DNA from: Macrostomum lignano
Lineage: Eukaryota
Reading direction: 5' to 3'
DNA length: 64,000 nucleotides
Assembly (NCBI GenBank): GCA_002269645.1
Contig: NIVC01002833.1
Span: 1-64,000, forward strand
Shown: piece by piece, positions 1 to 64,000 of the stretch
Position numbering within the stretch: the first letter of the stretch is position 1
How the letters are laid out: every line of letters begins with the position of its first letter
The notes under the pieces: generated by a model
Told to the model about the DNA's origin: nothing
Database searches by the model: none
The model's input: the letters and a program-made list of their open reading frames with translations, nothing else
Program-made: the position numbers and the translations under genes

Positions 1-3000
1 CTCTTTTATGTTTGACATCGCGCTTCTTTTATGTTTTAGCAGTTTCGTGTTTTAGGGTTTTAATAAAAAAAATCTTTTTGCACTACTGAGATTCGAACCA
101 GGTCGCTACATTAGCATTCCAGTCTGTTTGCAACTTGGCTATCTCTTTTCAATTGGAGAACATGAATTGTGGCCCTTATAATTCAATTCTTACAGAATGT
201 CGATTGGAGTAAAAAGTTATGACATAATCAATTTCTCTGTCAGCCAGTATCAGTCTCAATTTAAGTTAGCAATATGGTTACGCAATTTAAATCAAGTCGT
301 CGTGTGCATTTCTTCGACACTGTTTTCAACTTTTTGTGATGCAATTTTTTTCACAATCGGAATTCAGCCAGTCAGTTTTTTCTCTAGCATCTTACAATGC
401 ATTCAGGTCGAAAGAGCTGCTTGACCTTTGCAAAAAAGAATGTTTTTCGAATATTTAATCCCTTTAATATTGAGCAATTTCTTAGCCAAGATGCATGTAC
501 CGTCCCAGGAAAATTTCTGATCGAATGGTGCAAGTTTGAAGAAAATTGGTTGAGCCAATTTTTCTGAAATCAATCGCATACCCATATACATACAGACAAC
601 TCATTTTAGTATATAGGACTAGCAATCTTCGCCCCCCGTTGGGGGACATCTGGATAGAATCCTTGTTCTTTACAAATAACAAATAGACAGCGAAATAAAG
701 CTTTCATTAAAAACAACAGACATTCCTCTAAAAACAAAACATCCCAAGACAGCAAGCATCCTCAGACAGCATTCAAGCATCGATCCCTAAATAGCGAAAT
801 CCTCCAGACTGCAAGCATCCCCCAGATAGCAAGCATCCCTTGATAGCAAGCAACCAGCTAGCAAGCATCCCCCAGATAGCAAGCATCCCCAGACCCCAGA
901 TAGTAAGCATCCCCAGACCGCAAGCAACCCCAGATAGCAAGCATAACCTGGATACAAAGAGACCTTATAGATATCTAGCAACCCCCTCTTAGATAGCAAG
1001 TACCCTCCACCCCCCAAGAGCAAGCATCTCCCAATAGCAAGTTACCCCAGTAGCAAGCATCCTTCCGATAGCAAGCATCCCCTTTAAGCAAGTATCCATC
1101 CTTAAATAGCAAGCATTCACCAGAGAAAGTAGCTAGTGCAACAATTTCCTTAGATTTATAGTGGCTCCATTTTGTTTGGCATGACACTTCTTTTATGCTT
1201 GAAACGGTGTCTCTTTTTTGTTTAAAAAGGTGGCTCTTTAATGTTGACATAGTGGCTCTTCTATGTTTACCATGACGGCCCTTTTACGTTTGAAATGTTG
1301 TCTCTGTTATGTTTGACATGGTGGCTCTTCTATGTTTGACATGGAGTCACGTATATGTTTGACATGGTGGCTCTTTTATGTTTGGCATGGTGGCTCTTTT
1401 ATGTTTAACATGGTGGCTCTTTAATGTTCGACATGGTGGCTCTTTAATGTTTGACATTAGGTCACGTAAATGTTTGACATGATGGCCCTTTTATATTTTA
1501 CATGGTAGCTCTTTTATATTTTACATGGTGGCTCTTTTATGTTTGACATGGTGTCTCTTCTATGTTTGACATGGTGTCTCTTCTTTGTTTGACATGGTGG
1601 CTTAGTTGTTTGACATGGTGGCTCTTTTATGTTTGGCATGGTGGCTCTTTTATGTTTAACATGGTGGCTCTTCTATGTTTGACATGGTAGCTCTTTAATG
1701 TTTGACATGGTGGCTCTTAAATGTTCTCTATGGTGGCTCTTTTATGATTGACATGCAGTCACATATATGTTTGACATGATGGCGCTTTAATGTTTGACAT
1801 GGAGTCACGTATATGTTTAACATGGTCGCTCTTTTGTGTTTGACATGGTGGCTCTTTAATGTTCGACATGGTGGGTCTTTTATGTTTGGCATGGTGGCTC
1901 TTTTATGTTTGACATGGTGGCTCTTTAAAGTTCGACATGGTGGCTCTTTAATGTTCGACATGGTGGCTCCTTAAGGTTTGACATTAAGTCACGTATATGT
2001 GGCTGTTTTATGTTTGACATGATGGCTTTTGTATATTTGACATGGTAGCTCTTTTATGTCTGACATGGTAGCTCTTTTATGTTTGACATAGTGGCTCTTT
2101 AATGTTTGAGATGGAGTCACGTGTATGTTTCACATGGTGGCTCTTTTATGTTTGACATAAAGTCACGTGTTTTTTTGACATAGTGGCTCTTTTATGTTTG
2201 ACATGGTGGCTCTTTAATGTTCGACATGGTGGCTCTTTAATGTTTACATGGTGGCTCTTTAATGTTTGTCATGGTGGCTCTTTAATGTTTGTCATGGTGG
2301 CTCTTTAATGTTTGACATGGTGGCTCTTTAATGTTTGACATGGTGGCTCTTTTATGTTTGACATGGTGGCTGTTTAATATTCGACATACAAAAAACCTTC
2401 ACAAAGAAAACCGACAAACTGCTCAAATGAAGTGCAATGCAAAAAGAAATCATCCCAAGACAGCAAGCATCCCCCAGATAGCAAACATCCCCAGATAGCA
2501 AGCATTCCCCAAATAGCAAGCATTCCTCGGATAGCAAGCATCCCCCAAATAGCAAGCATCCCCCAAATAGCAAGCATCCCCAAATAGCAAGCATCCCCCA
2601 AATAGCAAGCATCCCCCAAATAGCAAGCATCCCCCAGATAGCAAGCAACCCCAGATAGCAAGCATCCCCCAGATAGCAAGTATCCCCAAATAGCAAGCAT
2701 CCACCAGACAAAAGTAGCTAGTGCGACAATTTCCTTAGCTTTATAGTGGCTCCTTAAAAATTGGCATGACTAAAAATTGGCATTGGCTGGCAATAGTTTT
2801 ACGTTTGAAATTGTGTATATTTTATGCTTGACATGGTGGCTCTCTTAGGTTTGACATGGTGGCTCTTTAATGTTTTACATGGTGGCTCTTTAATGTTCGA
2901 CATGGTGGCTCTTTAATGTTCGACATAGTGGCTCTTTAATGTTAGACATGGTGGCTCTTCTATGTTTGACATGGTGGCTCTTCTATTTTTGACATGGTGG

Positions 3001-4362
3001 CTCTTTAATGTTCGACATGGTGGTTCTTTAATGTTTGACATGGTGGTTCTTTAATGTTCGACATGGTGGCTCTTTAATGTTCTACATGGTGGCCCTTTAA
3101 TGTTCGACATGGTGGCTCTTTACTGTTAGACATGGTGGCTCTTTTAGGTTTGACATAATGGCTCTTTAATGTTTGACATGGTGGCTCTTTAATGTTCGAT
3201 ATGGTGGCTCTTTTATGTTAGACATGGTGGCTCTTTTAGGTTTGACATGATGGCACTTTTATGTTTTGACATGGCGGCTCTTTAATGTTTTACATGGTGG
3301 CTCTTTAATGTTTGACATGGTGGCTCCTTAATGTTCGACATGGTGGCTCTTTAATGTTCGATATGGTGGCTCTTTTATGTTAGACATGGTGGCTCTTTTA
3401 GGTTTGACATGATGGCACTTTTATGTTTTGACATGGCGGCTCTTTAATGTTTTACATGGTGGCTCTTTAATGTTTGACATGGTGGCTCCTTAATGTTCGA
3501 CATGGTGGCTCTTTTATGTTTGACATGATGGCACTTTTATGTTTTGACATGGCGGCTCTTTAATGTTTTACATGGTGGCTCTTTAATGTTTGACATGGTG
3601 GCTCCTTAATGTTCGACATGGTGGCTCTTTTATGTTTGACATGGTGGCTCTTAAATGTTTGACATGGTGGCTCTTTAATGTTCGACATGGTAGCTCTTTT
3701 ATGTTTCACATGGTAACTCTTTTATGTTCGATATGTTGGCTTTTCTATGTTTGACATTGCGCTTCTTTGATGTTTAGCAGTTTTGTTGTGTTTTTAAGGT
3801 GTTTTAATAAAAAAAATCTTTTTGCACTACTAAGATTCGAACCCAGGTCGCTACATTAGCATTCCAGTCTGTTCGCATCAGGGCTATCTCTTTTCAATTG
3901 GAGAACATGAATTGTGGCCCTTATAATTCAATTCTTACAGCAAGTCAATTGGAGTAAAAAGTTATGACATAATCAATTTCTCAGTCAGCCAGTATCAGTC
4001 TCAATTTAAGTTAGCAATATGGTTACGCAATTTAAATCAAGTCGTGTGTGCATTTCTTCGACACTGTTTTCAACTTGTTGTGATGCAATCTTTATCACAA
4101 TCGGAATTCAGTCAGTCAGTTTTTTCTCTAGCATTCTTACAATGCATTTCAGGTCGAAAGAGCTGCTTGACCTTTGCAAAAAAGCATGTTTTTCGAATAT
4201 TTAATCCCTTTAACATTGAGCAATTTCTTAGCCAAGATGCATGTACCGTCCCAGGAAAATTTCTGATCGAATGGTGCAAGTTTGAAGAAAATCGGTTGAG
4301 CCAATTTTTCTGAAATCAATCGCATACCCATATACATACAGACAACTCATTTTTAGTATATA
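1..4362. repeat. Nested composite repeat: ~620-bp direct repeats (1-620 and ~3740-4362) enclosing two copies of [18-bp array, linker, 23-bp array]
   Basis: 18-mer TAGCAAGCATCCCCCAGA at ~745-1110 and 2455-2705. Shared linker AAGTAGCTAGTGC..CAATTTCCTTAG at ~1127 and ~2712. 23-mer TTTAATGTTTGACATGGTGGCTC at ~1250-2375 and 2820-3760. Confidence 0.9.
82..146 (-). other. tRNA-derived remnant (second copy at about 3825-3890)
   Basis: The reverse complement has TAGCCAAGTTG (A-box-like) and GGTTCGAATC (B-box). No intact cloverleaf seen. Confidence 0.45.
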
Positions 4363-4389
4363 GGAAGAAGCCCCAAATGAATTTGCATG

Positions 4390-4450
4390 AACACGGAATC
4401 GAACCAGGGATCTCGGCGCGAGAGTCAGCTGACCCTATACTGGCACACCT
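4390..4450 (-). other. tRNA-derived (SINE head-like) fragment
   Basis: Reverse complement reads ...GACTCTCGCGCCGAGATCCCTGGTTCGATTCCG, with a T-arm/B-box. Confidence 0.4.
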
Positions 4451-4579
4451 GTTCAAAAATTCAGATTTTGCATTTCTACTCGTAACTTTCCTTCATCTCA
4501 TCCGTCTGTCGAAGTAGCAGCGTTGCCTCATAAATCTTTATTAACCCCCTCCTACGGTTAACTCGAGATTCGAAATCTT

Positions 4580-4800
4580 CATTTCCCTATCCCCGTAGCA
4601 ACTGAGCCCCAGGGCCTCGGTTGAGTTGCGTGCTGTTGGAATCCGTCTTTAACAGCAACTCCCGCCCGGCCACCTGTGACCCGGTCATTTTTCAAAACGT
4701 CAACGCTCCACACGCTTCGATCCCTTTCCCATTTCTCTGTTTCGAAAGCTTCTCTATTCGTTCTGCGCAATTATATACGAGCTTTCCACTTGCTGCTGGC
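4580..4800 (-). mobile_element. Possible degraded non-LTR retrotransposon endonuclease fragment
   Basis: AFETEKW...VLKNDRVTGGRAGVAVKDG resembles the APE-type TETWL...DR..GGGVA motif. Short and degenerate. Confidence 0.3.
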
Positions 4801-5934
4801 GAAAGCAAAACTGCAGTGCAGTTGGCTAAATTGCCTTTCGGTGGACTGTTTACACCCCACTTGTTTGGCTGATGCAGCACAGGGGGAGAGGCCAGAAGCA
4901 CAGCTGTGATAAAAGCAGGCTTTGAAAAACTGACCGAAAAAATGCAGGCCAAAGGGGACATGTGCCAGCGCCCCCCCCCTATTCTCCTCTTCTGGGACTT
5001 TCAAACTGTTTGGGTCGACTTTTTGGACAGGCCTTGGTAGCCTGGGGGGGGGGCGAAATCCCGGCTTATCGGGGTGGAAAGTTGGGAAAGCTGCAGTGAC
5101 GCTTGTCAATTGCTGTTGGAATGTTCGCAGGCTAATCCATGCGCTGACCTCGGTGAACTCTGGAGAGCTCCGAAAATTGCTGTCCTGCTTGTTCGAAGAG
5201 GAAAAAAGGGCTCAGACTTAAGGAAGTGCTTTTGTTTTAATCGATTATAGATTCAAGCCGTTCGAGCCATGGGAATCGATTTGCTTGGGAAAGCCAAAGC
5301 TTTTTATTATTCACGGCTGTACTTGAATAACTTGGAACTTGCACTTCGGAGTTTAGACAAGCAGATTAATCGAATCTCATCGTTTTGCCTGCAAAGCCTC
5401 AGTTTCTTGAGGCACATTTCTAATCAAATTAGCACAAATTCGTTTACAGATGTCCAAATTAGATTTTCTTTTCTTTTATTCCATTTGAATCTAGAATTTT
5501 CCGGGTTTGCTTCGTTACGTACGAGTAGAAAATTTTTAACAAAGAGTTTCAAACAGGACTTCTTTCTATCGAATCGCGTTTTCGATCTGTTTAGGGGTGT
5601 GGCGTAGAAAAAATGGTTCTATTTTTAGTTCAAATTCCACATGACCTTGCGAGGCACGTGCATCAATCGAATTGCAGATCACGTGATCTGTCTATGCTTG
5701 TACATTCGGTATAGTCAAGCCCAATGCTTTATTTTATTGGCTCTCAGTTGTACGCAAATGTTATTTTTAGACTGTGTCTTCCGTTCATACCCAGTAACCA
5801 GAGTAAATGTACACTCTGCACACCCCATCCCTAGAGCCGCTCTCTAATTGGCTGTGAGCTGAACGGGATCGCGCTATTTTTAGATCCAATTAGGACTCCC
5901 CCTTTGAAACCTTCCTCCCTGCTCCTCTTCTTAG

Positions 5935-12881
<6,947 letters not shown>

Positions 12882-13129
12882 CAGTGGCCGACGGGCGCAC
12901 TGTGGTTCATATCAAGTTCTGTACAAGGCCCCGTGTAAAAATCATGCTTGATGTTTAGTATGGCTCCGCCTGATGCTTGCTTACCTGCCCGTATCCCTTC
13001 AATTTGACTGATTTCCGTCTCTAACCAAATCATAAATAATATATTTCCGATTAAATCGAGTAGCGAGTTTGCTTTCTTTTTATATTGAAGACCCATTGAT
13101 ACGTGCGTCACAAGAGCAGCTCAATTAAC

Positions 13130-13575
13130 AGCTTCTAAAAGTACAGAAAAAGTTGAGGGAACGAGTACTAAGAGTACAAGAGTACTTTAAACTACTAAAA
13201 GTACAAAAGCAGCTCAGTGAACAGCTTCTAAAAGTACAACATCAGCTCAGTGAATAACTTCAGCTACTAAAAGTACAACAGCAGCTCAGTGAACAACTTT
13301 CAGCTACTAAAAGTACAAAAGCAGCTCAGTGAATAACTTCAGCTACTAAAAGTACAACAGCAGCTCAGTGAACAACTTTCAGCTACTAAAAGTACAACAG
13401 CAGCTCAGTGAATAACTTCAGCTACTAAAAGTACACAAGCAGCTCGTTGAACAACTTCAGCTACTAAAAGTACAAAAGCAGCTCAGTGAACAACTTCAGC
13501 TACTAAAAGTACAAAAGCAGCTCAGTGAATAACTTCAGCTACTAAAAGTACAAAAGCAGCTCGGAGAGGACTACA
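13130..13575. repeat. ~39-bp minisatellite
   Basis: CAGCTACTAAAAGTACAACAGCAGCTCAGTGAATAACTT units. Confidence 0.9.
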
Positions 13576-13733
13576 GCTAAAAGTATTTCTGATTAAAAGT
13601 TCTGATAAAAATTTGCCAATTAAATAAAAAGAGTTCGAGGTTAAAATAAGTCAATCAGATTTGCAAATTCTTCTTCGTCTCGAAGCTTGAGAGTCAACAC
13701 TTGATACGACCGATTTAAGCCTCATAGCAGTAC

Positions 13734-16700
13734 TCAGTCTGCAATGGAACAGGGCTGCAAGTTTTTGCAAAAGAAGACAGAAGAAGATGTTTAAAAAACG
13801 CAGCTCACGCTGGGGTCGGCCGGCTTGGCAGCAGCTGACCGCTCCGCGGCCCCTCTGGCAGCGGCGCCGGCTGTTCCCGACCGCTTCAGCACCGCGGCAG
13901 CCACTGCGAGACCCACAGCTGCCAGTGCCACCGCCAGCAAGCAGCAGAGCACGACACGGGTCAACGCGCTGACGTCAACAGATGGCGACGAGCCTATAAT
14001 TCTGATGCTGGCTGAAAAGTACAAAGCGCACTTCTTTTTAAGCCTCGATTCAGCGATTTGAGTAGGAGTCGGCTTATTCGCAAAGCAACTCACGACACAC
14101 GGCTCGAAGGGTCTTTGAGCTCTCTGCTGGTGGAAGCAGACCCTGGCTGATGAGACACGTGACAGTGACCTCGGAATGACGCTCCGCGAACCTGTGCAAC
14201 AGCCGAGATCGTTGAATCCAGCCTCCACTGCTGCCTATGAAATCTGGCTCTGGAATGAGCTGTGGAATGAGCACAGGCCACAGTTTGGCAGATCTCCGTA
14301 ATTAATCACTCGGCATCAACTCGGCATCTCATCGTGAGATTCCAGATGCTGACAGTCTCAGTTCTCAGGGAGCAGTGCAGCTCTGGCTTGGGGATTCCCT
14401 CATCAGTGTGCAGTGTTAGGTTCAAGTGCGAACCATTGAATTGTTGATCAAACCAGCGGATTGATCTGGAAGGGACTGCGGACAAATTAAGCAGGCATGT
14501 GCAGTTTAGTGCACAGATACTAGATACTGAATAACTAGATGGGCCACTCAGCACATTTGCGTGTAAGCTACTTTCAGTTCAGTAGTAAGTTAAACAGAAG
14601 CATTTTAATGTATTATTAAAGCCACGGCTTATTTATTGGCTCTAACCCTCCCCCCAGCTTAAACCCTCCAACCGCGCCTTTCCACACTACCCCCTCCCCG
14701 CCCTAATTTTTATTGCCCTTCTCGGAATTCCAAAAGCTGCCATGTACATTTCAGTGGACTTGTGTACATTATTGCTGAACCAATTAGCAAGCTGTTTGCG
14801 CCTGTAAGCATTGGGCTTCTAAACCTATCAAAGTCATTTTAGCTGCCTTTTTTATAAAATAGCTTATGTATTCTTCGTTGCTACTGAACTGAAAGTAGAA
14901 AGCTGTTTTACTAAGCATATCCAGTTATCTTAGTATCACGAACTCACGAACACTGCTGATGGCCTCCCAGTTACTGATTTGGAGTAGTTGAGCAGTCTCT
15001 CGTTGAGTGCCATCCTGACAGGCCCGTCGGCAATGCAGAGTCGCCAAGTGGACTTGCCAAGTCACTGTGAAAGCCTTCAAAACCAAGGTGTCGTCTGTTG
15101 TGTTGCTCTGGAAACACATTCAAAGAATGAGTCTAGCCCAAAAATACATTAAAATGCTTCTATTCAACTTTCTACTGAACTGCAAGTAGTCAAAGATTTT
15201 AAGTTTGCGCTTACCCTGCCAAGTCCAATACTGAAACCGTTGCACATGATTAATCTGCAGTTTGATGCAGAGGCAGGCGAACTGCTGCAGATTCTCGGTA
15301 GCCAAGCCCTGATCAGCAGATTGTCATTCAGCTTCAGATGGAACAAGGCGTTGATTGAGCAGCCGTTGCTCTGCAGCTTGCAGAAGTGGACTGAAAAAAA
15401 GCAGAGCAAGAGCTGTCTGCTAAAGGTGATTCTAATCTGGCAAATTTTCCATCAGAAACTCTCTCACCTTCTTCAATTCCCAGCAGCCGGAAGGTCACGA
15501 ACTTGTCAGTTTGATTGGCCACAAACTTTCTTAGTAGCAGAAATTGAGGAAGCTGGAATGAAGTGTTGAGACGCTGCGGATTCTGAAACTGATGGAGCCT
15601 AACTAGGGGTGTTCGGGGTTCGGGGTCGGGTCGGGTTTCGGGTCGGGTTTCGGGTCGGGTTTTTGTACCGGGTTCGGGGTTCGGGGTAGGGTGTTCGGGT
15701 CGGGTATCGGGTCGGGTTTAGGGTCGGGTTTTCGGGGTTTTCGGGTTCAAAGGAAAAATAAACTTTTTAAAAATAAATTTCTCCTAGCCGTTATGTAACG
15801 CTTTTAAGCATAAAAAGGCAAATATTTAAACTTCGAAAATAATGCTTGAATTGTGGTTTTCAATTACAAATTTAAGGTTTTAACGGATGAAATCTATGAA
15901 TCTATGGATTCTGGCTGGCCGCTGGACTATGCTTGTGGATTTCAAAAATCCCTTTATTTTTAATTGCATACATTTTTATTAAACACATGAATCAAAGATT
16001 TAAGGTTGTTCAACCTTTATTTTCCAATTCCTCATTAAGCTACCCTCGAATGTTGCGCTAACAATGACAACTGAAACCCAAGTTGGTAAACATTTGGATA
16101 AGTGGATGTTAAAGTCAATGCTAAGATCTTAAGTATGAGGAGTCAAATTATAGAGAGGAGAGGAGTGAGGACTTGAGATTGCCAGCTGATGACTAGAAAT
16201 AGGAGTTAAGGAGCCAGGACTGCAAATGAGAACGAGACACAGACTGCTAGAGGTACCTCAGGACGAGCAACTCCCTTCAGTCGTCACTCTTGGAAAAAAT
16301 ATCATCACGGAAAGCCTGAGATGAAGGGTTCTCCTTTCAGGGAAAGTTCGGGTTTCGGTCCGGGTCAGTGTTTCGGGTTCGGGGTTTACCCCGGGATTTA
16401 AAAATGGAAACCCGAACACCCCAAAGCCTAACCAAATATGAAAAGTGGCGAACCTCGGGATCGGTCCAGTCTGGGCAGGCCACTCTGTAGGTTAAATCTG
16501 AATTTCTCGAATTTTTCGTGAAGCCGCACAGGTGAAATCCAGTCAGATTAGGATTAAAACTCGCTGTGCAGTCATGCGGATGCTCAACCAGACCTGCTGG
16601 CATGTGGTGGCTGAGCAGCACTTCAATGCTCAGTGCTCTGGCTCTCTCGGATGCAAAATTTGCTGGAAAATATCAAACAATGGCACTGTTGCAGTGTTGC

Positions 16701-17844
16701 ATCAGTTTTAGTGAGGTTTTTTATAGAAGTCTTTGGAGTTTTATAGAGTCAACGTCGGCCTCAAAAATGAAAGGTCGGGGGTTCGATTCTCTATCCAACT
16801 CAGAACAATTTGTGGCTTTGACGCATGATGCAAGACGCATAACTTCTGCATTTGCTTCAGTTCACCCAGCTGTAAAATGGGTGCCAGCATTAGCTGGGGT
16901 AATTGAGGGTGAGTGTGGCGACCCCCTAGTCATTGGACTGAACAGCCGTACGCAGCCTTCAGATGCGCCGCGCAATAGCTGCGGCTGAGCTGTCGGTTGC
17001 ACATCTGCAGATGCTACTCACGGTTCTTCCTGCCATAGACAACGACGGAGCGCACTCGAACTCTCTGCTTCAACTTCAGCAGCAGCCATTGGTAGCCAAA
17101 TGAGTCCGGAGTCCCGCTCGTGTGGAAATACTCCCAACGATCTGATCTGACAGACGAATGGCGGAAGCAGCTGGCTCCGGGCTGATGGGACATGTAATAG
17201 GAAGATTGCCAGGCTTGCAGAAAATCGTTTGACGAGACGTTGAAGCAAAAGCCTGTTGATTTGTTAAAACATTTTTGTAGCTTAACGGATTTAGTCTTGT
17301 CAAATGTTTTCAAATAGGGCACCGGCTACGCCAGCACCAGGGGCGCCAGCACCAGGGGCGCCAAAGCTACTGCAAGGAGTTGCCAAAGGTACTGCAAGGA
17401 GGTGCCAAAGGTACTGCATGGAGGCGCCAAAGCTACTGCATGGAGGTGCCAAAGCTACTGCAAGGAGTTGCCAAAGGTACTGCAAGGAGGTGCCAAAGGT
17501 ACTGCATGGAGGCGCCAAAGCTACTGCATGGAGGTGCCAAAGCTACTGCATGGAGGCGCCAAAGCTACTGCATGGAGGTGCCAAAGCTACTGCATGGAGG
17601 TGCCAAAGCTACTGCATGGAGGCGCCAAAGCTACTGCATGGAGGCGCCAAAGCTACTGCATGGAGGCGCCAAAGCTACTGCATGGAGGCGCCAAAGCTAC
17701 TGCATGGAGGCGCCAAAGCTACTGCATGGAGGCGCCAAAGCAAAGTCAAGAGCAGAGCAGAAAAAAAGCAGAAAAAAGCAAAGTCTCACAGCCGCAGTTG
17801 GTGCAGCAGAAGCACAGAAGCAGCAGTTTCAGATGAAGAGCCAT
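13734..17844 (-). CDS. Type I membrane protein: signal peptide, F-type-lectin (FTP)-like domain, 2-3 Ig-like domains, TM; exon 3 interrupted by a hAT element
   Basis: Exons 17844-17790 (MALHLKLLLLCFCCTNCG), 17213-17022 (WQSSYY...YFHTSGTPDSFGYQWLLLKLKQRVRVRSVVVYGRKN), 16662-16433 plus 15603-15468, 15390-15215, 15107-14948, 14526-14354 (LNCTC..SIRWF..LHC), 14259-14094 (VTVTCLISQ), 14011-13809 (TM VVLCCLLAVALAAVGLAVAAAVL) and 13754-13734. Without the insertion this is 1512 nt (503 aa), phase-consistent with no internal stop. Domain calls are by motif resemblance only. Confidence 0.7.
15604..16424. mobile_element. Non-autonomous hAT-family DNA transposon (MITE-like), 821 bp
   Basis: 14-bp terminal inverted repeats TAGGGGTGTTCGGG / CCCGAACACCCCAA (1 mismatch). 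Perfect 8-bp target-site duplication AGCCTAAC at 15596-15603 and 16425-16432. Subterminal TCGGG/CGGGT repeats. A possible decayed dimerisation-domain remnant (TYPNVYQL...SATFEGS) lies on the minus strand near 16040-16110. Confidence 0.9.
16745..17005 (+). mobile_element. tRNA-derived SINE, probably 5'-truncated, in intron 2 of the lectin-Ig gene
   Basis: B-box GGTTCGATTC near 16780, followed by CAGTTCACCCAGCTGTAAAATGGGT, which resembles conserved SINE central domains (CORE/Nin-type). No TSD found. Confidence 0.55.
17325..17740. repeat. 22-bp minisatellite (intron 1 of the lectin-Ig gene)
   Basis: Unit GGCGCCAAAGCTACTGCATGGA. Confidence 0.93.
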
Positions 17845-18284
17845 TACAGATGTCAACAGTCGTTAGTTGAAGAGCTTAACTACGATCGTATTTAAGTGTG
17901 CTGGCAGCGGTTCACCCTGTGCAGCACTAACCGCTGCCAAAAATTGAGGTATTAAGAGCTATAAGCAGTCTTCTATTTAGCAAATAGTCAACCAAATTAA
18001 CTTCAATGTAAACAAGTTACCAGATTTGTCAACTATTAAAATTTCACACGACCCAGTTGCATGCTTTGGAATTCGACAAACAAAGCGAAGAGTAAATCGG
18101 TCAGCAAAATTTAGCACTGATCGATGTTTGATTTATCCGATGTGGCTCACTCAGCGTTTAACGGTTTTTAAATTTCTTAGAGTCTACACTACTGAAAGTA
18201 GGCAGATTAGAAAGCCGTAATAGCTTAATGCTTTGGGATCGCCAGAATGGGGCTAAAAGCTGAGCGGGCTGTAGCAGCAATCAC

Positions 18285-18665
18285 TGAAGTACCCGATGAA
18301 GGCTGTAGCAATACCCACTGAAGTACCCGATTAGGGCTGTAGCAATACCCACTGAAGTATCCGATGAAGGCTGTAGCAATACCTACTGAAGTACCCGATG
18401 AAGGCTGTAGCAATATACCTACTGAAGTACTCGATGGAGGCTGTAGCAATACCTACTGAAGTACCCGATGAAGGCTGTAGCAATACCTACTGAAGTACTC
18501 GATGGAGGCTGTAGCAATACCTACTGAAGTACCCGATGAAGGCTGTAGCAATACCTACTGAAGTACTCGATGGAGGCTGTAGCAATACCTACTGAAGTAC
18601 CCGATGAATGCTGTAGCAATACCTACTGTAGTACCCGATGAAGGCTGTAGCAATACCTACTGTAC
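18285..18665. repeat. 34-bp minisatellite
   Basis: Unit GAAGTACCCGATGAAGGCTGTAGCAATACCTACT. Confidence 0.92.
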
Positions 18666-18990
18666 CCTGTAGCAATATCCACGAAGTATCTATGGTGGTG
18701 ACCAAGGGGTAATTAGATCCAGAATTTGAAGCAACTCAAGTCAATCGTAAAAACACCTGTTTTGAATTATTTAGGATTAAATATGACGCTTTTATATAAA
18801 AAGTGAAATAGAAAGTCATATATATTTACTTTTATAAACATTTGTATCTCAAAGCAGTGCCAACCGACAGCAGAGTTATGGAAGCTATTAATGACAGTTG
18901 CTATAGGCTAAATAGTCCTTTGCATTTGAACTTGTGTAGACGGTTTTAAAATGACGCTGAAACATGAAGAAGTTCCTTCGTAGCACCTGT

Positions 18991-21900
18991 TCAATAGATG
19001 CTGGTGAAGGCTGGTTCCGCCGCAGCAGAGGACATTTCTGCACCGGCTGTGCTTTGAGGTTTCTGTTGCTCCTGCTGATGCTGAGTAGCTTGCGAGCGCT
19101 GCATACCGGCCAAGATGAAGTGCCGAGTGGCCAGGAGGGCATCTGTGGCAGCCTGCGGGTTGACATGCGATCGGATTGGAATGCCGTGGCACTCACACAG
19201 GGTGCGCAGCTGCCCTGACTTTCTATGCCTTGGTGAGGGTTGGCCCTATAGCTGAGCTCCTCTGAGTGTTCTTCAAGAAATGCCATTAGCGTTCTAGGTG
19301 TGCTCATTGTGCTGTAATAAAATTAAAATACCCAGAAACTCCAAAAATTTCAAGTAATAGCAAAGCCTCCCAGGACCTTCAAAGGACTTCCAGCACCTTC
19401 AAGGACTCCCAACACCTTCAATGACTCCTAACAACATCAAGGACTCCCAACACCTTCAATGACTCCTAACACCTTCAAGGACTCCTAACACCTTCAATGA
19501 CTCCCAACACCTTCACTGACTCCTAACACCTTCAATGACTCCTAACAACTTCAATGACTCCTAACACCTTCAATGACTCCTAACAACTTCAAGGACTCCT
19601 AACACCTTCAAGGACTCCTAACACCTTCAATGACTCCCAACACCTTCAATGACTCCTAACACCTTCAATGACTCCTAACACCTTCAATGACTCCTAACAC
19701 CTTCAAGGACTCCTAACACCTTCAAGGACTCCTAACACCTTCAATGACTCCCAACACCTTCAATGACTCCTAACAACTTCAAGGACTCCTAACACCTTCA
19801 AGGACTCCTAACACCTTCAAGGACTCCTAACAACTTCAAGGACTCCTAACAACTTCAAGGACTCCCAACACCTTCACTGACTCCTAACACCTTCAATGAC
19901 TCCCAACACCTTCAATGACTACCAACACTTTCACTGACTCCTAACACCTTCAATGACTCCTAACAACTTCAATGACTCCTAACACCTTCAAGGACTCCTA
20001 ACACCTTCAAGGACTCCTAACACCTTCAAGGACTCTAACACCTTCAAGGACTCCTAACACCTTCAAGGACTCCTAACACCTTCAAGGACTCCTAACACCT
20101 TCAATGACTCCCAACACCTTCAATGACTCCTAACACCTTCAATGACTCCTAACACCTTCAATGACTCCTAACACCTTCAATGACTCCTAACACCTTCAAG
20201 GACTCCTAACACCTTCAATGACTCCCAACACCTTCAAGGACTCCTAACACCTTCAAGGACTCCTAACACCTTCAAGGACTCCTAACACCTTCAATGACTC
20301 CTAACACCTTCAAGGACTCCTAACACCTTCAATGACTCCTAACACCTTCAAGGACTCCTAACAACTTCAAGGACTCCTAACGACTTCAAGGACTCCTAAC
20401 ACCTTCAAGGACTCCTAACACCTTCAAGGACTCCTAACACTTTCAAGGACTCCTAACACCTTCAAGGACTCCTAACACCTTCAAGGACTCCTAACACCTT
20501 CAAGGACTCCTAACACCTTCAAGGACTCCTAACACCTTCAAGGACTCCTAACACCTTCAAGGACTCCTAACACCTTCAAGGACTCCTAACACCTTCAATG
20601 ACTCCTAACACCTTCAAGGACTCCTAACACCTTCAAGGACTCCTAACACCTTCAAGGACTCCTAACACCTCCAAGGACTCCCAACACCTCCAAGGACTCC
20701 CCCAAAGTCTTCATCTCTCATCGCCTCACCCGCAGCCTCCGTCTGGCATTGAACTCTCGCAATTTGTTCTGCGCCTCAGCCAGGCTGTCCTCTCGAGCAG
20801 CCAGCCCGCCAACCCACGGATGTCGGAGCGCCTGCCCAGCAGTCAGGCGAGCGTCGGCGTCCAGCACCAGTAGCCTCTCGATGAGGTCGCGCGCGTTCTT
20901 GGAGATGCCCGACCACCAGCGCTGGTCGAATGTGTACTGGGCACGCAGGATTCGACGGTACATGTCGCTGTCATTGTCCGCGTAAAACGGTTCGTAGCCT
21001 CCGAGGCTTTGGAGTGACGAAAGTGGATGGAGAAGACATGGGTGAGTGAAGTGAGGGGGTGTACGGGGTTAGGTGGGTGTAGGGTGAGGTGGGTGTAGGG
21101 GTGGGGTGGGTGTAGGGGTGAGGTGGGTGTAGGGTTGAGGTGGGTTTAGGGGTGAGGTGGGTGTAGGGGTGAGGTGGGTTTAGGGGTGAGGTGGGTGTAG
21201 GAGTGAGGTGGGTGTAGGGGTGAGGTGGGTGTAGGGGTTGAGGTGGGTGTAGGGGGTGAGGTGGGTGTAGGGGTGAGGTGCGTTTAGGGGTGAGGTGGGT
21301 TTAGGGGTGAGGTGGGTGTAGAGGTTAGGTGGGTGTAGGGTAAGGTGGGTGTAGGAGTGAGGTGGGTGTAGGGGTGAGGTGGGTGTAGGGTGAGGTGGGT
21401 GTAGGAGTGAGGTGGGTGTAGGGGTGAGGTGGGTGTAGGGTTGAGGTGGGTGTAGGGGTGAGGTGGGTGTAGGGTTGAGGTGGGTGTAGGGGTGAGGTGG
21501 GTGTAGGGGTGAGGTGGGTGTAGGGGTGAGGTGGGTGTAGGGTTGAGGTGGGTGTAGGGGTGAGGTGGGTGTAGGGGGGGAGGTGGGTGTAGGAGGGAGG
21601 TGGGTGTAGGGGTGAGGTGGGTGTAGGGGGTGAGGTGGGTTAGGGGTGAGGTGGGTCTAGGGGTGAGGTGGGTCTAGGGGTGAGGTGGGTGTAGGGGTGA
21701 GGTAGGTGTAGGGGTGAGGTGGTGTAGGGGGTGAGGTGGTGTAGGGGGGAGGTGGTTGTAGGGGGGAGGTGGGTGTAGGGGGGAGGTGGGTGTAGGGGGG
21801 AGGTGGGTGTAGGGAGTGACCTGGGTGTAGGGAATGAGGTCAATTAACTCGATACAAATAGCAATTACCAACAGAAAGTAAATTAGTAAAAACAAATAAC

Positions 21901-24900
21901 TTTTATTCAATAATATTGCATGATAAAACAAAAAAGTCTTATTAATGTAATCCAAGTTTAATAAATCCAAACCACCATTCAAGTGACTGCTGAAAATTAT
22001 AGTGCACCATTATGAGCAATATACGGTCATAAAAGTATCCCTGACTTTTTTGCGTCCCCATTGATATCCACACAAGGCCTGCGTTTGCCAACTATCGGGA
22101 AACGATCTCCATTCACTGCTATGAAAGGCGGAAGGCGCGTGAAGGCTGGTTGCTTAGCAACTAATCAAGTCAATTTGGTTTCTCTCAATAGGCAAATACG
22201 AGGTACTTGACTTAATTATATTATGCTTATAGATATGGAATCTCAATCAAGTGAGTAGCCTGCCACTAGCTTGGCATGGAAAATGATTAAAAACCGCTGA
22301 ATGATCGTATTTTTCTCACAGATCCTCGGTTGCTAGGCCAGCCTCCCAGATCCTCAGTTGCTGGGCCAGCCTCCCAGATCCTCAGTTGCTGGGCCAGCCT
22401 TCCAGATCCTCAGTTGCTGGGCCAGCCTCCCAGATCCTCAGTTGCTGGGCCAGCCTCTCAGATCCTCAGTTGCTGGGCCAGCCTCCCAGATCCTCAGTTG
22501 CTGGGCCAGCCTCCTAGATCCTCAGTTGCTGGGCTAGCCTCCCAGATCCTCAGTTGCTGGGCCAGCCTCCCAGATCCTCAGTTGCTGAGCCAGCCTCCTA
22601 GATCCCCAGTTGCTGAGCCAGCCTCCCAGATCCCCAGTTGCTATGACAGCCTCCCAGATCCTCAGTTGCTGGGCCAGCCTCCCAGATCCTCAGTTGCTGG
22701 GCCAGCCTCCCAGATCCCCAGTTGCTGGGCCAGCCTCCCAGATCCTCAGTTGCTGGGCCAGCCTCCCAGATCCTCAGTTGCTGGGCCAGCCTCTCAGATC
22801 CTCAGTTGCTGGGCCAGCCTCCCAGATCCTCAGTTGCTGGGCCAGCCTCTCAGATCCTCAGTTGCTGGGCCAGCCTCCCAGATCCTCAGTTGCTGGGCCA
22901 GCCTCCTAGATTCTCAGTTGCTATGCCAGCCTCTCAGATCCTCAGTTGCTGGGCCAGCCTCCCAGATCCTCAGTTGCTGGGCCAGCCTCTCAGATCCTCA
23001 GTTGCTGGGCCAGCCTCCCAGATCCTCAGTTGCTGGGCCAGCCTCCTAGATTCTCAGTTGCTATGCCAGCCTCCCAGATCCTTAGTTGCTGGGCCACCTC
23101 CAAGATCCTCAGTTGCTGGGCCAGCCTCCCAGATCTTCAGTTGCTGGGCCAGCCTCCCAGATCCCCAGTTGCTGAGCCAGCCTCCCAGATCCTCAGTTGC
23201 TAGGCTAGCCTCCTAGATCCTCAGTTGCTGGGCCAGCCTCTCAGATCCTCAGTTGCTGGGCCAGCCTCCCAGATCCCCAGTTGCTGAGCCAGCCTCCCAG
23301 ATCCCAGTTGCTGAGCCAGCCTCCCAGATCCTCAGTTGCTAGGCTAGCCTCCTAGATCCTCAGTTGCTGGGCCAGCCTCCCAGATCCTCAGTTGCTGGGC
23401 CAGCCTCCCAGATCCCCAGTTGCTGAGCCAGCCTCCCAGATCCCCAGTTGCTATGCCAGCCTCCCAGATCCTCAGTTGATGGGCCAGCCTCCCAGATCCT
23501 CAGTTGCTGGGCCAGCCTCTCAGATCCTCAGTTGCTGGGCCAGCCTCCCAGTTCCTCAGTTGCTGGGCCAGCCTCTCAGATCCTCAGTTGCTGGGCCAGC
23601 CTCCCAGATCCTCAGTTGCTGGGCCAGCCTCTCAGATCCTCAGTTGCTGGGCCAGCCTCCCAGATCCCCAGTTGCTATGCCAGCCTCCCAGATCCCCAGT
23701 TGCTATGCCAGCCTCCCAGATCCTCAGTTGCTGGGCCAGCCTCTCAGATCCTCAGTTGCTGGGCTAGCCTCCCAGATCCTCAGTTGCTGGGCTAGCCTCC
23801 CAGATCCTCAGTTGCTGGACCAGCCTCCCAGATCCTCAGTTGCTAGGCTAGCTTCCTAGATCCTCAGTTGCTGGGCCAGCCTCCCAGATCTTCAGTTGCT
23901 GGGCCAGCCTCCCAGATCCCCAGTTGCTGAGCCAGCCTCCCAGATCCTCAGTTGCTAGGCTAGCCTCCTAGATCCTCAGTTGCTGGGCCAGCCTCCCAGA
24001 TCCTCAGTTGCTGGGCCAGCCTCCCAGATCCTCAGTTGCTGGGCCAGCCTCTCAGATCCTCAGTTGCTGGGCCAGCCTCCTAGATTCTCAGTTGCTATGC
24101 CAGCCTCCCAGATCCTTAGTTGCTGGGCCACCTCCAAGATCCTCAGTTGCTGGGCCAGCCTCCCAGATCTTCAGTTGCTGGGCCAGCCTCCCAGATCCCC
24201 AGTTGCTGAGCCAGCCTCCCAGATCCTCAGTTGCTAGGCTAGCCTCCTAGATCCTCAGTTGCTGGGCCAGCCTCTCAGATCCTCAGTTGCTGGGCCAGCC
24301 TCCCAGATCCCCAGTTGCTGAGCCAGCCTCCCAGATCCCCAGTTGCTGAGCCAGCCTCCCAGATCCTCAGTTGCTAGGCTAGCCTCCTAGATCCTCAGTT
24401 GCTGGGCCAGCCTCCCAGATCCTCAGTTGCTGGGCCAGCCTCCCAGATCCCCAGTTGCTGAGCCAGCCTCCCAGATCCCCAGTTGCTATGCCAGCCTCCC
24501 AGATCCTCAGTTGCTGGGCCAGCCTCCCAGATCCTCAGTTGCTGGGCCAGCCTCCAGATCCTCAGTTGCTGGGCCAGCCTCCCAGATCCTCAGTTGCTGG
24601 GCCAGCCTCTCAGATCCTCAGTTGCTGGGCCAGCCTCCCAGATCCCCAGTTGCTATGCCAGCCTCCCAGATCCCCAGTTGCTGGGCCAGCCTCCCAGATC
24701 CCCAGTTGCTGGGCTAGCCTCCCAGATCCTCAGTTGCTGGGCCAGCCTCCCAGATCCCCAGTTTCTGGGCCAGCCTCCCAGATCCACAGTTGCTGGGCTA
24801 GCCTCCCAGATCCTCAGTTGCTGGGCCAGCCTCCCAGATCCCCAGTTGCTGGGCCAGCCTCCTAGATTCTCAGTTGCTATGCCAGCCTCCCAGATCCTCA

Positions 24901-27900
24901 GTTGCTGGGCCAGCCTCCCAGATCCCCAGTTGCTGGGCCAGCCTCCCAGATCCTCAGTTGCTGGGCTAGCCTCCCAGATCCTCAGTTGCTGGGCCAGCCT
25001 CCCAGATCCCCAGTTGCTGGGCCAGCCTCCTAGATTCTCAGTTGCTATGCCAGCCTCCCAGATCCTCAGTTGCTGGGCCAGCCTCCCAGATCCCCAGTTG
25101 CTATGCCAGCCTCCCAGATCCTCAGTTGCTGGGCCAGCCTCCCAGATCCTCAGTTGCTGGGCCAGCCTCCCAGATCCCAGTTGCTGGGCCAGCCTCCCAG
25201 ATCCCCAGTTGCTATGCCAGCCTCCCAGATCCTCAGTTGCTGGGCCAGCCTCCCAGATCCTCAGTTGCTGGGCCAGCCTCCCAGATCCTCAGTTGCTGGG
25301 CCAGCCTCCCAGATCCCCAGTTGCTATGCCAGCCTCCCAGATCCTTAGTTGCTGGGCCACCTCCAAGATCCTCAGTTGCTGGGCCAGCCTCCCAGATCCT
25401 CAGTTGCTGGGCCAGCCTCCCAGATCCCAGTTGCTGGCCAGCCTCCCAGATCCTCAGTTGCTGGGCCAGCCTCCCAGATCCCAGTTGCTGGGCCAGCCTC
25501 CAGATCCTCAGTTGCTGGGCCAGCCTCCCAGATCCTCAGTTGCTGGGCCAGCCTCCAGATCCTCAGTTGCTGGGCCAGCCTCCCAGATCCTCAGTTGCTG
25601 GGCCAGCCTCCCAGATCCTCAGTTGCTGGGCCAGCCTCCAGATCTCAGTTGCTATGCCAGCCTCCCAGATCCTCAGTTGCTGGGCCACCTCCAGATCCTC
25701 AGTTGCTGGGCCAGCCTCCCAGATCCTCAGTTGCTGGGCCAGCCTCCCAGATCCCAGTTGCTGAGCCAGCCTCCCAGATCCTCAGTTGCTAGGCAGCCTC
25801 CTAGATCCTCAGTTGCTGGGCTAGCCTCCCAGATCCTCAGTTGCTGGGCCAGCCTCCCAGATCCTCAGTTGCTGAGCCAGCCTCCTAGATCCCCAGTTGC
25901 TGAGCCAGCCTCCCAGATCCCCAGTTGCTATGCCAGCCTCCCAGATCCTCAGTTGCTGGGCCAGCCTCCCAGATCCTCAGTTGCTGAGCCAGCCTCCCAG
26001 ATCCCCAGTTGCTGGGCCAGCCTCCCAGATCCTCAGTTGCTGGGCCAGCCTCCCAGATCCTCAGTTGCTGGGCCAGCCTCTAGATCCTCAGTTGCTGGGC
26101 CAGCCTCCCAGATCCTCAGTTGCTGGGCCAGCCTCTCAGATCCTCAGTTGCTGGGCCAGCCTCCCAGATCCTCAGTTGCTGGGCCAGCCTCCTAGATTCT
26201 CAGTTGCTATGCCAGCCTCCCAGATCCTTAGTTGCTGGGCCAGCCTCCAGATCCTCAGTTGCTGAGCCAGCCTCCCAGATCTTCAGTTGCTGGGCCAGCC
26301 TCCCAGATCCCCAGTTGCTGAGCCAGCCTCCCAGATCCTCAGTTGCTAGGCCAGCCTCCCAGATCCTCAGTTGTTGGGCCAGCCTCTCAGATCCTCAGTT
26401 GCTGGGCCAGCCTCCCAGATCCCCAGTTGCTGAGCCAGCCTCCCAGATCCCCAGTTGCTGAGCCAGCCTCCCAGATCCTCAGTTGCTAGGCTAGCCTCCT
26501 AGATCCTCAGTTGCTGGGCCAGCCTCCCAGATCCTCAGTTGCTGGGCCAGCCTCCCAGATCCCCAGTTGCTGAGCCAGCCTCCCAGATCCCCAGTTGCTA
26601 TGCCAGCCTCCCAGATCCTCAGTTGCTGGGCCAGCCTCCCAGATCCTCAGTTGCTGGGCCAGCCTCCCAGATCCTCAGTTGCTGGGCTAGCCTCCCAGAT
26701 CCTCAGTTGCTGGGCTAGCCTCCCAGATCCTCAGTTGCTGGACCAGCCTCCCAGATCCTCAGTTGCTAGGCTAGCTTCCTAGATCCTCAGTTGCTGGGCC
26801 AGCCTCCCAGATCTTCAGTTGCTGGGCCAGCCTCCCAGATCCCCAGTTGCTGAGCCAGCCTCCCAGATCCTCAGTTGCTAGGCTAGCCTCCTAGATCCTC
26901 AGTTGCTGGGCCAGCCTCTCAGATCCTCAGTTGCTGGGCCAGCCTCCCAGATCCTTAGTTGCTGGGCCACCTCCAAGATCCTCAGTTGCTGGGCCAGCCT
27001 CCCAGATCTCAGTTGCTGGGCCAGCCTCCCAGATCCCAGTTGCTGGCCAGCCTCCCAGATCCTCAGTTGCTGGCTAGCCTCCTAGATCCTCAGTTGCTGG
27101 GCCAGCCTCCAGATCCTCAGTTGCTGGGCCAGCCTCCCAGATCCCCAGTTGCTGAGCCAGCCTCCCAGATCCCCAGTTGCTGAGCCAGCCTCCCAGATCC
27201 TCAGTTGCTAGGCTAGCCTCCTAGATCCTCAGTTGCTGGGCCAGCCTCCCAGATCCTCAGTTGCTGGGCCAGCCTCCCAGATCCCCAGTTGCTGAGCCAG
27301 CCTCCCAGATCCCCAGTTGCTATGCCAGCCTCCCAGATCCTCAGTTGCTGGGCTAGCCTCCCAGATCCTCAGTTGCTGGGCCAGCCTCCCAGATCCCCAG
27401 TTGCTGGGCCAGCCTCCCAGATCCTCAGTTGCTGGGCCAGCCTCCCAGATCCTCAGTTGCTGGGCCAGCCTCCCAGATTCCCAGTTGCTGGGCCAGCCTC
27501 CTAGATTCTCAGTTGCTGGGCCAGCCTCCCAGATCCTCAGTTGCTGGGCCAGCCTCCCAGATCCTCAGTTGCTGGGCCAGCCTCCCAGATCCTCAGTTGC
27601 TGGGCCAGCCTCCCAGATCCTCAGTTGCTGGGCCAGCCTCCCAGATCCCAGTTGCTGGGCCAGCCTCCTAGATCCAGTTGCTGGGCCAGCCTCCAGATCC
27701 TCAGTTGCTGGGCCAGCCTCTCAGATCCTCAGTTGCTGGGCCAGCCTCCCAGATCCTCAGTTGCTGGGCCAGCCTCTCAGATCCTCAGTTGCTGGGCCAG
27801 CCTCCCAGATCCTCAGTTGCTGGGCCAGCCTCCCAGATCCTCAGTTGCTGGGCCAGCCTCCAGATCCTCAGTTGCTGGGCCAGCCTCCCAGATCCTCAGT

Positions 27901-30815
27901 TGCTGGGCCAGCCTCCCAGATCCCCAGTTGCTGGGCCAGCCTCCCAGATCCACAGTTGCTGGGCTAGCCTCCCAGATCCTCAGTTGCTGGGCCAGCCTCC
28001 CAGATCCCAGTTGCTGGGCCAGCCTCCCAGATCCAGTTGCTATGCTGGGCAGCCTCCCAGATCCTCAGTTGCTGGGCCAGCCTCCCAGATCCCAGTTGCT
28101 GGGCCAGTTGCTCAGGGCCAGCCTCTCAGTTGCTGGCCATCCTCAGTTGCTGGCTGCCAGCCTCTCAGATTTTCAGTTGCTGCTCCACTACCTTTGACAC
28201 TGGGCTCAACCGACCTCATGTTCACTCGCATTTAAAGAATAAAAACACATCTCGCACAGAAAATGCCTATACAAAAGTCATGAGAAATTTTTTTCGCCCT
28301 AAGTCTCAACGATTATTCGTTCCACGCTCTCACATATTCGTTTCTAAGTCTTATTCTCCAGCTCTCTCTGTTTTATTGCCGCAGCAAAATGCAAATACAG
28401 CAGTGACTCGCTCTAAAACAAACTGAACCGGCCAGCAGTCGGCAACTTCAATCTTTATGTGAAGCTGTGTGGGCCTTTGTTTCTAAATTTAGCCTTAAAA
28501 GTTGGGGAGCTAATGTTAATTAATGGTACTCTATTATTGCTCCTTAGTATACCTCACATGCTTAAAGTAGTGCAATTAGCCATCATAATGCTACAAATTA
28601 GCTTGATTGCGTGAAATAATACCGAAGTAGTCATGAATTAAATCTCTAGCTCTACATGCTAGCATTGCGCACTATACCGACAATATGCACAATTTAGTCT
28701 AATTAGGCACTCCTAGCAGTGTTGCATCGATATTTAAATCCCAATAGTACACCACTTCACTCTCCCCACTTCATACCCACCTCATTCCCCAACCCTACAC
28801 CCACCTCATTCCCCAACTTTACACCCACCTCATTCCCCAACTTTACACCCACCTCACTCCCCAACTTTACACCCACCTCACTCCCCAACTTTACACCCAC
28901 CTCACGTCCTCACTCCCCAACCCTACACTCACCTCACTCTCCAACTTTACACCCACCTCACTCCCCAACTTTACACCCACCTCACTCCCCAACTTTACAC
29001 CCACCTCACGTCCTCACTCCCCAACCCTACACTCACCTCACTCTCCAACTTTACACCCACCTCACTCCCCAACTTTACACCCACCTCACTCCCCAACTTT
29101 ACACCCACCTCACGTCCTCACTCCCCAACCCTACACTCACCTCACTCTCCAACTTTACACCCACCTCACTCTCCAACTTTACACCCACCTCACTCCCCAA
29201 CTTTACACCCACCTCACTCCCCAACTTTACACCCACCTCACTCTCCAACCCTACACCCACCTCACTCCTCTACCCTACTCTACAGCCTCCAACAGCCACA
29301 TAGCCGCTTACAGAATAAAAGCAATGACTCCAACGCTCCACATGTCCATGGCGGTGCCACAGCCTCTGCGCAGCAGAACCTCAGGCGCACAATAGCCCGG
29401 AGTACCGCACACAGATCTCGTATGCACGTCAGAGTCGGCAATTTTGCTCAAACCGAAATCAGCTAAGGAAAGGAAGTGTTGAAAAGTGAAAATTTAGAAC
29501 TTTAAAATCATTATTGAAACGAGCGTATCCAATATGGTTATTTGCAACTCACCAATTTTCAATTTGGCCTCTTCGCGTTCGTCTTCGTAAAGCAAATTCT
29601 CCGGCTAAAATCAAATGGGACCAAGTTTTCATATTCAGTAGGGGCGTTTGGTGTGTATTGTAACTTTCATGCAGTTAGAAACCTTGAGATCGCGATGAAT
29701 AATGCCCCGCTCGTGCAGATACCTCAAGCCGTCTAGCAATTGTCCAAAGCATTGGGACGCGTCTTTCTCGTTGTAACTGCCGCGACTGACAATTCTGTAA
29801 GTTTAGTCACGGAAAGCAGCTGTCATTTGTTGGCTAAAAGAGTTTTATCATTTCCAATCATTAGTTCCAGCCCATAAAGATATTACATGATCGTCCAATT
29901 CAAGCGCGCAAATACTGTACTCGTACGCAGACACTCTCTGTGCCTTGAGCCTTTCTTCTGTTCAGAAATCAGAAATTAAATTAAATTTAGATGAGAATGG
30001 GCCCAAGACAAATATGTTATCTGTTTTCCTACAAAGCTTCACAAAGTACAAAACCTTACCTGTCAAACAGTTCCCCACCTGTGACCAATTCCAGGACCAT
30101 GAAGAAATGATTTGGCGTTTCAAACACTTCCTTTAATCTAATCTGTTGGAGGTAGTTTAAATCAAAGTTTTTTTAGATAAGCTGTTCTTAGACAGAAAAT
30201 CTATTACATTTTTTAGCAAATATGAAGTGGCTCACAATATTTTCATGACTGACACTGAACAGGATACCAATCTCAGCTGTTACTATTCTCTTATCCACCT
30301 GGATAAAAAGTAATGTTTTTGATTTTTCAAATAAAACAGGAAAGTTGACTATAATTTATGTTCTTAGTGAATATACTTTAACCTGGCAAACTATACTCAC
30401 CTTCTTTTGTATCACTTTTGCTGCCCATTTTTCACTTGAGCCAATTCTGTTGCACTCATGCACAACAGATGTTCCACCCCTTTAATGTGAATTTTTTAAG
30501 TTTATATTATGTAAAGTTGTAGCAACAATAAAATAAATTTTATCTCAAAAAATTATTTTAAGGAAAAAAATACAATATACATTTGTTCAATGAATTTATT
30601 GGCAGTAGGGATCCTCAAAAATTGTCCATGTAACACACTTTAAATCTTTATTTACTGAATTTAACCACTATTAATATCACCACTGTGTGCTTATGTTGTT
30701 GATTAAAGTTGATCACTCAATGTATAACTTACTTTCCCAATTCCTTTCCTAAGTCGTAAACGTCTTCAAAACGAATGTCTTTGATGCTTTCATACAGCCA
30801 ATAGTCCGAGTTCAT
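18991..30815 (-). CDS. CAMK4: Ca2+/calmodulin-dependent protein kinase, CaMKIV/CaMKI family, 353 aa
   Basis: Exons 30815-30733, 30479-30401, 30298-30236, 30142-30060, 29794-29683, 29604-29553, 29462-29312, 21006-20730, 19152-18991 total 1062 nt and are open. Motifs: [71 protein letters not shown], and the autoregulatory [14 protein letters not shown]. The symbol reflects family resemblance. Confidence 0.93.
19370..20700. repeat. 19-bp minisatellite, about 70 copies (last kinase intron)
   Basis: Unit TCCTAACACCTTCAAGGAC. Confidence 0.95.
21050..21830. repeat. 17-bp G-rich minisatellite
   Basis: Unit GGGGTGAGGTGGGTGTA. Confidence 0.93.
22318..28190. repeat. 28-bp satellite, about 210 copies, with ~1034-bp higher-order structure
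   Basis: Unit CAGTTGCTGGGCCAGCCTCCCAGATCCT. Identical variant blocks sit 1034 bp apart (ORF track 22946-23203 vs 23980-24237). Confidence 0.97.
28765..29280. repeat. 24-bp C-rich minisatellite
   Basis: Unit ACTTTACACCCACCTCACTCCCCA. Confidence 0.93.
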
Positions 30816-31428
30816 ATCTGTTTACGGAGATAGCCAGAACTAGAAATTAACCAAGTGAGGCCGCGATCCTGAGTAAAATTCGTAAGTTAAGTATAGCTCG
30901 AAAGTAAAAAAGTCACGCTCATTAAATTCGTACCATTCTAGACTCCAAATATGAACACTGTAAACTAAAAGGATTAAATGAATAGATTCAACTCCTGTCA
31001 TGGTTCTTTGTATAGTTGAACATTATCAACGCCTTTTTACTACACTTAACAAATTCTTAGTTTAAAAAATTGTTTTACTCGGCACGATAAAAAGAGGCGA
31101 TATTATAAACGCACACTTGATTTTGTTCTTAAAAACGATCATTGGTTTTTATGCCATTGCGACATTGCGACATTAAAGAAAAAATACTACCACATCTTCC
31201 AATAGGTAAGTAAAAAACAAATTCTTATATAGTTTAAACTCTTACTCGTAGTGATAAAAATACGCAGCTAAGTGTGTGTATGCATAGAGCAAATTCGCTT
31301 CTAAGCTATTAATTTTCGACCGAAATTATCTAATATTACTTAGTATTAGTTAGCTAATCATTTATTATATATTATTCATAAAAATAAACTAATAATATAT
31401 TCGTAATTTTTGATTCCAAATCAAAGCA

Positions 31429-32327
31429 ATGTTGGCGGTGACGAAGCTTCAATATCAACTGTTCTGTCGATCGATTCTAGTTCGCATTCTTATATTGACC
31501 TTTGTGTCAAGTTCTGCGGTTCGCTTAAATAAACATCCGTGCTCTGAAGTCGCGTGCACTATGACGATCGAACCTGGGGACACATTTGAACCACAGTGCA
31601 ACAAATTTGTTGGCTTTATGTTGCTTATGGAGCCTGGCAAGAAAGTAACGTTTCAGAAGAAAGCAGAGCCGGAACTCAGCAACAGCCCATTTGACTTAGA
31701 AACTATCGACTCTACGGGCGACTGCTCTCTTTCGGCAGAGAATTTCACCCAAGCATTGCAGCGAAAGTACGTCATCTCACACAATACGTGCACACAATAT
31801 AATTGAGTTTTTAACACTAAGAGTTGCCCTATAATTACCGCAGAACCGACTGCTTCGTTGCTGATCGCGGCGGCTACTTCAATTGCCAGATTAAAAATCC
31901 GAAATCGGTCAGAGAGGCTCTGCACCACGGGTGCTTCTCAGAGAAGCGAATTCTTAACGGGTCCTACAACTGCAGTAAGTTGATCTTTCAGTAACAATAG
32001 GTTAAATATTATTATTTAAATGAAATGACCTTGTCCAAACAGGTTAAACTTCGGTTATTGCGAAGTAGATCCGGGGACTTTGGCTGGAGAATTGGGAGAG
32101 ACCCACTCATTGCGACAGTGATAAATGACTGATAACGATCCCTGCGACTAAAACTCATACAAGATAAAAAAAGTTACTTCCAGTCAAAAACTGAAATATT
32201 AATTTAATTTTAGTAAACTCCAGCAGTGCAGGATTCACCTTGACGACAAAGCAGCCCTCGATGCTCGAACAGAAACTGCCCACTTCCAATCCTCAAAGCG
32301 ACAGGCAGGATGGAGCCGGACGGTTTG
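31429..32327 (+). CDS. Signal-peptide-bearing Cys-containing protein of unknown function; 3' end uncertain (separate gene or alternative 5' exons of the adhesion GPCR)
   Basis: Exons 31429-31766, 31844-31974, 32232-32327 are phase-consistent with good splice sites (gtacgt, gtaagt, gtgagt). Hydrophobic N-terminus ILVRILILTFVSSSA. No recognisable domain. Confidence 0.6.
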
Positions 32328-32379
32328 GTGAGTTGAAAAATAAATAAACTTTAAATGAACTCACATCTGCATGCGACTC

Positions 32380-32435
32380 AATCAATCATTCAACTAATCA
32401 ACGAATCAAATAATCAATCAATAAATCGATCAATT

Positions 32436-32492
<57 letters not shown>

Positions 32493-32876
32493 GATAATCA
32501 ATCAACTAATCAATCAGTCAACCAATCAATAAATCAGACAATCAATCAATTAATCAATCAATCAATCAGTCAATCAGTCAATCAGTCAATTAATCAGTCA
32601 ATCAATCAATCAATCAGTCGATCAATAAATCAATCTTTTAATTGTCTGATCAATCAATCTATAGAACAAACAAACAAACAATACTGAGGTAAGGTAGCAC
32701 GCTTTAGCAGGCAGAGAAATACAAAAGTTAAAATCAACATAGATTATAATAAATTCTTTCTTCCGACGCGTTTCGGTCCAACAATGACCATCTTCAGGGT
32801 CTGGTGTAAAAAAAAATACGCTCGTAAATCCATCAATCAATCAATTAATCAATCACTTAATCAATCACTTAATCAT

Positions 32877-32910
<34 letters not shown>

Positions 32911-32993
32911 GATCAATTAATCAATTAATCAACTAATCAATCAATCGATCAATCAGCCAATCTATCAATCAATCAGGCAATTGATAATTGATT

Positions 32994-33055
<62 letters not shown>

Positions 33056-33075
33056 TAATCAATCAATCAATTAGT
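32380..33075. repeat. (AATC)n microsatellite, two blocks
   Basis: Degenerate tetranucleotide runs split by unique sequence at ~32680-32830. Confidence 0.9.
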
Positions 33076-33725
33076 CAATATTAAATCAAACTAGTATTTA
33101 TCTATTTCGACATGGTCTTGCCCCTTAAATTTACCTGATGCTGTAACATACAACGATTCCCTCAGTCCAACCAATCAGAAAGACTTGTTCGCAGCTCTGA
33201 TATCAATCTCCCTGAGGATAAGCCAGATTGTTTACGAGGTGCTTCATTCGCCGTTTCCCCTCGCCTGACTGATTAATCAACTGCTTTTATTAGTCGCTCG
33301 GCTAGCTCTGAGTCACCGAGAGGACACTCCCTGCGTGACCACTCAGCACCTGATCATTAATTATTCATAAGGGCAGGCTGGTAGGCACATACATGCAGGC
33401 TTGTGAGAAATCAAGGAGCACTTGAAACCAAAATTTGGACTTGTAACTCCTTAACGAATATTTTCTAAGACGATATTAAAACCCAGTCCCAATACAGTTT
33501 CAAATTGTAATAACGCAATTCTGTCAAATTGTTCACCATGGAATCGGACAAATCTGTCACGCCTATTGCGTCATGAAATTAAGAGCTGAAAGGGAAGAGT
33601 TATCAACCCCCAGGCTCTGGCTGTAGGTGTCCTTGGAGAGACAGGTGGTCGCTCAGAGAGTGAATAAATAAGACTGCGAGCACTGCCCTTCGCAGCGGCG
33701 CTTTCCAACCCTACCATATCCAAGC

Positions 33726-36700
33726 ATGCCGCCCTACGCTATTCTCCTGTCAATTATTCTGCTGCTAAGGCAACCGGCCGAGTCTCTGGCAGCCGGAAAT
33801 TTATCGTACCAAACTTCGGACATCATGTGCTCGAAAAGCGTCGCTGCCGCGGCCGAGCTGCTGGCTCGGGCAGTTGAAAATGCGACCGCTGGTGACAGCC
33901 TTGCCGCCAGCAACAGCATCTGCCAGGACCCGCCGGACTGTCGGCGAAGATCGAACGCCTCGGTGGAGCTGCTGCTCACCAGAAGCTGTTCGACCGAATT
34001 CGCCAAGCTCAGCTCGAATGCCTACACAGACTGCCAGACCCTCCTGCAGAGCCAAACTGTCAAGGACCTGTTCGCCTGCGACCCGGCCTGTCCCGGTGCC
34101 GGCTTGCCGCTGTGCGAGTTCCTCCGACGCCAGGAGTTCCGCGGCTCCGACGGAGTGAGCAGCGTGACGCTGAGCTATCAGACTGACCCGCTCACCCTGG
34201 TGCCGTACCCGGCTGTACTGGGCGTCAGCCCCGATGTAGCGACCCAGGTGCAGCTCCCGTTCCGCCTGCTGCTGGTTGAAAGCGTCGGAGGGGTCAGCGA
34301 GGAGCGACGCTGCCCAATCTGCATCAAATTCGCCGGCGTGCTGGTCGACGAGCCGACGGAAACTCCGACGGTGGACTCAGAGACGACTGTCAGAGACACC
34401 AGCGTCGGTTAGGCTGGGTGGAGACTGGAAGACTGGGCCACAGAAACAGGAATATCATGGAGGGACACAGACAGTCAGAGAGTGACAGAGAGTGACAGAG
34501 AGTGACAGAGAGTGACAGAGAGTGACGGAGAGTGAAAGAGAGTGACAGTGACACAGAGTGACAAAGAGAGTCACAGAGTGACGGAGAGTGACAGAGAGTG
34601 ACAGAGAGTGACAGAGAGTGACGGAGAGTGAAAGAGAGTGACAGTGACACAGAGTGACAAAGAGAGTCACAGAGTGACGGAGACAGAGTCGGGAAACTCA
34701 AAGCAGCCACCATGGAACACAGAGAGTGGCTGGGGCACAACAGGGAATTAATATTTAGTATTTGCAAAGGGTCCAGCAATCAGCAATCAATGATCAAGAG
34801 ATTAAAGAAATTCATAAAGACTGAACGGTTCAACCCCTAGCCAATTCTTTATTTCCTATCCATCTAATTCCTCTAGCCAAAGCAATTCGTTGGATTGTAA
34901 ATGCAACTATTTTTATAGATAAGCTTAGCTCGCTATTTTCCATCCCGTGACCCTCGAGTTTTCTTCGGCTGTACCTTCTAGGGTTGAAGACTATCTGATA
35001 GATGAAGAACGGGCGGGGGAGAAAGTACATTAGGGAAGCTGGAAGGAGGGAGATGCACATGCCTGCGTGCTTGGTAGCGAAGGATACTACAGCAGTCAAT
35101 ATCGTTGCATCCGAAGGTGCAAGTGGTTGGTTTAAAAAAACCTGGCGTCTGACTTCTGTATCTCCGACAGTGAATTATTATTCATTGATATGAAAAGTGC
35201 ATTCGCTGGGATAACCTATTCGATTCCGTCTGGAGTTTGAAGAGAAAGTGAAGTGGGATCCGGGAAATTCTTCATGTTGTTTACTTGGTTCTCTGCTTGG
35301 CTTCATAAATCATTTTGAATAAGTTTATTTCCCAGGGATTTGTTCGCATTCGTTTAGAATTTAATCTTCGAAATGCATTTAACTCTTCATTCTGAATGCT
35401 TTAACAAAAATGAAAGGCGACTCCCTTAGTATTTCCCCTCGAAGTAGTATAGGATTTCTCGCACAATTCACCGAATTCCTGCATATGATTTTCTTTGAAG
35501 GACTCTGCAGTATGGGAATTCTGGTCCGGAATTTCCCTGGGATTCCCTTAAAGATTTCCCTTCGAAACTTCCTTAGAAGGTTTCCTTTGAGATTCCTTTT
35601 GGGGATCACCAATTTGTATTCCCCTTAGGATTCCTGTTTGGAATTCACCTTTGGGTGATTCCTCTTTGGGATTCCCATTTGGGATTCCACTTTGGAAAGC
35701 GGAAATTCCGCTTTGGAAATTATCTTGGGAATTCCTCTGCAATTCTCTTTGCGATTTTCCTGGGATACGCTTTGGGATTTCCCTGGGGATACCCTTTGGG
35801 ATTTCCCTGGGGATACCCTATCGGATTTCCATGGGGATACCCTTTCGGATTTCCCTGGGGATACCCTTTCGGATTTCCCTGGGGATACACTTTCGGATTT
35901 CCCTGGGGATTACCCTTTCGGATTTCCCTGGGATACCCTTTGGGATTCCCCTTGCGATTCTCTTGGGAATCCCCTTGAGATAGGGGGCCGTAGCCCAGCG
36001 GTAGCGCAGCTGCTCTGATGTGCCAGCGACCCAGGCTCGATTCCAAGTGCAGTCACATTAATTTGGGGCTGAATTGGAATCTCGGCTTGGCTCTGCTCGT
36101 GCAATTAACGGCCTTGAGAGCCAACCCCCCAAGGCGCAGTGAAGTGTACATCCCTAACGATAAATAAAGTTAGGGCCGCTGTACACTCCTGTGTGAGTGT
36201 GTGCCTGCGTACGTATCCGCGCGCTTGTATGCCTGCTCAGGGGAGTCGGCGGAATGGGCAGTAATGCCTCTCGCCGGTTGTGTGCCTATGTCGCTTAAAG
36301 TGCGCCAGGGTGCACACAACCCCCCTGCCTCTAATAAAAAAAATCCCCTTGAGATTGCCCAATCGATCGTATAAGATTTACGTCTCTGTAATTAATGTGG
36401 TAAATTTTTATAGCTTATATAAGAATCCCCAGAGTTTAAGGTAATTTGGAAAACCACACCGCCCCATTTAGAAACGCCATGCGCCACCTGTTCAACAACG
36501 GAGAGTCCCAGCCGAAACGCCTGCAGCACTTATGAGGGCTCCGAGCGATCCTACCTTGATGCCAATGGCGAGTGCCAGCCTTTGCCAGCAAATTTTAAGG
36601 AACTGAATTCAACGGTGAGTGGCTATCGGTATGCGATTTGGGGACAGCTTCAGGAGTCATGGTAACGATTTTATGGGCCATTGTAACTGTTAATGAGATC

Positions 36701-39700
36701 ATAGTAGCAGTTCATAGATTATAAGTTTATTAGAAATATTCATGAGGTCATTGCAATATCGATGAGGTCATCGTAGTATTGGTTCAGTCATTGCAGTAAC
36801 AATGAGATAATATTAATACCTATGATGTCGTAGTATTGATGAGGTTGTTTAAGTATTGATGGGTTCTTTTTTCTAACAATTATGTTATTGTAAGAATTGT
36901 TTAAGTCATTCTAGAATCTCTGAGGTCATTGTTGAATATTTGAGGTCATTGTAGAATATTTGAGGTCATTGTAGAATGTTTGAGGTCATTTTAAAATGTT
37001 TGAAGTCATTGTAGAATATTTGAGGTCATTTTAGAACTAATTAGGTCATTATAAAATTGATGATGTCATTGTAGATTTAATGATGTCATTGTAGAATATT
37101 TAAGATAAACGTAAAATCAAAAAGTTTATGAGGTCATTTTACTATCGATGAGGTCATTTTAGAATGGATGAGGTCATTTTAGTATGGATGAAGTCATATT
37201 AAAATCAATGAGGCAACTGAGCTCTTTTTAAACGCGTAAAAAACATTCCAGATGAAGTCAGACTTGGCTGACAGCCAAAAGGCCACAATGCTGCTTGAGT
37301 ATGCCCAGAAAAATTTCGACAGCGCTAAGTCGATGAAAGAATTCACCAGCTTACTGAATCAACAGCTGACCTCGAACACTGACTCATCAACTCGGACGGT
37401 TGCCAAATTGTTGAAAACAGTTGGAGTCGTTGCTGACATGCCATTGTGGCGAGCTGTCAAGAATCTGACAGACTCTGACGCTAAGGACTTGGCCGAGACC
37501 GCCGCCTCTGTTATTGACGCTGTGGACAGCATTGGCTTCGGGCTGGCGGCGTCCGCTGCCCAGGACTTCAGCATTGATGGCGGCGATGGCGGAGTGGGTG
37601 AGTGAGTGACTGACTGACTGACTGACTGACTGACTGACTGACTGACTGACTGACTGACTGACTCATTTTCAAAGAGCTACTAGTCATTCATAGTCACTCA
37701 TAATCACTCATATTCACTCATAGTCACTCATAGTCACCAAAAGTAACTCATAGTCATTCATAGTCACTCATAATCACTCATATTCACTCATAGTCACTCA
37801 TAGTCACCAATAGTAACTCATAGTCATTCATAGTCACTCATATTCACTCATAGTCACTCATAGTCACTCATATTCACTCATAGTCACTCATAGTCACTCA
37901 TAGTCACTCATAGTCACTCATATTCACTCATATTCACTCATAGTCACTCATATTCACTCATAGTCACTCATAATCACTCATATTCACTCATAGTCACTAG
38001 TCACTCATAGTCACTCATATTCACTCATAGTCACTCATAGTCACTCATAGTCACTCATATTCACTCATATTCACTCATAGTCACTCATAGTCACTCATAT
38101 TCACTCATAGTCACTCATAATCACTCATATTCACTCATAGTCACTAGTCACTCATAGTCACTCATAGTCACTCATAGTCACTCATATTCACTCATAGTCA
38201 CTCATAGTCACTCATAGTCACTCATATTCACTCATATTCACTCATAGTCACTCATATTCACTCATATTCACTCATAGTCACTCATAGTCACTCATAGTAA
38301 CTCATAGTAACTCATAGTCTCTCATAGTCACTCATATTCACTCATAGTCACTCATAATCACTCATATTCACTCATAGTCACTCATAGTCACTCATATTCA
38401 CTCATAGTCACTCATAGTCACTCATATTCACTCATAGTCACTCATAGTCACTCATAGTAACTCATAGTAACTCATAGTCTCTCATAGTCACTCATATTCA
38501 CTCATAGTCACTCATAATCACTCATAATCACTCATAGTCACTCATAGTCACTCATATTCACTCATAGTCACTCATAGTCACTCATAGTCACTCATAGTCA
38601 CTCATAGTCACTCATAGTCACTCATAGTCACTCATAGTCACTCATAGTCACTCATAGTCACTCATAGTCACTCATAGTCACTCATAGTCACTCATAGTCA
38701 CTCATAGTCACTCATACTAATTGTAGCACTAAAATCCAAACTGTATGATTTTTACTCACAATTATTCATACAACGCAGCCCCTCTGCATAAAAAGTAATT
38801 TTGCCTCAACATAGCGAGTCCAGCTGTCTGCGCCAGTCACCAACCGGAACTGTATCTGTTGGCACGCAATGCGCATACAAGTCTGAAAATGTTTCATTTC
38901 AAGCTACAGAGCTACGCAATATTGCGTTATTAGCTATCTGTTGCGAGCATTGCGCGGGAGGTCGCATGGCGTGAATTTGGTTTACGGTCACCGAATCTTG
39001 ATTTCTGACTCCGCTATTTTTAATATTATTTTGTGCTGCGAATTTTAACGATAATTGTGTGATGTGACAGGTTGTTACACGCATTGAAAAAAATGGAAAC
39101 ATGTTGGGCTGTAGCGATGGTAGCAAGCGATGAAAAGAGAATAAATGTTCTGATTTTTTGTAGCAAAATGTTTATACTAACACAGAAAAGTGGTGGAATG
39201 GATAAACAGGTCTAAAAGGCAGTTTTACAGGTAGTCTAACAGGTACTCATAGTATAACAGGTAGTCTAACAGGTAGTCTAACAGGTAGTCTAACAGGTAG
39301 TCGAACAGGTAGTCTAACAAGTAGTCGAACACGTAATCTAACAAGTAGTCTAACAGGTAGTCTAACAGGTAGTCTAACAGGTAGTCGAACAGGTAGTCTA
39401 ACAAGTATTCGAACACGTAGTCTAACAAGTAGTCGAACAAGTAGTCGAACAAGTAGTCGAACACGTAGTCTAACAAGTAGTCTAACAGGTAGTCGAACAC
39501 GTAGTCTAACAAGTAGTCGAACACGTAGTCTAACAAGTAGTCGAACACGTAGTCTAACAGGTAGTCTAACAGGTAGTCGAACAGGTATTCGAACACGTAG
39601 TCGAACACGTAGTCTAACAAGTAGTCGAACACGTAGTCTAACAGGTAGTCTAACAGGTAGTCGAACACGTAGTCTAACAAGTAGTCGAACACGTAGTCTA

Positions 39701-42700
39701 ACAGGTAGTCTAACAGGTAGTCGAACAGGTATTCGAACACGTAGTCGAACACGTAGTCTAACAGGTAGTCTAACAGGTATTGAACAGGTAGTTTAAAGGG
39801 TAGTCTAACAGGTAGTTTAACAGGGTAGTCTAACAGGTAGTCTAAGTGGTAGTCTAATAGGTAATCGAACAGGTAGTCGAACACGTAGTCGAACAGGTAG
39901 TCTAACAGGTAGTCTAACAGGTAGTCGAACATGCAATTTAACAAGTAGTCTACGAGTAACAGGTAGTCTAGCAGGCTAGTCTAACAGGTATTCTAGCAGG
40001 CTAGTCTAACAGGTATTCTAGCAGGCTAGTCTAACAGGTAGTCTAACAGGTAGTCGAACAGGTAGTCTAACAGGCTAGTCTAACAGGTAGTCGAACAGGT
40101 AATCTAACCGGTAGTATAAAAGGTAGACTAACAGGTTATCTAACAGGCTAGTCTAACAGGTAGTCTAGCAGCCAGTTTCAAGAGCAGTCCAACTTGCACT
40201 TCCCAAAGCGCAGCAGCCCCCCAATCCCCAACTCCCAGCTCTGTCCTTTGTCCGCCTGGCACCGGACCGCGGCTGGACGACAGCCAAGCCGGACAGCCGG
40301 ACCCAGCTGAAGCTGACAGCCAATCTTGTCGACAGTTCCGGGCAAGTCACCGAAGCTGACAATCGAACTGTGGTGGCAACATCGCTAGACCTGCCGCATC
40401 TCATTGGCAGCCTGCCAGATCCGGCCGGCAACGCCCCGGAGACGTCGGGCCTCATCGCGACTCGAATCGTTCAGGCCAGCCTCTTCGGAAGTTCGGACGG
40501 CCCGGGAAGTCGCAGGCTGACAGAGGCGTCGGTTCTGGTCGTGCTGCCGCATCTGAGCGGCAGGCAGTGGGTCGGAGTCCACAGGACCTGCGCCTACCTG
40601 AGGCCGGGTACTGGGCTGCTCGACTCCCACGGTTGCCGGGTGGTGCCCGAGCTCAGCAGCGCAGTGAAAACCGCCTGCCTGTGCAACCATCTCAGCAGTT
40701 TTGCTGTTGTCGTGTCGCCGAGCGACTCCTGGGCTACGATCGAGTCCAAGCAGCTGCTGATGGAGCACTCTGTGCCGCTGGCAGTTCTCACCTACGTCTG
40801 CCTGGGCCTGTCAATCCTCTGCCTGCTGCTCACCTGCGTCACCTATGCGGCTGTCCGAGTGAAGACTCAGGCCGCCGATCACTCCATAGCAACTCTGCAT
40901 CGGGTGCACAGCTGCCTGTCTGCCTGCCTGCTGGGCGCGCACGCCCTTTTTCTAGCCGGGTTCGAGCGCGGGACCACATTCGGCGCGTTGGCCTGCAAGA
41001 TTGTGTCGGGAGCCGCTGTGTACCTCTTTCTCGCCGTTTTCTGCTGGCTGCTTTGCGAAGGCTTCATGTACACCAAGAGCCTCATTGTGGTGCTGCCAGG
41101 AGTAGACAGCACCTTCGCCAAGGTGGGCAAAGGGGTTAAACTGAGATAGGCAGCGGAGTGGGGTGGATCCAGGGAGTGAGGTGGGTGCAGGGAGTGAGGT
41201 GGGTGAAGGAGTGAGGTTGTGCAGGGAGTGAGGTGAGGCAGGGAGTGAGGTGAGGCAGGGAGTGAGGTGGGGCAGGGAGTGAGGTGGGGCAGGGAGTGAG
41301 GTGGGGCAGGGAGTGAGGTGGGGCAGGGAGTGAGGTGGGTGCAGGGAGTGAGGTGGGTGAAGGAGTGAGGTTGGTGCAGTGAGTGGAGTGGTTTGAGGTG
41401 AGGCAGGGAGTGAGGTGGGTGTAGGAGTGAGGTAGGTGCAGGAGTGAGGTGGGTGCAGGTGTGAGGCGGGTGTTGAAAGGCGTCAACACGAGCCCGTTGT
41501 CCCGGAACCCATCACCAGGTGAAGTTCCGGCACTATTGCCTGCTGAGCATCCTGGCTCCAGCCGCAATTCTCGTGCCGGTGGCATTGATCCGGTCAGACC
41601 AGATGATCCAATACCGGGCCAACCTGGAAGGCTACAGCGCCAGCCTGGAGGAGCCGAGCACCTGCTGGCTGTCCGACCGGAACGGCACTTATTGGGCCTT
41701 CCTCGGCCCGGTCCTGTTTGTCTGTGCCGTCAACCTCGCCATCTTTGTGGCCATTCTGGTCAAACTGTCCAGGAGGGATCTCGGAACCGGAGGCGATGAC
41801 GGAGGCTGCAACGGAAACAGCGGCGGTACAGCGGGACTCTTCGGCCTCGGAGAGTTCATGAGACGGCAGGTGGGTTGCCGTTTGGCCGAGCCTTGGTCTC
41901 GAAGAGATTCGTCTCAATGAGATTCGTCTCAATGAGATTCGTCTGAATGAGATTCGTCTCAATGAGATTCGTCTGAATGAGATTCGTCTCAATGAGATTC
42001 GTCTCGAAGAGATTCGTCTCAATGAGATTCGTCTCAATGAGATTCGTCTCGATGAGATTCGTCTCGATGAGATTCGTCTCAATGAGATTTGTCTCAATGA
42101 GATTCGTCTCAATGAGATTTGTCTCAATGAGATTCGTCTCAATGAGATTTGTCTCAATGAGATTCGTCTCAATGAGATTCGTCTCAATGAGATTCGTCTC
42201 AATGAGATTTGTCTCAATGAGATTCGTCTCAATGAGATTTGTCTCAATGAGATTCGTCTCAATGAGATTCGTCTCGATGAGATTCGTCTCGATGAGATTC
42301 GTCTCGATGAGATTCGACTCAATTACGAAAGCATTACATTATAATTCAGAATGGACTATTCTCTATCCAATCCCCCAGGTGAAGCTGTCAATCACGCTGG
42401 CCTCGCTGCTCGGGCTCACCTGGCTGCTGTGCATTCTATTCTTCTTTGCTGAGGGCCGGTTCCTGCTCGCGGCTCACTACCTGTTCGTGCTGCTCACCGG
42501 CCTGCAGGGCTGCTTCATCTTCGCCACCCAGATCGCCGCTCACGAGAGAATTCGCGAGGCCTGGGAGCGGCGCCTGCTGAGCAGCGGCGGCCGCTGCCTC
42601 CCCAGCAGCCTTCGCCGCTGTCTGGAGAGACGGCGCACGGACAGAATCAGCGGCGCCTGCGGCAAGCAGCAGCTGCAGCAGCAGAAGTTGAACTCCAGAA

Positions 42701-43772
42701 GCAAAAGTGCGGCCGATTCCGCTGCGCAAGGGAATTCGAAGGTTTGTAGAAAACTCAATCCTTGGCTTAAGGATTAAGGATCATTGGGCATTTGGCTAAT
42801 GGGTCAGTGAGCTACTTGATTGGTCATTGAGTTCATTGGTCATTGAGTTGATTGGTCATTGAGTTGATTGGTCATTGAGTTGATTGGTCATTGAGTTGAT
42901 TGGTCATTGAGTTGATTGCTCATTGAGTTGATTGGTCATTGAGTTGATTGGTCATTGAGTTGATTGGTCATTGAGTTGATTGGTCATTGAGTTGATTGGT
43001 CATTGAGTTCATTGTTCATTGAGTTGATTGGTCATTGAGTTTATTGGTCATTGAGTTCATTGGTCATTGAGTTCATTGGTCATTGAGTTTATTAGTCATT
43101 GAGTTGATTGTTCATTGAGTTTATTGGTCATTGAGTTTATTGGTCATTGAGTATATTGGTCATTGAGTTGATTGGTCATTGAGTTGATTGGTCATTGAGT
43201 TGATTGGTCATTGAGTTGATTGGTCATTGAGTATATTGGTCATTGAGTTCATTGGTCATTGAGTTTATTGGTCATTGAGTTTATTAGTCATTGAGTTGAT
43301 TGGTCATTGAGTTGATTGGTCATTGAGTTGATTGGTCATTGAGTTGATTGGTCATTGAGTTGATTGGTCATTGAGTTGATTGGTCATTCAGCTGATTGGT
43401 CATTCATTTGATAGGTCATAAAGTTAAGTTTTCACCGAGTTGTTTAAACAACCAAGTTATATCCCAGAATGTGTGCAATCTACCTATATCTCTGTGCAGA
43501 GGAACTGCTGCACCTGTTGCCATCTGCTGTTTTCTGGCTCGCCCAACACGGCATCATCTGAGGCCGCCTTGTGCCCTTCCTCAGAGAAAAATATTTGTCA
43601 TCAGATGCAGCCAGAGCCCGTGACTTCCGGGTTCGCTGTAACCGACTGCAACACTCCCGTGGGCCTCTGCATGAGACCCCTGCCCAGTGACAGCATCGCC
43701 TCCTCTGCTGACTGCTCTGTTGCCACCGATGTCACCCGGCTGTAGAGCTGAGGCAGACAGACAGACAGACAC

Positions 43773-43835
<63 letters not shown>

Positions 43836-43949
43836 GGCAGACAGACAGACAGACAGACACACACAGACAGACAGACAGACAGACACTAAGACAGACAGAC
43901 ACTAAGACAGACAGACGGACAGACACTAAGACAGACAGACAGACAGACT

Positions 43950-44003
<54 letters not shown>

Positions 44004-45322
44004 TAGACAGACACTAAAACACTAAGACAGATATTAAGACAGAAACTGGGACAGACACTAACACACTGAGGCAGACACTGGGACGACAGAGACAGGCACT
44101 GAGACAGGCACTGAGACAGACACTGAGACAGACACTGAGACAGACACCGAGACAGGCACTGAGACAGGAACTGAGACAGACACTGAGACAGACACCGAGA
44201 CAGGCACTGAGACAGACACTGAGGCAGACACTGAGGCAGACACTGAGACAGACACTGAGACAGGCACTGAGACAGACACTGACACACTGAGGCAGACACT
44301 GGGACGACAGAGACGGGCACAGAGACAGACACTGAGACAGACACCGAGACAGGCACTGAGACAGACACTGAGGCAGACACTGAGACAGACACCGAGACAG
44401 AAACTGAGACAGGTACTGAGACAGGCACTGAGACAGACACTGAGGCAGACACTGAGACAGGCACTGAGACAGACACTGACACACTGAGGCAGACACTGGG
44501 ACGACAGAGACGGGCACAGAGACAGACACTGAGACAGGAACTGAGACAGACACTGAGACAGACACCGAGACAGGCACTGAGACAGACACCGAGACAGACA
44601 CTGAGACAGGCACTGAGACAGACACTGAGGCAGACACTGAGACAGGCACTGAGACAGACACTGACACACTGAGGCAGACACTGGGACGACAGAGACGGGC
44701 ACAGAGACAGACACTGAGACAGGAACTGAGACAGACACTGAGACAGACACCGAGACAGGCACTGAGACAGACACTGAGGCAGACACTGAGACAGACACCG
44801 AGACAGACACTGAGATAGACGCTGAGAAAGACACTGACACAGACACAAAAAGTCATTAAGACAGACACTGCGAAGGTGTTACTCACATTCACACATTCTA
44901 TTTAAAGTGTCACCCCAGCTGCATGATCGTACATACGGATTTCGAATATTTATTCAGTTTCCATCACCAGAATCACTGCCAGTTATTAAATATTATCTTA
45001 TCCCCGGATGGTGAACTTCCTCACTGGCACCCCCGCCTCACGCATGCAGTCTGACAGCCACTCGATGGCTCCGATTTACCGCGGCACTGCTCAGACTGAG
45101 GAAGTCAGCTTCGTCACCTCATCACCGGCGGCAGCCGCTCCTCCTGGTAATGATCGACAGAGAGCCGAGCCAATTAAAGTTGCCATGGCAACCACGATTA
45201 GCCTGGGCGATATTCAGTGCGCCTGCGGCTGCGGCAGCGCAAATGACGGCCAGTGCGACAATGGCTTGGACGAGGAGGACTGGCACACGGCCGACATCAT
45301 GCCTCCCGTTGCTGAGGCCTGA
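33726..45322 (+). CDS. Adhesion GPCR (GAIN/GPS plus 7TM, secretin-like class)
   Basis: Exons 33726-34407 (signal peptide MPPYAILLSIILLL), 36472-36614, 37252-37597, 40176-41122 (GPS CAYLRPGTGLLDSHGC...CLCNHLSSFAVVV; TM1-3, FCWLLCEG), 41519-41869 (CWLS..YWAFLGP), 42379-42741 (LLGLTW..LQGCFIF) are phase-consistent. The terminal exon is uncertain: 45050-45322, or about 43606-43745. Confidence 0.92.
34465..34685. repeat. GAGTGACA(G/C)AGA-type minisatellite
   Basis: 10-12-bp units. The same family occurs at 59620-59930. Confidence 0.85.
35750..35945. repeat. 24-bp minisatellite in a GGGA/TCCC-rich low-complexity tract
   Basis: Unit GGATTTCCCTGGGGATACCCTTTC. Confidence 0.8.
35982..36341 (+). mobile_element. 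Full-length tRNA-derived SINE with TSD
   Basis: tRNA-like head GGGGCCGTAGCCCAGCGG (A-box) and GGCTCGATTCC (B-box), AATAAAAAAAA tail, and 14-bp direct repeat AATCCCCTTGAGAT at 35968-35981 and 36342-36355. Confidence 0.85.
36900..37200. repeat. Degenerate ~20-bp minisatellite
   Basis: TTTGAGGTCATTGTAGAATA units. Confidence 0.75.
37600..38716. repeat. (TGAC)n followed by a 10-bp array TAGTCACTCA
   Basis: Directly visible tandem units. Confidence 0.95.
39225..40165. repeat. 12-bp minisatellite
   Basis: Unit TAGTCTAACAGG and variants. Confidence 0.93.
41165..41465. repeat. ~18-bp G-rich minisatellite
   Basis: GCAGGGAGTGAGGTGGG units. Confidence 0.88.
41900..42320. repeat. 15-bp hairpin-unit minisatellite, about 28 copies
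   Basis: Unit ATGAGATTCGTCTCA (TGAGA-TTCG-TCTCA inverted repeat). Confidence 0.95.
42815..43390. repeat. 16-bp minisatellite
   Basis: Unit GGTCATTGAGTTGATT. Confidence 0.95.
43755..44860. repeat. (ACAG)n grading into a 12-bp GACACTGAGACA array
   Basis: A ~180-220-bp higher-order block marked by CTGGGACGACAGAGAC recurs 4 times. Confidence 0.92.
45179..45192. promoter_or_regulatory. RFX X-box, perfect palindrome GTTGCCATGGCAAC
   Basis: Exact consensus match inside the putative last exon of the adhesion GPCR. Confidence 0.35.
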
Positions 45323-45444
45323 GGCTGGGCTATAGACAGTTGCACAATTTTCTAGCTAATATTTCAGCGGATGCCTCACTGTGGTTCCAGACAGTTCTAG
45401 CTATTGCAATTGTGTCTGTCATTTATGTGCTGACACCTCTCCCT

Positions 45445-45985
45445 GATAGCCCCAGTGTTTCCGCCCCCTCTACCCCTAACAGCCCCTGTGTTTCCGCCAC
45501 CTCTACCCCTAACAGCCCCTGTGTTTCCGCCCCTCTCTCACTGACAGCCCCAGTGTTTCCGCCCCTTCTACCCTTGACAGCCCCTGTGTTTCCGCCCCTT
45601 CTACCCCTGACAGCCCCAGTGTTTCCGCCCCTCTCTCACTGACAGCCCCAGTGTTTCCGCCCCTTCTACCCCTGACAGCCCCAGTGTTTCCGCCCCTTCT
45701 ACCCCTGACAGCCCCTGTGTTTCCGCTCCTTCTACCCCTGACAGACCCTGTGTTTCCGCCCCTCTCTCACTGACAGCCCCAGTGTTTCCACCCCTTCTAC
45801 CCCTGACAGCCCCAGTGTTACCGCCCCCTCTCTCACTGACAGCCCCAGTGTTTCCGCCCCTTCTACCCCTGACAGCCCCAGTGTTTCCGCCCCTTCTACC
45901 CCTGACAGCCCCAGTGTTTCCGCCCCTCTCTCACTGACAGCCCCAGTGTTTCCGCCCCTTCTACCCCTGACAGCCCCTGTGTTTG
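45445..45985. repeat. 33-bp minisatellite
   Basis: Unit CTACCCCTGACAGCCCCAGTGTTTCCGCCCCTT. Confidence 0.92.
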
Positions 45986-46384
45986 TCATACGCGCACAAA
46001 TTCTCAATAAGTATCTGACTACAGAGTTTTGAAACATTTTGATGATCATTGTTAAATTTTTGTACGAGCTAATAATAGAAATTTAAGCTAAAATGTACAC
46101 GATTAATAGAGCAACATGTAATGTTGATAGTTGGTCCACATGTAATGTACTACATGCATAATACGCTTTATAGGAACTCTGCTAACGTACATTGACAGTG
46201 CTACTCATTGCCTCTGTCTTGCAGTAGTACTACACTTCTTGATTATATTCACATTCGCCCATTCAAATATTACCGTTAGTTGCACGCAATTTAAAATATA
46301 TTGTATTATGTTTCATTCAAGTGAGAAGTTTCTATTGTGAAGAAATCTTTTAATAGCTAACCCACTGAGCTCCGCCACCAACTC

Positions 46385-47020
46385 TACTAGACCCGTAAAC
46401 CCTCAACACTCAGCCCCTCAACCCCTCTCAATACCTCAAACCCTCAACCCCTCTCAACACTCAGCCCCTCAACCCCTCTCAACACTCAGCCCCTCAACCC
46501 CTCTCAACACCTCAAACCCTCAACCCCTCAATCCTTCAACCCCAACCCTTAACCCCCCAACCCTCAACCCCTCGACCCCTCGACCCCTCAATCCCTCAAC
46601 CCCTCCCTCAACCCTTCAACCCTTCAACCCCTCAACCCCTCAACCCCTCGACCCCTCAACCCCTCAACCCCTCAACCCCTCAACCCCTCAACCTCTCGAC
46701 CCCTCGACCCCTCGACCCTCGACCCCTCAACCCCTCAACCCCTCAACCCTTCAACCCCTCAACCCCTCAACCCCTCAACCCCTCAACCCCTCAACCCCTC
46801 AACCCCTCAACCCTCAACCCCTCAACCCCTCAACCCCTCAACCCCTCCACCCCTCGACTCCTCAACCCCTCAACCCCTCAGCCCTCAACCCTCAACCCCT
46901 CAACCCCTCAACCCCTCCACCCCTCGACTCCTCCACCCCTCAACCCCTCAACCCCTCAACTTCTCAACCCCTGAACCCTTCCACCCCTCAAGCCCTCAAT
47001 ACTTAAATCCTTCAACCCCT
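46385..47020. repeat. (CCCCTCAA)n 8-bp C-rich array
   Basis: The minus strand reads (TTGAGGGG)n. Confidence 0.9.
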
Positions 47021-47549
47021 TACCCACAAAAATAAATATATAAAGACAGCTCACAATTGCATGACCAGAAAAATATAATGCCAAGTAGTAAAATAGACTC
47101 TTAAAAATTAAGTGCAGAGAAATTATATTTGCACAATTCGATTCGATTTTAACTAATCATTTAAAAGTTCCAGAAGAAAGGCACACAGTTCAGGGGTTGG
47201 AGCAGCTAATCGGCCTTCCGTGCTTTGCCAAATTAATTTAAGGCTTGAGCATGAAAATTGGGTCCCAGATCTTTTTCTTCAATTCACGCCCACGAGGCCT
47301 GACCCCCCAAGGCACAGAGAGTGTGCGAGATCGTGCAGACTGACTGACTAATCAAGATTTAAAATAGTTTAAGAAATACAAATATCAGTTTCAAGAATGC
47401 AAATATAAGTTTAGATATTTTTGAAAAAGAAATAACGTTATTTCGTTTTTAATTTCTTATTTAAAGGCATTAAAACATTTTTATCTTAAAAGGCATCGGG
47501 AATTATTTGTTCACAGTTTCTGCAATTCAACTGTAATTATCTTGGCTCA

Positions 47550-47723
47550 ATTCATCATCATCATTATCATCATCATCATCATCATCCTCATCATCATCAT
47601 CATCCTCATCATCATCATCATAATCATCATAATCATCAGCATCATCATCATCATCATCATTATCATCATCATCATCATCATCCTCATCATCATCATCATC
47701 ATCCTCATCATCATCATCATCAT

Positions 47724-47755
<32 letters not shown>

Positions 47756-47756
47756 G

Positions 47757-47788
<32 letters not shown>

Positions 47789-48083
47789 GCATCAAAATCA
47801 TCCTCATCATCATCATCATCATCCTCATCATCATCATCATAATCCTCATCATCATCAGCATCATCATCATCAGCATCATCATCATCAGTATCATCATCAT
47901 CATCATCATCATCCTCATCATCATCATCATAATCCTCATCATCATCAGCATCATCATCATCAGCATCATCATCATCAGTATCATCATCATCATCATCATC
48001 ATCAGCATCAAAATCATCATCATCATCAGCATCAGCACTATCATCATCTTCACTGGCTTCAGCATCAGCACCAGCATCATCAT
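47550..48083. repeat. (ATC)n trinucleotide tract
   Basis: About 175 triplets abutting the CAP gene stop codon. Confidence 0.95.
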
Positions 48084-48084
48084 G

Positions 48085-51000
48085 TCATCCCAGGCGCGAC
48101 AGCAAAGCAGCAGCTGTGAGTCCACCGACCCAGCCTCCGGCACTGATGAAGCCGTTTGAAGCCGAGTTCTGATTATAGCCGAACATGGCATCAGCAACTG
48201 ACTTGTAGTCGGTCACAGAGCTGACGCTGACGCCGGGTAGACCGCCGCTGATTGAAGAGTTTCCAGAGTTGATGGAGGCGGTCAGAGCGCTGGCTGAGAG
48301 ACTGCTGCCTGAGGCTGCGGAAGCTGCAAATCGTTTACGTTGAATGCTTAGCGTTTCTACTGAAACTGCACCAACCTACTACACCCACTCCGCTCCTACA
48401 CCCACCCCACTCCTGCACCCACCCCACTCCTGCACCCACCCACTCCTGCACCCACCTCACTCCTGCACCCACCTCACTCCTGCACCCACCTCACTCCTGC
48501 ACCCACCCCACTGCTGCACCCACCTCACTCCTGCACCCACCTCACTCCTGTACCCACCACACTCTTGCACCCACCCCACTCCTGCACCCACCTCACTCCT
48601 GCACCCACCCCATTCCTACACCAACCTCACAAGAGGTCGTCAATTTCAGCAATCAAACTTTGTCCGCCTACCTGCCCGCTTCTTTCGTCCACTTCCGGCG
48701 GCAGAGGAGGCGCATAGACTGTTTCCGGTCGGGGGCTCAGCATAGACGGCAACCTCAAGGTCGCCCGAGTCAGCTGTTTTAATCGAGTAGTCCACGTAGT
48801 AGAGTTCAGCTGAGGACAGCAGAGTTGTGGAGGCCAGGTCGCCAGCCCCGCTGCTGGAGACAATCGGGCAGCAACGGGCGGGATCGGCTCGGCAGAAGGT
48901 GTTGATGGCGGAGGCCAGCAAGGTTCGCAGGGTGGGCCAGACATCGCGGACGAACTGGGGAAGTGTTGGAAGATAGGTAGTGATCTTTCGGTTCATATTT
49001 GTTTATCGATAATCCAATAGCATCCGCCCATTATTTCTGGTCCCATCCTGCAGCATCCGCCCCCTCATTTCCGGTCCCATCCTAAAGCATCCACCCCTCA
49101 TTTCCGGTCCCAACCTAAAGCATCCGCCCCTCATTTCCAGTCCCAACCTAAAGCATCCGCCCTCTCATTTTCGGTCCCATCCTGCAGCATCCGCTCCCTC
49201 ATTTCCGGTCCCAACCTAAAGCATCCGCCCCTCATTTCCGGTTCTATCTTGCAGCATCCGCTCCTCATTTCCGGTCCCATACTATAGCATCCGCTCCCTC
49301 ATTTCCAGTCCCATCCTGCAGCATCCGCTCCCTCATTTCCGGTCCCATCCTGCAGCACCCGCTCCCTCATTTCCGGTCCCATCCTACAGCTTAATAGCTC
49401 AATTTCCGGTTCAATCACCGGAAACAGAAGATAAGCCGGTTGTATCCCTGATTCCCTCATCATCTCCCCAGCTGCTCACCCCGCCGTATCCCAGCGGCAC
49501 TCGGGCGCAGCTGCTGCCGGTGCAGAAGTCGAAGCTGCTGCGCAGTCGCAGCAGCACCCCGTTGGAGTAAGCCGTCACGGCCAGCTGGCACCGGGGCCCG
49601 GTGAAATTTGCCGGGCACCGGCAGGCGCTGCAGCTGGAGTTGTCGGACTCGACGCCGCCGTTCAGGCAGGGCGTGCCGGCTGCCGCGCAGGCACCGCAGG
49701 TTGAAGGCGGCCCAGCCGACAGGGACGGCTTTGCTGTGAGCAAGTTTAATTTAGATGGCCCTTTGCAAATTTTTCTACTGTTAGTAGGAATACTGATTCT
49801 TCCCCATGTTCCTCTCCTTTTTCATCTCTCTCTCCTTCCACATCTCCTTCTCCATCTCCTCCACCTCCCTCTTCTTCCCCATTTCCCTCTTCATCCCCAC
49901 CTCCCTCTTTATCCCTACCTCTCTCTCCTTCCCCATCTCCTTTTCCATCACCATCTCCCTCTCCTTCCCCATCTCCTTCTCCATCACCATCTCCCTCTCC
50001 TTCCCCATCTCCTTCTCCTTCCCCATCTCCCTCTCCTTCCCCATCTCCCTCTCCTTCCCCATCTCCCTCTCCTTCCCCATCTCCCTCTCCTTCCCCATCT
50101 CCCTCTCCTTCCCCATCTCCCTCTCCTTCCCCATCTCCCTCTCCTTCCCCATCTCCCTCTCCTTCCCCATCTCCCTCTCCTTCCCCATCTCCCTCTCCTT
50201 CCCCATCGCCAATCCCACGCAGCGAACGCTACTCACTGGAGCAGTCGCTACCCGCATAGCCGACAGGGCAATCGCACTGGCAGACGGGCACTGGCGAGGC
50301 GGTCCGATTATCTATGGCCGAGCCGCAGTTTTTGCAGACCACGGAGCAGGCTAAAATACGTGATTCAGTTGAAAATTTTGCCTTATAAAGTTTACTGCGC
50401 TACATATCGGCGAGTTGATTGAATTTTGAAATTATGGCTTAGATCAAACTGTCAATCATTCTATGACTCATTATGACTTACCAGGATTTCCTTCGCGTGC
50501 TATGAGCTGAGCGTCAGTGGCCAGGCTGCCATTAACACAAAGTCCATTTAGGCAGTAGCCAGCAGTTGTGGGGCAGGCTGAGCATGGCTCACCGGCCGTG
50601 TAGATGTGGCTGGGGTACCTGCGGCAGTTTGACAACTGATGACTTAGCGTTCTCCAACGCTCTTACCTACATCCAATGTCTCTCTTTTCCAACACCCTTA
50701 CCCCCAATGTGCATGCCTCCCTTCTCTAACACCCTTACTTCGATGTACATGGCCTCTCTTCCCTAACACCCTTAACCCTAATGTACATGACCTCCCTTCT
50801 CTAACACCCTTACCCCGATGTACATGGCCTCTCCTCTCCAACACCCTTACCCCCGATGTACATGGCCTCTCCTCTCCAACACCCTTACCCCCGATGTACA
50901 ATGCCTCTCCTCTCCAACACCCTTACCCCCGATGTACATGGCCTCTCCTCTCCAACACCCTTACCCCCGATGTACATGGCCTCTCCTCTCCAACACCCTT

Positions 51001-52480
51001 ACCCCCGATGTACATGGCCTCTCCTCTGCAACACCCATACCCCCGATGAAAATGGCCTTATGAGATTGGCGATGAGTTTGGTTTCTTGTAAATTGGTTTT
51101 TTCAGGTGAATTGTTTCCGCTTTACTGTATATATGAAATTTAATCGTTAGAACAGAGAGGTTGGCTTCCGTTAGTTCATTGAGGCTGGCTTTCGTTAAGT
51201 CATTGAGGTTGGTTTCTGTTTGGTTATTGAGGTTGGTTTCTGTTTGGTTATTGAGGTTGGTTTCTGTTTGGTCATAGAGGTTGGTTTCCGTTTGGTCATA
51301 GAGGTTGGTTTCTGTTTGGTCATTGGGATTGGTTTCCATCGGTTTTATCGAAGTTGGGTTCCATGAAGGTCATTGGCGTTGATTAACATTGAGGTTAGAT
51401 TCCACAGGGTCATTCCAACGTTTTCATAGATGTCATTGAGATTGATTTCTATTGGTCATTGATTTGGGCTACCATCGGTACATTGGGATCATATTCTTAA
51501 GGGTCATTAGAGCTGCCTACCAAGCTCCCACTCCCCACCAAACTCACATCCTGTTGTACTCGCAGAACATCAGGAACTTGTTAGTGGCGCACTCCGCAAT
51601 GGCGCAGCCAACCTCGGACACTGCGGCGCCCACCAGCTGAATGTAGTGCCCGCACTGCTTCAAGTTCAGCGAGTTGCTCAGGTCGCAAGCTTTTCTCGGG
51701 TAGTCGTAGGCCAATTTCTCCATGAAGAAGAAGGTCAGGATGTCGGTCAGGTTGGTCCGAAAGCCTTGGTAGATGTTCTCGCCCAAGTTCTGATATGGTC
51801 CGTTGTAGTTGTGCTCGAATACACAGCGATTGGCCGCCTGCTGAGCCAGCTCTTCCAGGTAGGGGTTCCACGTCTGGGGTGTTGAAGAAGAGAAGCCATG
51901 TACATTGGGGGTAAGGATTTTGGAGAAGAGAGGACTGTACATTGGGGAGAGGGTGTTGGAGAAGAGAGGCCACGTACATTGGGGGTAAGGGTTTTGGAGA
52001 AGAGAGGACATGTAGATTGGGGGTAAGGGTTTCGAGGAAGAGAGACCATGTACATCGGGGGTAAGGGTGTTGGGGAAGAGAGGCCTTGTACATTGAGGTA
52101 AGGGTGTTGGAGGAGAGAGGCCAATAACATTTGGGTAAGGGTGTTAGACGAGAGAGGCTATGTACATTGGGGTAAGGGTGTTGGAGGAGAGAGGCCATGT
52201 ACATTGGGGGTAAGTGTGCTGGAGAAGAGAGGCTATGCATTGTTGTACGCTCGAACGCACACCTGGGGTAGGGAAGCAAAGATGATCGAACCAGATCAGA
52301 AAAAGCCAACTTTACCAGAAAGTTCATGTCAGCAGCGGAGGGTGAGACGGAGCGCCTAAGGCGGTTGTGCGTGTCGAGAGCTTCGGTTTTCTGGGCTGGC
52401 GTCAGCACGAGGCCGCTGGCGCCCACAGTGAGCGGCAGGCAAAGCAGGAACAAAAGCGCGTGACGGCGCTCCAGCTGCAT
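48085..52480 (-). CDS. CAP (SCP/TAPS/CRISP) domain, Cys-rich hinge, 2 EGF-like domains, RKKR site and GPI-like C-terminus, 505 aa
   Basis: Exons 52480-52316, 51873-51548, 50618-50482, 50350-50237, 49733-49480, 48954-48672, 48323-48085 total 1518 nt and are open. Motifs: [70 protein letters not shown]. Confidence 0.88.
48385..48630. repeat. 17-bp C-rich minisatellite
   Basis: CCCACCTCACTCCTGCA units. Confidence 0.88.
49020..49390. repeat. ~34-bp minisatellite
   Basis: GCATCCGCTCCCTCATTTCCGGTCCCATCCTGCA units. Confidence 0.88.
49805..50206. repeat. 18-bp polypyrimidine minisatellite
   Basis: Unit CTCCCTCTCCTTCCCCAT. Confidence 0.92.
50690..51050. repeat. 38-bp minisatellite (inverted partner of 51885-52240)
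   Basis: Unit CTCTCCTCTCCAACACCCTTACCCCCGATGTACATGGC. Confidence 0.9.
51185..51340. repeat. 24-bp minisatellite
   Basis: GAGGTTGGTTTCTGTTTGGT(T/C)AT(T/A) units. Confidence 0.8.
51885..52240. repeat. 38-bp minisatellite (inverted partner of 50690-51050)
   Basis: Units like GGCCATGTACATTGGGGGTAAGGGTGTTGGAGAAGAGA. Confidence 0.88.
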
Positions 52481-52579
52481 CTCTGCTAATTTTCTAGCTT
52501 ATCTGCAATGAACTGCATTGGAAAATGGTGAAAGGTTGGGTAATTATTTAATTGATTGAATGATTACTTGATTGATTGA

Positions 52580-53340
<761 letters not shown>

Positions 53341-53450
53341 AGGTTACCTGTATTGCAGCTCTTCAAACCTCCTCAGACGGGATGGGCTGCTCAACCCCAT
53401 TCTCAGCGATATTTATCATGCAGGCTGGGGCTTTCATGAATGGTTGCTCA

Positions 53451-53464
53451 GTTGCCATGGCAAC
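53451..53464. promoter_or_regulatory. RFX X-box, perfect palindrome GTTGCCATGGCAAC
   Basis: Exact match to the X-box consensus GTNRCC(N0-3)RGYAAC, about 1 kb upstream of the CAP gene ATG. Confidence 0.5.
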
Positions 53465-53791
53465 ACTCCTCACTTACCCAGCTTCCTGCTTCTCTCCCGC
53501 ATATGCCCAGCTCCTTGTTTCTTCTGCCTCAGGTTCTTGCATTTGCACTTAATCCCAAGGCGAAGTGCTTGGCAAGATTTTTTATTCGATACTTTTCTGA
53601 CTTTGTTTGAATTCTTGAGCGACTACGCTCGTAATTCTGCCTGCTACTCCAAGCAGATGAAGGCAGCTTTAAATACAGAAAAGTGCAATGACAGAAAGAT
53701 GAGATGAGAATTCTTGTTTTGCCACAAGGTGAGGCAAAAGGAGAATAATAAAACTGTACCAGACTTGCGATGCTGTTTGCTTTCGCATCTG

Positions 53792-53806
53792 GTTGCCATG
53801 GGTAAC
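53792..53806. promoter_or_regulatory. RFX X-box variant GTTGCCATGGGTAAC
   Basis: Matches GTNRCC-N3-RGYAAC, 340 bp from the first X-box. Confidence 0.45.
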
Positions 53807-54044
53807 CATTTCCTAGCATTGCTTGAGCAGGTAGCTGAGCAAGCAGCCTCTGTTCCCGGCTGGTCTGGCAGGTGTGAAGGAAATGATTTCTCAGAAGCTG
53901 CAGCTGCTGCTATCGCCATGGTGAAAGGAAATTTTGTCTGAGCTCGGCTGCTCCGTTGTGTCAACAAATGATTGACATTTTTAAACCCTTTCTCCTTTAG
54001 CTAGTCTTGGGTAAATAAGCCTAGCTTTTACTGCATTGATTAGT

Positions 54045-54073
54045 TAGCTAGTTAGTTAGTTAGTTAGTTAGTC

Positions 54074-54112
<39 letters not shown>

Positions 54113-54113
54113 C

Positions 54114-54164
<51 letters not shown>

Positions 54165-54169
54165 CAGTC

Positions 54170-54252
<83 letters not shown>

Positions 54253-54269
54253 CAGTTAGTTAGTTAGTC

Positions 54270-54312
<43 letters not shown>

Positions 54313-54313
54313 C

Positions 54314-54388
<75 letters not shown>

Positions 54389-54389
54389 C

Positions 54390-54444
<55 letters not shown>

Positions 54445-54465
54445 CAGTTAGTTAGTTAGTTAGTC

Positions 54466-54508
<43 letters not shown>

Positions 54509-54512
54509 CAGT
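54045..54512. repeat. (TTAG)n microsatellite
   Basis: Nearly pure run with TCAG variants. Confidence 0.97.
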
Positions 54513-54949
54513 TACTAAGAAGGGGGCGAGCAGGAGCAGACAGGCAGCTTCTTCGCAGTGGATGTTTTTAGATGTTTTCTACCTGTCAATCAAATTCGCC
54601 ATATGCGCCGCGATTCCCCCTCAGCAGACAGTTTCTTCTTGAAAGTAGAAACTGAGTTACGGAAACGCCTGGAAGGGCTTTCACTTCCCAGCTGAGCAAC
54701 AGAAACTTACAAGCCTCGCCTCTGAGCTTCATCTGAGTTTTTCTTAAGTGGCTGGGCGCCCCGGCTACAATTTCTCGCGTGTTGTCAATGAAAGCGAAGT
54801 GGCCATTCTTTCGTAGAAAGTTGTACGGCGAAACAAACAAAGTATAATTGAATAATCGACTCTACAGGGCTCTGTAACGGATTTCCATCTGCGTGTACTG
54901 CTCATAGTGCTGCATTCATTCTCTCATGAAGTAACGAACTCTTATGAAC

Positions 54950-55610
54950 ATTATGAACTCACTCATAAACTCACTCATAAACTCACTCATAAACTCACTC
55001 ATAAACTCACTCATCAACTGACTCATGAACTCACTCATAAACTCACTCATAAACTCATTCATAAACTCACTCATAAACTCACTCATGAACTGACTCATGA
55101 ACTCACTCATAAACTCACCCATAAACCCACTCATAAACTCACTCATGAACTCACTCATGAACTCACTCATAAACTCACTCATGAAGTCACTCATAAACTC
55201 ACCCATAAACCCACTCATGAAATGACTCATGAACTCACTCATAAACTCACTCATAAACTCATTCATAAACTCACTCATAAACTCACTCATGAACTGACTC
55301 ATGAACTCACTCATAAACTCACCCATAAACCCACTCATAAACTCACTCATGAACTCACTCATGAACTCACTCATAAACTCACTCATGAAGTCACTCATAA
55401 ACTCACCCATAAACCCACTCATGAAATGACTCATGAACTCACTCATAAACTCACTCATAAACTCATTCATAAACTCACTCATAAACTCACTCATGAACTG
55501 ACTTATGAACTCACTCATAAACTCACCCATAAACCCACTCATAAACTCACTCATGAAGTCACTCATAAACTCACCCATAAACCCACTCATGAACTCACTT
55601 ATGAACACAC
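54950..55610. repeat. 12-bp minisatellite ACTCATAAACTC (degenerate copy at 56390-56680)
   Basis: Directly visible tandem units. Confidence 0.93.
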
Positions 55611-58069
55611 TCATATTAAACTCCTGTTTTTCTAACTAATCAGGACAAACAATGCGCATTTAATTTCTTTTAGACTACTGCTGAACAGTAGCGGATTGAG
55701 CAAATTCCATTAAAAAGTAATGCTAGTAACTATCAATATGAATAGAGAACCCGATAAAGGCTTTAGGCAACTTGAGCAAAAATTTATGCTGGTTAAACAG
55801 GTGGGCGATGTTGATGTCCTGAGGCCATTGAGGATGATGCTGAGCTCGAGCTGCCCCATGCTCACCCGCTGTTCCTGCTAATGATAGCGATCGGTGCTGA
55901 TGATAGGGACTTAAGGGTGACTCAAAATCAAAATGCAAGTTCCAATTTCATGGCGCTGGTCAAGTCAGGCGCAATCGCGAACAGACTGGGGCTCGAATTC
56001 GGAGCTCGAAATCAGAGGGGGTGCCGCCTCGAGCTTCGGAGATGAGGGGGTGGGGTGGGTGGACAACTGACCTCCCGCTGCGTGCCGCCCCCCCCCCACT
56101 GTTGTCTCCGGACTTGGTCATCTTGGTCCCTGGCGCTTCGCTGGCTGCAGATCATGGAGTAGTGCCCCAGCCTGTAATTCTCCTGAGTTCAACTCGGCCC
56201 GTCTGTCTTGGTAAAAAGGGGCAAGCAGTGTGGCGCAGATGCTGATTAGCGATCTGAGCTGCTATCGGAATATTGAGTTGAATATCGCTTTATCAGTAAG
56301 CATATTAAACTCATTAACTAGAATTACTAATCAATCTCAGTTCACTCTCTCACTAATAAACTCACTTTCTAAATAAACTCATGAACATAAGATCATAAAC
56401 TCATTAATAAAGTCACTAATGAACTCACTCATGAACTCACTCATAAACCACATTATAAACTCACTCTTAGCCCCATTAAAAACTCCCCCATAAACCCTAT
56501 TATAAACTTACTCATAAACCTAATTATAAACTCATTCTTAAGCCCCATTGCAAACTCACTCATAAACCCCATTATAAACACACTCTTAAACCATTAAAAA
56601 AATCACTCATAAACCCATTTATAAACTCACTCAAAAACCCAACTATAAACTCACCCTTAAACTCACTCACTAACTCACTCTGATTCAAAAGCTGACTAAT
56701 AAGCTCAATCATTAAGTGAGTCGTGAGCTCACTCACTCACTCAGCAGCCGTGCCATGCCAGTCTGCCACCAGCCGCGGCAGGCAGCCCCCAAATATTCGA
56801 CCCCATCGCTTCTCCCAAACTCGAATCATCATTATAGACTTCCAGACTCGTCTCATCAAGTCTCAGCAGGCGGTCCTCGCCGCCGCGAGTCCAACGGGGG
56901 GAGGCTGGACTGGCCAGCGCGGTTTGATGAAGCTGCTCTTCGTGCGGCTTTTGATGGCCAGCTCGGGAGGAGGTCCTGGGCTCGCGTGCGACGCTGCGTC
57001 CGTCGCAAAAGCTTTCGAACTGATTTTTAAACACCTTTCTTTGGTCTGGTCCCGGTTTTTCCCCTTGTCTCTTCTTCTGCATGGTCATCGGCCGCTAACT
57101 GGGAGGCTGGGCCGCGCCGAACTGAGTTGATGAGGCTGGGGCAGATGGCGAACCTGACCCGGTTAAAAAAGTTTTTCCCAGCGGGGCGGCTGCTTCAAGG
57201 AGGCCCGTGTGGAATCTTTTCGCCAAGAAATTAGAGAGCTTCAAGTGCTCGCGACTTTGATTATGATAAAGCAGGCGCATGCAGTTTTAGAGTAGATGGG
57301 AGCATAGTAGAGTTTGATGGGGGGTCGGTGGAATCTCCCATTGATAATTATCTTTAATTTTTATCCTGTTTCTCTCCTTCACTGCCTCAAGAGCTCAAAG
57401 CCGGTATGGCTAAATTTGGAAGTCAGACTCGAAGATCAGAGAGAGGGAAGAGCAAAAGGGAGGATTCTGTGCTCCCAGGTTCCGTGGAAAATTGGCTCCA
57501 TCTGGCCGCTAACAGGTTCCCTCGGCCCAGCATCCCCGGGCTCCAACACCCGCCACCGGCTGAGGACGCAGCGAGCGTTTTAAGCTCGAGCCGATGGGGA
57601 GGGAAACTCGCTCATGATTTCTGGGCTATTGCGCTAATCACTGGAGTGGGGAGGTGGGAGAGCAAGGGCTACCTGATGAAGGCGAGGGAGCGGGAACTCA
57701 CACACACACACACGCGCGCGCGCACATACATCTGCATGCTCGAGTTCACCCTGCAGTGCCTTGGCGATTTTTGGGAGATCCGAGCTGAGTCCTCGTCCAT
57801 CCAACTCCTCTTCCTCCTTCTAATTACTTTAGCAGCCTTAAATCGGGCCCAAAAACCTGATGGGAATGTTGAGATTCGGCGAAAGGTCCAGAAGCACCTG
57901 GTAAAGGCTCTTGAGCGAAACCTTGCTCAGGATACACAGTCCCCGGACCAAAGTTTTTGCGGCTGGGCTGATCCACTTGGAGATCTCATCGATCCTTATG
58001 CGTGTCCAACTGTCTCTGCCGGGCGCCATGCATCAGTTTGTTGCTGCGGGACTGCACTTCTGCGTGTCT

Positions 58070-58985
58070 GCGTGTCAGTGTGCCTGTCCCAGTGTCTGTC
58101 TCAGTGTCTGTCTCAGTGTCTGTCTCAGTGCTTGTCTCAGTGTCTGTCTCAGTGCCTGTCTCAGTGTCTGTCCCAGTGTCTGTCTCAGTGTCTGTCTCAG
58201 TGTCTGTCCCAGTCTCTGTCTCAGTGTCTGTCCCAGTGTCTGTCTCAGTGTCTGTCTCAGTGTCTGTCTCAGTGTCTGTCTCAGTGTCTGTCTCAGTGTC
58301 TGTCTCAGTGTCTGCCTGTCAGTGTGTCTGTGCCAGTGTCTGTCCCAGTGCCTGTCTCAGTGTCTGTGCCAGTGTCTGTCCCAGTGTCTGTCTCAGTGTC
58401 TGCCTGTCAGTGTGTCTGTGCCAGTGTCTGTCTCAGTGTCTGTCCCAGTGTCTGTCCCAGTGTCTGCCTGTCAGTGTGTCTGTGCTAGTGTCTGTCTCAG
58501 TGTCTGTCCCAGTGTCTGTCCCAGTGTCTGTCCCAGTGTCTGTCCCAGTACCTGTCTCAGTGTCTGTCTCAGTGTCTGTCTCAGTGTCTGTCTCAGTGCC
58601 TGTCTCAGGGCCTGTCCAAGTGCCTGTCTCACTGCCTGTCTCAGTGTCTGTCTCAGTGTCTGTCTCAGTGTCTGTCTCAGTGTCTGTGTCAGTGTCTGTC
58701 TCAGTGTCTGTCTCAGTGCCTGTCTCAGTGTCTGTCTCAGTGTCTGTCTCAGTGCCTGTCTCAGGGCCTGTCCAAGTGCCTGTCTCACTGCCTGTCTCAG
58801 TGTCTGTCTCAGTGTCTGTCTCAGTGTCTGTCTCAGTGTCTGTTTCAGTGTCTGTCTCAGTGTCTGTCTCAGTGTCTGTCTCAGTGTCTGTCTCAGTGTC
58901 TGTCTCAGTGTCTGTCTCAGTGCCTGTCTCAGTGTCTGTCTCAGTGTCTGTCTCAGTGTCTGTCTCAGTGTCTGTCTCAGTGTCT
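58070..58985. repeat. 12-bp TGTCTCAGTGTC array
   Basis: Reverse complement of the 44060-44860 array. Confidence 0.93.
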
Positions 58986-59619
58986 TAAACTCCATCACAA
59001 GCATTTTCTGTATCTACGCATCCCGTTGTTATAATTTTTCTATACTCTGTTTCCCACTTGATGGGGCTTCTGTCTGCTTATTTCATAATTTTTGTATCCC
59101 ATATTTTGATACAAATGCTGCCTTAAGTCTCCAGTTGCGATATGCGAGTTGATGGGGTGTCACGAGTTTTCGACTGTCAATAAAAGAACTAACAATTGCA
59201 TGCGCCGCAACACCTGGCTCAGGGGATCAGGTTCGCTTGGAGACTGGCGCGTGGATGGACACAGGATGCAGCTCCACTTTCGCGTGGAGATCGAGAGGCA
59301 TTTTTTTCCTAGATTTTTTTAAGTTTGAGGCTCACAGCTGGCTTTTGGCCAGCGGCATGGGGGGGTCAGGGGCCGCCATGTTTTGGTCATAAACTTTATT
59401 GAGTGCCGATTGCAAAACAGACAGATGGACAGACGGTAAGCATCAAATGTTGAGCATGATCTCCTGGCATTGTTGACACCTGGCTAAGGAATTGACGTCG
59501 GGATAGCAACTGAAAAAATAATTCCTAGAATAAAAACTGCTCTGACAAATGAATGGCTGTAAATGGTGTTGGATAATTGCCCTTAGGCTGAGAAGATTGA
59601 GTATAGAGGCGCTGGGTAC

Positions 59620-59930
59620 GGCTCAGTACGACACAGAGTGACACAGAGTGACACAGAGTGACACAGAATGACACAGAGTGACATTGGAAGACACAGAGAG
59701 TGACACAGGGATTCTTAGAGTGACGCAGGGAGTGACTCATAGAGTGCCACAAAGAGTGACCAGAGAGTGACACAGTGATTCTTAGAGTGACACAGAGAGT
59801 GACACAGAGAGTGACACATAGAGTGACACAGAGAATGTCTCATAGAGTGACACAGAGAGTGACACAGAGAGTGACACAGAGAGTGACACAGAGAGTGACA
59901 CATAGAGTGACACAGAGAGTGACACAGAGC
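59620..59930. repeat. GAGTGACACAGA 12-bp array
   Basis: Two sub-blocks, same family as 34465-34685. Confidence 0.85.
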
Positions 59931-60779
59931 TGCGCAAGAAGCAGTGAAGCATCGCAAACAAACTATTCCCCATCTGGTTCGAGCAGCGTCATCGCAGTTG
60001 CTGCATCCCAATATTCGCCGTGAAAGCCAACCTGCCGAGATCCCATGAGCTAATAGCCGTGAATTTCCCTTCCATCCCATTTGCGTCCTGAGCTCGAGCA
60101 GGCTATTAGGAGGAATTGTGCGCGCTCAAAGGGAAGCGAGTGAGCCTTCTTAAGAGTCTTGAAATATTCCACTTGTTGTAATTGTTTTAGAGTCGGGACG
60201 CAGCGGGCGGTCCGTCCCATCTGCTGAAAGATTTCTCTCCAATAAACTCGTTCTGGCGGACAGCCTCACCAACACCCTCTCCGTGTTCATGCACAGTTTT
60301 ATCTGGCAAACTACTGCCTGATTAACTTTGACCGCAGTGACAATAATGCATTACCGAGGTAAGATGGAATGATATAGCACACTGCTGGATCCAAACAGAC
60401 AGATGTCAGAGGTCGGAGGAGTGCCACCTCAGTGCCCGCGGAGATCGAAATCTCTTCCAGTGGGCTGCTTGGCCACGGGCCTGCCCCGTCTCCGGGCTCA
60501 AAATCTGGGGCCCAATAAGGGGTTGCTCTTGATTCTAGTACTATAGAGATGGAAAAAGCAATTGAGGAAACAATTGGAATTTTGAGCAGGCTTTTAAAAA
60601 TGGGATATTTTAAGATTTAGAAGATTCCTTATCAGCCATAACGGTTGCGCAGTGCTGAGGAGTTTGGTAGTGCTGGGGTGGCAGCAACATCTGCGGAGCT
60701 GTTTGCCAAGGTCCTGTCTATGGCAGCCAGCTGGGCTCTCCTGGCTGTGCGAGAGAGGTGCCGGAGAGTGACTTGCCGC

Positions 60780-61178
<399 letters not shown>

Positions 61179-61734
61179 TCAGAAAATCGAGCGACTCCGT
61201 GGTGTTTCGGCTTCTAATTCATAAACATAAATTTTTATAACTGTCCATGAAAACAATTGAATATTTTGTTCCACAAATGAATTTATGACCCCGTCAATTA
61301 TTAGAATATTTCACAATAGGATCAGGTGTTCCAAACCAAAATTTATTATCGAATGACAAAACAGGGTGCGCTCATCTGCTATGTTTCAGACTCCACATAG
61401 GCTCACCTGCTGGACTGTAGTCTCAAATTCTTGTTTGGAATTGTGAAAAAATTCTTCCCTATGAAGAGGTCGGCAATGCCATCCATTTATCTGGCTTGGG
61501 CTGGACTGACAGACTTTCATTGTTTGACTTTTTGTTCAAACACCCCCTGCTCGGACATCGGATACCCGATGGTCCTGAGATTGAAGATTTTTCTAAATTA
61601 TAGAATTGAGACTGAGAGCAAAGGCGGTGCTTCCAATGGGGCCGCCACCTGTCATGGCTTAAAGCAGCTTCTGTCTGACTGACCGTCTGGTCTTCAACTG
61701 GCTGTTGTGCCCTATGGACTGACTGTCAGTTCTA

Positions 61735-62380
61735 CCCGTCTATATCCGTCCCTATCCTTCTCTATCCGTCTCTATCCGTCCCTATCCGTCCCTATCCTTC
61801 TCTATCCGTCCCTATCCTTCTCTATCCGTCTCTATCCGTCCCTATCCGTCCCTATCCTTCTCTATCCGTCCCTATCCTTCTCTATCCGTCTCTATCCGTC
61901 CCTATCCGTCCCTATCCTTCTCTATCCGTCCCTATCCTTCTCTATCCGTCTCTATCCGTCCCTATCCGTCCCTATCCTTCTCTATCCGTCTCTATCCGTC
62001 CCTATCCGTTTCTATCCTTCTCTATCCGTCCCTATCCTTCTCTATCCGTCTCTATCCATCCCTATCCGTCCCTATCCTTCTCTATCCGTTTCTATCCTTC
62101 TCTATCCGTCCATATCCGTCCCTTTCCGTCTCTATCCGTTTCTATCCTTCTCTATCCGTCTCTATCCATCCCTATCCGTCTCTATCCTTCTCTATTCGTC
62201 TCTTTCTGTCTCTGTTCGACTATATCCGTCTATATCCGTCTCTATTCGTCTCTATCCGTCTCTATCTGTCACTATCTGTTACTATTCGTTTCTATTCGTC
62301 TCTATGCGTATCTATACGTCTCTATGCATCTCTATCCTTCTCTATCCGTCTTTGTCTGTCTCATGCATCTATATTCGTCT
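61735..62380. repeat. 10-bp CTCTATCCGT/CCCTATCCTT array
   Basis: Tandem units that decay rightwards. Confidence 0.9.
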
Positions 62381-63234
62381 CCTTTAATCCGTAATTATCA
62401 ATAATCCCATTTCAAACAGTTTTATGCAACCTCAATCGCTAAGCCTGCCCACCTCTTAGTTATCCTCCCGCCATCTCATCCTCATAAGCGCGTTATTTTT
62501 CAGCCATCGGGCAGGAGGCCCTCAAAACTCGGTCCCTCCTCAGCTGGGATTCCCGACCATAAACTAACCACCAACACGTGTCCGACTTCCCAGGGTAGCT
62601 GGGCAGGGGAGCTCAGCAGCCGCCTGTTCCGAAAGTGACAGCTGCAGCCAGCGGCCTTACGTAAGTGCCATCTATTCCAGACTCTCAGCCTCATCCCAAG
62701 TGGACCGGCAGCCTCCTGAAACTACAATGACGGTGAAGCCTGGAGAAACAAGTAGAGAAAAGATGAGATTGCAGTCCACCTGAGTGTGTGCAGTTTTATT
62801 CAATTAGGAAAACATTGATCGCGGCGCTCAACTCACGCACAGACCGGGGACTCCGCTAGCCGCTGTATCAGTCATTGTTGAACAAGGCCATCGCTGCTCT
62901 TGTCGGCGGTGAGACGCGCAGTCTGGGGAGCCGAAATCCCTGAAGTGACTCCACGCGAATTCTGAGGCTGATTAGGCTGGAAAGAGTTGCATGCGATTGC
63001 TGGTTGGTGCGCCAGGTGAGCTGATCTCACAGCTCAACTCTAATCAGTGATGAAGCTAATGCGCCTCGATCCACTCTAATAGCGCTGTCGCCCTCCATCT
63101 GAGATCAGGCTGATAAACTGCTTCTGATAGCTGGATGCTTTTTATCTGAGCTGATGGGGCTGAGTTTTTTTGGAGAAGACCTTCTCAAGGCTTCGATAAT
63201 CTCGGGTTTTCTGACAGACCTGTTCTAAGCGTCT

Positions 63235-63830
63235 CTGGCGCTCAGTGTGTCTCTGGCGCCCAGGGTGTCTCTGGCGCCCAGGGTGTCTCTGGCGCCCAGG
63301 GTGTCTCTGGCGCCCAGGGTGCCTCTGGCGCCCAGGGTGTCTCTGGCGCCCAGGGTGTCTCTGGCGCCCAGGGTGTCTCTGGCGCCCAGGGTGTCTCTGG
63401 CGCCCAGGGTGTCTCTGGCGCCCAGGGTGTCTGTGGCGCCCAGGGTGTCTCTGGCGCTCAGGGTGTCTCTGGCGCTCAGGGTGTCTCTGGCGCCCAGGGT
63501 GTCTCTGGCGCCCAGGGTGTCTCTGGCGCCCAGGGTGTCTCTGGCGCCCAGGGTGTCTCTGGCGCTCAGGGTGTCTCTGGCGCTCAGGGTGTCTCTTGTC
63601 GCCATCAGTGTCCTTGGCGCCATCAGTGTCCTTGGCATTCTCAGTGCCCTTGGCGCTCTCAGTGTCCTTGGCGCCATCAGTGACCTTGGCGCCCTCAGTG
63701 ACCTTGGCGCCTTCAGTGTCCTTGGCGCCCTCAGTGACCTTGGCGCCTTCAGTGTCCTTGGCGCCCTCAGTGACCTTGGCGCCTTCAGTGTCCTTGGCGC
63801 CCTCAGTGACCTCGGTGCCCTCAGTGCCTC
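63235..63830. repeat. Two adjacent related 18-bp arrays
   Basis: GGCGCCCAGGGTGTCTCT (63235-63600), then GGCGCCCTCAGTGACCTT (63600-63830). Confidence 0.92.
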
Positions 63831-64000
63831 TGGCGCTCTTCTGATGTCTGTAACGCTTATTGCGAGTCCGCACCTCCCCCTAGCTGTTGCCATCGCCTCT
63901 CGAGCTCACCTCCTATCAAACAGCCCTCGAGGCGTCCCGGTCTCCATCAGTGAGACTTGATTGAATGTTTTTGTCACCACAAACCAATCTCAACTGAGTT

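What the first reader, a model, noticed from the sequence alone, without database searches (positions are those of the whole stretch)
13734..17844. Hidden F-type lectin plus Ig-like type I membrane receptor
Seen: nine short exons, none obvious as a single ORF, chain in phase into 503 aa with a signal peptide, a TM helix and a short tail. The first domain follows the F-type lectin pattern (QSS..HT..W..L..V.V..R), but the fucose motif HX26RXDX4R appears here as H-X30-R-K-N-X6-R and the Ca-binding DG is absent. Later segments show Ig-like C...W...C spacing. Known: molluscan FREP/CREP/GREP proteins pair IgSF domains with fibrinogen, C-type lectin or galectin domains. Inference: FTP+Ig+TM would be another lectin-Ig pairing and a candidate pattern-recognition or adhesion receptor.
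Basis: partly seen in the sequence, partly recalled or inferred. Interest (0 to 1): 0.8.

Follow-up and report, generated by a model that had tools for sequence, protein, structure and literature searches.

The report
Flatworm lectin-like membrane receptor gene
The region holds a real split gene, most likely from a Macrostomum flatworm, for a cell-surface protein with a divergent fucose-lectin-type head, a cysteine-rich module, one probable antibody-like domain and a membrane anchor; its relatives are so far only unnamed predicted proteins.

Summary
On the minus strand, 9-10 short exons (17844 down to 13791 or 13715) chain in phase into a 474-502 aa type I membrane protein. Exons 2-6 are confirmed by tblastn with Macrostomum lignano paralogues (E down to 4e-17), and exon 7 by a repeat-unit profile (E 1.5e-5). 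Intron positions and phases match a paralogous gene.

A profile of the N-terminal domain hits only two sequences in the whole PDB, both F-type lectins (FBP32 at E 1.4e-5, eel agglutinin at 0.071). The His/Arg/Arg triad columns are conserved.

Ig evidence is weak but consistent: the repeat profile hits only Ig-type domains, best E 1.4e-3. It covers one domain (exons 7-8). Exons 5-6 are a 6-Cys module with no known relative.

The exon 7/8 junction is unresolved: the most consensus-like donor breaks the frame and would give a protein without a membrane anchor. A pseudogene or a secreted form therefore stays possible.

Function as a glycan-binding adhesion or recognition receptor is inferred, not shown. 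It is a new variant of a known kind, of moderate interest.

The parts
17790..17844 (-). Exon 1: start ATG (17844-17842) and signal-peptide-like MALHLKLLLLCFCCTNCG. Donor T|GTGAGA, phase 1.
   Evidence: An in-frame stop lies 7 codons upstream. The paralogue P0004 also has a phase-1 intron right after its signal peptide.
17022..17252 (-). Exon 2: first half of the F-type-lectin-like domain (WQSS ... YFH ... YQWLLLKL ... VRSVVVYGRKN).
   Evidence: tblastn with P0001/2/3/7, E 2e-12 to 2e-14. phmmer against 1.84 billion representative proteins. Pfam F5_F8_type_C below threshold, E 9e-4 to 4e-3.
16454..16662 (-). Exon 3: middle of the lectin-like domain (ERARALSIEVLL ... CG ... C). Donor GAG|GTTCGC is atypical; an alternative donor TTG|GTTAGG lies at 16433.
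   Evidence: tblastn with P0003, E 4e-17. The intron position matches P0004 intron 3. The C-x7-LP spacing of the homologues favours 16454.
15604..16424 (.). 821-bp hAT-like non-autonomous transposon inside intron 3, flanked by the 8-bp target-site duplication AGCCTAAC (15596-15603 and 16425-16432).
   Evidence: Terminal inverted repeats (TIRs) 15606-15621 / 16407-16422, 16 nt, 94% complementary. The duplication was read. The TIR word is over-represented in the window.
15468..15552 (-). Exon 4: last strands of the lectin-like domain (LPQFLLLRKFVANQTDKFVTFRLLGIEE).
   Evidence: tblastn with P0003/7, E 1e-6 to 5e-10. The acceptor ttccag|CTT corresponds to the P0004 exon 4 start LTRFIL.
15215..15390 (-). 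Exon 5: first half of a cysteine-rich module.
   Evidence: tblastn with P0007 (joint E 5e-10). Six invariant Cys in alignment A7. No PDB relative.
14948..15107 (-). Exon 6: second half of the cysteine-rich module (TVTW ... LHCRRACQDGT).
   Evidence: tblastn with P0003/7, E 6e-8.
14354..14475 (-). Exon 7: first half of the Ig-like unit (LNLTLHTDEGIPKPELHCSL). The 3' end is uncertain: 14354 (ACT|GTCAGC), 14321 (CGA|GTTGAT) or 14313 (GA|GTGATT, which shifts the frame).
   Evidence: The unit HMM built without the window sequence ranks this ORF first of 2286 (E 1.5e-5). The 14354 join fits the HMM end to end (27.4 bits, against 22.3 and 21.1 for the others).
14094..14259 (-). Exon 8: second half of the Ig-like unit (RLLHRFAERHSEVTVTCLISQGLLPP). 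Acceptor ccacag|CTC phase 0; donor C|GTGAGT phase 1.
   Evidence: Same phases as P0004 exon 8. Weak HMM hit in the expected half of the unit (E 1.2, third of 2286 ORF pieces). Pairwise BLASTP is not significant.
13791..14011 (-). Exon 9: stalk, TM helix (13955-13887), KR stop-transfer and Ala-rich tail, with stop TAA at 13793-13791. If the GTGAGC donor at 13808 is used, the exon ends at 13809.
   Evidence: No detectable homology to paralogue tails.
13715..13738 (-). Possible exon 10: TEYCYEA plus stop, reached through a 70-nt intron with a GTGAGC donor, a pyrimidine tract and a CAG acceptor.
   Evidence: Read; model c2. Not tested.

Best explanation
The locus is a genuine protein-coding gene, or a very recently damaged copy of one. 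It belongs to a small family seen so far only in the flatworm Macrostomum lignano.

The encoded protein is type I membrane, about 475-500 aa. In order it has:
- a signal peptide;
- a roughly 170-aa divergent F-type-lectin-like jelly-roll domain (exons 2-4);
- a roughly 110-aa module with six conserved cysteines and an unknown fold (exons 5-6);
- one Ig-like domain (exons 7-8);
- a short stalk, one TM helix and a tail of about 30 residues.

Shown: the exon chain, its homology, the conserved intron positions, the relationship of the head domain to F-type lectins, and conservation of the His/Arg/Arg columns that bind fucose in canonical F-lectins.

Inferred: the head binds a glycan. This need not be fucose, since the loop between the two Arg is 5 residues longer than in its paralogues, the acidic residue is missing and the calcium site is absent. 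The cysteine-rich and Ig-like modules would hold the head away from the membrane. The protein would then act as a cell-surface recognition or adhesion receptor. With its short, motif-poor tail, any signalling would need a partner.
For: Gene model. Homology of exons 2-6: (E to 4e-17). Exon 7: (E 1.5e-5, best of 2286 ORF pieces).

Family: one search found only 6 hits among 1.84 billion representative proteins. Five are from M. lignano and the sixth is a Xenopus fucolectin.

Gene structure: the 13-exon paralogue P0004 has introns at the same positions and phases.

Head domain: the N-domain profile against the whole PDB gives only FBP32 (3CQO, E 1.4e-5) and eel agglutinin (1K12, E 0.071), with H, R and R aligned to the lectin triad. 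MAFFT aligns the whole domain collinearly with Xenopus F-type lectin domains (FTLDs), including the CG...C cysteine pair. The AlphaFold model of paralogue P0001 has pLDDT 60-85 in this domain. Its Foldseek hits are all galactose-binding-domain-like folds and include three F-lectins.

Ig-like unit: the profile hits about 55 PDB sequences, essentially all Ig C-type domains, with both Cys aligned to the canonical pair. P0002 reaches the C2-set_2 cut-off. UniProt names three paralogues 'Ig-like domain-containing protein'.

TM helix.
Against: - Pfam finds no domain above threshold in the window protein.
- hhalign against Xenopus FTLDs gives only 37% probability over 38 columns.
- The structure model's alignment included Xenopus FTLDs, so the fold is not fully independent evidence. 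The Ig part is not confidently modelled.
- Exons 8-9 have no significant pairwise homology.
- Two donor sites (exon 3 GTTCGC; exon 7 GTCAGC or GTTGAT) deviate from the GT[AG]A pattern of all 12 donors of the paralogous gene.
- The best-looking donor of exon 7 (GTGATT) breaks the frame.
- No exact protein model is in the 15-billion-protein collection, so there is no sign that the gene has been annotated or seen as a transcript.
- No binding or expression data exist.
Confidence: 0.62

Rival explanations
1. The copy in this window is a decaying paralogue (pseudogene) of the family. The reading frames are still open, but splicing no longer yields the full membrane protein.
For: All 12 donors of paralogue P0004 are GT[AG]A. 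Here the homology-supported exon 3 donor is GTTCGC. At exon 7, the only consensus-like donor (GTGATT, 14313) shifts the frame and ends the protein at 423 aa. None of the 11 models tried is in the protein collection. The loop between the two Arg of the lectin motif carries a 5-residue insertion found only in this copy.
Against: Every homologous exon is open over its full length. All phases are compatible with the paralogue's. All acceptors and 6 of 8 donors are canonical. In-frame joins exist at both weak sites. A single missing G (GAGGTGATT to GAGTGATT) would explain the exon 7 problem and could be an assembly error.
Confidence: 0.25
2. The main product is a secreted lectin-like protein of 423 aa without a membrane anchor. 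It would be made by using the GTGATT donor at 14313 with the acceptor at 14249.
For: GTGATT resembles a donor used in the paralogue (GTAATC). The resulting frame stays open through exon 8 and stops 14 codons into exon 9.
Against: That frame of exon 8 has no similarity to the family unit. The other frame aligns with the second half of the unit, including the conserved Cys. It also keeps the phase-0 and phase-1 boundaries of P0004 exon 8.
Confidence: 0.1
3. The head is a generic galactose-binding-domain-like module (discoidin, SUN or CBM32 type) used for protein or lipid binding, and is not a lectin of the F type.
For: Foldseek ranks SUN2 and muskelin discoidin domains as high as the F-lectins (E 1e-4 against 1.8e-4). 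The Pfam hits are to F5_F8_type_C and lie below threshold. The calcium motif and the canonical triad spacing are missing (PMC5712786).
Against: At sequence-profile level the only PDB hits are F-type lectins, with the triad residues aligned. The only non-Macrostomum phmmer hit is a fucolectin. H, R and R are invariant across the family.
Confidence: 0.2
4. The exon chain is a chance assembly of short open frames in repeat-rich DNA.
For: The individual exons are short, and the window is full of mini- and microsatellites that create spurious ORFs.
Against: Six consecutive exons match independent flatworm proteins, in order and in frame, at E down to 4e-17. The intron positions are shared with a paralogue.
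Confidence: 0.01

Closest known systems
F-type lectins (eel agglutinin AAA, PDB 1K12; striped-bass FBP32, PDB 3CQO; Xenopus fucolectins)
   Same: These are the only PDB sequences hit by the family profile. The domain is collinear with them: QSS, xHT, WW/QW-L-x-L, V-x-V-x-x-R, R-x-GAE/IE, and the CG...C cysteine pair. His and both Arg of the fucose triad are conserved. The modelled fold is a jelly roll.
   Different: The motif is H-x30-R-K-N-x6-R instead of HX24RXDX4(R/K). There is no acidic residue after the first Arg and no h2DGx calcium motif (PMC5712786). The cysteines in CxHT and LCEVEV are both absent. Known F-lectins are mostly secreted and tandem; this protein has a single head on a membrane-anchored stalk.
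Drosophila furrowed / CG9095 (membrane-bound mosaic FTLD proteins)
   Same: An F-type lectin domain (FTLD) combined with other extracellular modules and a transmembrane segment. The fucose motif is also degenerate in CG9095 (PMC5712786).
   Different: The partner modules there are a C-type lectin domain and CCP repeats. Here they are a novel 6-Cys module and an Ig-like domain. No orthology is indicated.
Macrostomum lignano predicted proteins A0A1I8J6H5 / A0A1I8HXW3, A0A1I8HM06, A0A1I8GPA9 and PAA49974.1 (BOX15_Mlig012130g1)
   Same: They are true homologues, 34-43% identical to one another across the paralogue groups and 53-55% identical to the window's exon 2 for the closest groups, with the same head domain, the same intron positions and the same repeat unit.
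   Different: They carry 2-5 Ig-like units; the window gene has one. PAA49974.1 has a 115-aa tail with ITIM-like and ITSM-like tyrosine motifs, which the window gene lacks. All are uncharacterised, and none is annotated as a lectin.
Siglecs and other lectin-Ig-TM immunoreceptors
   Same: Similar layout: a membrane-distal glycan-binding head, an Ig-type stalk and a single TM. In the paralogue P0004, the tail has an ITIM plus ITSM pair about 27 residues apart (motif consensus from my own knowledge).
   Different: The Siglec head is a V-set Ig domain, not a jelly roll. There is no homology, and the analogy is untested. The window gene's own tail has no such motif.
Snail VIgL proteins (FREP, CREP, GREP)
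   Same: They pair IgSF domains with a lectin-type domain in an invertebrate (PMC10075465).
   Different: VIgLs are secreted, with N-terminal IgSF and a C-terminal fibrinogen, C-type lectin or galectin domain. Here the lectin-like domain is N-terminal and the protein is membrane-anchored. The lineages and domains are unrelated.

Membership tests
F-type lectin family (FTLD) | Significant sequence-profile similarity to known F-type lectin domains | tested here: met
   The family profile (A3) against the whole PDB returns only 3CQO (E 1.4e-5) and 1K12 (E 0.071). A Xenopus fucolectin is the only non-flatworm phmmer hit (E 4e-5). Weaker results: hhalign E 3.6e-4 with probability 37%; Pfam below threshold.
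F-type lectin family (FTLD) | Fucose-binding motif HX24RXDX4(R/K) (PMC5712786) | tested here: not met
   The window protein has H-x30-R-K-N-x6-R. Paralogues have H-x30-R-x5/6-R without the acidic residue. The three basic triad columns themselves are invariant.
F-type lectin family (FTLD) | Calcium-binding motif h2DGx (PMC5712786) | tested here: not met
   No such motif occurs in the window protein or in any paralogue. The segment that holds it in Xenopus FTLDs aligns to a gap or to a shorter CF-containing stretch.
F-type lectin family (FTLD) | F-type jelly-roll fold | tested here: inconclusive
   The AlphaFold model of paralogue P0001 has pLDDT 60-85 in the domain. All Foldseek top hits are galactose-binding-domain-like, with F-lectins at ranks 7, 10 and 16. 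SUN and discoidin domains score equally well.
F-type lectin family (FTLD) | Binding of fucose or fucosylated glycans | not testable with these tools
   Needs a glycan array or ITC with recombinant protein.
Immunoglobulin superfamily domain | Profile similarity to Ig domains, with the two cysteines aligned to the B and F strand pair | tested here: inconclusive
   The unit profile A5 hits about 55 PDB sequences, essentially all Ig C-type domains, but the best E is only 1.4e-3. Pfam C2-set_2 is exactly at its cut-off in paralogue P0002 (21.0 bits). There is no Pfam Ig hit on the window protein.
Immunoglobulin superfamily domain | Cys-Cys spacing of about 40-70 residues, with Trp about 10-15 residues after the first Cys | tested here: inconclusive
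   The Cys-Cys spacing is 40 (join at 14354) or 51 (join at 14321) residues, both within range. The only Trp in the 14354 join lies 19 residues after the first Cys, which is not the canonical position.
Immunoglobulin superfamily domain | Ig beta-sandwich fold | tested here: inconclusive
   Both models predict beta strands throughout, but pLDDT stays below 45 in the repeat units. No fold search was attempted on these parts.
Snail VIgL (FREP/CREP/GREP) | Secreted protein with N-terminal IgSF domain(s) and a C-terminal lectin-type domain (PMC10075465) | tested here: not met
   The order is reversed, with the lectin-like head at the N-terminus, and a TM helix is present.
hAT-superfamily transposon (element in intron 3) | Terminal inverted repeats plus an 8-bp target-site duplication | tested here: met
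   TIRs of 16 nt at 94%. Perfect 8-bp AGCCTAAC on both flanks. There is no transposase ORF, so the element is non-autonomous. No other copy was found in the window or in two M. lignano loci.

The most novel reading that the evidence does not exclude
The Macrostomum family is a flatworm counterpart of Siglec-type immunoreceptors that arose independently. A glycan-binding F-lectin-derived head sits on Ig-like stalks. Long-tailed members (PAA49974.1, with VVYAQV and TEYTEI motifs 27 residues apart) would signal through ITIM/ITSM-SHP phosphatase pathways. Short-tailed members such as the window gene would act as decoy or partner receptors. This would be the first F-type-lectin-headed paired-receptor system.
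Probability: 0.15. Interest if true: 0.7.

Novelty: new variant of a known kind. Interest (0 to 1): 0.4.

Why it matters
F-type lectins are known as mostly secreted fucose binders in immunity and fertilisation. Their distribution among animals is patchy, and their mosaic architectures are few (CCP, C-type lectin, pentraxin, FA58C, TM; PMC5712786). A flatworm-specific family places a strongly diverged F-lectin-like head on a new cysteine-rich module and Ig-like domains at the cell surface. That extends the known architectures.

It also shows that standard domain libraries miss this head entirely: Pfam finds nothing above threshold. M. lignano is a genetically tractable regeneration and reproduction model, so surface-recognition candidates there can be tested by knock-down or knock-out.

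The specific gene in the window adds a short, single-Ig member. It also illustrates how much gene content stays hidden in this satellite-rich genome.

Tried and rejected
I therefore could not check for a near-identical annotated protein or list the family fully.

Only exon 2 could be searched, and only paralogues could be modelled.

3. Exact look-ups of 11 alternative models found nothing.

4. I first thought the hAT element had inserted into a coding exon, because removing the element and one duplication gives an open in-frame read-through. I rejected this. The homologues have exactly 7 residues between the Cys and LPxF, and P0004 has an intron at that position. The element therefore sits in a formerly 72-nt intron.

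5. I first took VHFCKLQSNG as the end of the lectin domain. Alignment with Xenopus FTLDs shows the domain ends at FRLLGIEE, which corresponds to LCEVEVYGE.

6. The idea of a tRNA-derived SINE in intron 2 has no ARAGORN or Rfam support and no second copy.

7. AlphaFold on the full-length paralogue P0004 was unusable, with mean pLDDT 34.9.

8. phmmer of the whole protein against the PDB found nothing. The 6-Cys module profile against the PDB also found nothing.

9. Pairwise BLASTP of exon 8 against P0002 was not significant.

10. There is no paralogue elsewhere in the window, and none next to two M. lignano paralogue loci.

11. There are no Rfam or tRNA hits in the window.

12. A literature search for the M. 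lignano locus tags, and for F-type lectins in Macrostomum, found nothing.


Full report
**What is in the sequence.** The window is eukaryotic and packed with mini- and microsatellites. The feature lies on the minus strand. There is no long ORF, but stop-free pieces in changing frames run from 17862 down to 13794.

I rebuilt a chain of nine exons with AG/GT borders and compatible phases (495 aa). The protein begins MALHLKLLLLCFCC..., with an in-frame stop 7 codons upstream of the ATG at 17844. It ends with a 23-residue hydrophobic helix (13955-13887), then KR and an Ala-rich tail of 31 residues. The motif reading in the finding is exact: QSS, YFH, 30 residues, R-K-N, 6 residues, R, and no DG motif.

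**Is it real?** A phmmer search with exon 2 was the only piece the tool would accept. It found just six proteins with E below 1e-3 among 1.84 billion representatives. Five are predicted proteins of the flatworm Macrostomum lignano. The sixth is a Xenopus tropicalis fucolectin.

Mapped back by tblastn, the flatworm proteins hit exons 2, 3, 4, 5 and 6, in order and in the expected frames, with E down to 4e-17. I built an HMM of the family's repeated unit without the window sequence. It ranks the exon 7 ORF first among all 2286 six-frame ORF pieces of the window (E 1.5e-5). It ranks the exon 8 frame third, matching the second half of the unit (E 1.2).

The gene of paralogue PAA49974.1 (P0004) lies on contig NIVC01003746.1 and has 13 exons. 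Its introns fall at the same places and phases: after the signal peptide, after the first Arg of the lectin motif, before L(T/P)xF, after EIEE, and inside the repeat unit. A chance chain is excluded.

**Source organism.** It is most likely Macrostomum. All close homologues are from M. lignano. The window also shares a 360-bp repeat (87% identity) and a minisatellite family with an M. lignano contig.

**Corrections to the gene model.**
- All homologues have exactly seven residues between a conserved Cys and L(P/T)xF. P0004 has its intron 3 there. Exon 3 therefore most likely ends at 16454 and exon 4 starts at 15552 (ttccag|CTT), not 15582. This shortens the protein by 10-17 residues.
- 'Intron 3' is mostly an 821-bp hAT-like non-autonomous transposon (15604-16424). 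It has 16-nt terminal inverted repeats (TIRs) and a perfect 8-bp target-site duplication. Without the element the intron was 72 nt.
- The exon 7/8 junction is unresolved. The phase-0 join required by homology can use ACT|GTCAGC (14354) or CGA|GTTGAT (14321). The first fits the unit HMM end to end (27.4 bits, against 22.3). The most consensus-like donor, GA|GTGATT (14313), shifts the frame and gives a 423-aa protein without a TM.
- All 12 donors of the paralogous gene are GT[AG]A. The window copy therefore has two atypical donors, at exon 3 (GTTCGC) and at exon 7. One missing G would repair the exon 7 donor, so an assembly error or a recent inactivating mutation is possible.
- A well-formed 70-nt intron may add a tenth exon, TEYCYEA* (13738-13715).
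- None of the 11 models is present in the 15-billion-protein collection.

**The N-terminal domain.** Pfam gives only sub-threshold F5_F8_type_C and F5_F8_type_C_2 hits. A profile of the domain from five family members, searched against every PDB sequence, returns two hits and nothing else: the striped-bass F-lectin FBP32 (3CQO, E 1.4e-5) and eel agglutinin (1K12, E 0.071). The family's invariant His and two Arg align to the lectins' fucose-binding triad.

MAFFT aligns the whole domain collinearly with Xenopus F-type lectin domains (FTLDs), from QSS to (L)xxEhEE, and including the CG...C cysteine pair. hhalign against four Xenopus FTLDs is weak (E 3.6e-4, probability 37%).

AlphaFold could not be run on the spliced protein. 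The full-length paralogue P0004 gave an unusable model (pLDDT 34.9). Paralogue P0001, with a slightly deeper alignment, gave pLDDT 60-85 across the domain. The top Foldseek hits for that model are all galactose-binding-domain-like jelly rolls: SUN, muskelin discoidin, FBP32, eel agglutinin, lectinolysin, APC10 and CBM32. The fold therefore fixes the superfamily, and the sequence profile points to the F type.

Two of the defining F-lectin motifs of Vasta et al. (PMC5712786) are not met. HX24RXDX4(R/K) appears here as H-x30-R-K-N-x6-R, and h2DGx is absent. I therefore call the domain F-type-lectin-like, not a canonical fucolectin.

**The rest of the ectodomain.** Exons 5-6 encode a module of about 110 aa with six invariant cysteines. 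It is shared with two paralogue groups and absent from a third. It has no PDB or Pfam relative. Nothing shows it to be Ig.

Exons 7-8 encode one copy of a unit that is repeated 2-5 times in the paralogues and has two invariant cysteines. The unit profile hits about 55 PDB sequences, essentially all immunoglobulin C-type domains. The cysteines align to the canonical pair, but the best E is only 1.4e-3. One paralogue reaches the Pfam C2-set_2 cut-off, and UniProt labels three paralogues 'Ig-like domain-containing protein'. The models are not confident here. An Ig-like fold is thus likely but not established.

**How it probably works.** This part is inference. The protein would be a type I surface protein whose membrane-distal jelly-roll head binds a carbohydrate through the retained His/Arg/Arg pocket. 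Its specificity is probably altered by the longer loops, the missing acidic residue and the missing calcium site. The 6-Cys and Ig-like modules would act as a stalk. The 30-residue tail has no recognisable motif, so the protein would act in adhesion or recognition, or signal through a partner.

The long paralogue P0004 carries VVYAQV and TEYTEI 27 residues apart at its C-terminus. These match the ITIM and ITSM consensus as I know them. This suggests the family may include inhibitory-type signalling receptors, a Siglec-like layout reached with a different lectin head. It is a lead, not a result.

**Comparison and novelty.** Membrane-anchored mosaic FTLD proteins are known (Drosophila furrowed and CG9095, with CCP and C-type lectin modules). 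Ig domains are not among the usual FTLD partners listed in PMC5712786.

The family itself already exists in databases as uncharacterised flatworm proteins, without any lectin annotation. I rate this a new variant of a known kind, of moderate interest. The main open points are the integrity of this particular copy and the complete lack of functional data.

Noticed in passing
window 15596-16432: An 821-bp hAT-like non-autonomous transposon with 16-nt TIRs (GGGGTGTTCGGGGTTC) and a perfect 8-bp target-site duplication, AGCCTAAC. It carries internal (T)CGGGT(T) 12-mer arrays. It sits 21 nt into what was a 72-nt, stop-free, in-frame intron. No second copy is in the window or in two M. lignano loci.
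   Followed up: yes
L001 (M. lignano NIVC01003746.1) 15511-15966; protein P0004 / PAA49974.1, C-terminus: The long paralogue has a 115-aa cytoplasmic tail ending in VVYAQV (ITIM-like) and TEYTEI (ITSM-like), 27 residues apart. This is the arrangement seen in inhibitory immunoreceptors. The window gene lacks it; its optional last exon reads TEYCYEA.
   Followed up: partly
window 15215-15390 and 14948-15107 (exons 5-6): A module of about 110 aa with six invariant cysteines, shared with the P0003/P0007 and P0004 groups and absent from P0001/P0002. It has no PDB or Pfam relative and may be a new extracellular module.
   Followed up: partly
window ~40370-42780, + strand: Exons of an adhesion-GPCR-like gene: GPS motif (CLCNHLSSFAVVV; Pfam GPS E 1.9e-7) followed by 7tm_2 (E 1.7e-8), interrupted by minisatellites.
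   Followed up: partly
window ~51544-52480, - strand: Exons encoding a CAP/SCP (CRISP-like) domain (Pfam CAP, E 6.5e-12), preceded by a signal-peptide-like ORF.
   Followed up: partly
window 33726-34412, + strand: A 228-aa ATG-initiated ORF with a signal-peptide-like start and many cysteines. It has no Pfam hit and no exact match in the contig collection.
   Followed up: partly
window 22300-28200; also 13192-13562, 17357-17741, 18283-18662 and 19375-20000: Very large minisatellite arrays. The 22.3-28.2 kb array (GC about 60%) belongs to the same repeat family as L001 13334-14286 in M. lignano (about 70% identity). A 22-bp array fills most of intron 1 of the gene.
   Followed up: partly
window 35982-36341: A 360-bp interspersed repeat, 87% identical to M. 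lignano contig NIVC01003746.1 (L001 23525-23881). It supports a Macrostomum origin of the window.
   Followed up: no
protein P0005 (UniRef A0A1I8JA40, M. lignano): This predicted protein fuses a Mab-21-named N-terminal part to a signal peptide plus the first half of the same lectin-like domain. It looks like a chimeric gene model that hides a further family member.
   Followed up: no
window 14313-14322: The sequence GCCGAGTGATT would become a canonical phase-0 donor (GAG|GTGATT) if one G were added. This may be a homopolymer assembly error or a recent 1-nt deletion.
   Followed up: no

What the first reader, a model, noticed from the sequence alone, without database searches (positions are those of the whole stretch)
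21007..29311. Complementary minisatellite arms at both ends of an 8.3-kb intron: candidate intron-bridging RNA structure
Seen: the largest CaMK intron has a 24-bp array about 30 nt inside the donor (28765-29280) and a 17-bp array about 45 nt inside the acceptor (21050-21830). They share the complementary 14-mer TACACCCACCTCAC / GTGAGGTGGGTGTA in about 20 and about 45 copies, and they enclose a 5.9-kb satellite. The two arrays differ in unit length, so this is not a simple inverted duplication. Known: in teleost introns, complementary (GT)n/(AC)n repeats at intron ends bridge splice sites. Inference: an analogous system built from minisatellites may let this animal splice satellite-filled introns.
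Basis: partly seen in the sequence, partly recalled or inferred. Interest (0 to 1): 0.85.

Follow-up and report, generated by a model that had tools for sequence, protein, structure and literature searches.

The report
Inverted minisatellite pair in flatworm intron
Two complementary repeat arrays really do sit at both ends of an 8.3-kb intron of a flatworm (Macrostomum lignano) kinase gene and should pair in the RNA, but nearby genes suggest an accidental pairing of two members of a common local repeat family, not a dedicated splicing device.

Summary
Intron 7 of a CaMKIV-like gene (minus strand, 29311..21007, 8305 nt) carries a 24-nt array starting 43 nt after the donor. A 17-nt array ends 44 nt before the acceptor. 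They are reverse complements over 14-17 nt per unit and enclose a 5.8-kb 28-bp satellite. Folding predicts that the arms, unstructured alone, zip into a roughly 500-nt interrupted duplex.

The "system" reading fails the local controls.
- Both arms belong to a 17-nt-unit family (core GGAGTGAGGTGGGTG) with seven arrays in introns of four neighbouring genes, in both orientations.
- Four of them are solo arrays in 350-720-nt introns.
- Two other inverted array pairs flank exons, not introns.
- Four other introns of 1.6-2.6 kb, 28-84% tandem arrays, have no complementary ends.
- A spacing of 30-50 nt from the splice sites is the norm for all arrays here.
- The intron position is ancient (same codon and phase in an annelid and a cnidarian), so the arrays are later fillings.

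Best reading: an incidental inverted pair that may fortuitously bridge the intron. The genome-wide test could not be run.

The parts
21007..29311 (-). Intron 7 of a CaMKIV-like gene (8305 nt, GT..AG, phase 2 inside the codon after Ile in ...AFIL|LGGYEPFY)
   Evidence: tblastn of the M. lignano models P0001/P0002. Sequence reading. GT/AG check. Same position and phase in the Owenia and Nematostella orthologues.
28748..29268 (-). 5' arm. The sense RNA is G-rich, with unit AAGUUGGGGAGUGAGGUGGGUGUA (24 nt, about 21 copies, 104-nt higher-order repeat). It starts 43 nt after the donor.
   Evidence: It carries 20 GTGAGG, 17 GTGGGT and 14 GTAAAG pseudo-donor hexamers. Self-fold energy is only -7.4 kcal/mol.
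21051..21832 (-). 3' arm. The sense RNA is C-rich and 75% pyrimidine, with unit CCCUACACCCACCUCAC (17 nt, 46 copies). It ends 44 nt before the acceptor and is part of a 651-nt AG-free zone.
   Evidence: Self-fold energy is -3.0 kcal/mol.
22315..28107 (-). 28-bp satellite, 208 copies (5.8 kb). It is strongly self-folding as RNA (-0.54 kcal/mol per nt).
28108..28747 (-). Unique AT-rich spacer between the 5' arm and the satellite. Apart from its first ~80 nt, a degenerate continuation of the 28-bp satellite, it matches nothing else in the window and is not an inverted copy of the other spacer.
21833..22314 (-). Unique AT-rich spacer between the satellite and the 3' arm.
29312..29462 (-). CaMK exon 7 (ADFGLSKI...VGVIAFIL), upstream of the big intron.
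20730..21006 (-). CaMK exon 8 (LGGYEPFY...NARRRLR), downstream of the big intron. A cryptic in-frame AG lies at 20969-20968.
10261..10576 (+). Same-core array (41-nt unit, G-rich in the sense RNA), alone in a 540-nt intron of an iGluR-like gene.
11031..11684 (+). Same-core array (40-nt unit, G-rich in the sense RNA), filling the 717-nt iGluR-like intron 11016-11732.
12182..12446 (+). Same-core array in inverted orientation (17-nt unit, C-rich in the sense RNA). It lies in the NEXT intron (11893-12474), 28 nt from its acceptor, so it is complementary to the previous array across exon 11733-11892.
41155..41472 (+). Same-core array (17-nt unit, G-rich in the sense RNA), alone in the 396-nt adhesion-GPCR intron 41123-41518. 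It lies 32 nt from the donor and 46 nt from the acceptor.
48382..48630 (-). Same-core array (17-nt unit, G-rich in the sense RNA), alone in a 348-nt intron (48671..48324) of a CAP/SCP-domain gene.

Best explanation
**What it is.** The two arms are two members of a local family of G-rich minisatellites. The basic unit is 17 nt and the shared core is GGAGTGAGGTGGGTG. This family has settled, in either orientation, in introns of at least four neighbouring Macrostomum lignano genes.

**How it arose.** The arms lie in an ancient CaMKIV intron that was probably about 90 nt long, like its six array-free sister introns. Tandem-array growth inflated it to 8.3 kb. The growth came from slippage or unequal exchange of the two arms plus a 5.8-kb 28-bp satellite. 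It stopped about 40-45 nt short of each splice site, where the splicing signals begin. Their opposite orientation is most simply one of two equally likely outcomes.

**What it does.** As a physical consequence, the G-rich 5' arm and the C-rich, AG-free 3' arm are predicted to anneal in the pre-mRNA. Neither has a competing structure of its own. The result would be a roughly 500-nt duplex of helices no longer than 17 bp, looping out about 7 kb and placing donor and acceptor side by side. This may fortuitously ease splicing of the gene's one very long intron. Nothing here shows that it is required, selected, or part of a general device.

**Shown:** the arrays, the gene model, the family, the controls and the thermodynamic prediction.

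**Inferred:** the history of inflation, the accidental orientation, and pairing in vivo.
For: - **Family membership.** The 12-mer GTGAGGTGGGTG occurs in seven arrays: 10261, 11031, 21051 and 41155 on the + strand, and 12182, 28748 and 48382 on the - strand. Aligned units share GG(A/G)GTGAGGTGGGTG, and four arrays have 17-nt units.
- **All seven arrays are intronic, in four genes**.
- **Orientation looks random.** Related array pairs in the window are 17 direct and 15 inverted.
- **No enrichment.** Own-end complementarity is 1/14 and shuffled pairings 13/182.
- **Across-exon inverted pairs exist.** The iGluR-like pair has an RNAduplex energy of -335 kcal/mol and the CAP pair -297 kcal/mol.
- **Long array-rich introns lack complementary ends.** These are CaMK I8 (1577 nt), GPCR G1a (2064 nt), GPCR G2 (2578 nt) and iGluR Ax (2426 nt). 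The G2 arrays do not self-fold either.
- **The spacing is generic.** The first array lies 1-79 nt from the donor in 11 of 14 introns. The last array lies 3-61 nt from the acceptor in 10 of 14. Five short array-bearing introns (348-717 nt) keep 63-99 nt of non-array DNA, against 78-102 nt for four of the six array-free introns.
- **The intron is ancient.** Owenia and Nematostella have it in the same codon and phase.
- **The duplex is predicted.**
- **Recent array turnover.** The 5' arm has a 104-nt higher-order repeat at 94% identity.
Against: - The sample is one 64-kb window, in which 47% of the DNA is tandem arrays. That is far above the 12.8% of another M. lignano contig and the published 15% (PMC5730564). 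The local null may therefore not represent the genome.
- The arms share more than the family core. The full 17-nt unit of the 3' arm is contained in the 24-nt unit of the 5' arm, and the TA-extended 14-mer is almost private to them. They may be sister arrays rather than independent arrivals.
- The polarity (G-rich at the 5' end, C-rich at the 3' end) matches the G-triplet/C-triplet pattern that Lin et al. reported as four-fold enriched in structured human introns.
- This is the longest intron in the window, and the only one with bridging arms.
- Both arms are remarkably free of competing structure.
Confidence: 0.6

Rival explanations
1. Functional intron bridging. The arm duplex forms co-transcriptionally once the 3' arm is made. 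It shortens the effective donor-acceptor distance from 8.3 kb to roughly 120 nt plus a stem. This measurably improves the efficiency or fidelity of splicing in an animal whose introns are mostly short and probably intron-defined, and selection keeps the arrangement.
For: - Cofold energy is -717 kcal/mol, and neither arm has a self-structure.
- 424 of 521 nt of the 5' arm pair with the 3' arm. The pairing extends into the degenerate flanks up to a few nt from both splice sites.
- This is the largest intron in the window, and the other introns of the gene are 78-265 nt or 1.6 kb.
- Precedents exist: (AC)m-(GT)n introns and the G-triplet/C-triplet pattern (PMC4691745), and yeast 5'ss-branchpoint pairing as cited there.
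- The arms share the whole 17-nt unit.
Against: - There is no enrichment over shuffled pairings in the window.
- Equally strong complementary pairs flank exons in two neighbouring genes, where pairing would favour exon skipping or back-splicing.
- Introns of 1.6-2.6 kb, 28-84% tandem arrays, have no bridging arms.
- The 5' arm must stay free during the transcription of about 7 kb.
- The duplex would bury part of the 5' splice-site region and the branch/pyrimidine region.
- Conservation could not be tested.
Confidence: 0.25
2. A single composite insertion. In this reading the 8.2 kb between the two splice-site-proximal stubs is one foldback-type mobile element, or one inverted-duplication event, whose termini are the inverted arrays. 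The complementarity would then be a structural relic of transposition or rearrangement.
For: - The inverted tandem-repeat arms are of unequal length and surround a different central region, as in Drosophila FB elements (own knowledge).
- Everything sits at one point of a formerly ~90-nt intron.
- The arms are each other's closest relatives in unit sequence.
Against: - No target-site duplication was found. The only shared 7-mer has one copy inside exon 8.
- The seven family arrays share no flanks or termini.
- Most family members are solo arrays.
- The inner spacers are unrelated and are not repeated elsewhere in the window.
- No transposase-like ORF was seen among the ORFs listed for the region.
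Confidence: 0.08
3. Source of double-stranded RNA. The excised intron or pre-mRNA hairpin would feed an endo-siRNA or ADAR-type pathway, in the way hairpin-RNA loci built from inverted tandem repeats do in flies. It would regulate genes that carry the same core arrays.
For: - A long intramolecular duplex is predicted.
- The same core is present in the introns of three neighbouring genes.
Against: - The helices are short, at most 17 bp, with 56 helices interrupted by asymmetric loops. This makes a poor Dicer substrate.
- The targets would be intronic only.
- There are no small-RNA data and no Rfam match in the window.
Confidence: 0.04
4. Assembly artefact. The inverted arrangement would be a long-read foldback or chimeric mis-assembly in a repeat-rich genome.
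For: M. lignano assemblies are known to be difficult because of simple repeats and duplications (PMC5730564).
Against: - There is no palindromic symmetry. The arms differ in unit length (17 vs 24 nt), in copy number and in higher-order structure. The spacers are unrelated.
- The flanking exons are intact, collinear and in frame with the annotated model P0001.
Confidence: 0.02

Closest known systems
(AC)m-(GT)n structured introns of teleosts and lamprey (Lin et al. 2016, Genome Res 26:12, PMC4691745)
   Same: Complementary repeat expansions lie at opposite ends of one intron. They are predicted to form a very stable stem that juxtaposes the 5' and 3' splice sites. As in those introns, individual instances need not be conserved, because repeats turn over fast.
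   Different: - The repeats here are 24- and 17-nt minisatellite units (about 520 and 780 nt long), not dinucleotides.
- The intron is 8.3 kb with a 5.8-kb satellite inside. The exemplar intron that Lin et al. analysed in detail fell in a 170-nt size bin.
- About 43 nt of ordinary sequence remain at each splice site.
- The defining statistical signature (co-occurrence across introns but not across exons) is not seen in this window.
- U2AF2 independence and a requirement for splicing are untested.
G-triplet (5' end) / C-triplet (3' end) complementary pattern in structured human introns (same paper, section 10)
   Same: The polarity is the same. G-runs lie just downstream of the donor, and complementary C-runs lie just upstream of the acceptor.
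   Different: That pattern lies within the first and last 40 nt and comprises a few triplets. Here there are hundreds of nt of arrays, starting beyond nt 43.
5' splice site-branchpoint pairing in long yeast introns (Goguel & Rosbash 1993; Libri et al. 1995; Howe & Ares 1997; cited in PMC4691745)
   Same: Intramolecular pairing shortens the effective distance in unusually long introns of an organism with mostly short introns.
   Different: The yeast elements are short unique complementary segments, shown genetically to matter. Here the elements are tandem arrays and there are no functional data.
Core-sharing hypervariable minisatellite families (human core GGAGGTGGGCAGGARG, listed in PMC9069542; Jeffreys-type, from own knowledge)
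   Same: These are many G-rich arrays at different loci. They have different unit lengths (17, 24, 40 and 41 nt here) but a common 15-nt core. The 8-mer GAGGTGGG is shared with the human core.
   Different: The organism differs. All copies here are intronic and regionally clustered. Hypervariability and any link to recombination are untested. The 8-mer match may be compositional chance.
Inverted repeats flanking exons that drive exon circularisation or skipping (e.g. inverted Alu pairs; own knowledge)
   Same: Two of the three inverted array pairs in this window flank an exon: the iGluR-like exon 11733-11892 and CAP exon 51548-51873.
   Different: The finding itself is the within-intron configuration. 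No circRNA data are available.
Foldback (FB) transposons of Drosophila (own knowledge)
   Same: Long inverted arms made of short tandem repeats, with arms of unequal length and a variable centre.
   Different: No target-site duplication, no conserved termini and no second copy were found. Solo arrays of the same family are commoner than pairs.

Membership tests
Repeat-bridged structured introns ((AC)m-(GT)n type) | Complementary repeat tracts at opposite boundaries of the same intron | tested here: met
   Arms at intron nt 44-564 and 7480-8261 of 8305. 274 ten-mers of the last 1 kb have their reverse complement in the first 1 kb.
Repeat-bridged structured introns ((AC)m-(GT)n type) | Predicted bridging structure much more stable than controls | tested here: met
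   The MFE is -1334 kcal/mol, against -875 with the 3' arm inverted. 424 of 521 nt of the 5' arm pair to the 3' arm. The arms alone fold at -7.4 and -3.0 kcal/mol, and cofold at -717. The satellite was shortened to 560 nt for the fold.
Repeat-bridged structured introns ((AC)m-(GT)n type) | Co-occurrence of the complementary repeats across introns exceeds a null and is not seen across exons | tested here: not met
   At window scale only. Own intron 1/14, shuffled pairings 13/182, odds ratio 1.0. Two inverted pairs lie across exons and one across an intron. The genome-wide version is not testable with these tools.
Repeat-bridged structured introns ((AC)m-(GT)n type) | Repeats are AC/GT dinucleotide runs that obscure the branch point and polypyrimidine tract | tested here: not met
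   The units are 24 and 17 nt. 44 nt of non-array sequence precede the acceptor. The 3' arm is itself 75% pyrimidine and AG-free for 651 nt.
Repeat-bridged structured introns ((AC)m-(GT)n type) | Structure required for correct splice-site pairing; U2AF2-independent splicing | not testable with these tools
   This needs minigenes, in-vitro splicing or knock-down in M. lignano.
Core-sharing minisatellite family | Tandem arrays with units of about 10-100 nt at several loci, sharing a core but differing in unit length | tested here: met
   Seven arrays with units of 17, 17, 17, 17, 24, 40 and 41 nt, all with GG(A/G)GTGAGGTGGGTG.
Core-sharing minisatellite family | Strong purine/G strand asymmetry | tested here: met
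   GC skew is +0.87 at 21-22 kb and -0.37 to -0.41 at 28-30 kb.
Core-sharing minisatellite family | Length hypervariability between individuals or haplotypes | not testable with these tools
   There is no second haplotype or homeologous copy. The M. lignano CaMK models are UniRef-only and could not be placed on contigs.
Foldback-type transposon | Inverted terminal arms composed of tandem repeats | tested here: met
Foldback-type transposon | Target-site duplication and conserved termini shared by several copies | tested here: not met
   No direct repeat of 8 nt or more at the outer borders. No shared flanks among the seven arrays. The spacers are unique in the window.

The most novel reading that the evidence does not exclude
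Macrostomum lignano, whose genome is exceptionally rich in intronic tandem arrays, may tolerate its longest array-filled introns because pairs of complementary minisatellites at the intron ends zip together. This would restore a short effective intron. It would be a minisatellite-based, convergently evolved counterpart of the teleost (AC)m-(GT)n introns. This CaMKIV intron would be one instance, and the across-exon pairs would be circRNA or exon-skipping by-products of the same repeat dynamics.
Probability: 0.12. Interest if true: 0.7.

Novelty: new member of a known kind. Interest (0 to 1): 0.3.

Why it matters
If the pairing were functional, structure-assisted splice-site pairing would extend from vertebrate dinucleotide repeats to invertebrate minisatellites. 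It would also help to explain how a genome with mostly 80-100-nt introns copes with kilobases of satellite inside genes.

As it stands, the value is more modest. The window gives a clean picture of how tandem arrays inflate ancient short introns up to the limits set by the splicing signals. It documents a core-sharing, 5'-splice-site-like minisatellite family spreading through the introns of neighbouring genes. It also supplies a concrete, cheap genome-wide test, with the necessary across-exon and neighbourhood controls, that would settle the bridging hypothesis.

Tried and rejected
- **Simple inverted duplication or palindrome.** Rejected. The inner spacers share no inverted similarity, and the arms differ in unit and in higher-order structure.
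- **Foldback or other transposable-element carrier.** No target-site duplication, no terminal inverted repeats beyond the arrays, and no conserved flanks among the seven family arrays.
- **New intron created by an insertion (introner-like).** Rejected. The intron position and phase are shared with Owenia and Nematostella.
- **Known structured RNA in the intron or window.** No Rfam hit at gathering thresholds.
- **A general rule that intronic arrays self-fold to compact the intron.** Rejected. Some arrays do self-fold (28-mer, 15-mer, 24-mer and 19-mer units). Others, including the 2 kb of arrays in GPCR intron G2 and all the core-family arrays, do not.
- **Canonical G-quadruplexes in the 5' arm.** None with loops of 7 nt or less, and 6 with loops of 9 nt or less.
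- **Fetching the homeologous or paralogous CaMK locus to test conservation.** Failed. P0002 is not on any contig on record, my spliced protein was not accepted, and the adhesion-GPCR search returned only UniRef-only relatives.
- **A wider M. lignano sample.** Only one extra locus was reachable (L001, 22 kb). It has 12.8% tandem repeats and no core-family array.
- **My first model of GPCR 'intron G1'.** It was wrong, because an extra exon lies at 36472-36614. I corrected it before the final test.

Full report
**Source and gene**

The exons that flank the feature encode a CaMKIV-like kinase. A 197-aa query built from them hits Macrostomum lignano UniRef models at 97% (P0001) and 82% (P0002). It hits CaMKIV of many animals at 50-60%. 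tblastn of those models onto the window gives 100% identity over individual exons. A second gene in the window is 100% identical to another M. lignano model, P0121. The window is therefore M. lignano DNA.

The kinase gene lies on the minus strand and has nine exons. Its introns are 253, 102, 93, 265, 78, 90, 8305 and 1577 nt, all GT..AG. It splits the codon after Ile in ...VGVIAFIL|LGGYEPFY.... The junction is the one present in model P0001.

- TRF finds the 17-bp array at 21051-21832 (46 copies), the 24-bp array at 28748-29268 (about 21 copies, with a 104-nt higher-order repeat at 94% identity), and a 28-bp satellite of 208 copies at 22315-28107.
- The 14-mer GTGAGGTGGGTGTA occurs 20 times in the left array on the + strand and 14 times in the right array on the - strand. 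It occurs once elsewhere, and none is expected by chance. With up to 2 mismatches the counts are 42 and 19.
- In the pre-mRNA the donor-proximal arm is G-rich (AAGUUGGGGAGUGAGGUGGGUGUA). The acceptor-proximal arm is C-rich (CCCUACACCCACCUCAC).
- The arms begin 43 nt after the donor and end 44 nt before the acceptor.
- The two unique spacers inside the intron are not inverted copies of each other and are not repeated elsewhere in the window.

**The RNA duplex is thermodynamically very plausible**

- Alone, the arms are almost devoid of structure. The 5' arm folds at -7.4 kcal/mol over 521 nt and the 3' arm at -3.0 kcal/mol over 782 nt. Together they cofold at -717 kcal/mol.
- I folded the intron with the satellite cut down to 560 nt. 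In that fold, 424 of the 521 nt of the 5' arm pair with the 3' arm, and none pairs elsewhere. The MFE is 459 kcal/mol lower than in a control with the 3' arm inverted.
- The duplex consists of 56 helices of at most 17 bp. It continues through the degenerate outer units to within a few nt of both splice sites.
- The satellite in between folds on itself at -0.54 kcal/mol per nt.

**The arms are not a special pair; they belong to a family**

The 12-mer GTGAGGTGGGTG marks seven arrays in the window. Those at 10261, 11031, 21051 and 41155 are on the + strand. Those at 12182, 28748 and 48382 are on the - strand. Their aligned units share GG(A/G)GTGAGGTGGGTG. Four arrays have the basic 17-nt unit. 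The 5' arm has 17+7 nt, and two arrays have 40-41 nt.

I built gene models around them.

- **iGluR-like gene (+ strand).** The model is P0121, with exons at 7645-7695, 10122-10185, 10726-11015, 11733-11892 and 12475 onward.
- **Adhesion GPCR (+ strand).** It has GPS and 7tm_2 Pfam hits, and its exons were mapped with the paralogue P0125.
- **CAP/SCP-domain gene (- strand).** It is homologous to P0122 and P0123.

All seven arrays are intronic. Four of them are solo arrays that almost fill introns of 348-717 nt (iGluR Ay, iGluR A2, GPCR G3, CAP I3x). The seven arrays share no flanking sequence.

**Local controls for the bridging interpretation**

For the 14 array-bearing introns of the four genes, I counted the 10-mers in the last 1 kb (or the 3' half, for shorter introns) whose reverse complement occurs in the first 1 kb (or the 5' half).
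   - Only intron 7 is complementary to itself (274 ten-mers).
   - However, 13 of 182 pairings between different introns are complementary too. That is the same rate as 1 of 14 (odds ratio 1.0).
   - The 3' arm is as complementary to the 5' parts of GPCR G3, iGluR Ay, iGluR A2 and CAP I3x (96-132 ten-mers) as the family relationship predicts.
2. **Pairs across exons.**
   - The G-rich array of iGluR intron A2 and the C-rich array of intron A3 flank the 160-nt exon 11733-11892.
   - The two inverted 38-nt-unit arrays of the CAP gene (51877-52237 and 50680-51058) flank the 326-nt exon 2.
   - Their predicted duplexes are strong (-335 and -297 kcal/mol).
   - In the teleost system, the decisive signature was co-occurrence across introns but not across exons (PMC4691745). 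Here the tally is one across an intron and two across exons.
3. **Other long, array-rich introns lack complementary ends.** These are CaMK I8 (1577 nt), GPCR G1a (2064 nt), GPCR G2 (2578 nt) and iGluR Ax (2426 nt). Arrays make up 84% and 80% of I8 and G2, but only 28% and 47% of G1a and Ax. The arrays of G2 do not self-fold either.
4. **Orientation among related arrays is even.** There are 17 direct and 15 inverted pairs.
5. **The spacing from the splice sites is generic.**
   - The first array starts 1-79 nt from the donor in 11 of 14 introns.
   - The last array ends 3-61 nt from the acceptor in 10 of 14 introns.
   - Five short array-bearing introns (348-717 nt) keep 63-99 nt of non-array DNA. 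That matches four of the six array-free introns of the kinase gene (78-102 nt; the other two are 253 and 265 nt).
   - The 43+44 nt left in intron 7 fit the same picture.

**History**

The intron is old. In the Owenia fusiformis and Nematostella vectensis CaMKIV genes, an intron interrupts the same codon in the same phase (ATC TT|gtaagt...cag|A CTT TGT and ATC CT|gtaagt...aag|G CTA TGC). The arrays are therefore later fillings of an ancestral intron, most likely a short one, not a new intron created by an insertion. No target-site duplication or conserved terminus supports a foldback-type element. The 104-nt higher-order repeat in the 5' arm shows recent array turnover.

**Verdict**

The feature is real, and the predicted duplex is impressive. 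The simplest account is an incidental inverted pair from a locally abundant intronic minisatellite family, sitting in an ancient intron inflated by arrays. The pairing may well form and could help fortuitously. I give about 0.25 to a real positive effect on this intron, and about 0.12 to a genome-wide device.

The caveats are real.

- This is one unusually repeat-dense window. Tandem arrays make up 47% of it, against 12.8% in another M. lignano contig that also lacks the family and the published 15% (PMC5730564).
- The arms are each other's closest relatives.
- Their G-at-5', C-at-3' polarity matches a pattern reported as enriched in structured human introns.
- The homeologous copy and the rest of the genome were out of reach.

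**Relation to what is known**

- In how it might work, the feature is closest to the (AC)m-(GT)n introns. It is not a member of that class, because the repeat type differs and the across-intron enrichment criterion is not met here.
- As a sequence family, it is a classical core-sharing G-rich minisatellite family. Its core even contains the 8-mer GAGGTGGG of the human hypervariable minisatellite core (the motif list in PMC9069542). I treat that resemblance as a lead only.
- I found no description of this family, or of repeat-bridged introns, in Macrostomum in the searchable literature.

Noticed in passing
window 10261-10576, 11031-11684, 12182-12446, 21051-21832, 28748-29268, 41155-41472, 48382-48630: A minisatellite family with a shared 15-nt core (GGAGTGAGGTGGGTG) and unit lengths of 17, 24, 40 and 41 nt. 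All seven arrays are intronic, in four neighbouring unrelated genes. Five are G-rich in the sense RNA. Both C-rich-sense arrays lie next to acceptors. No flanks are shared. The family is absent from 22 kb of another M. lignano contig (L001). How it spreads between introns without copying exons is unexplained.
   Followed up: yes
window 50680-51058 and 51877-52237: Two inverted arrays with the same 38-nt unit lie in introns 2 and 1 of a CAP/SCP-domain gene (minus strand). They flank its 326-nt exon 2 (51548-51873), and the predicted duplex is -297 kcal/mol. This is an exon-looping geometry, so the exon is a candidate for skipping or circularisation.
   Followed up: partly
window 11031-11684 and 12182-12446: Complementary core-family arrays lie in two consecutive introns of the iGluR-like gene. 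They flank the 160-nt exon 11733-11892, and the predicted duplex is -335 kcal/mol.
   Followed up: partly
window 10767-10769: There is an in-frame TAA in the iGluR-like exon where the otherwise near-identical M. lignano model P0121 has Glu (...NFT*DKESEAR against ...NFTEDKESEAR). This copy may be a pseudogenised duplicate, an allele or a base error.
   Followed up: no
window 21007-21658: There is a 651-nt AG-free zone upstream of the intron-7 acceptor, made by the C-rich arm. Every unit carries a branch-point-like CUCAC, so distant or multiple branch points are conceivable.
   Followed up: partly
window 28748-29268 (sense strand): The G-rich arm carries 51 5'-splice-site-like hexamers (20 GTGAGG, 17 GTGGGT, 14 GTAAAG). 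Real donors in this window use the same hexamers (GTGAGG at 20729, GTGGGT at 41870). The family core looks like a duplicated donor site or U1-binding site. It also contains GAGGTGGG, which is part of the human hypervariable minisatellite core.
   Followed up: partly
window 37598-37663 and 39210-40175: In adhesion-GPCR intron G2, a (TGAC)n run begins inside the donor itself (GTGAGTGAGTGACTGAC...). A (GTCTAACAGGTA)n array, whose unit looks like a branch site plus AG|GT, ends 4 nt before the acceptor. Arrays can reach, and perhaps supply, splice signals.
   Followed up: partly
window 20968-20969: There is a cryptic in-frame acceptor AG 39 nt inside CaMK exon 8. The paralogue models P0007 and P0009 read ...YIL|DMYRRIL, lacking the 13 residues LCGYEPFY....., as if the equivalent site were used. 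P0002 also joins at 20967. This suggests error-prone or alternative 3' splice-site choice at this intron in the gene family.
   Followed up: partly
whole window; L001: 47% of the window is tandem arrays (52 merged intervals). This compares with 12.8% in L001 and the published 15% for simple plus tandem repeats in the genome. Array-bearing short introns keep 63-99 nt of non-array DNA, the size of most array-free introns.
   Followed up: yes
window 43779-44846 and 58080-58985: Two inverted arrays of the same 12-nt unit (AGACAGACACTG and GTGTCTGTCTCA) lie 13 kb apart, with (CAGA)n/(AGAC)n runs at 8755, 43754 and 60779. The gene context was not worked out.
   Followed up: no
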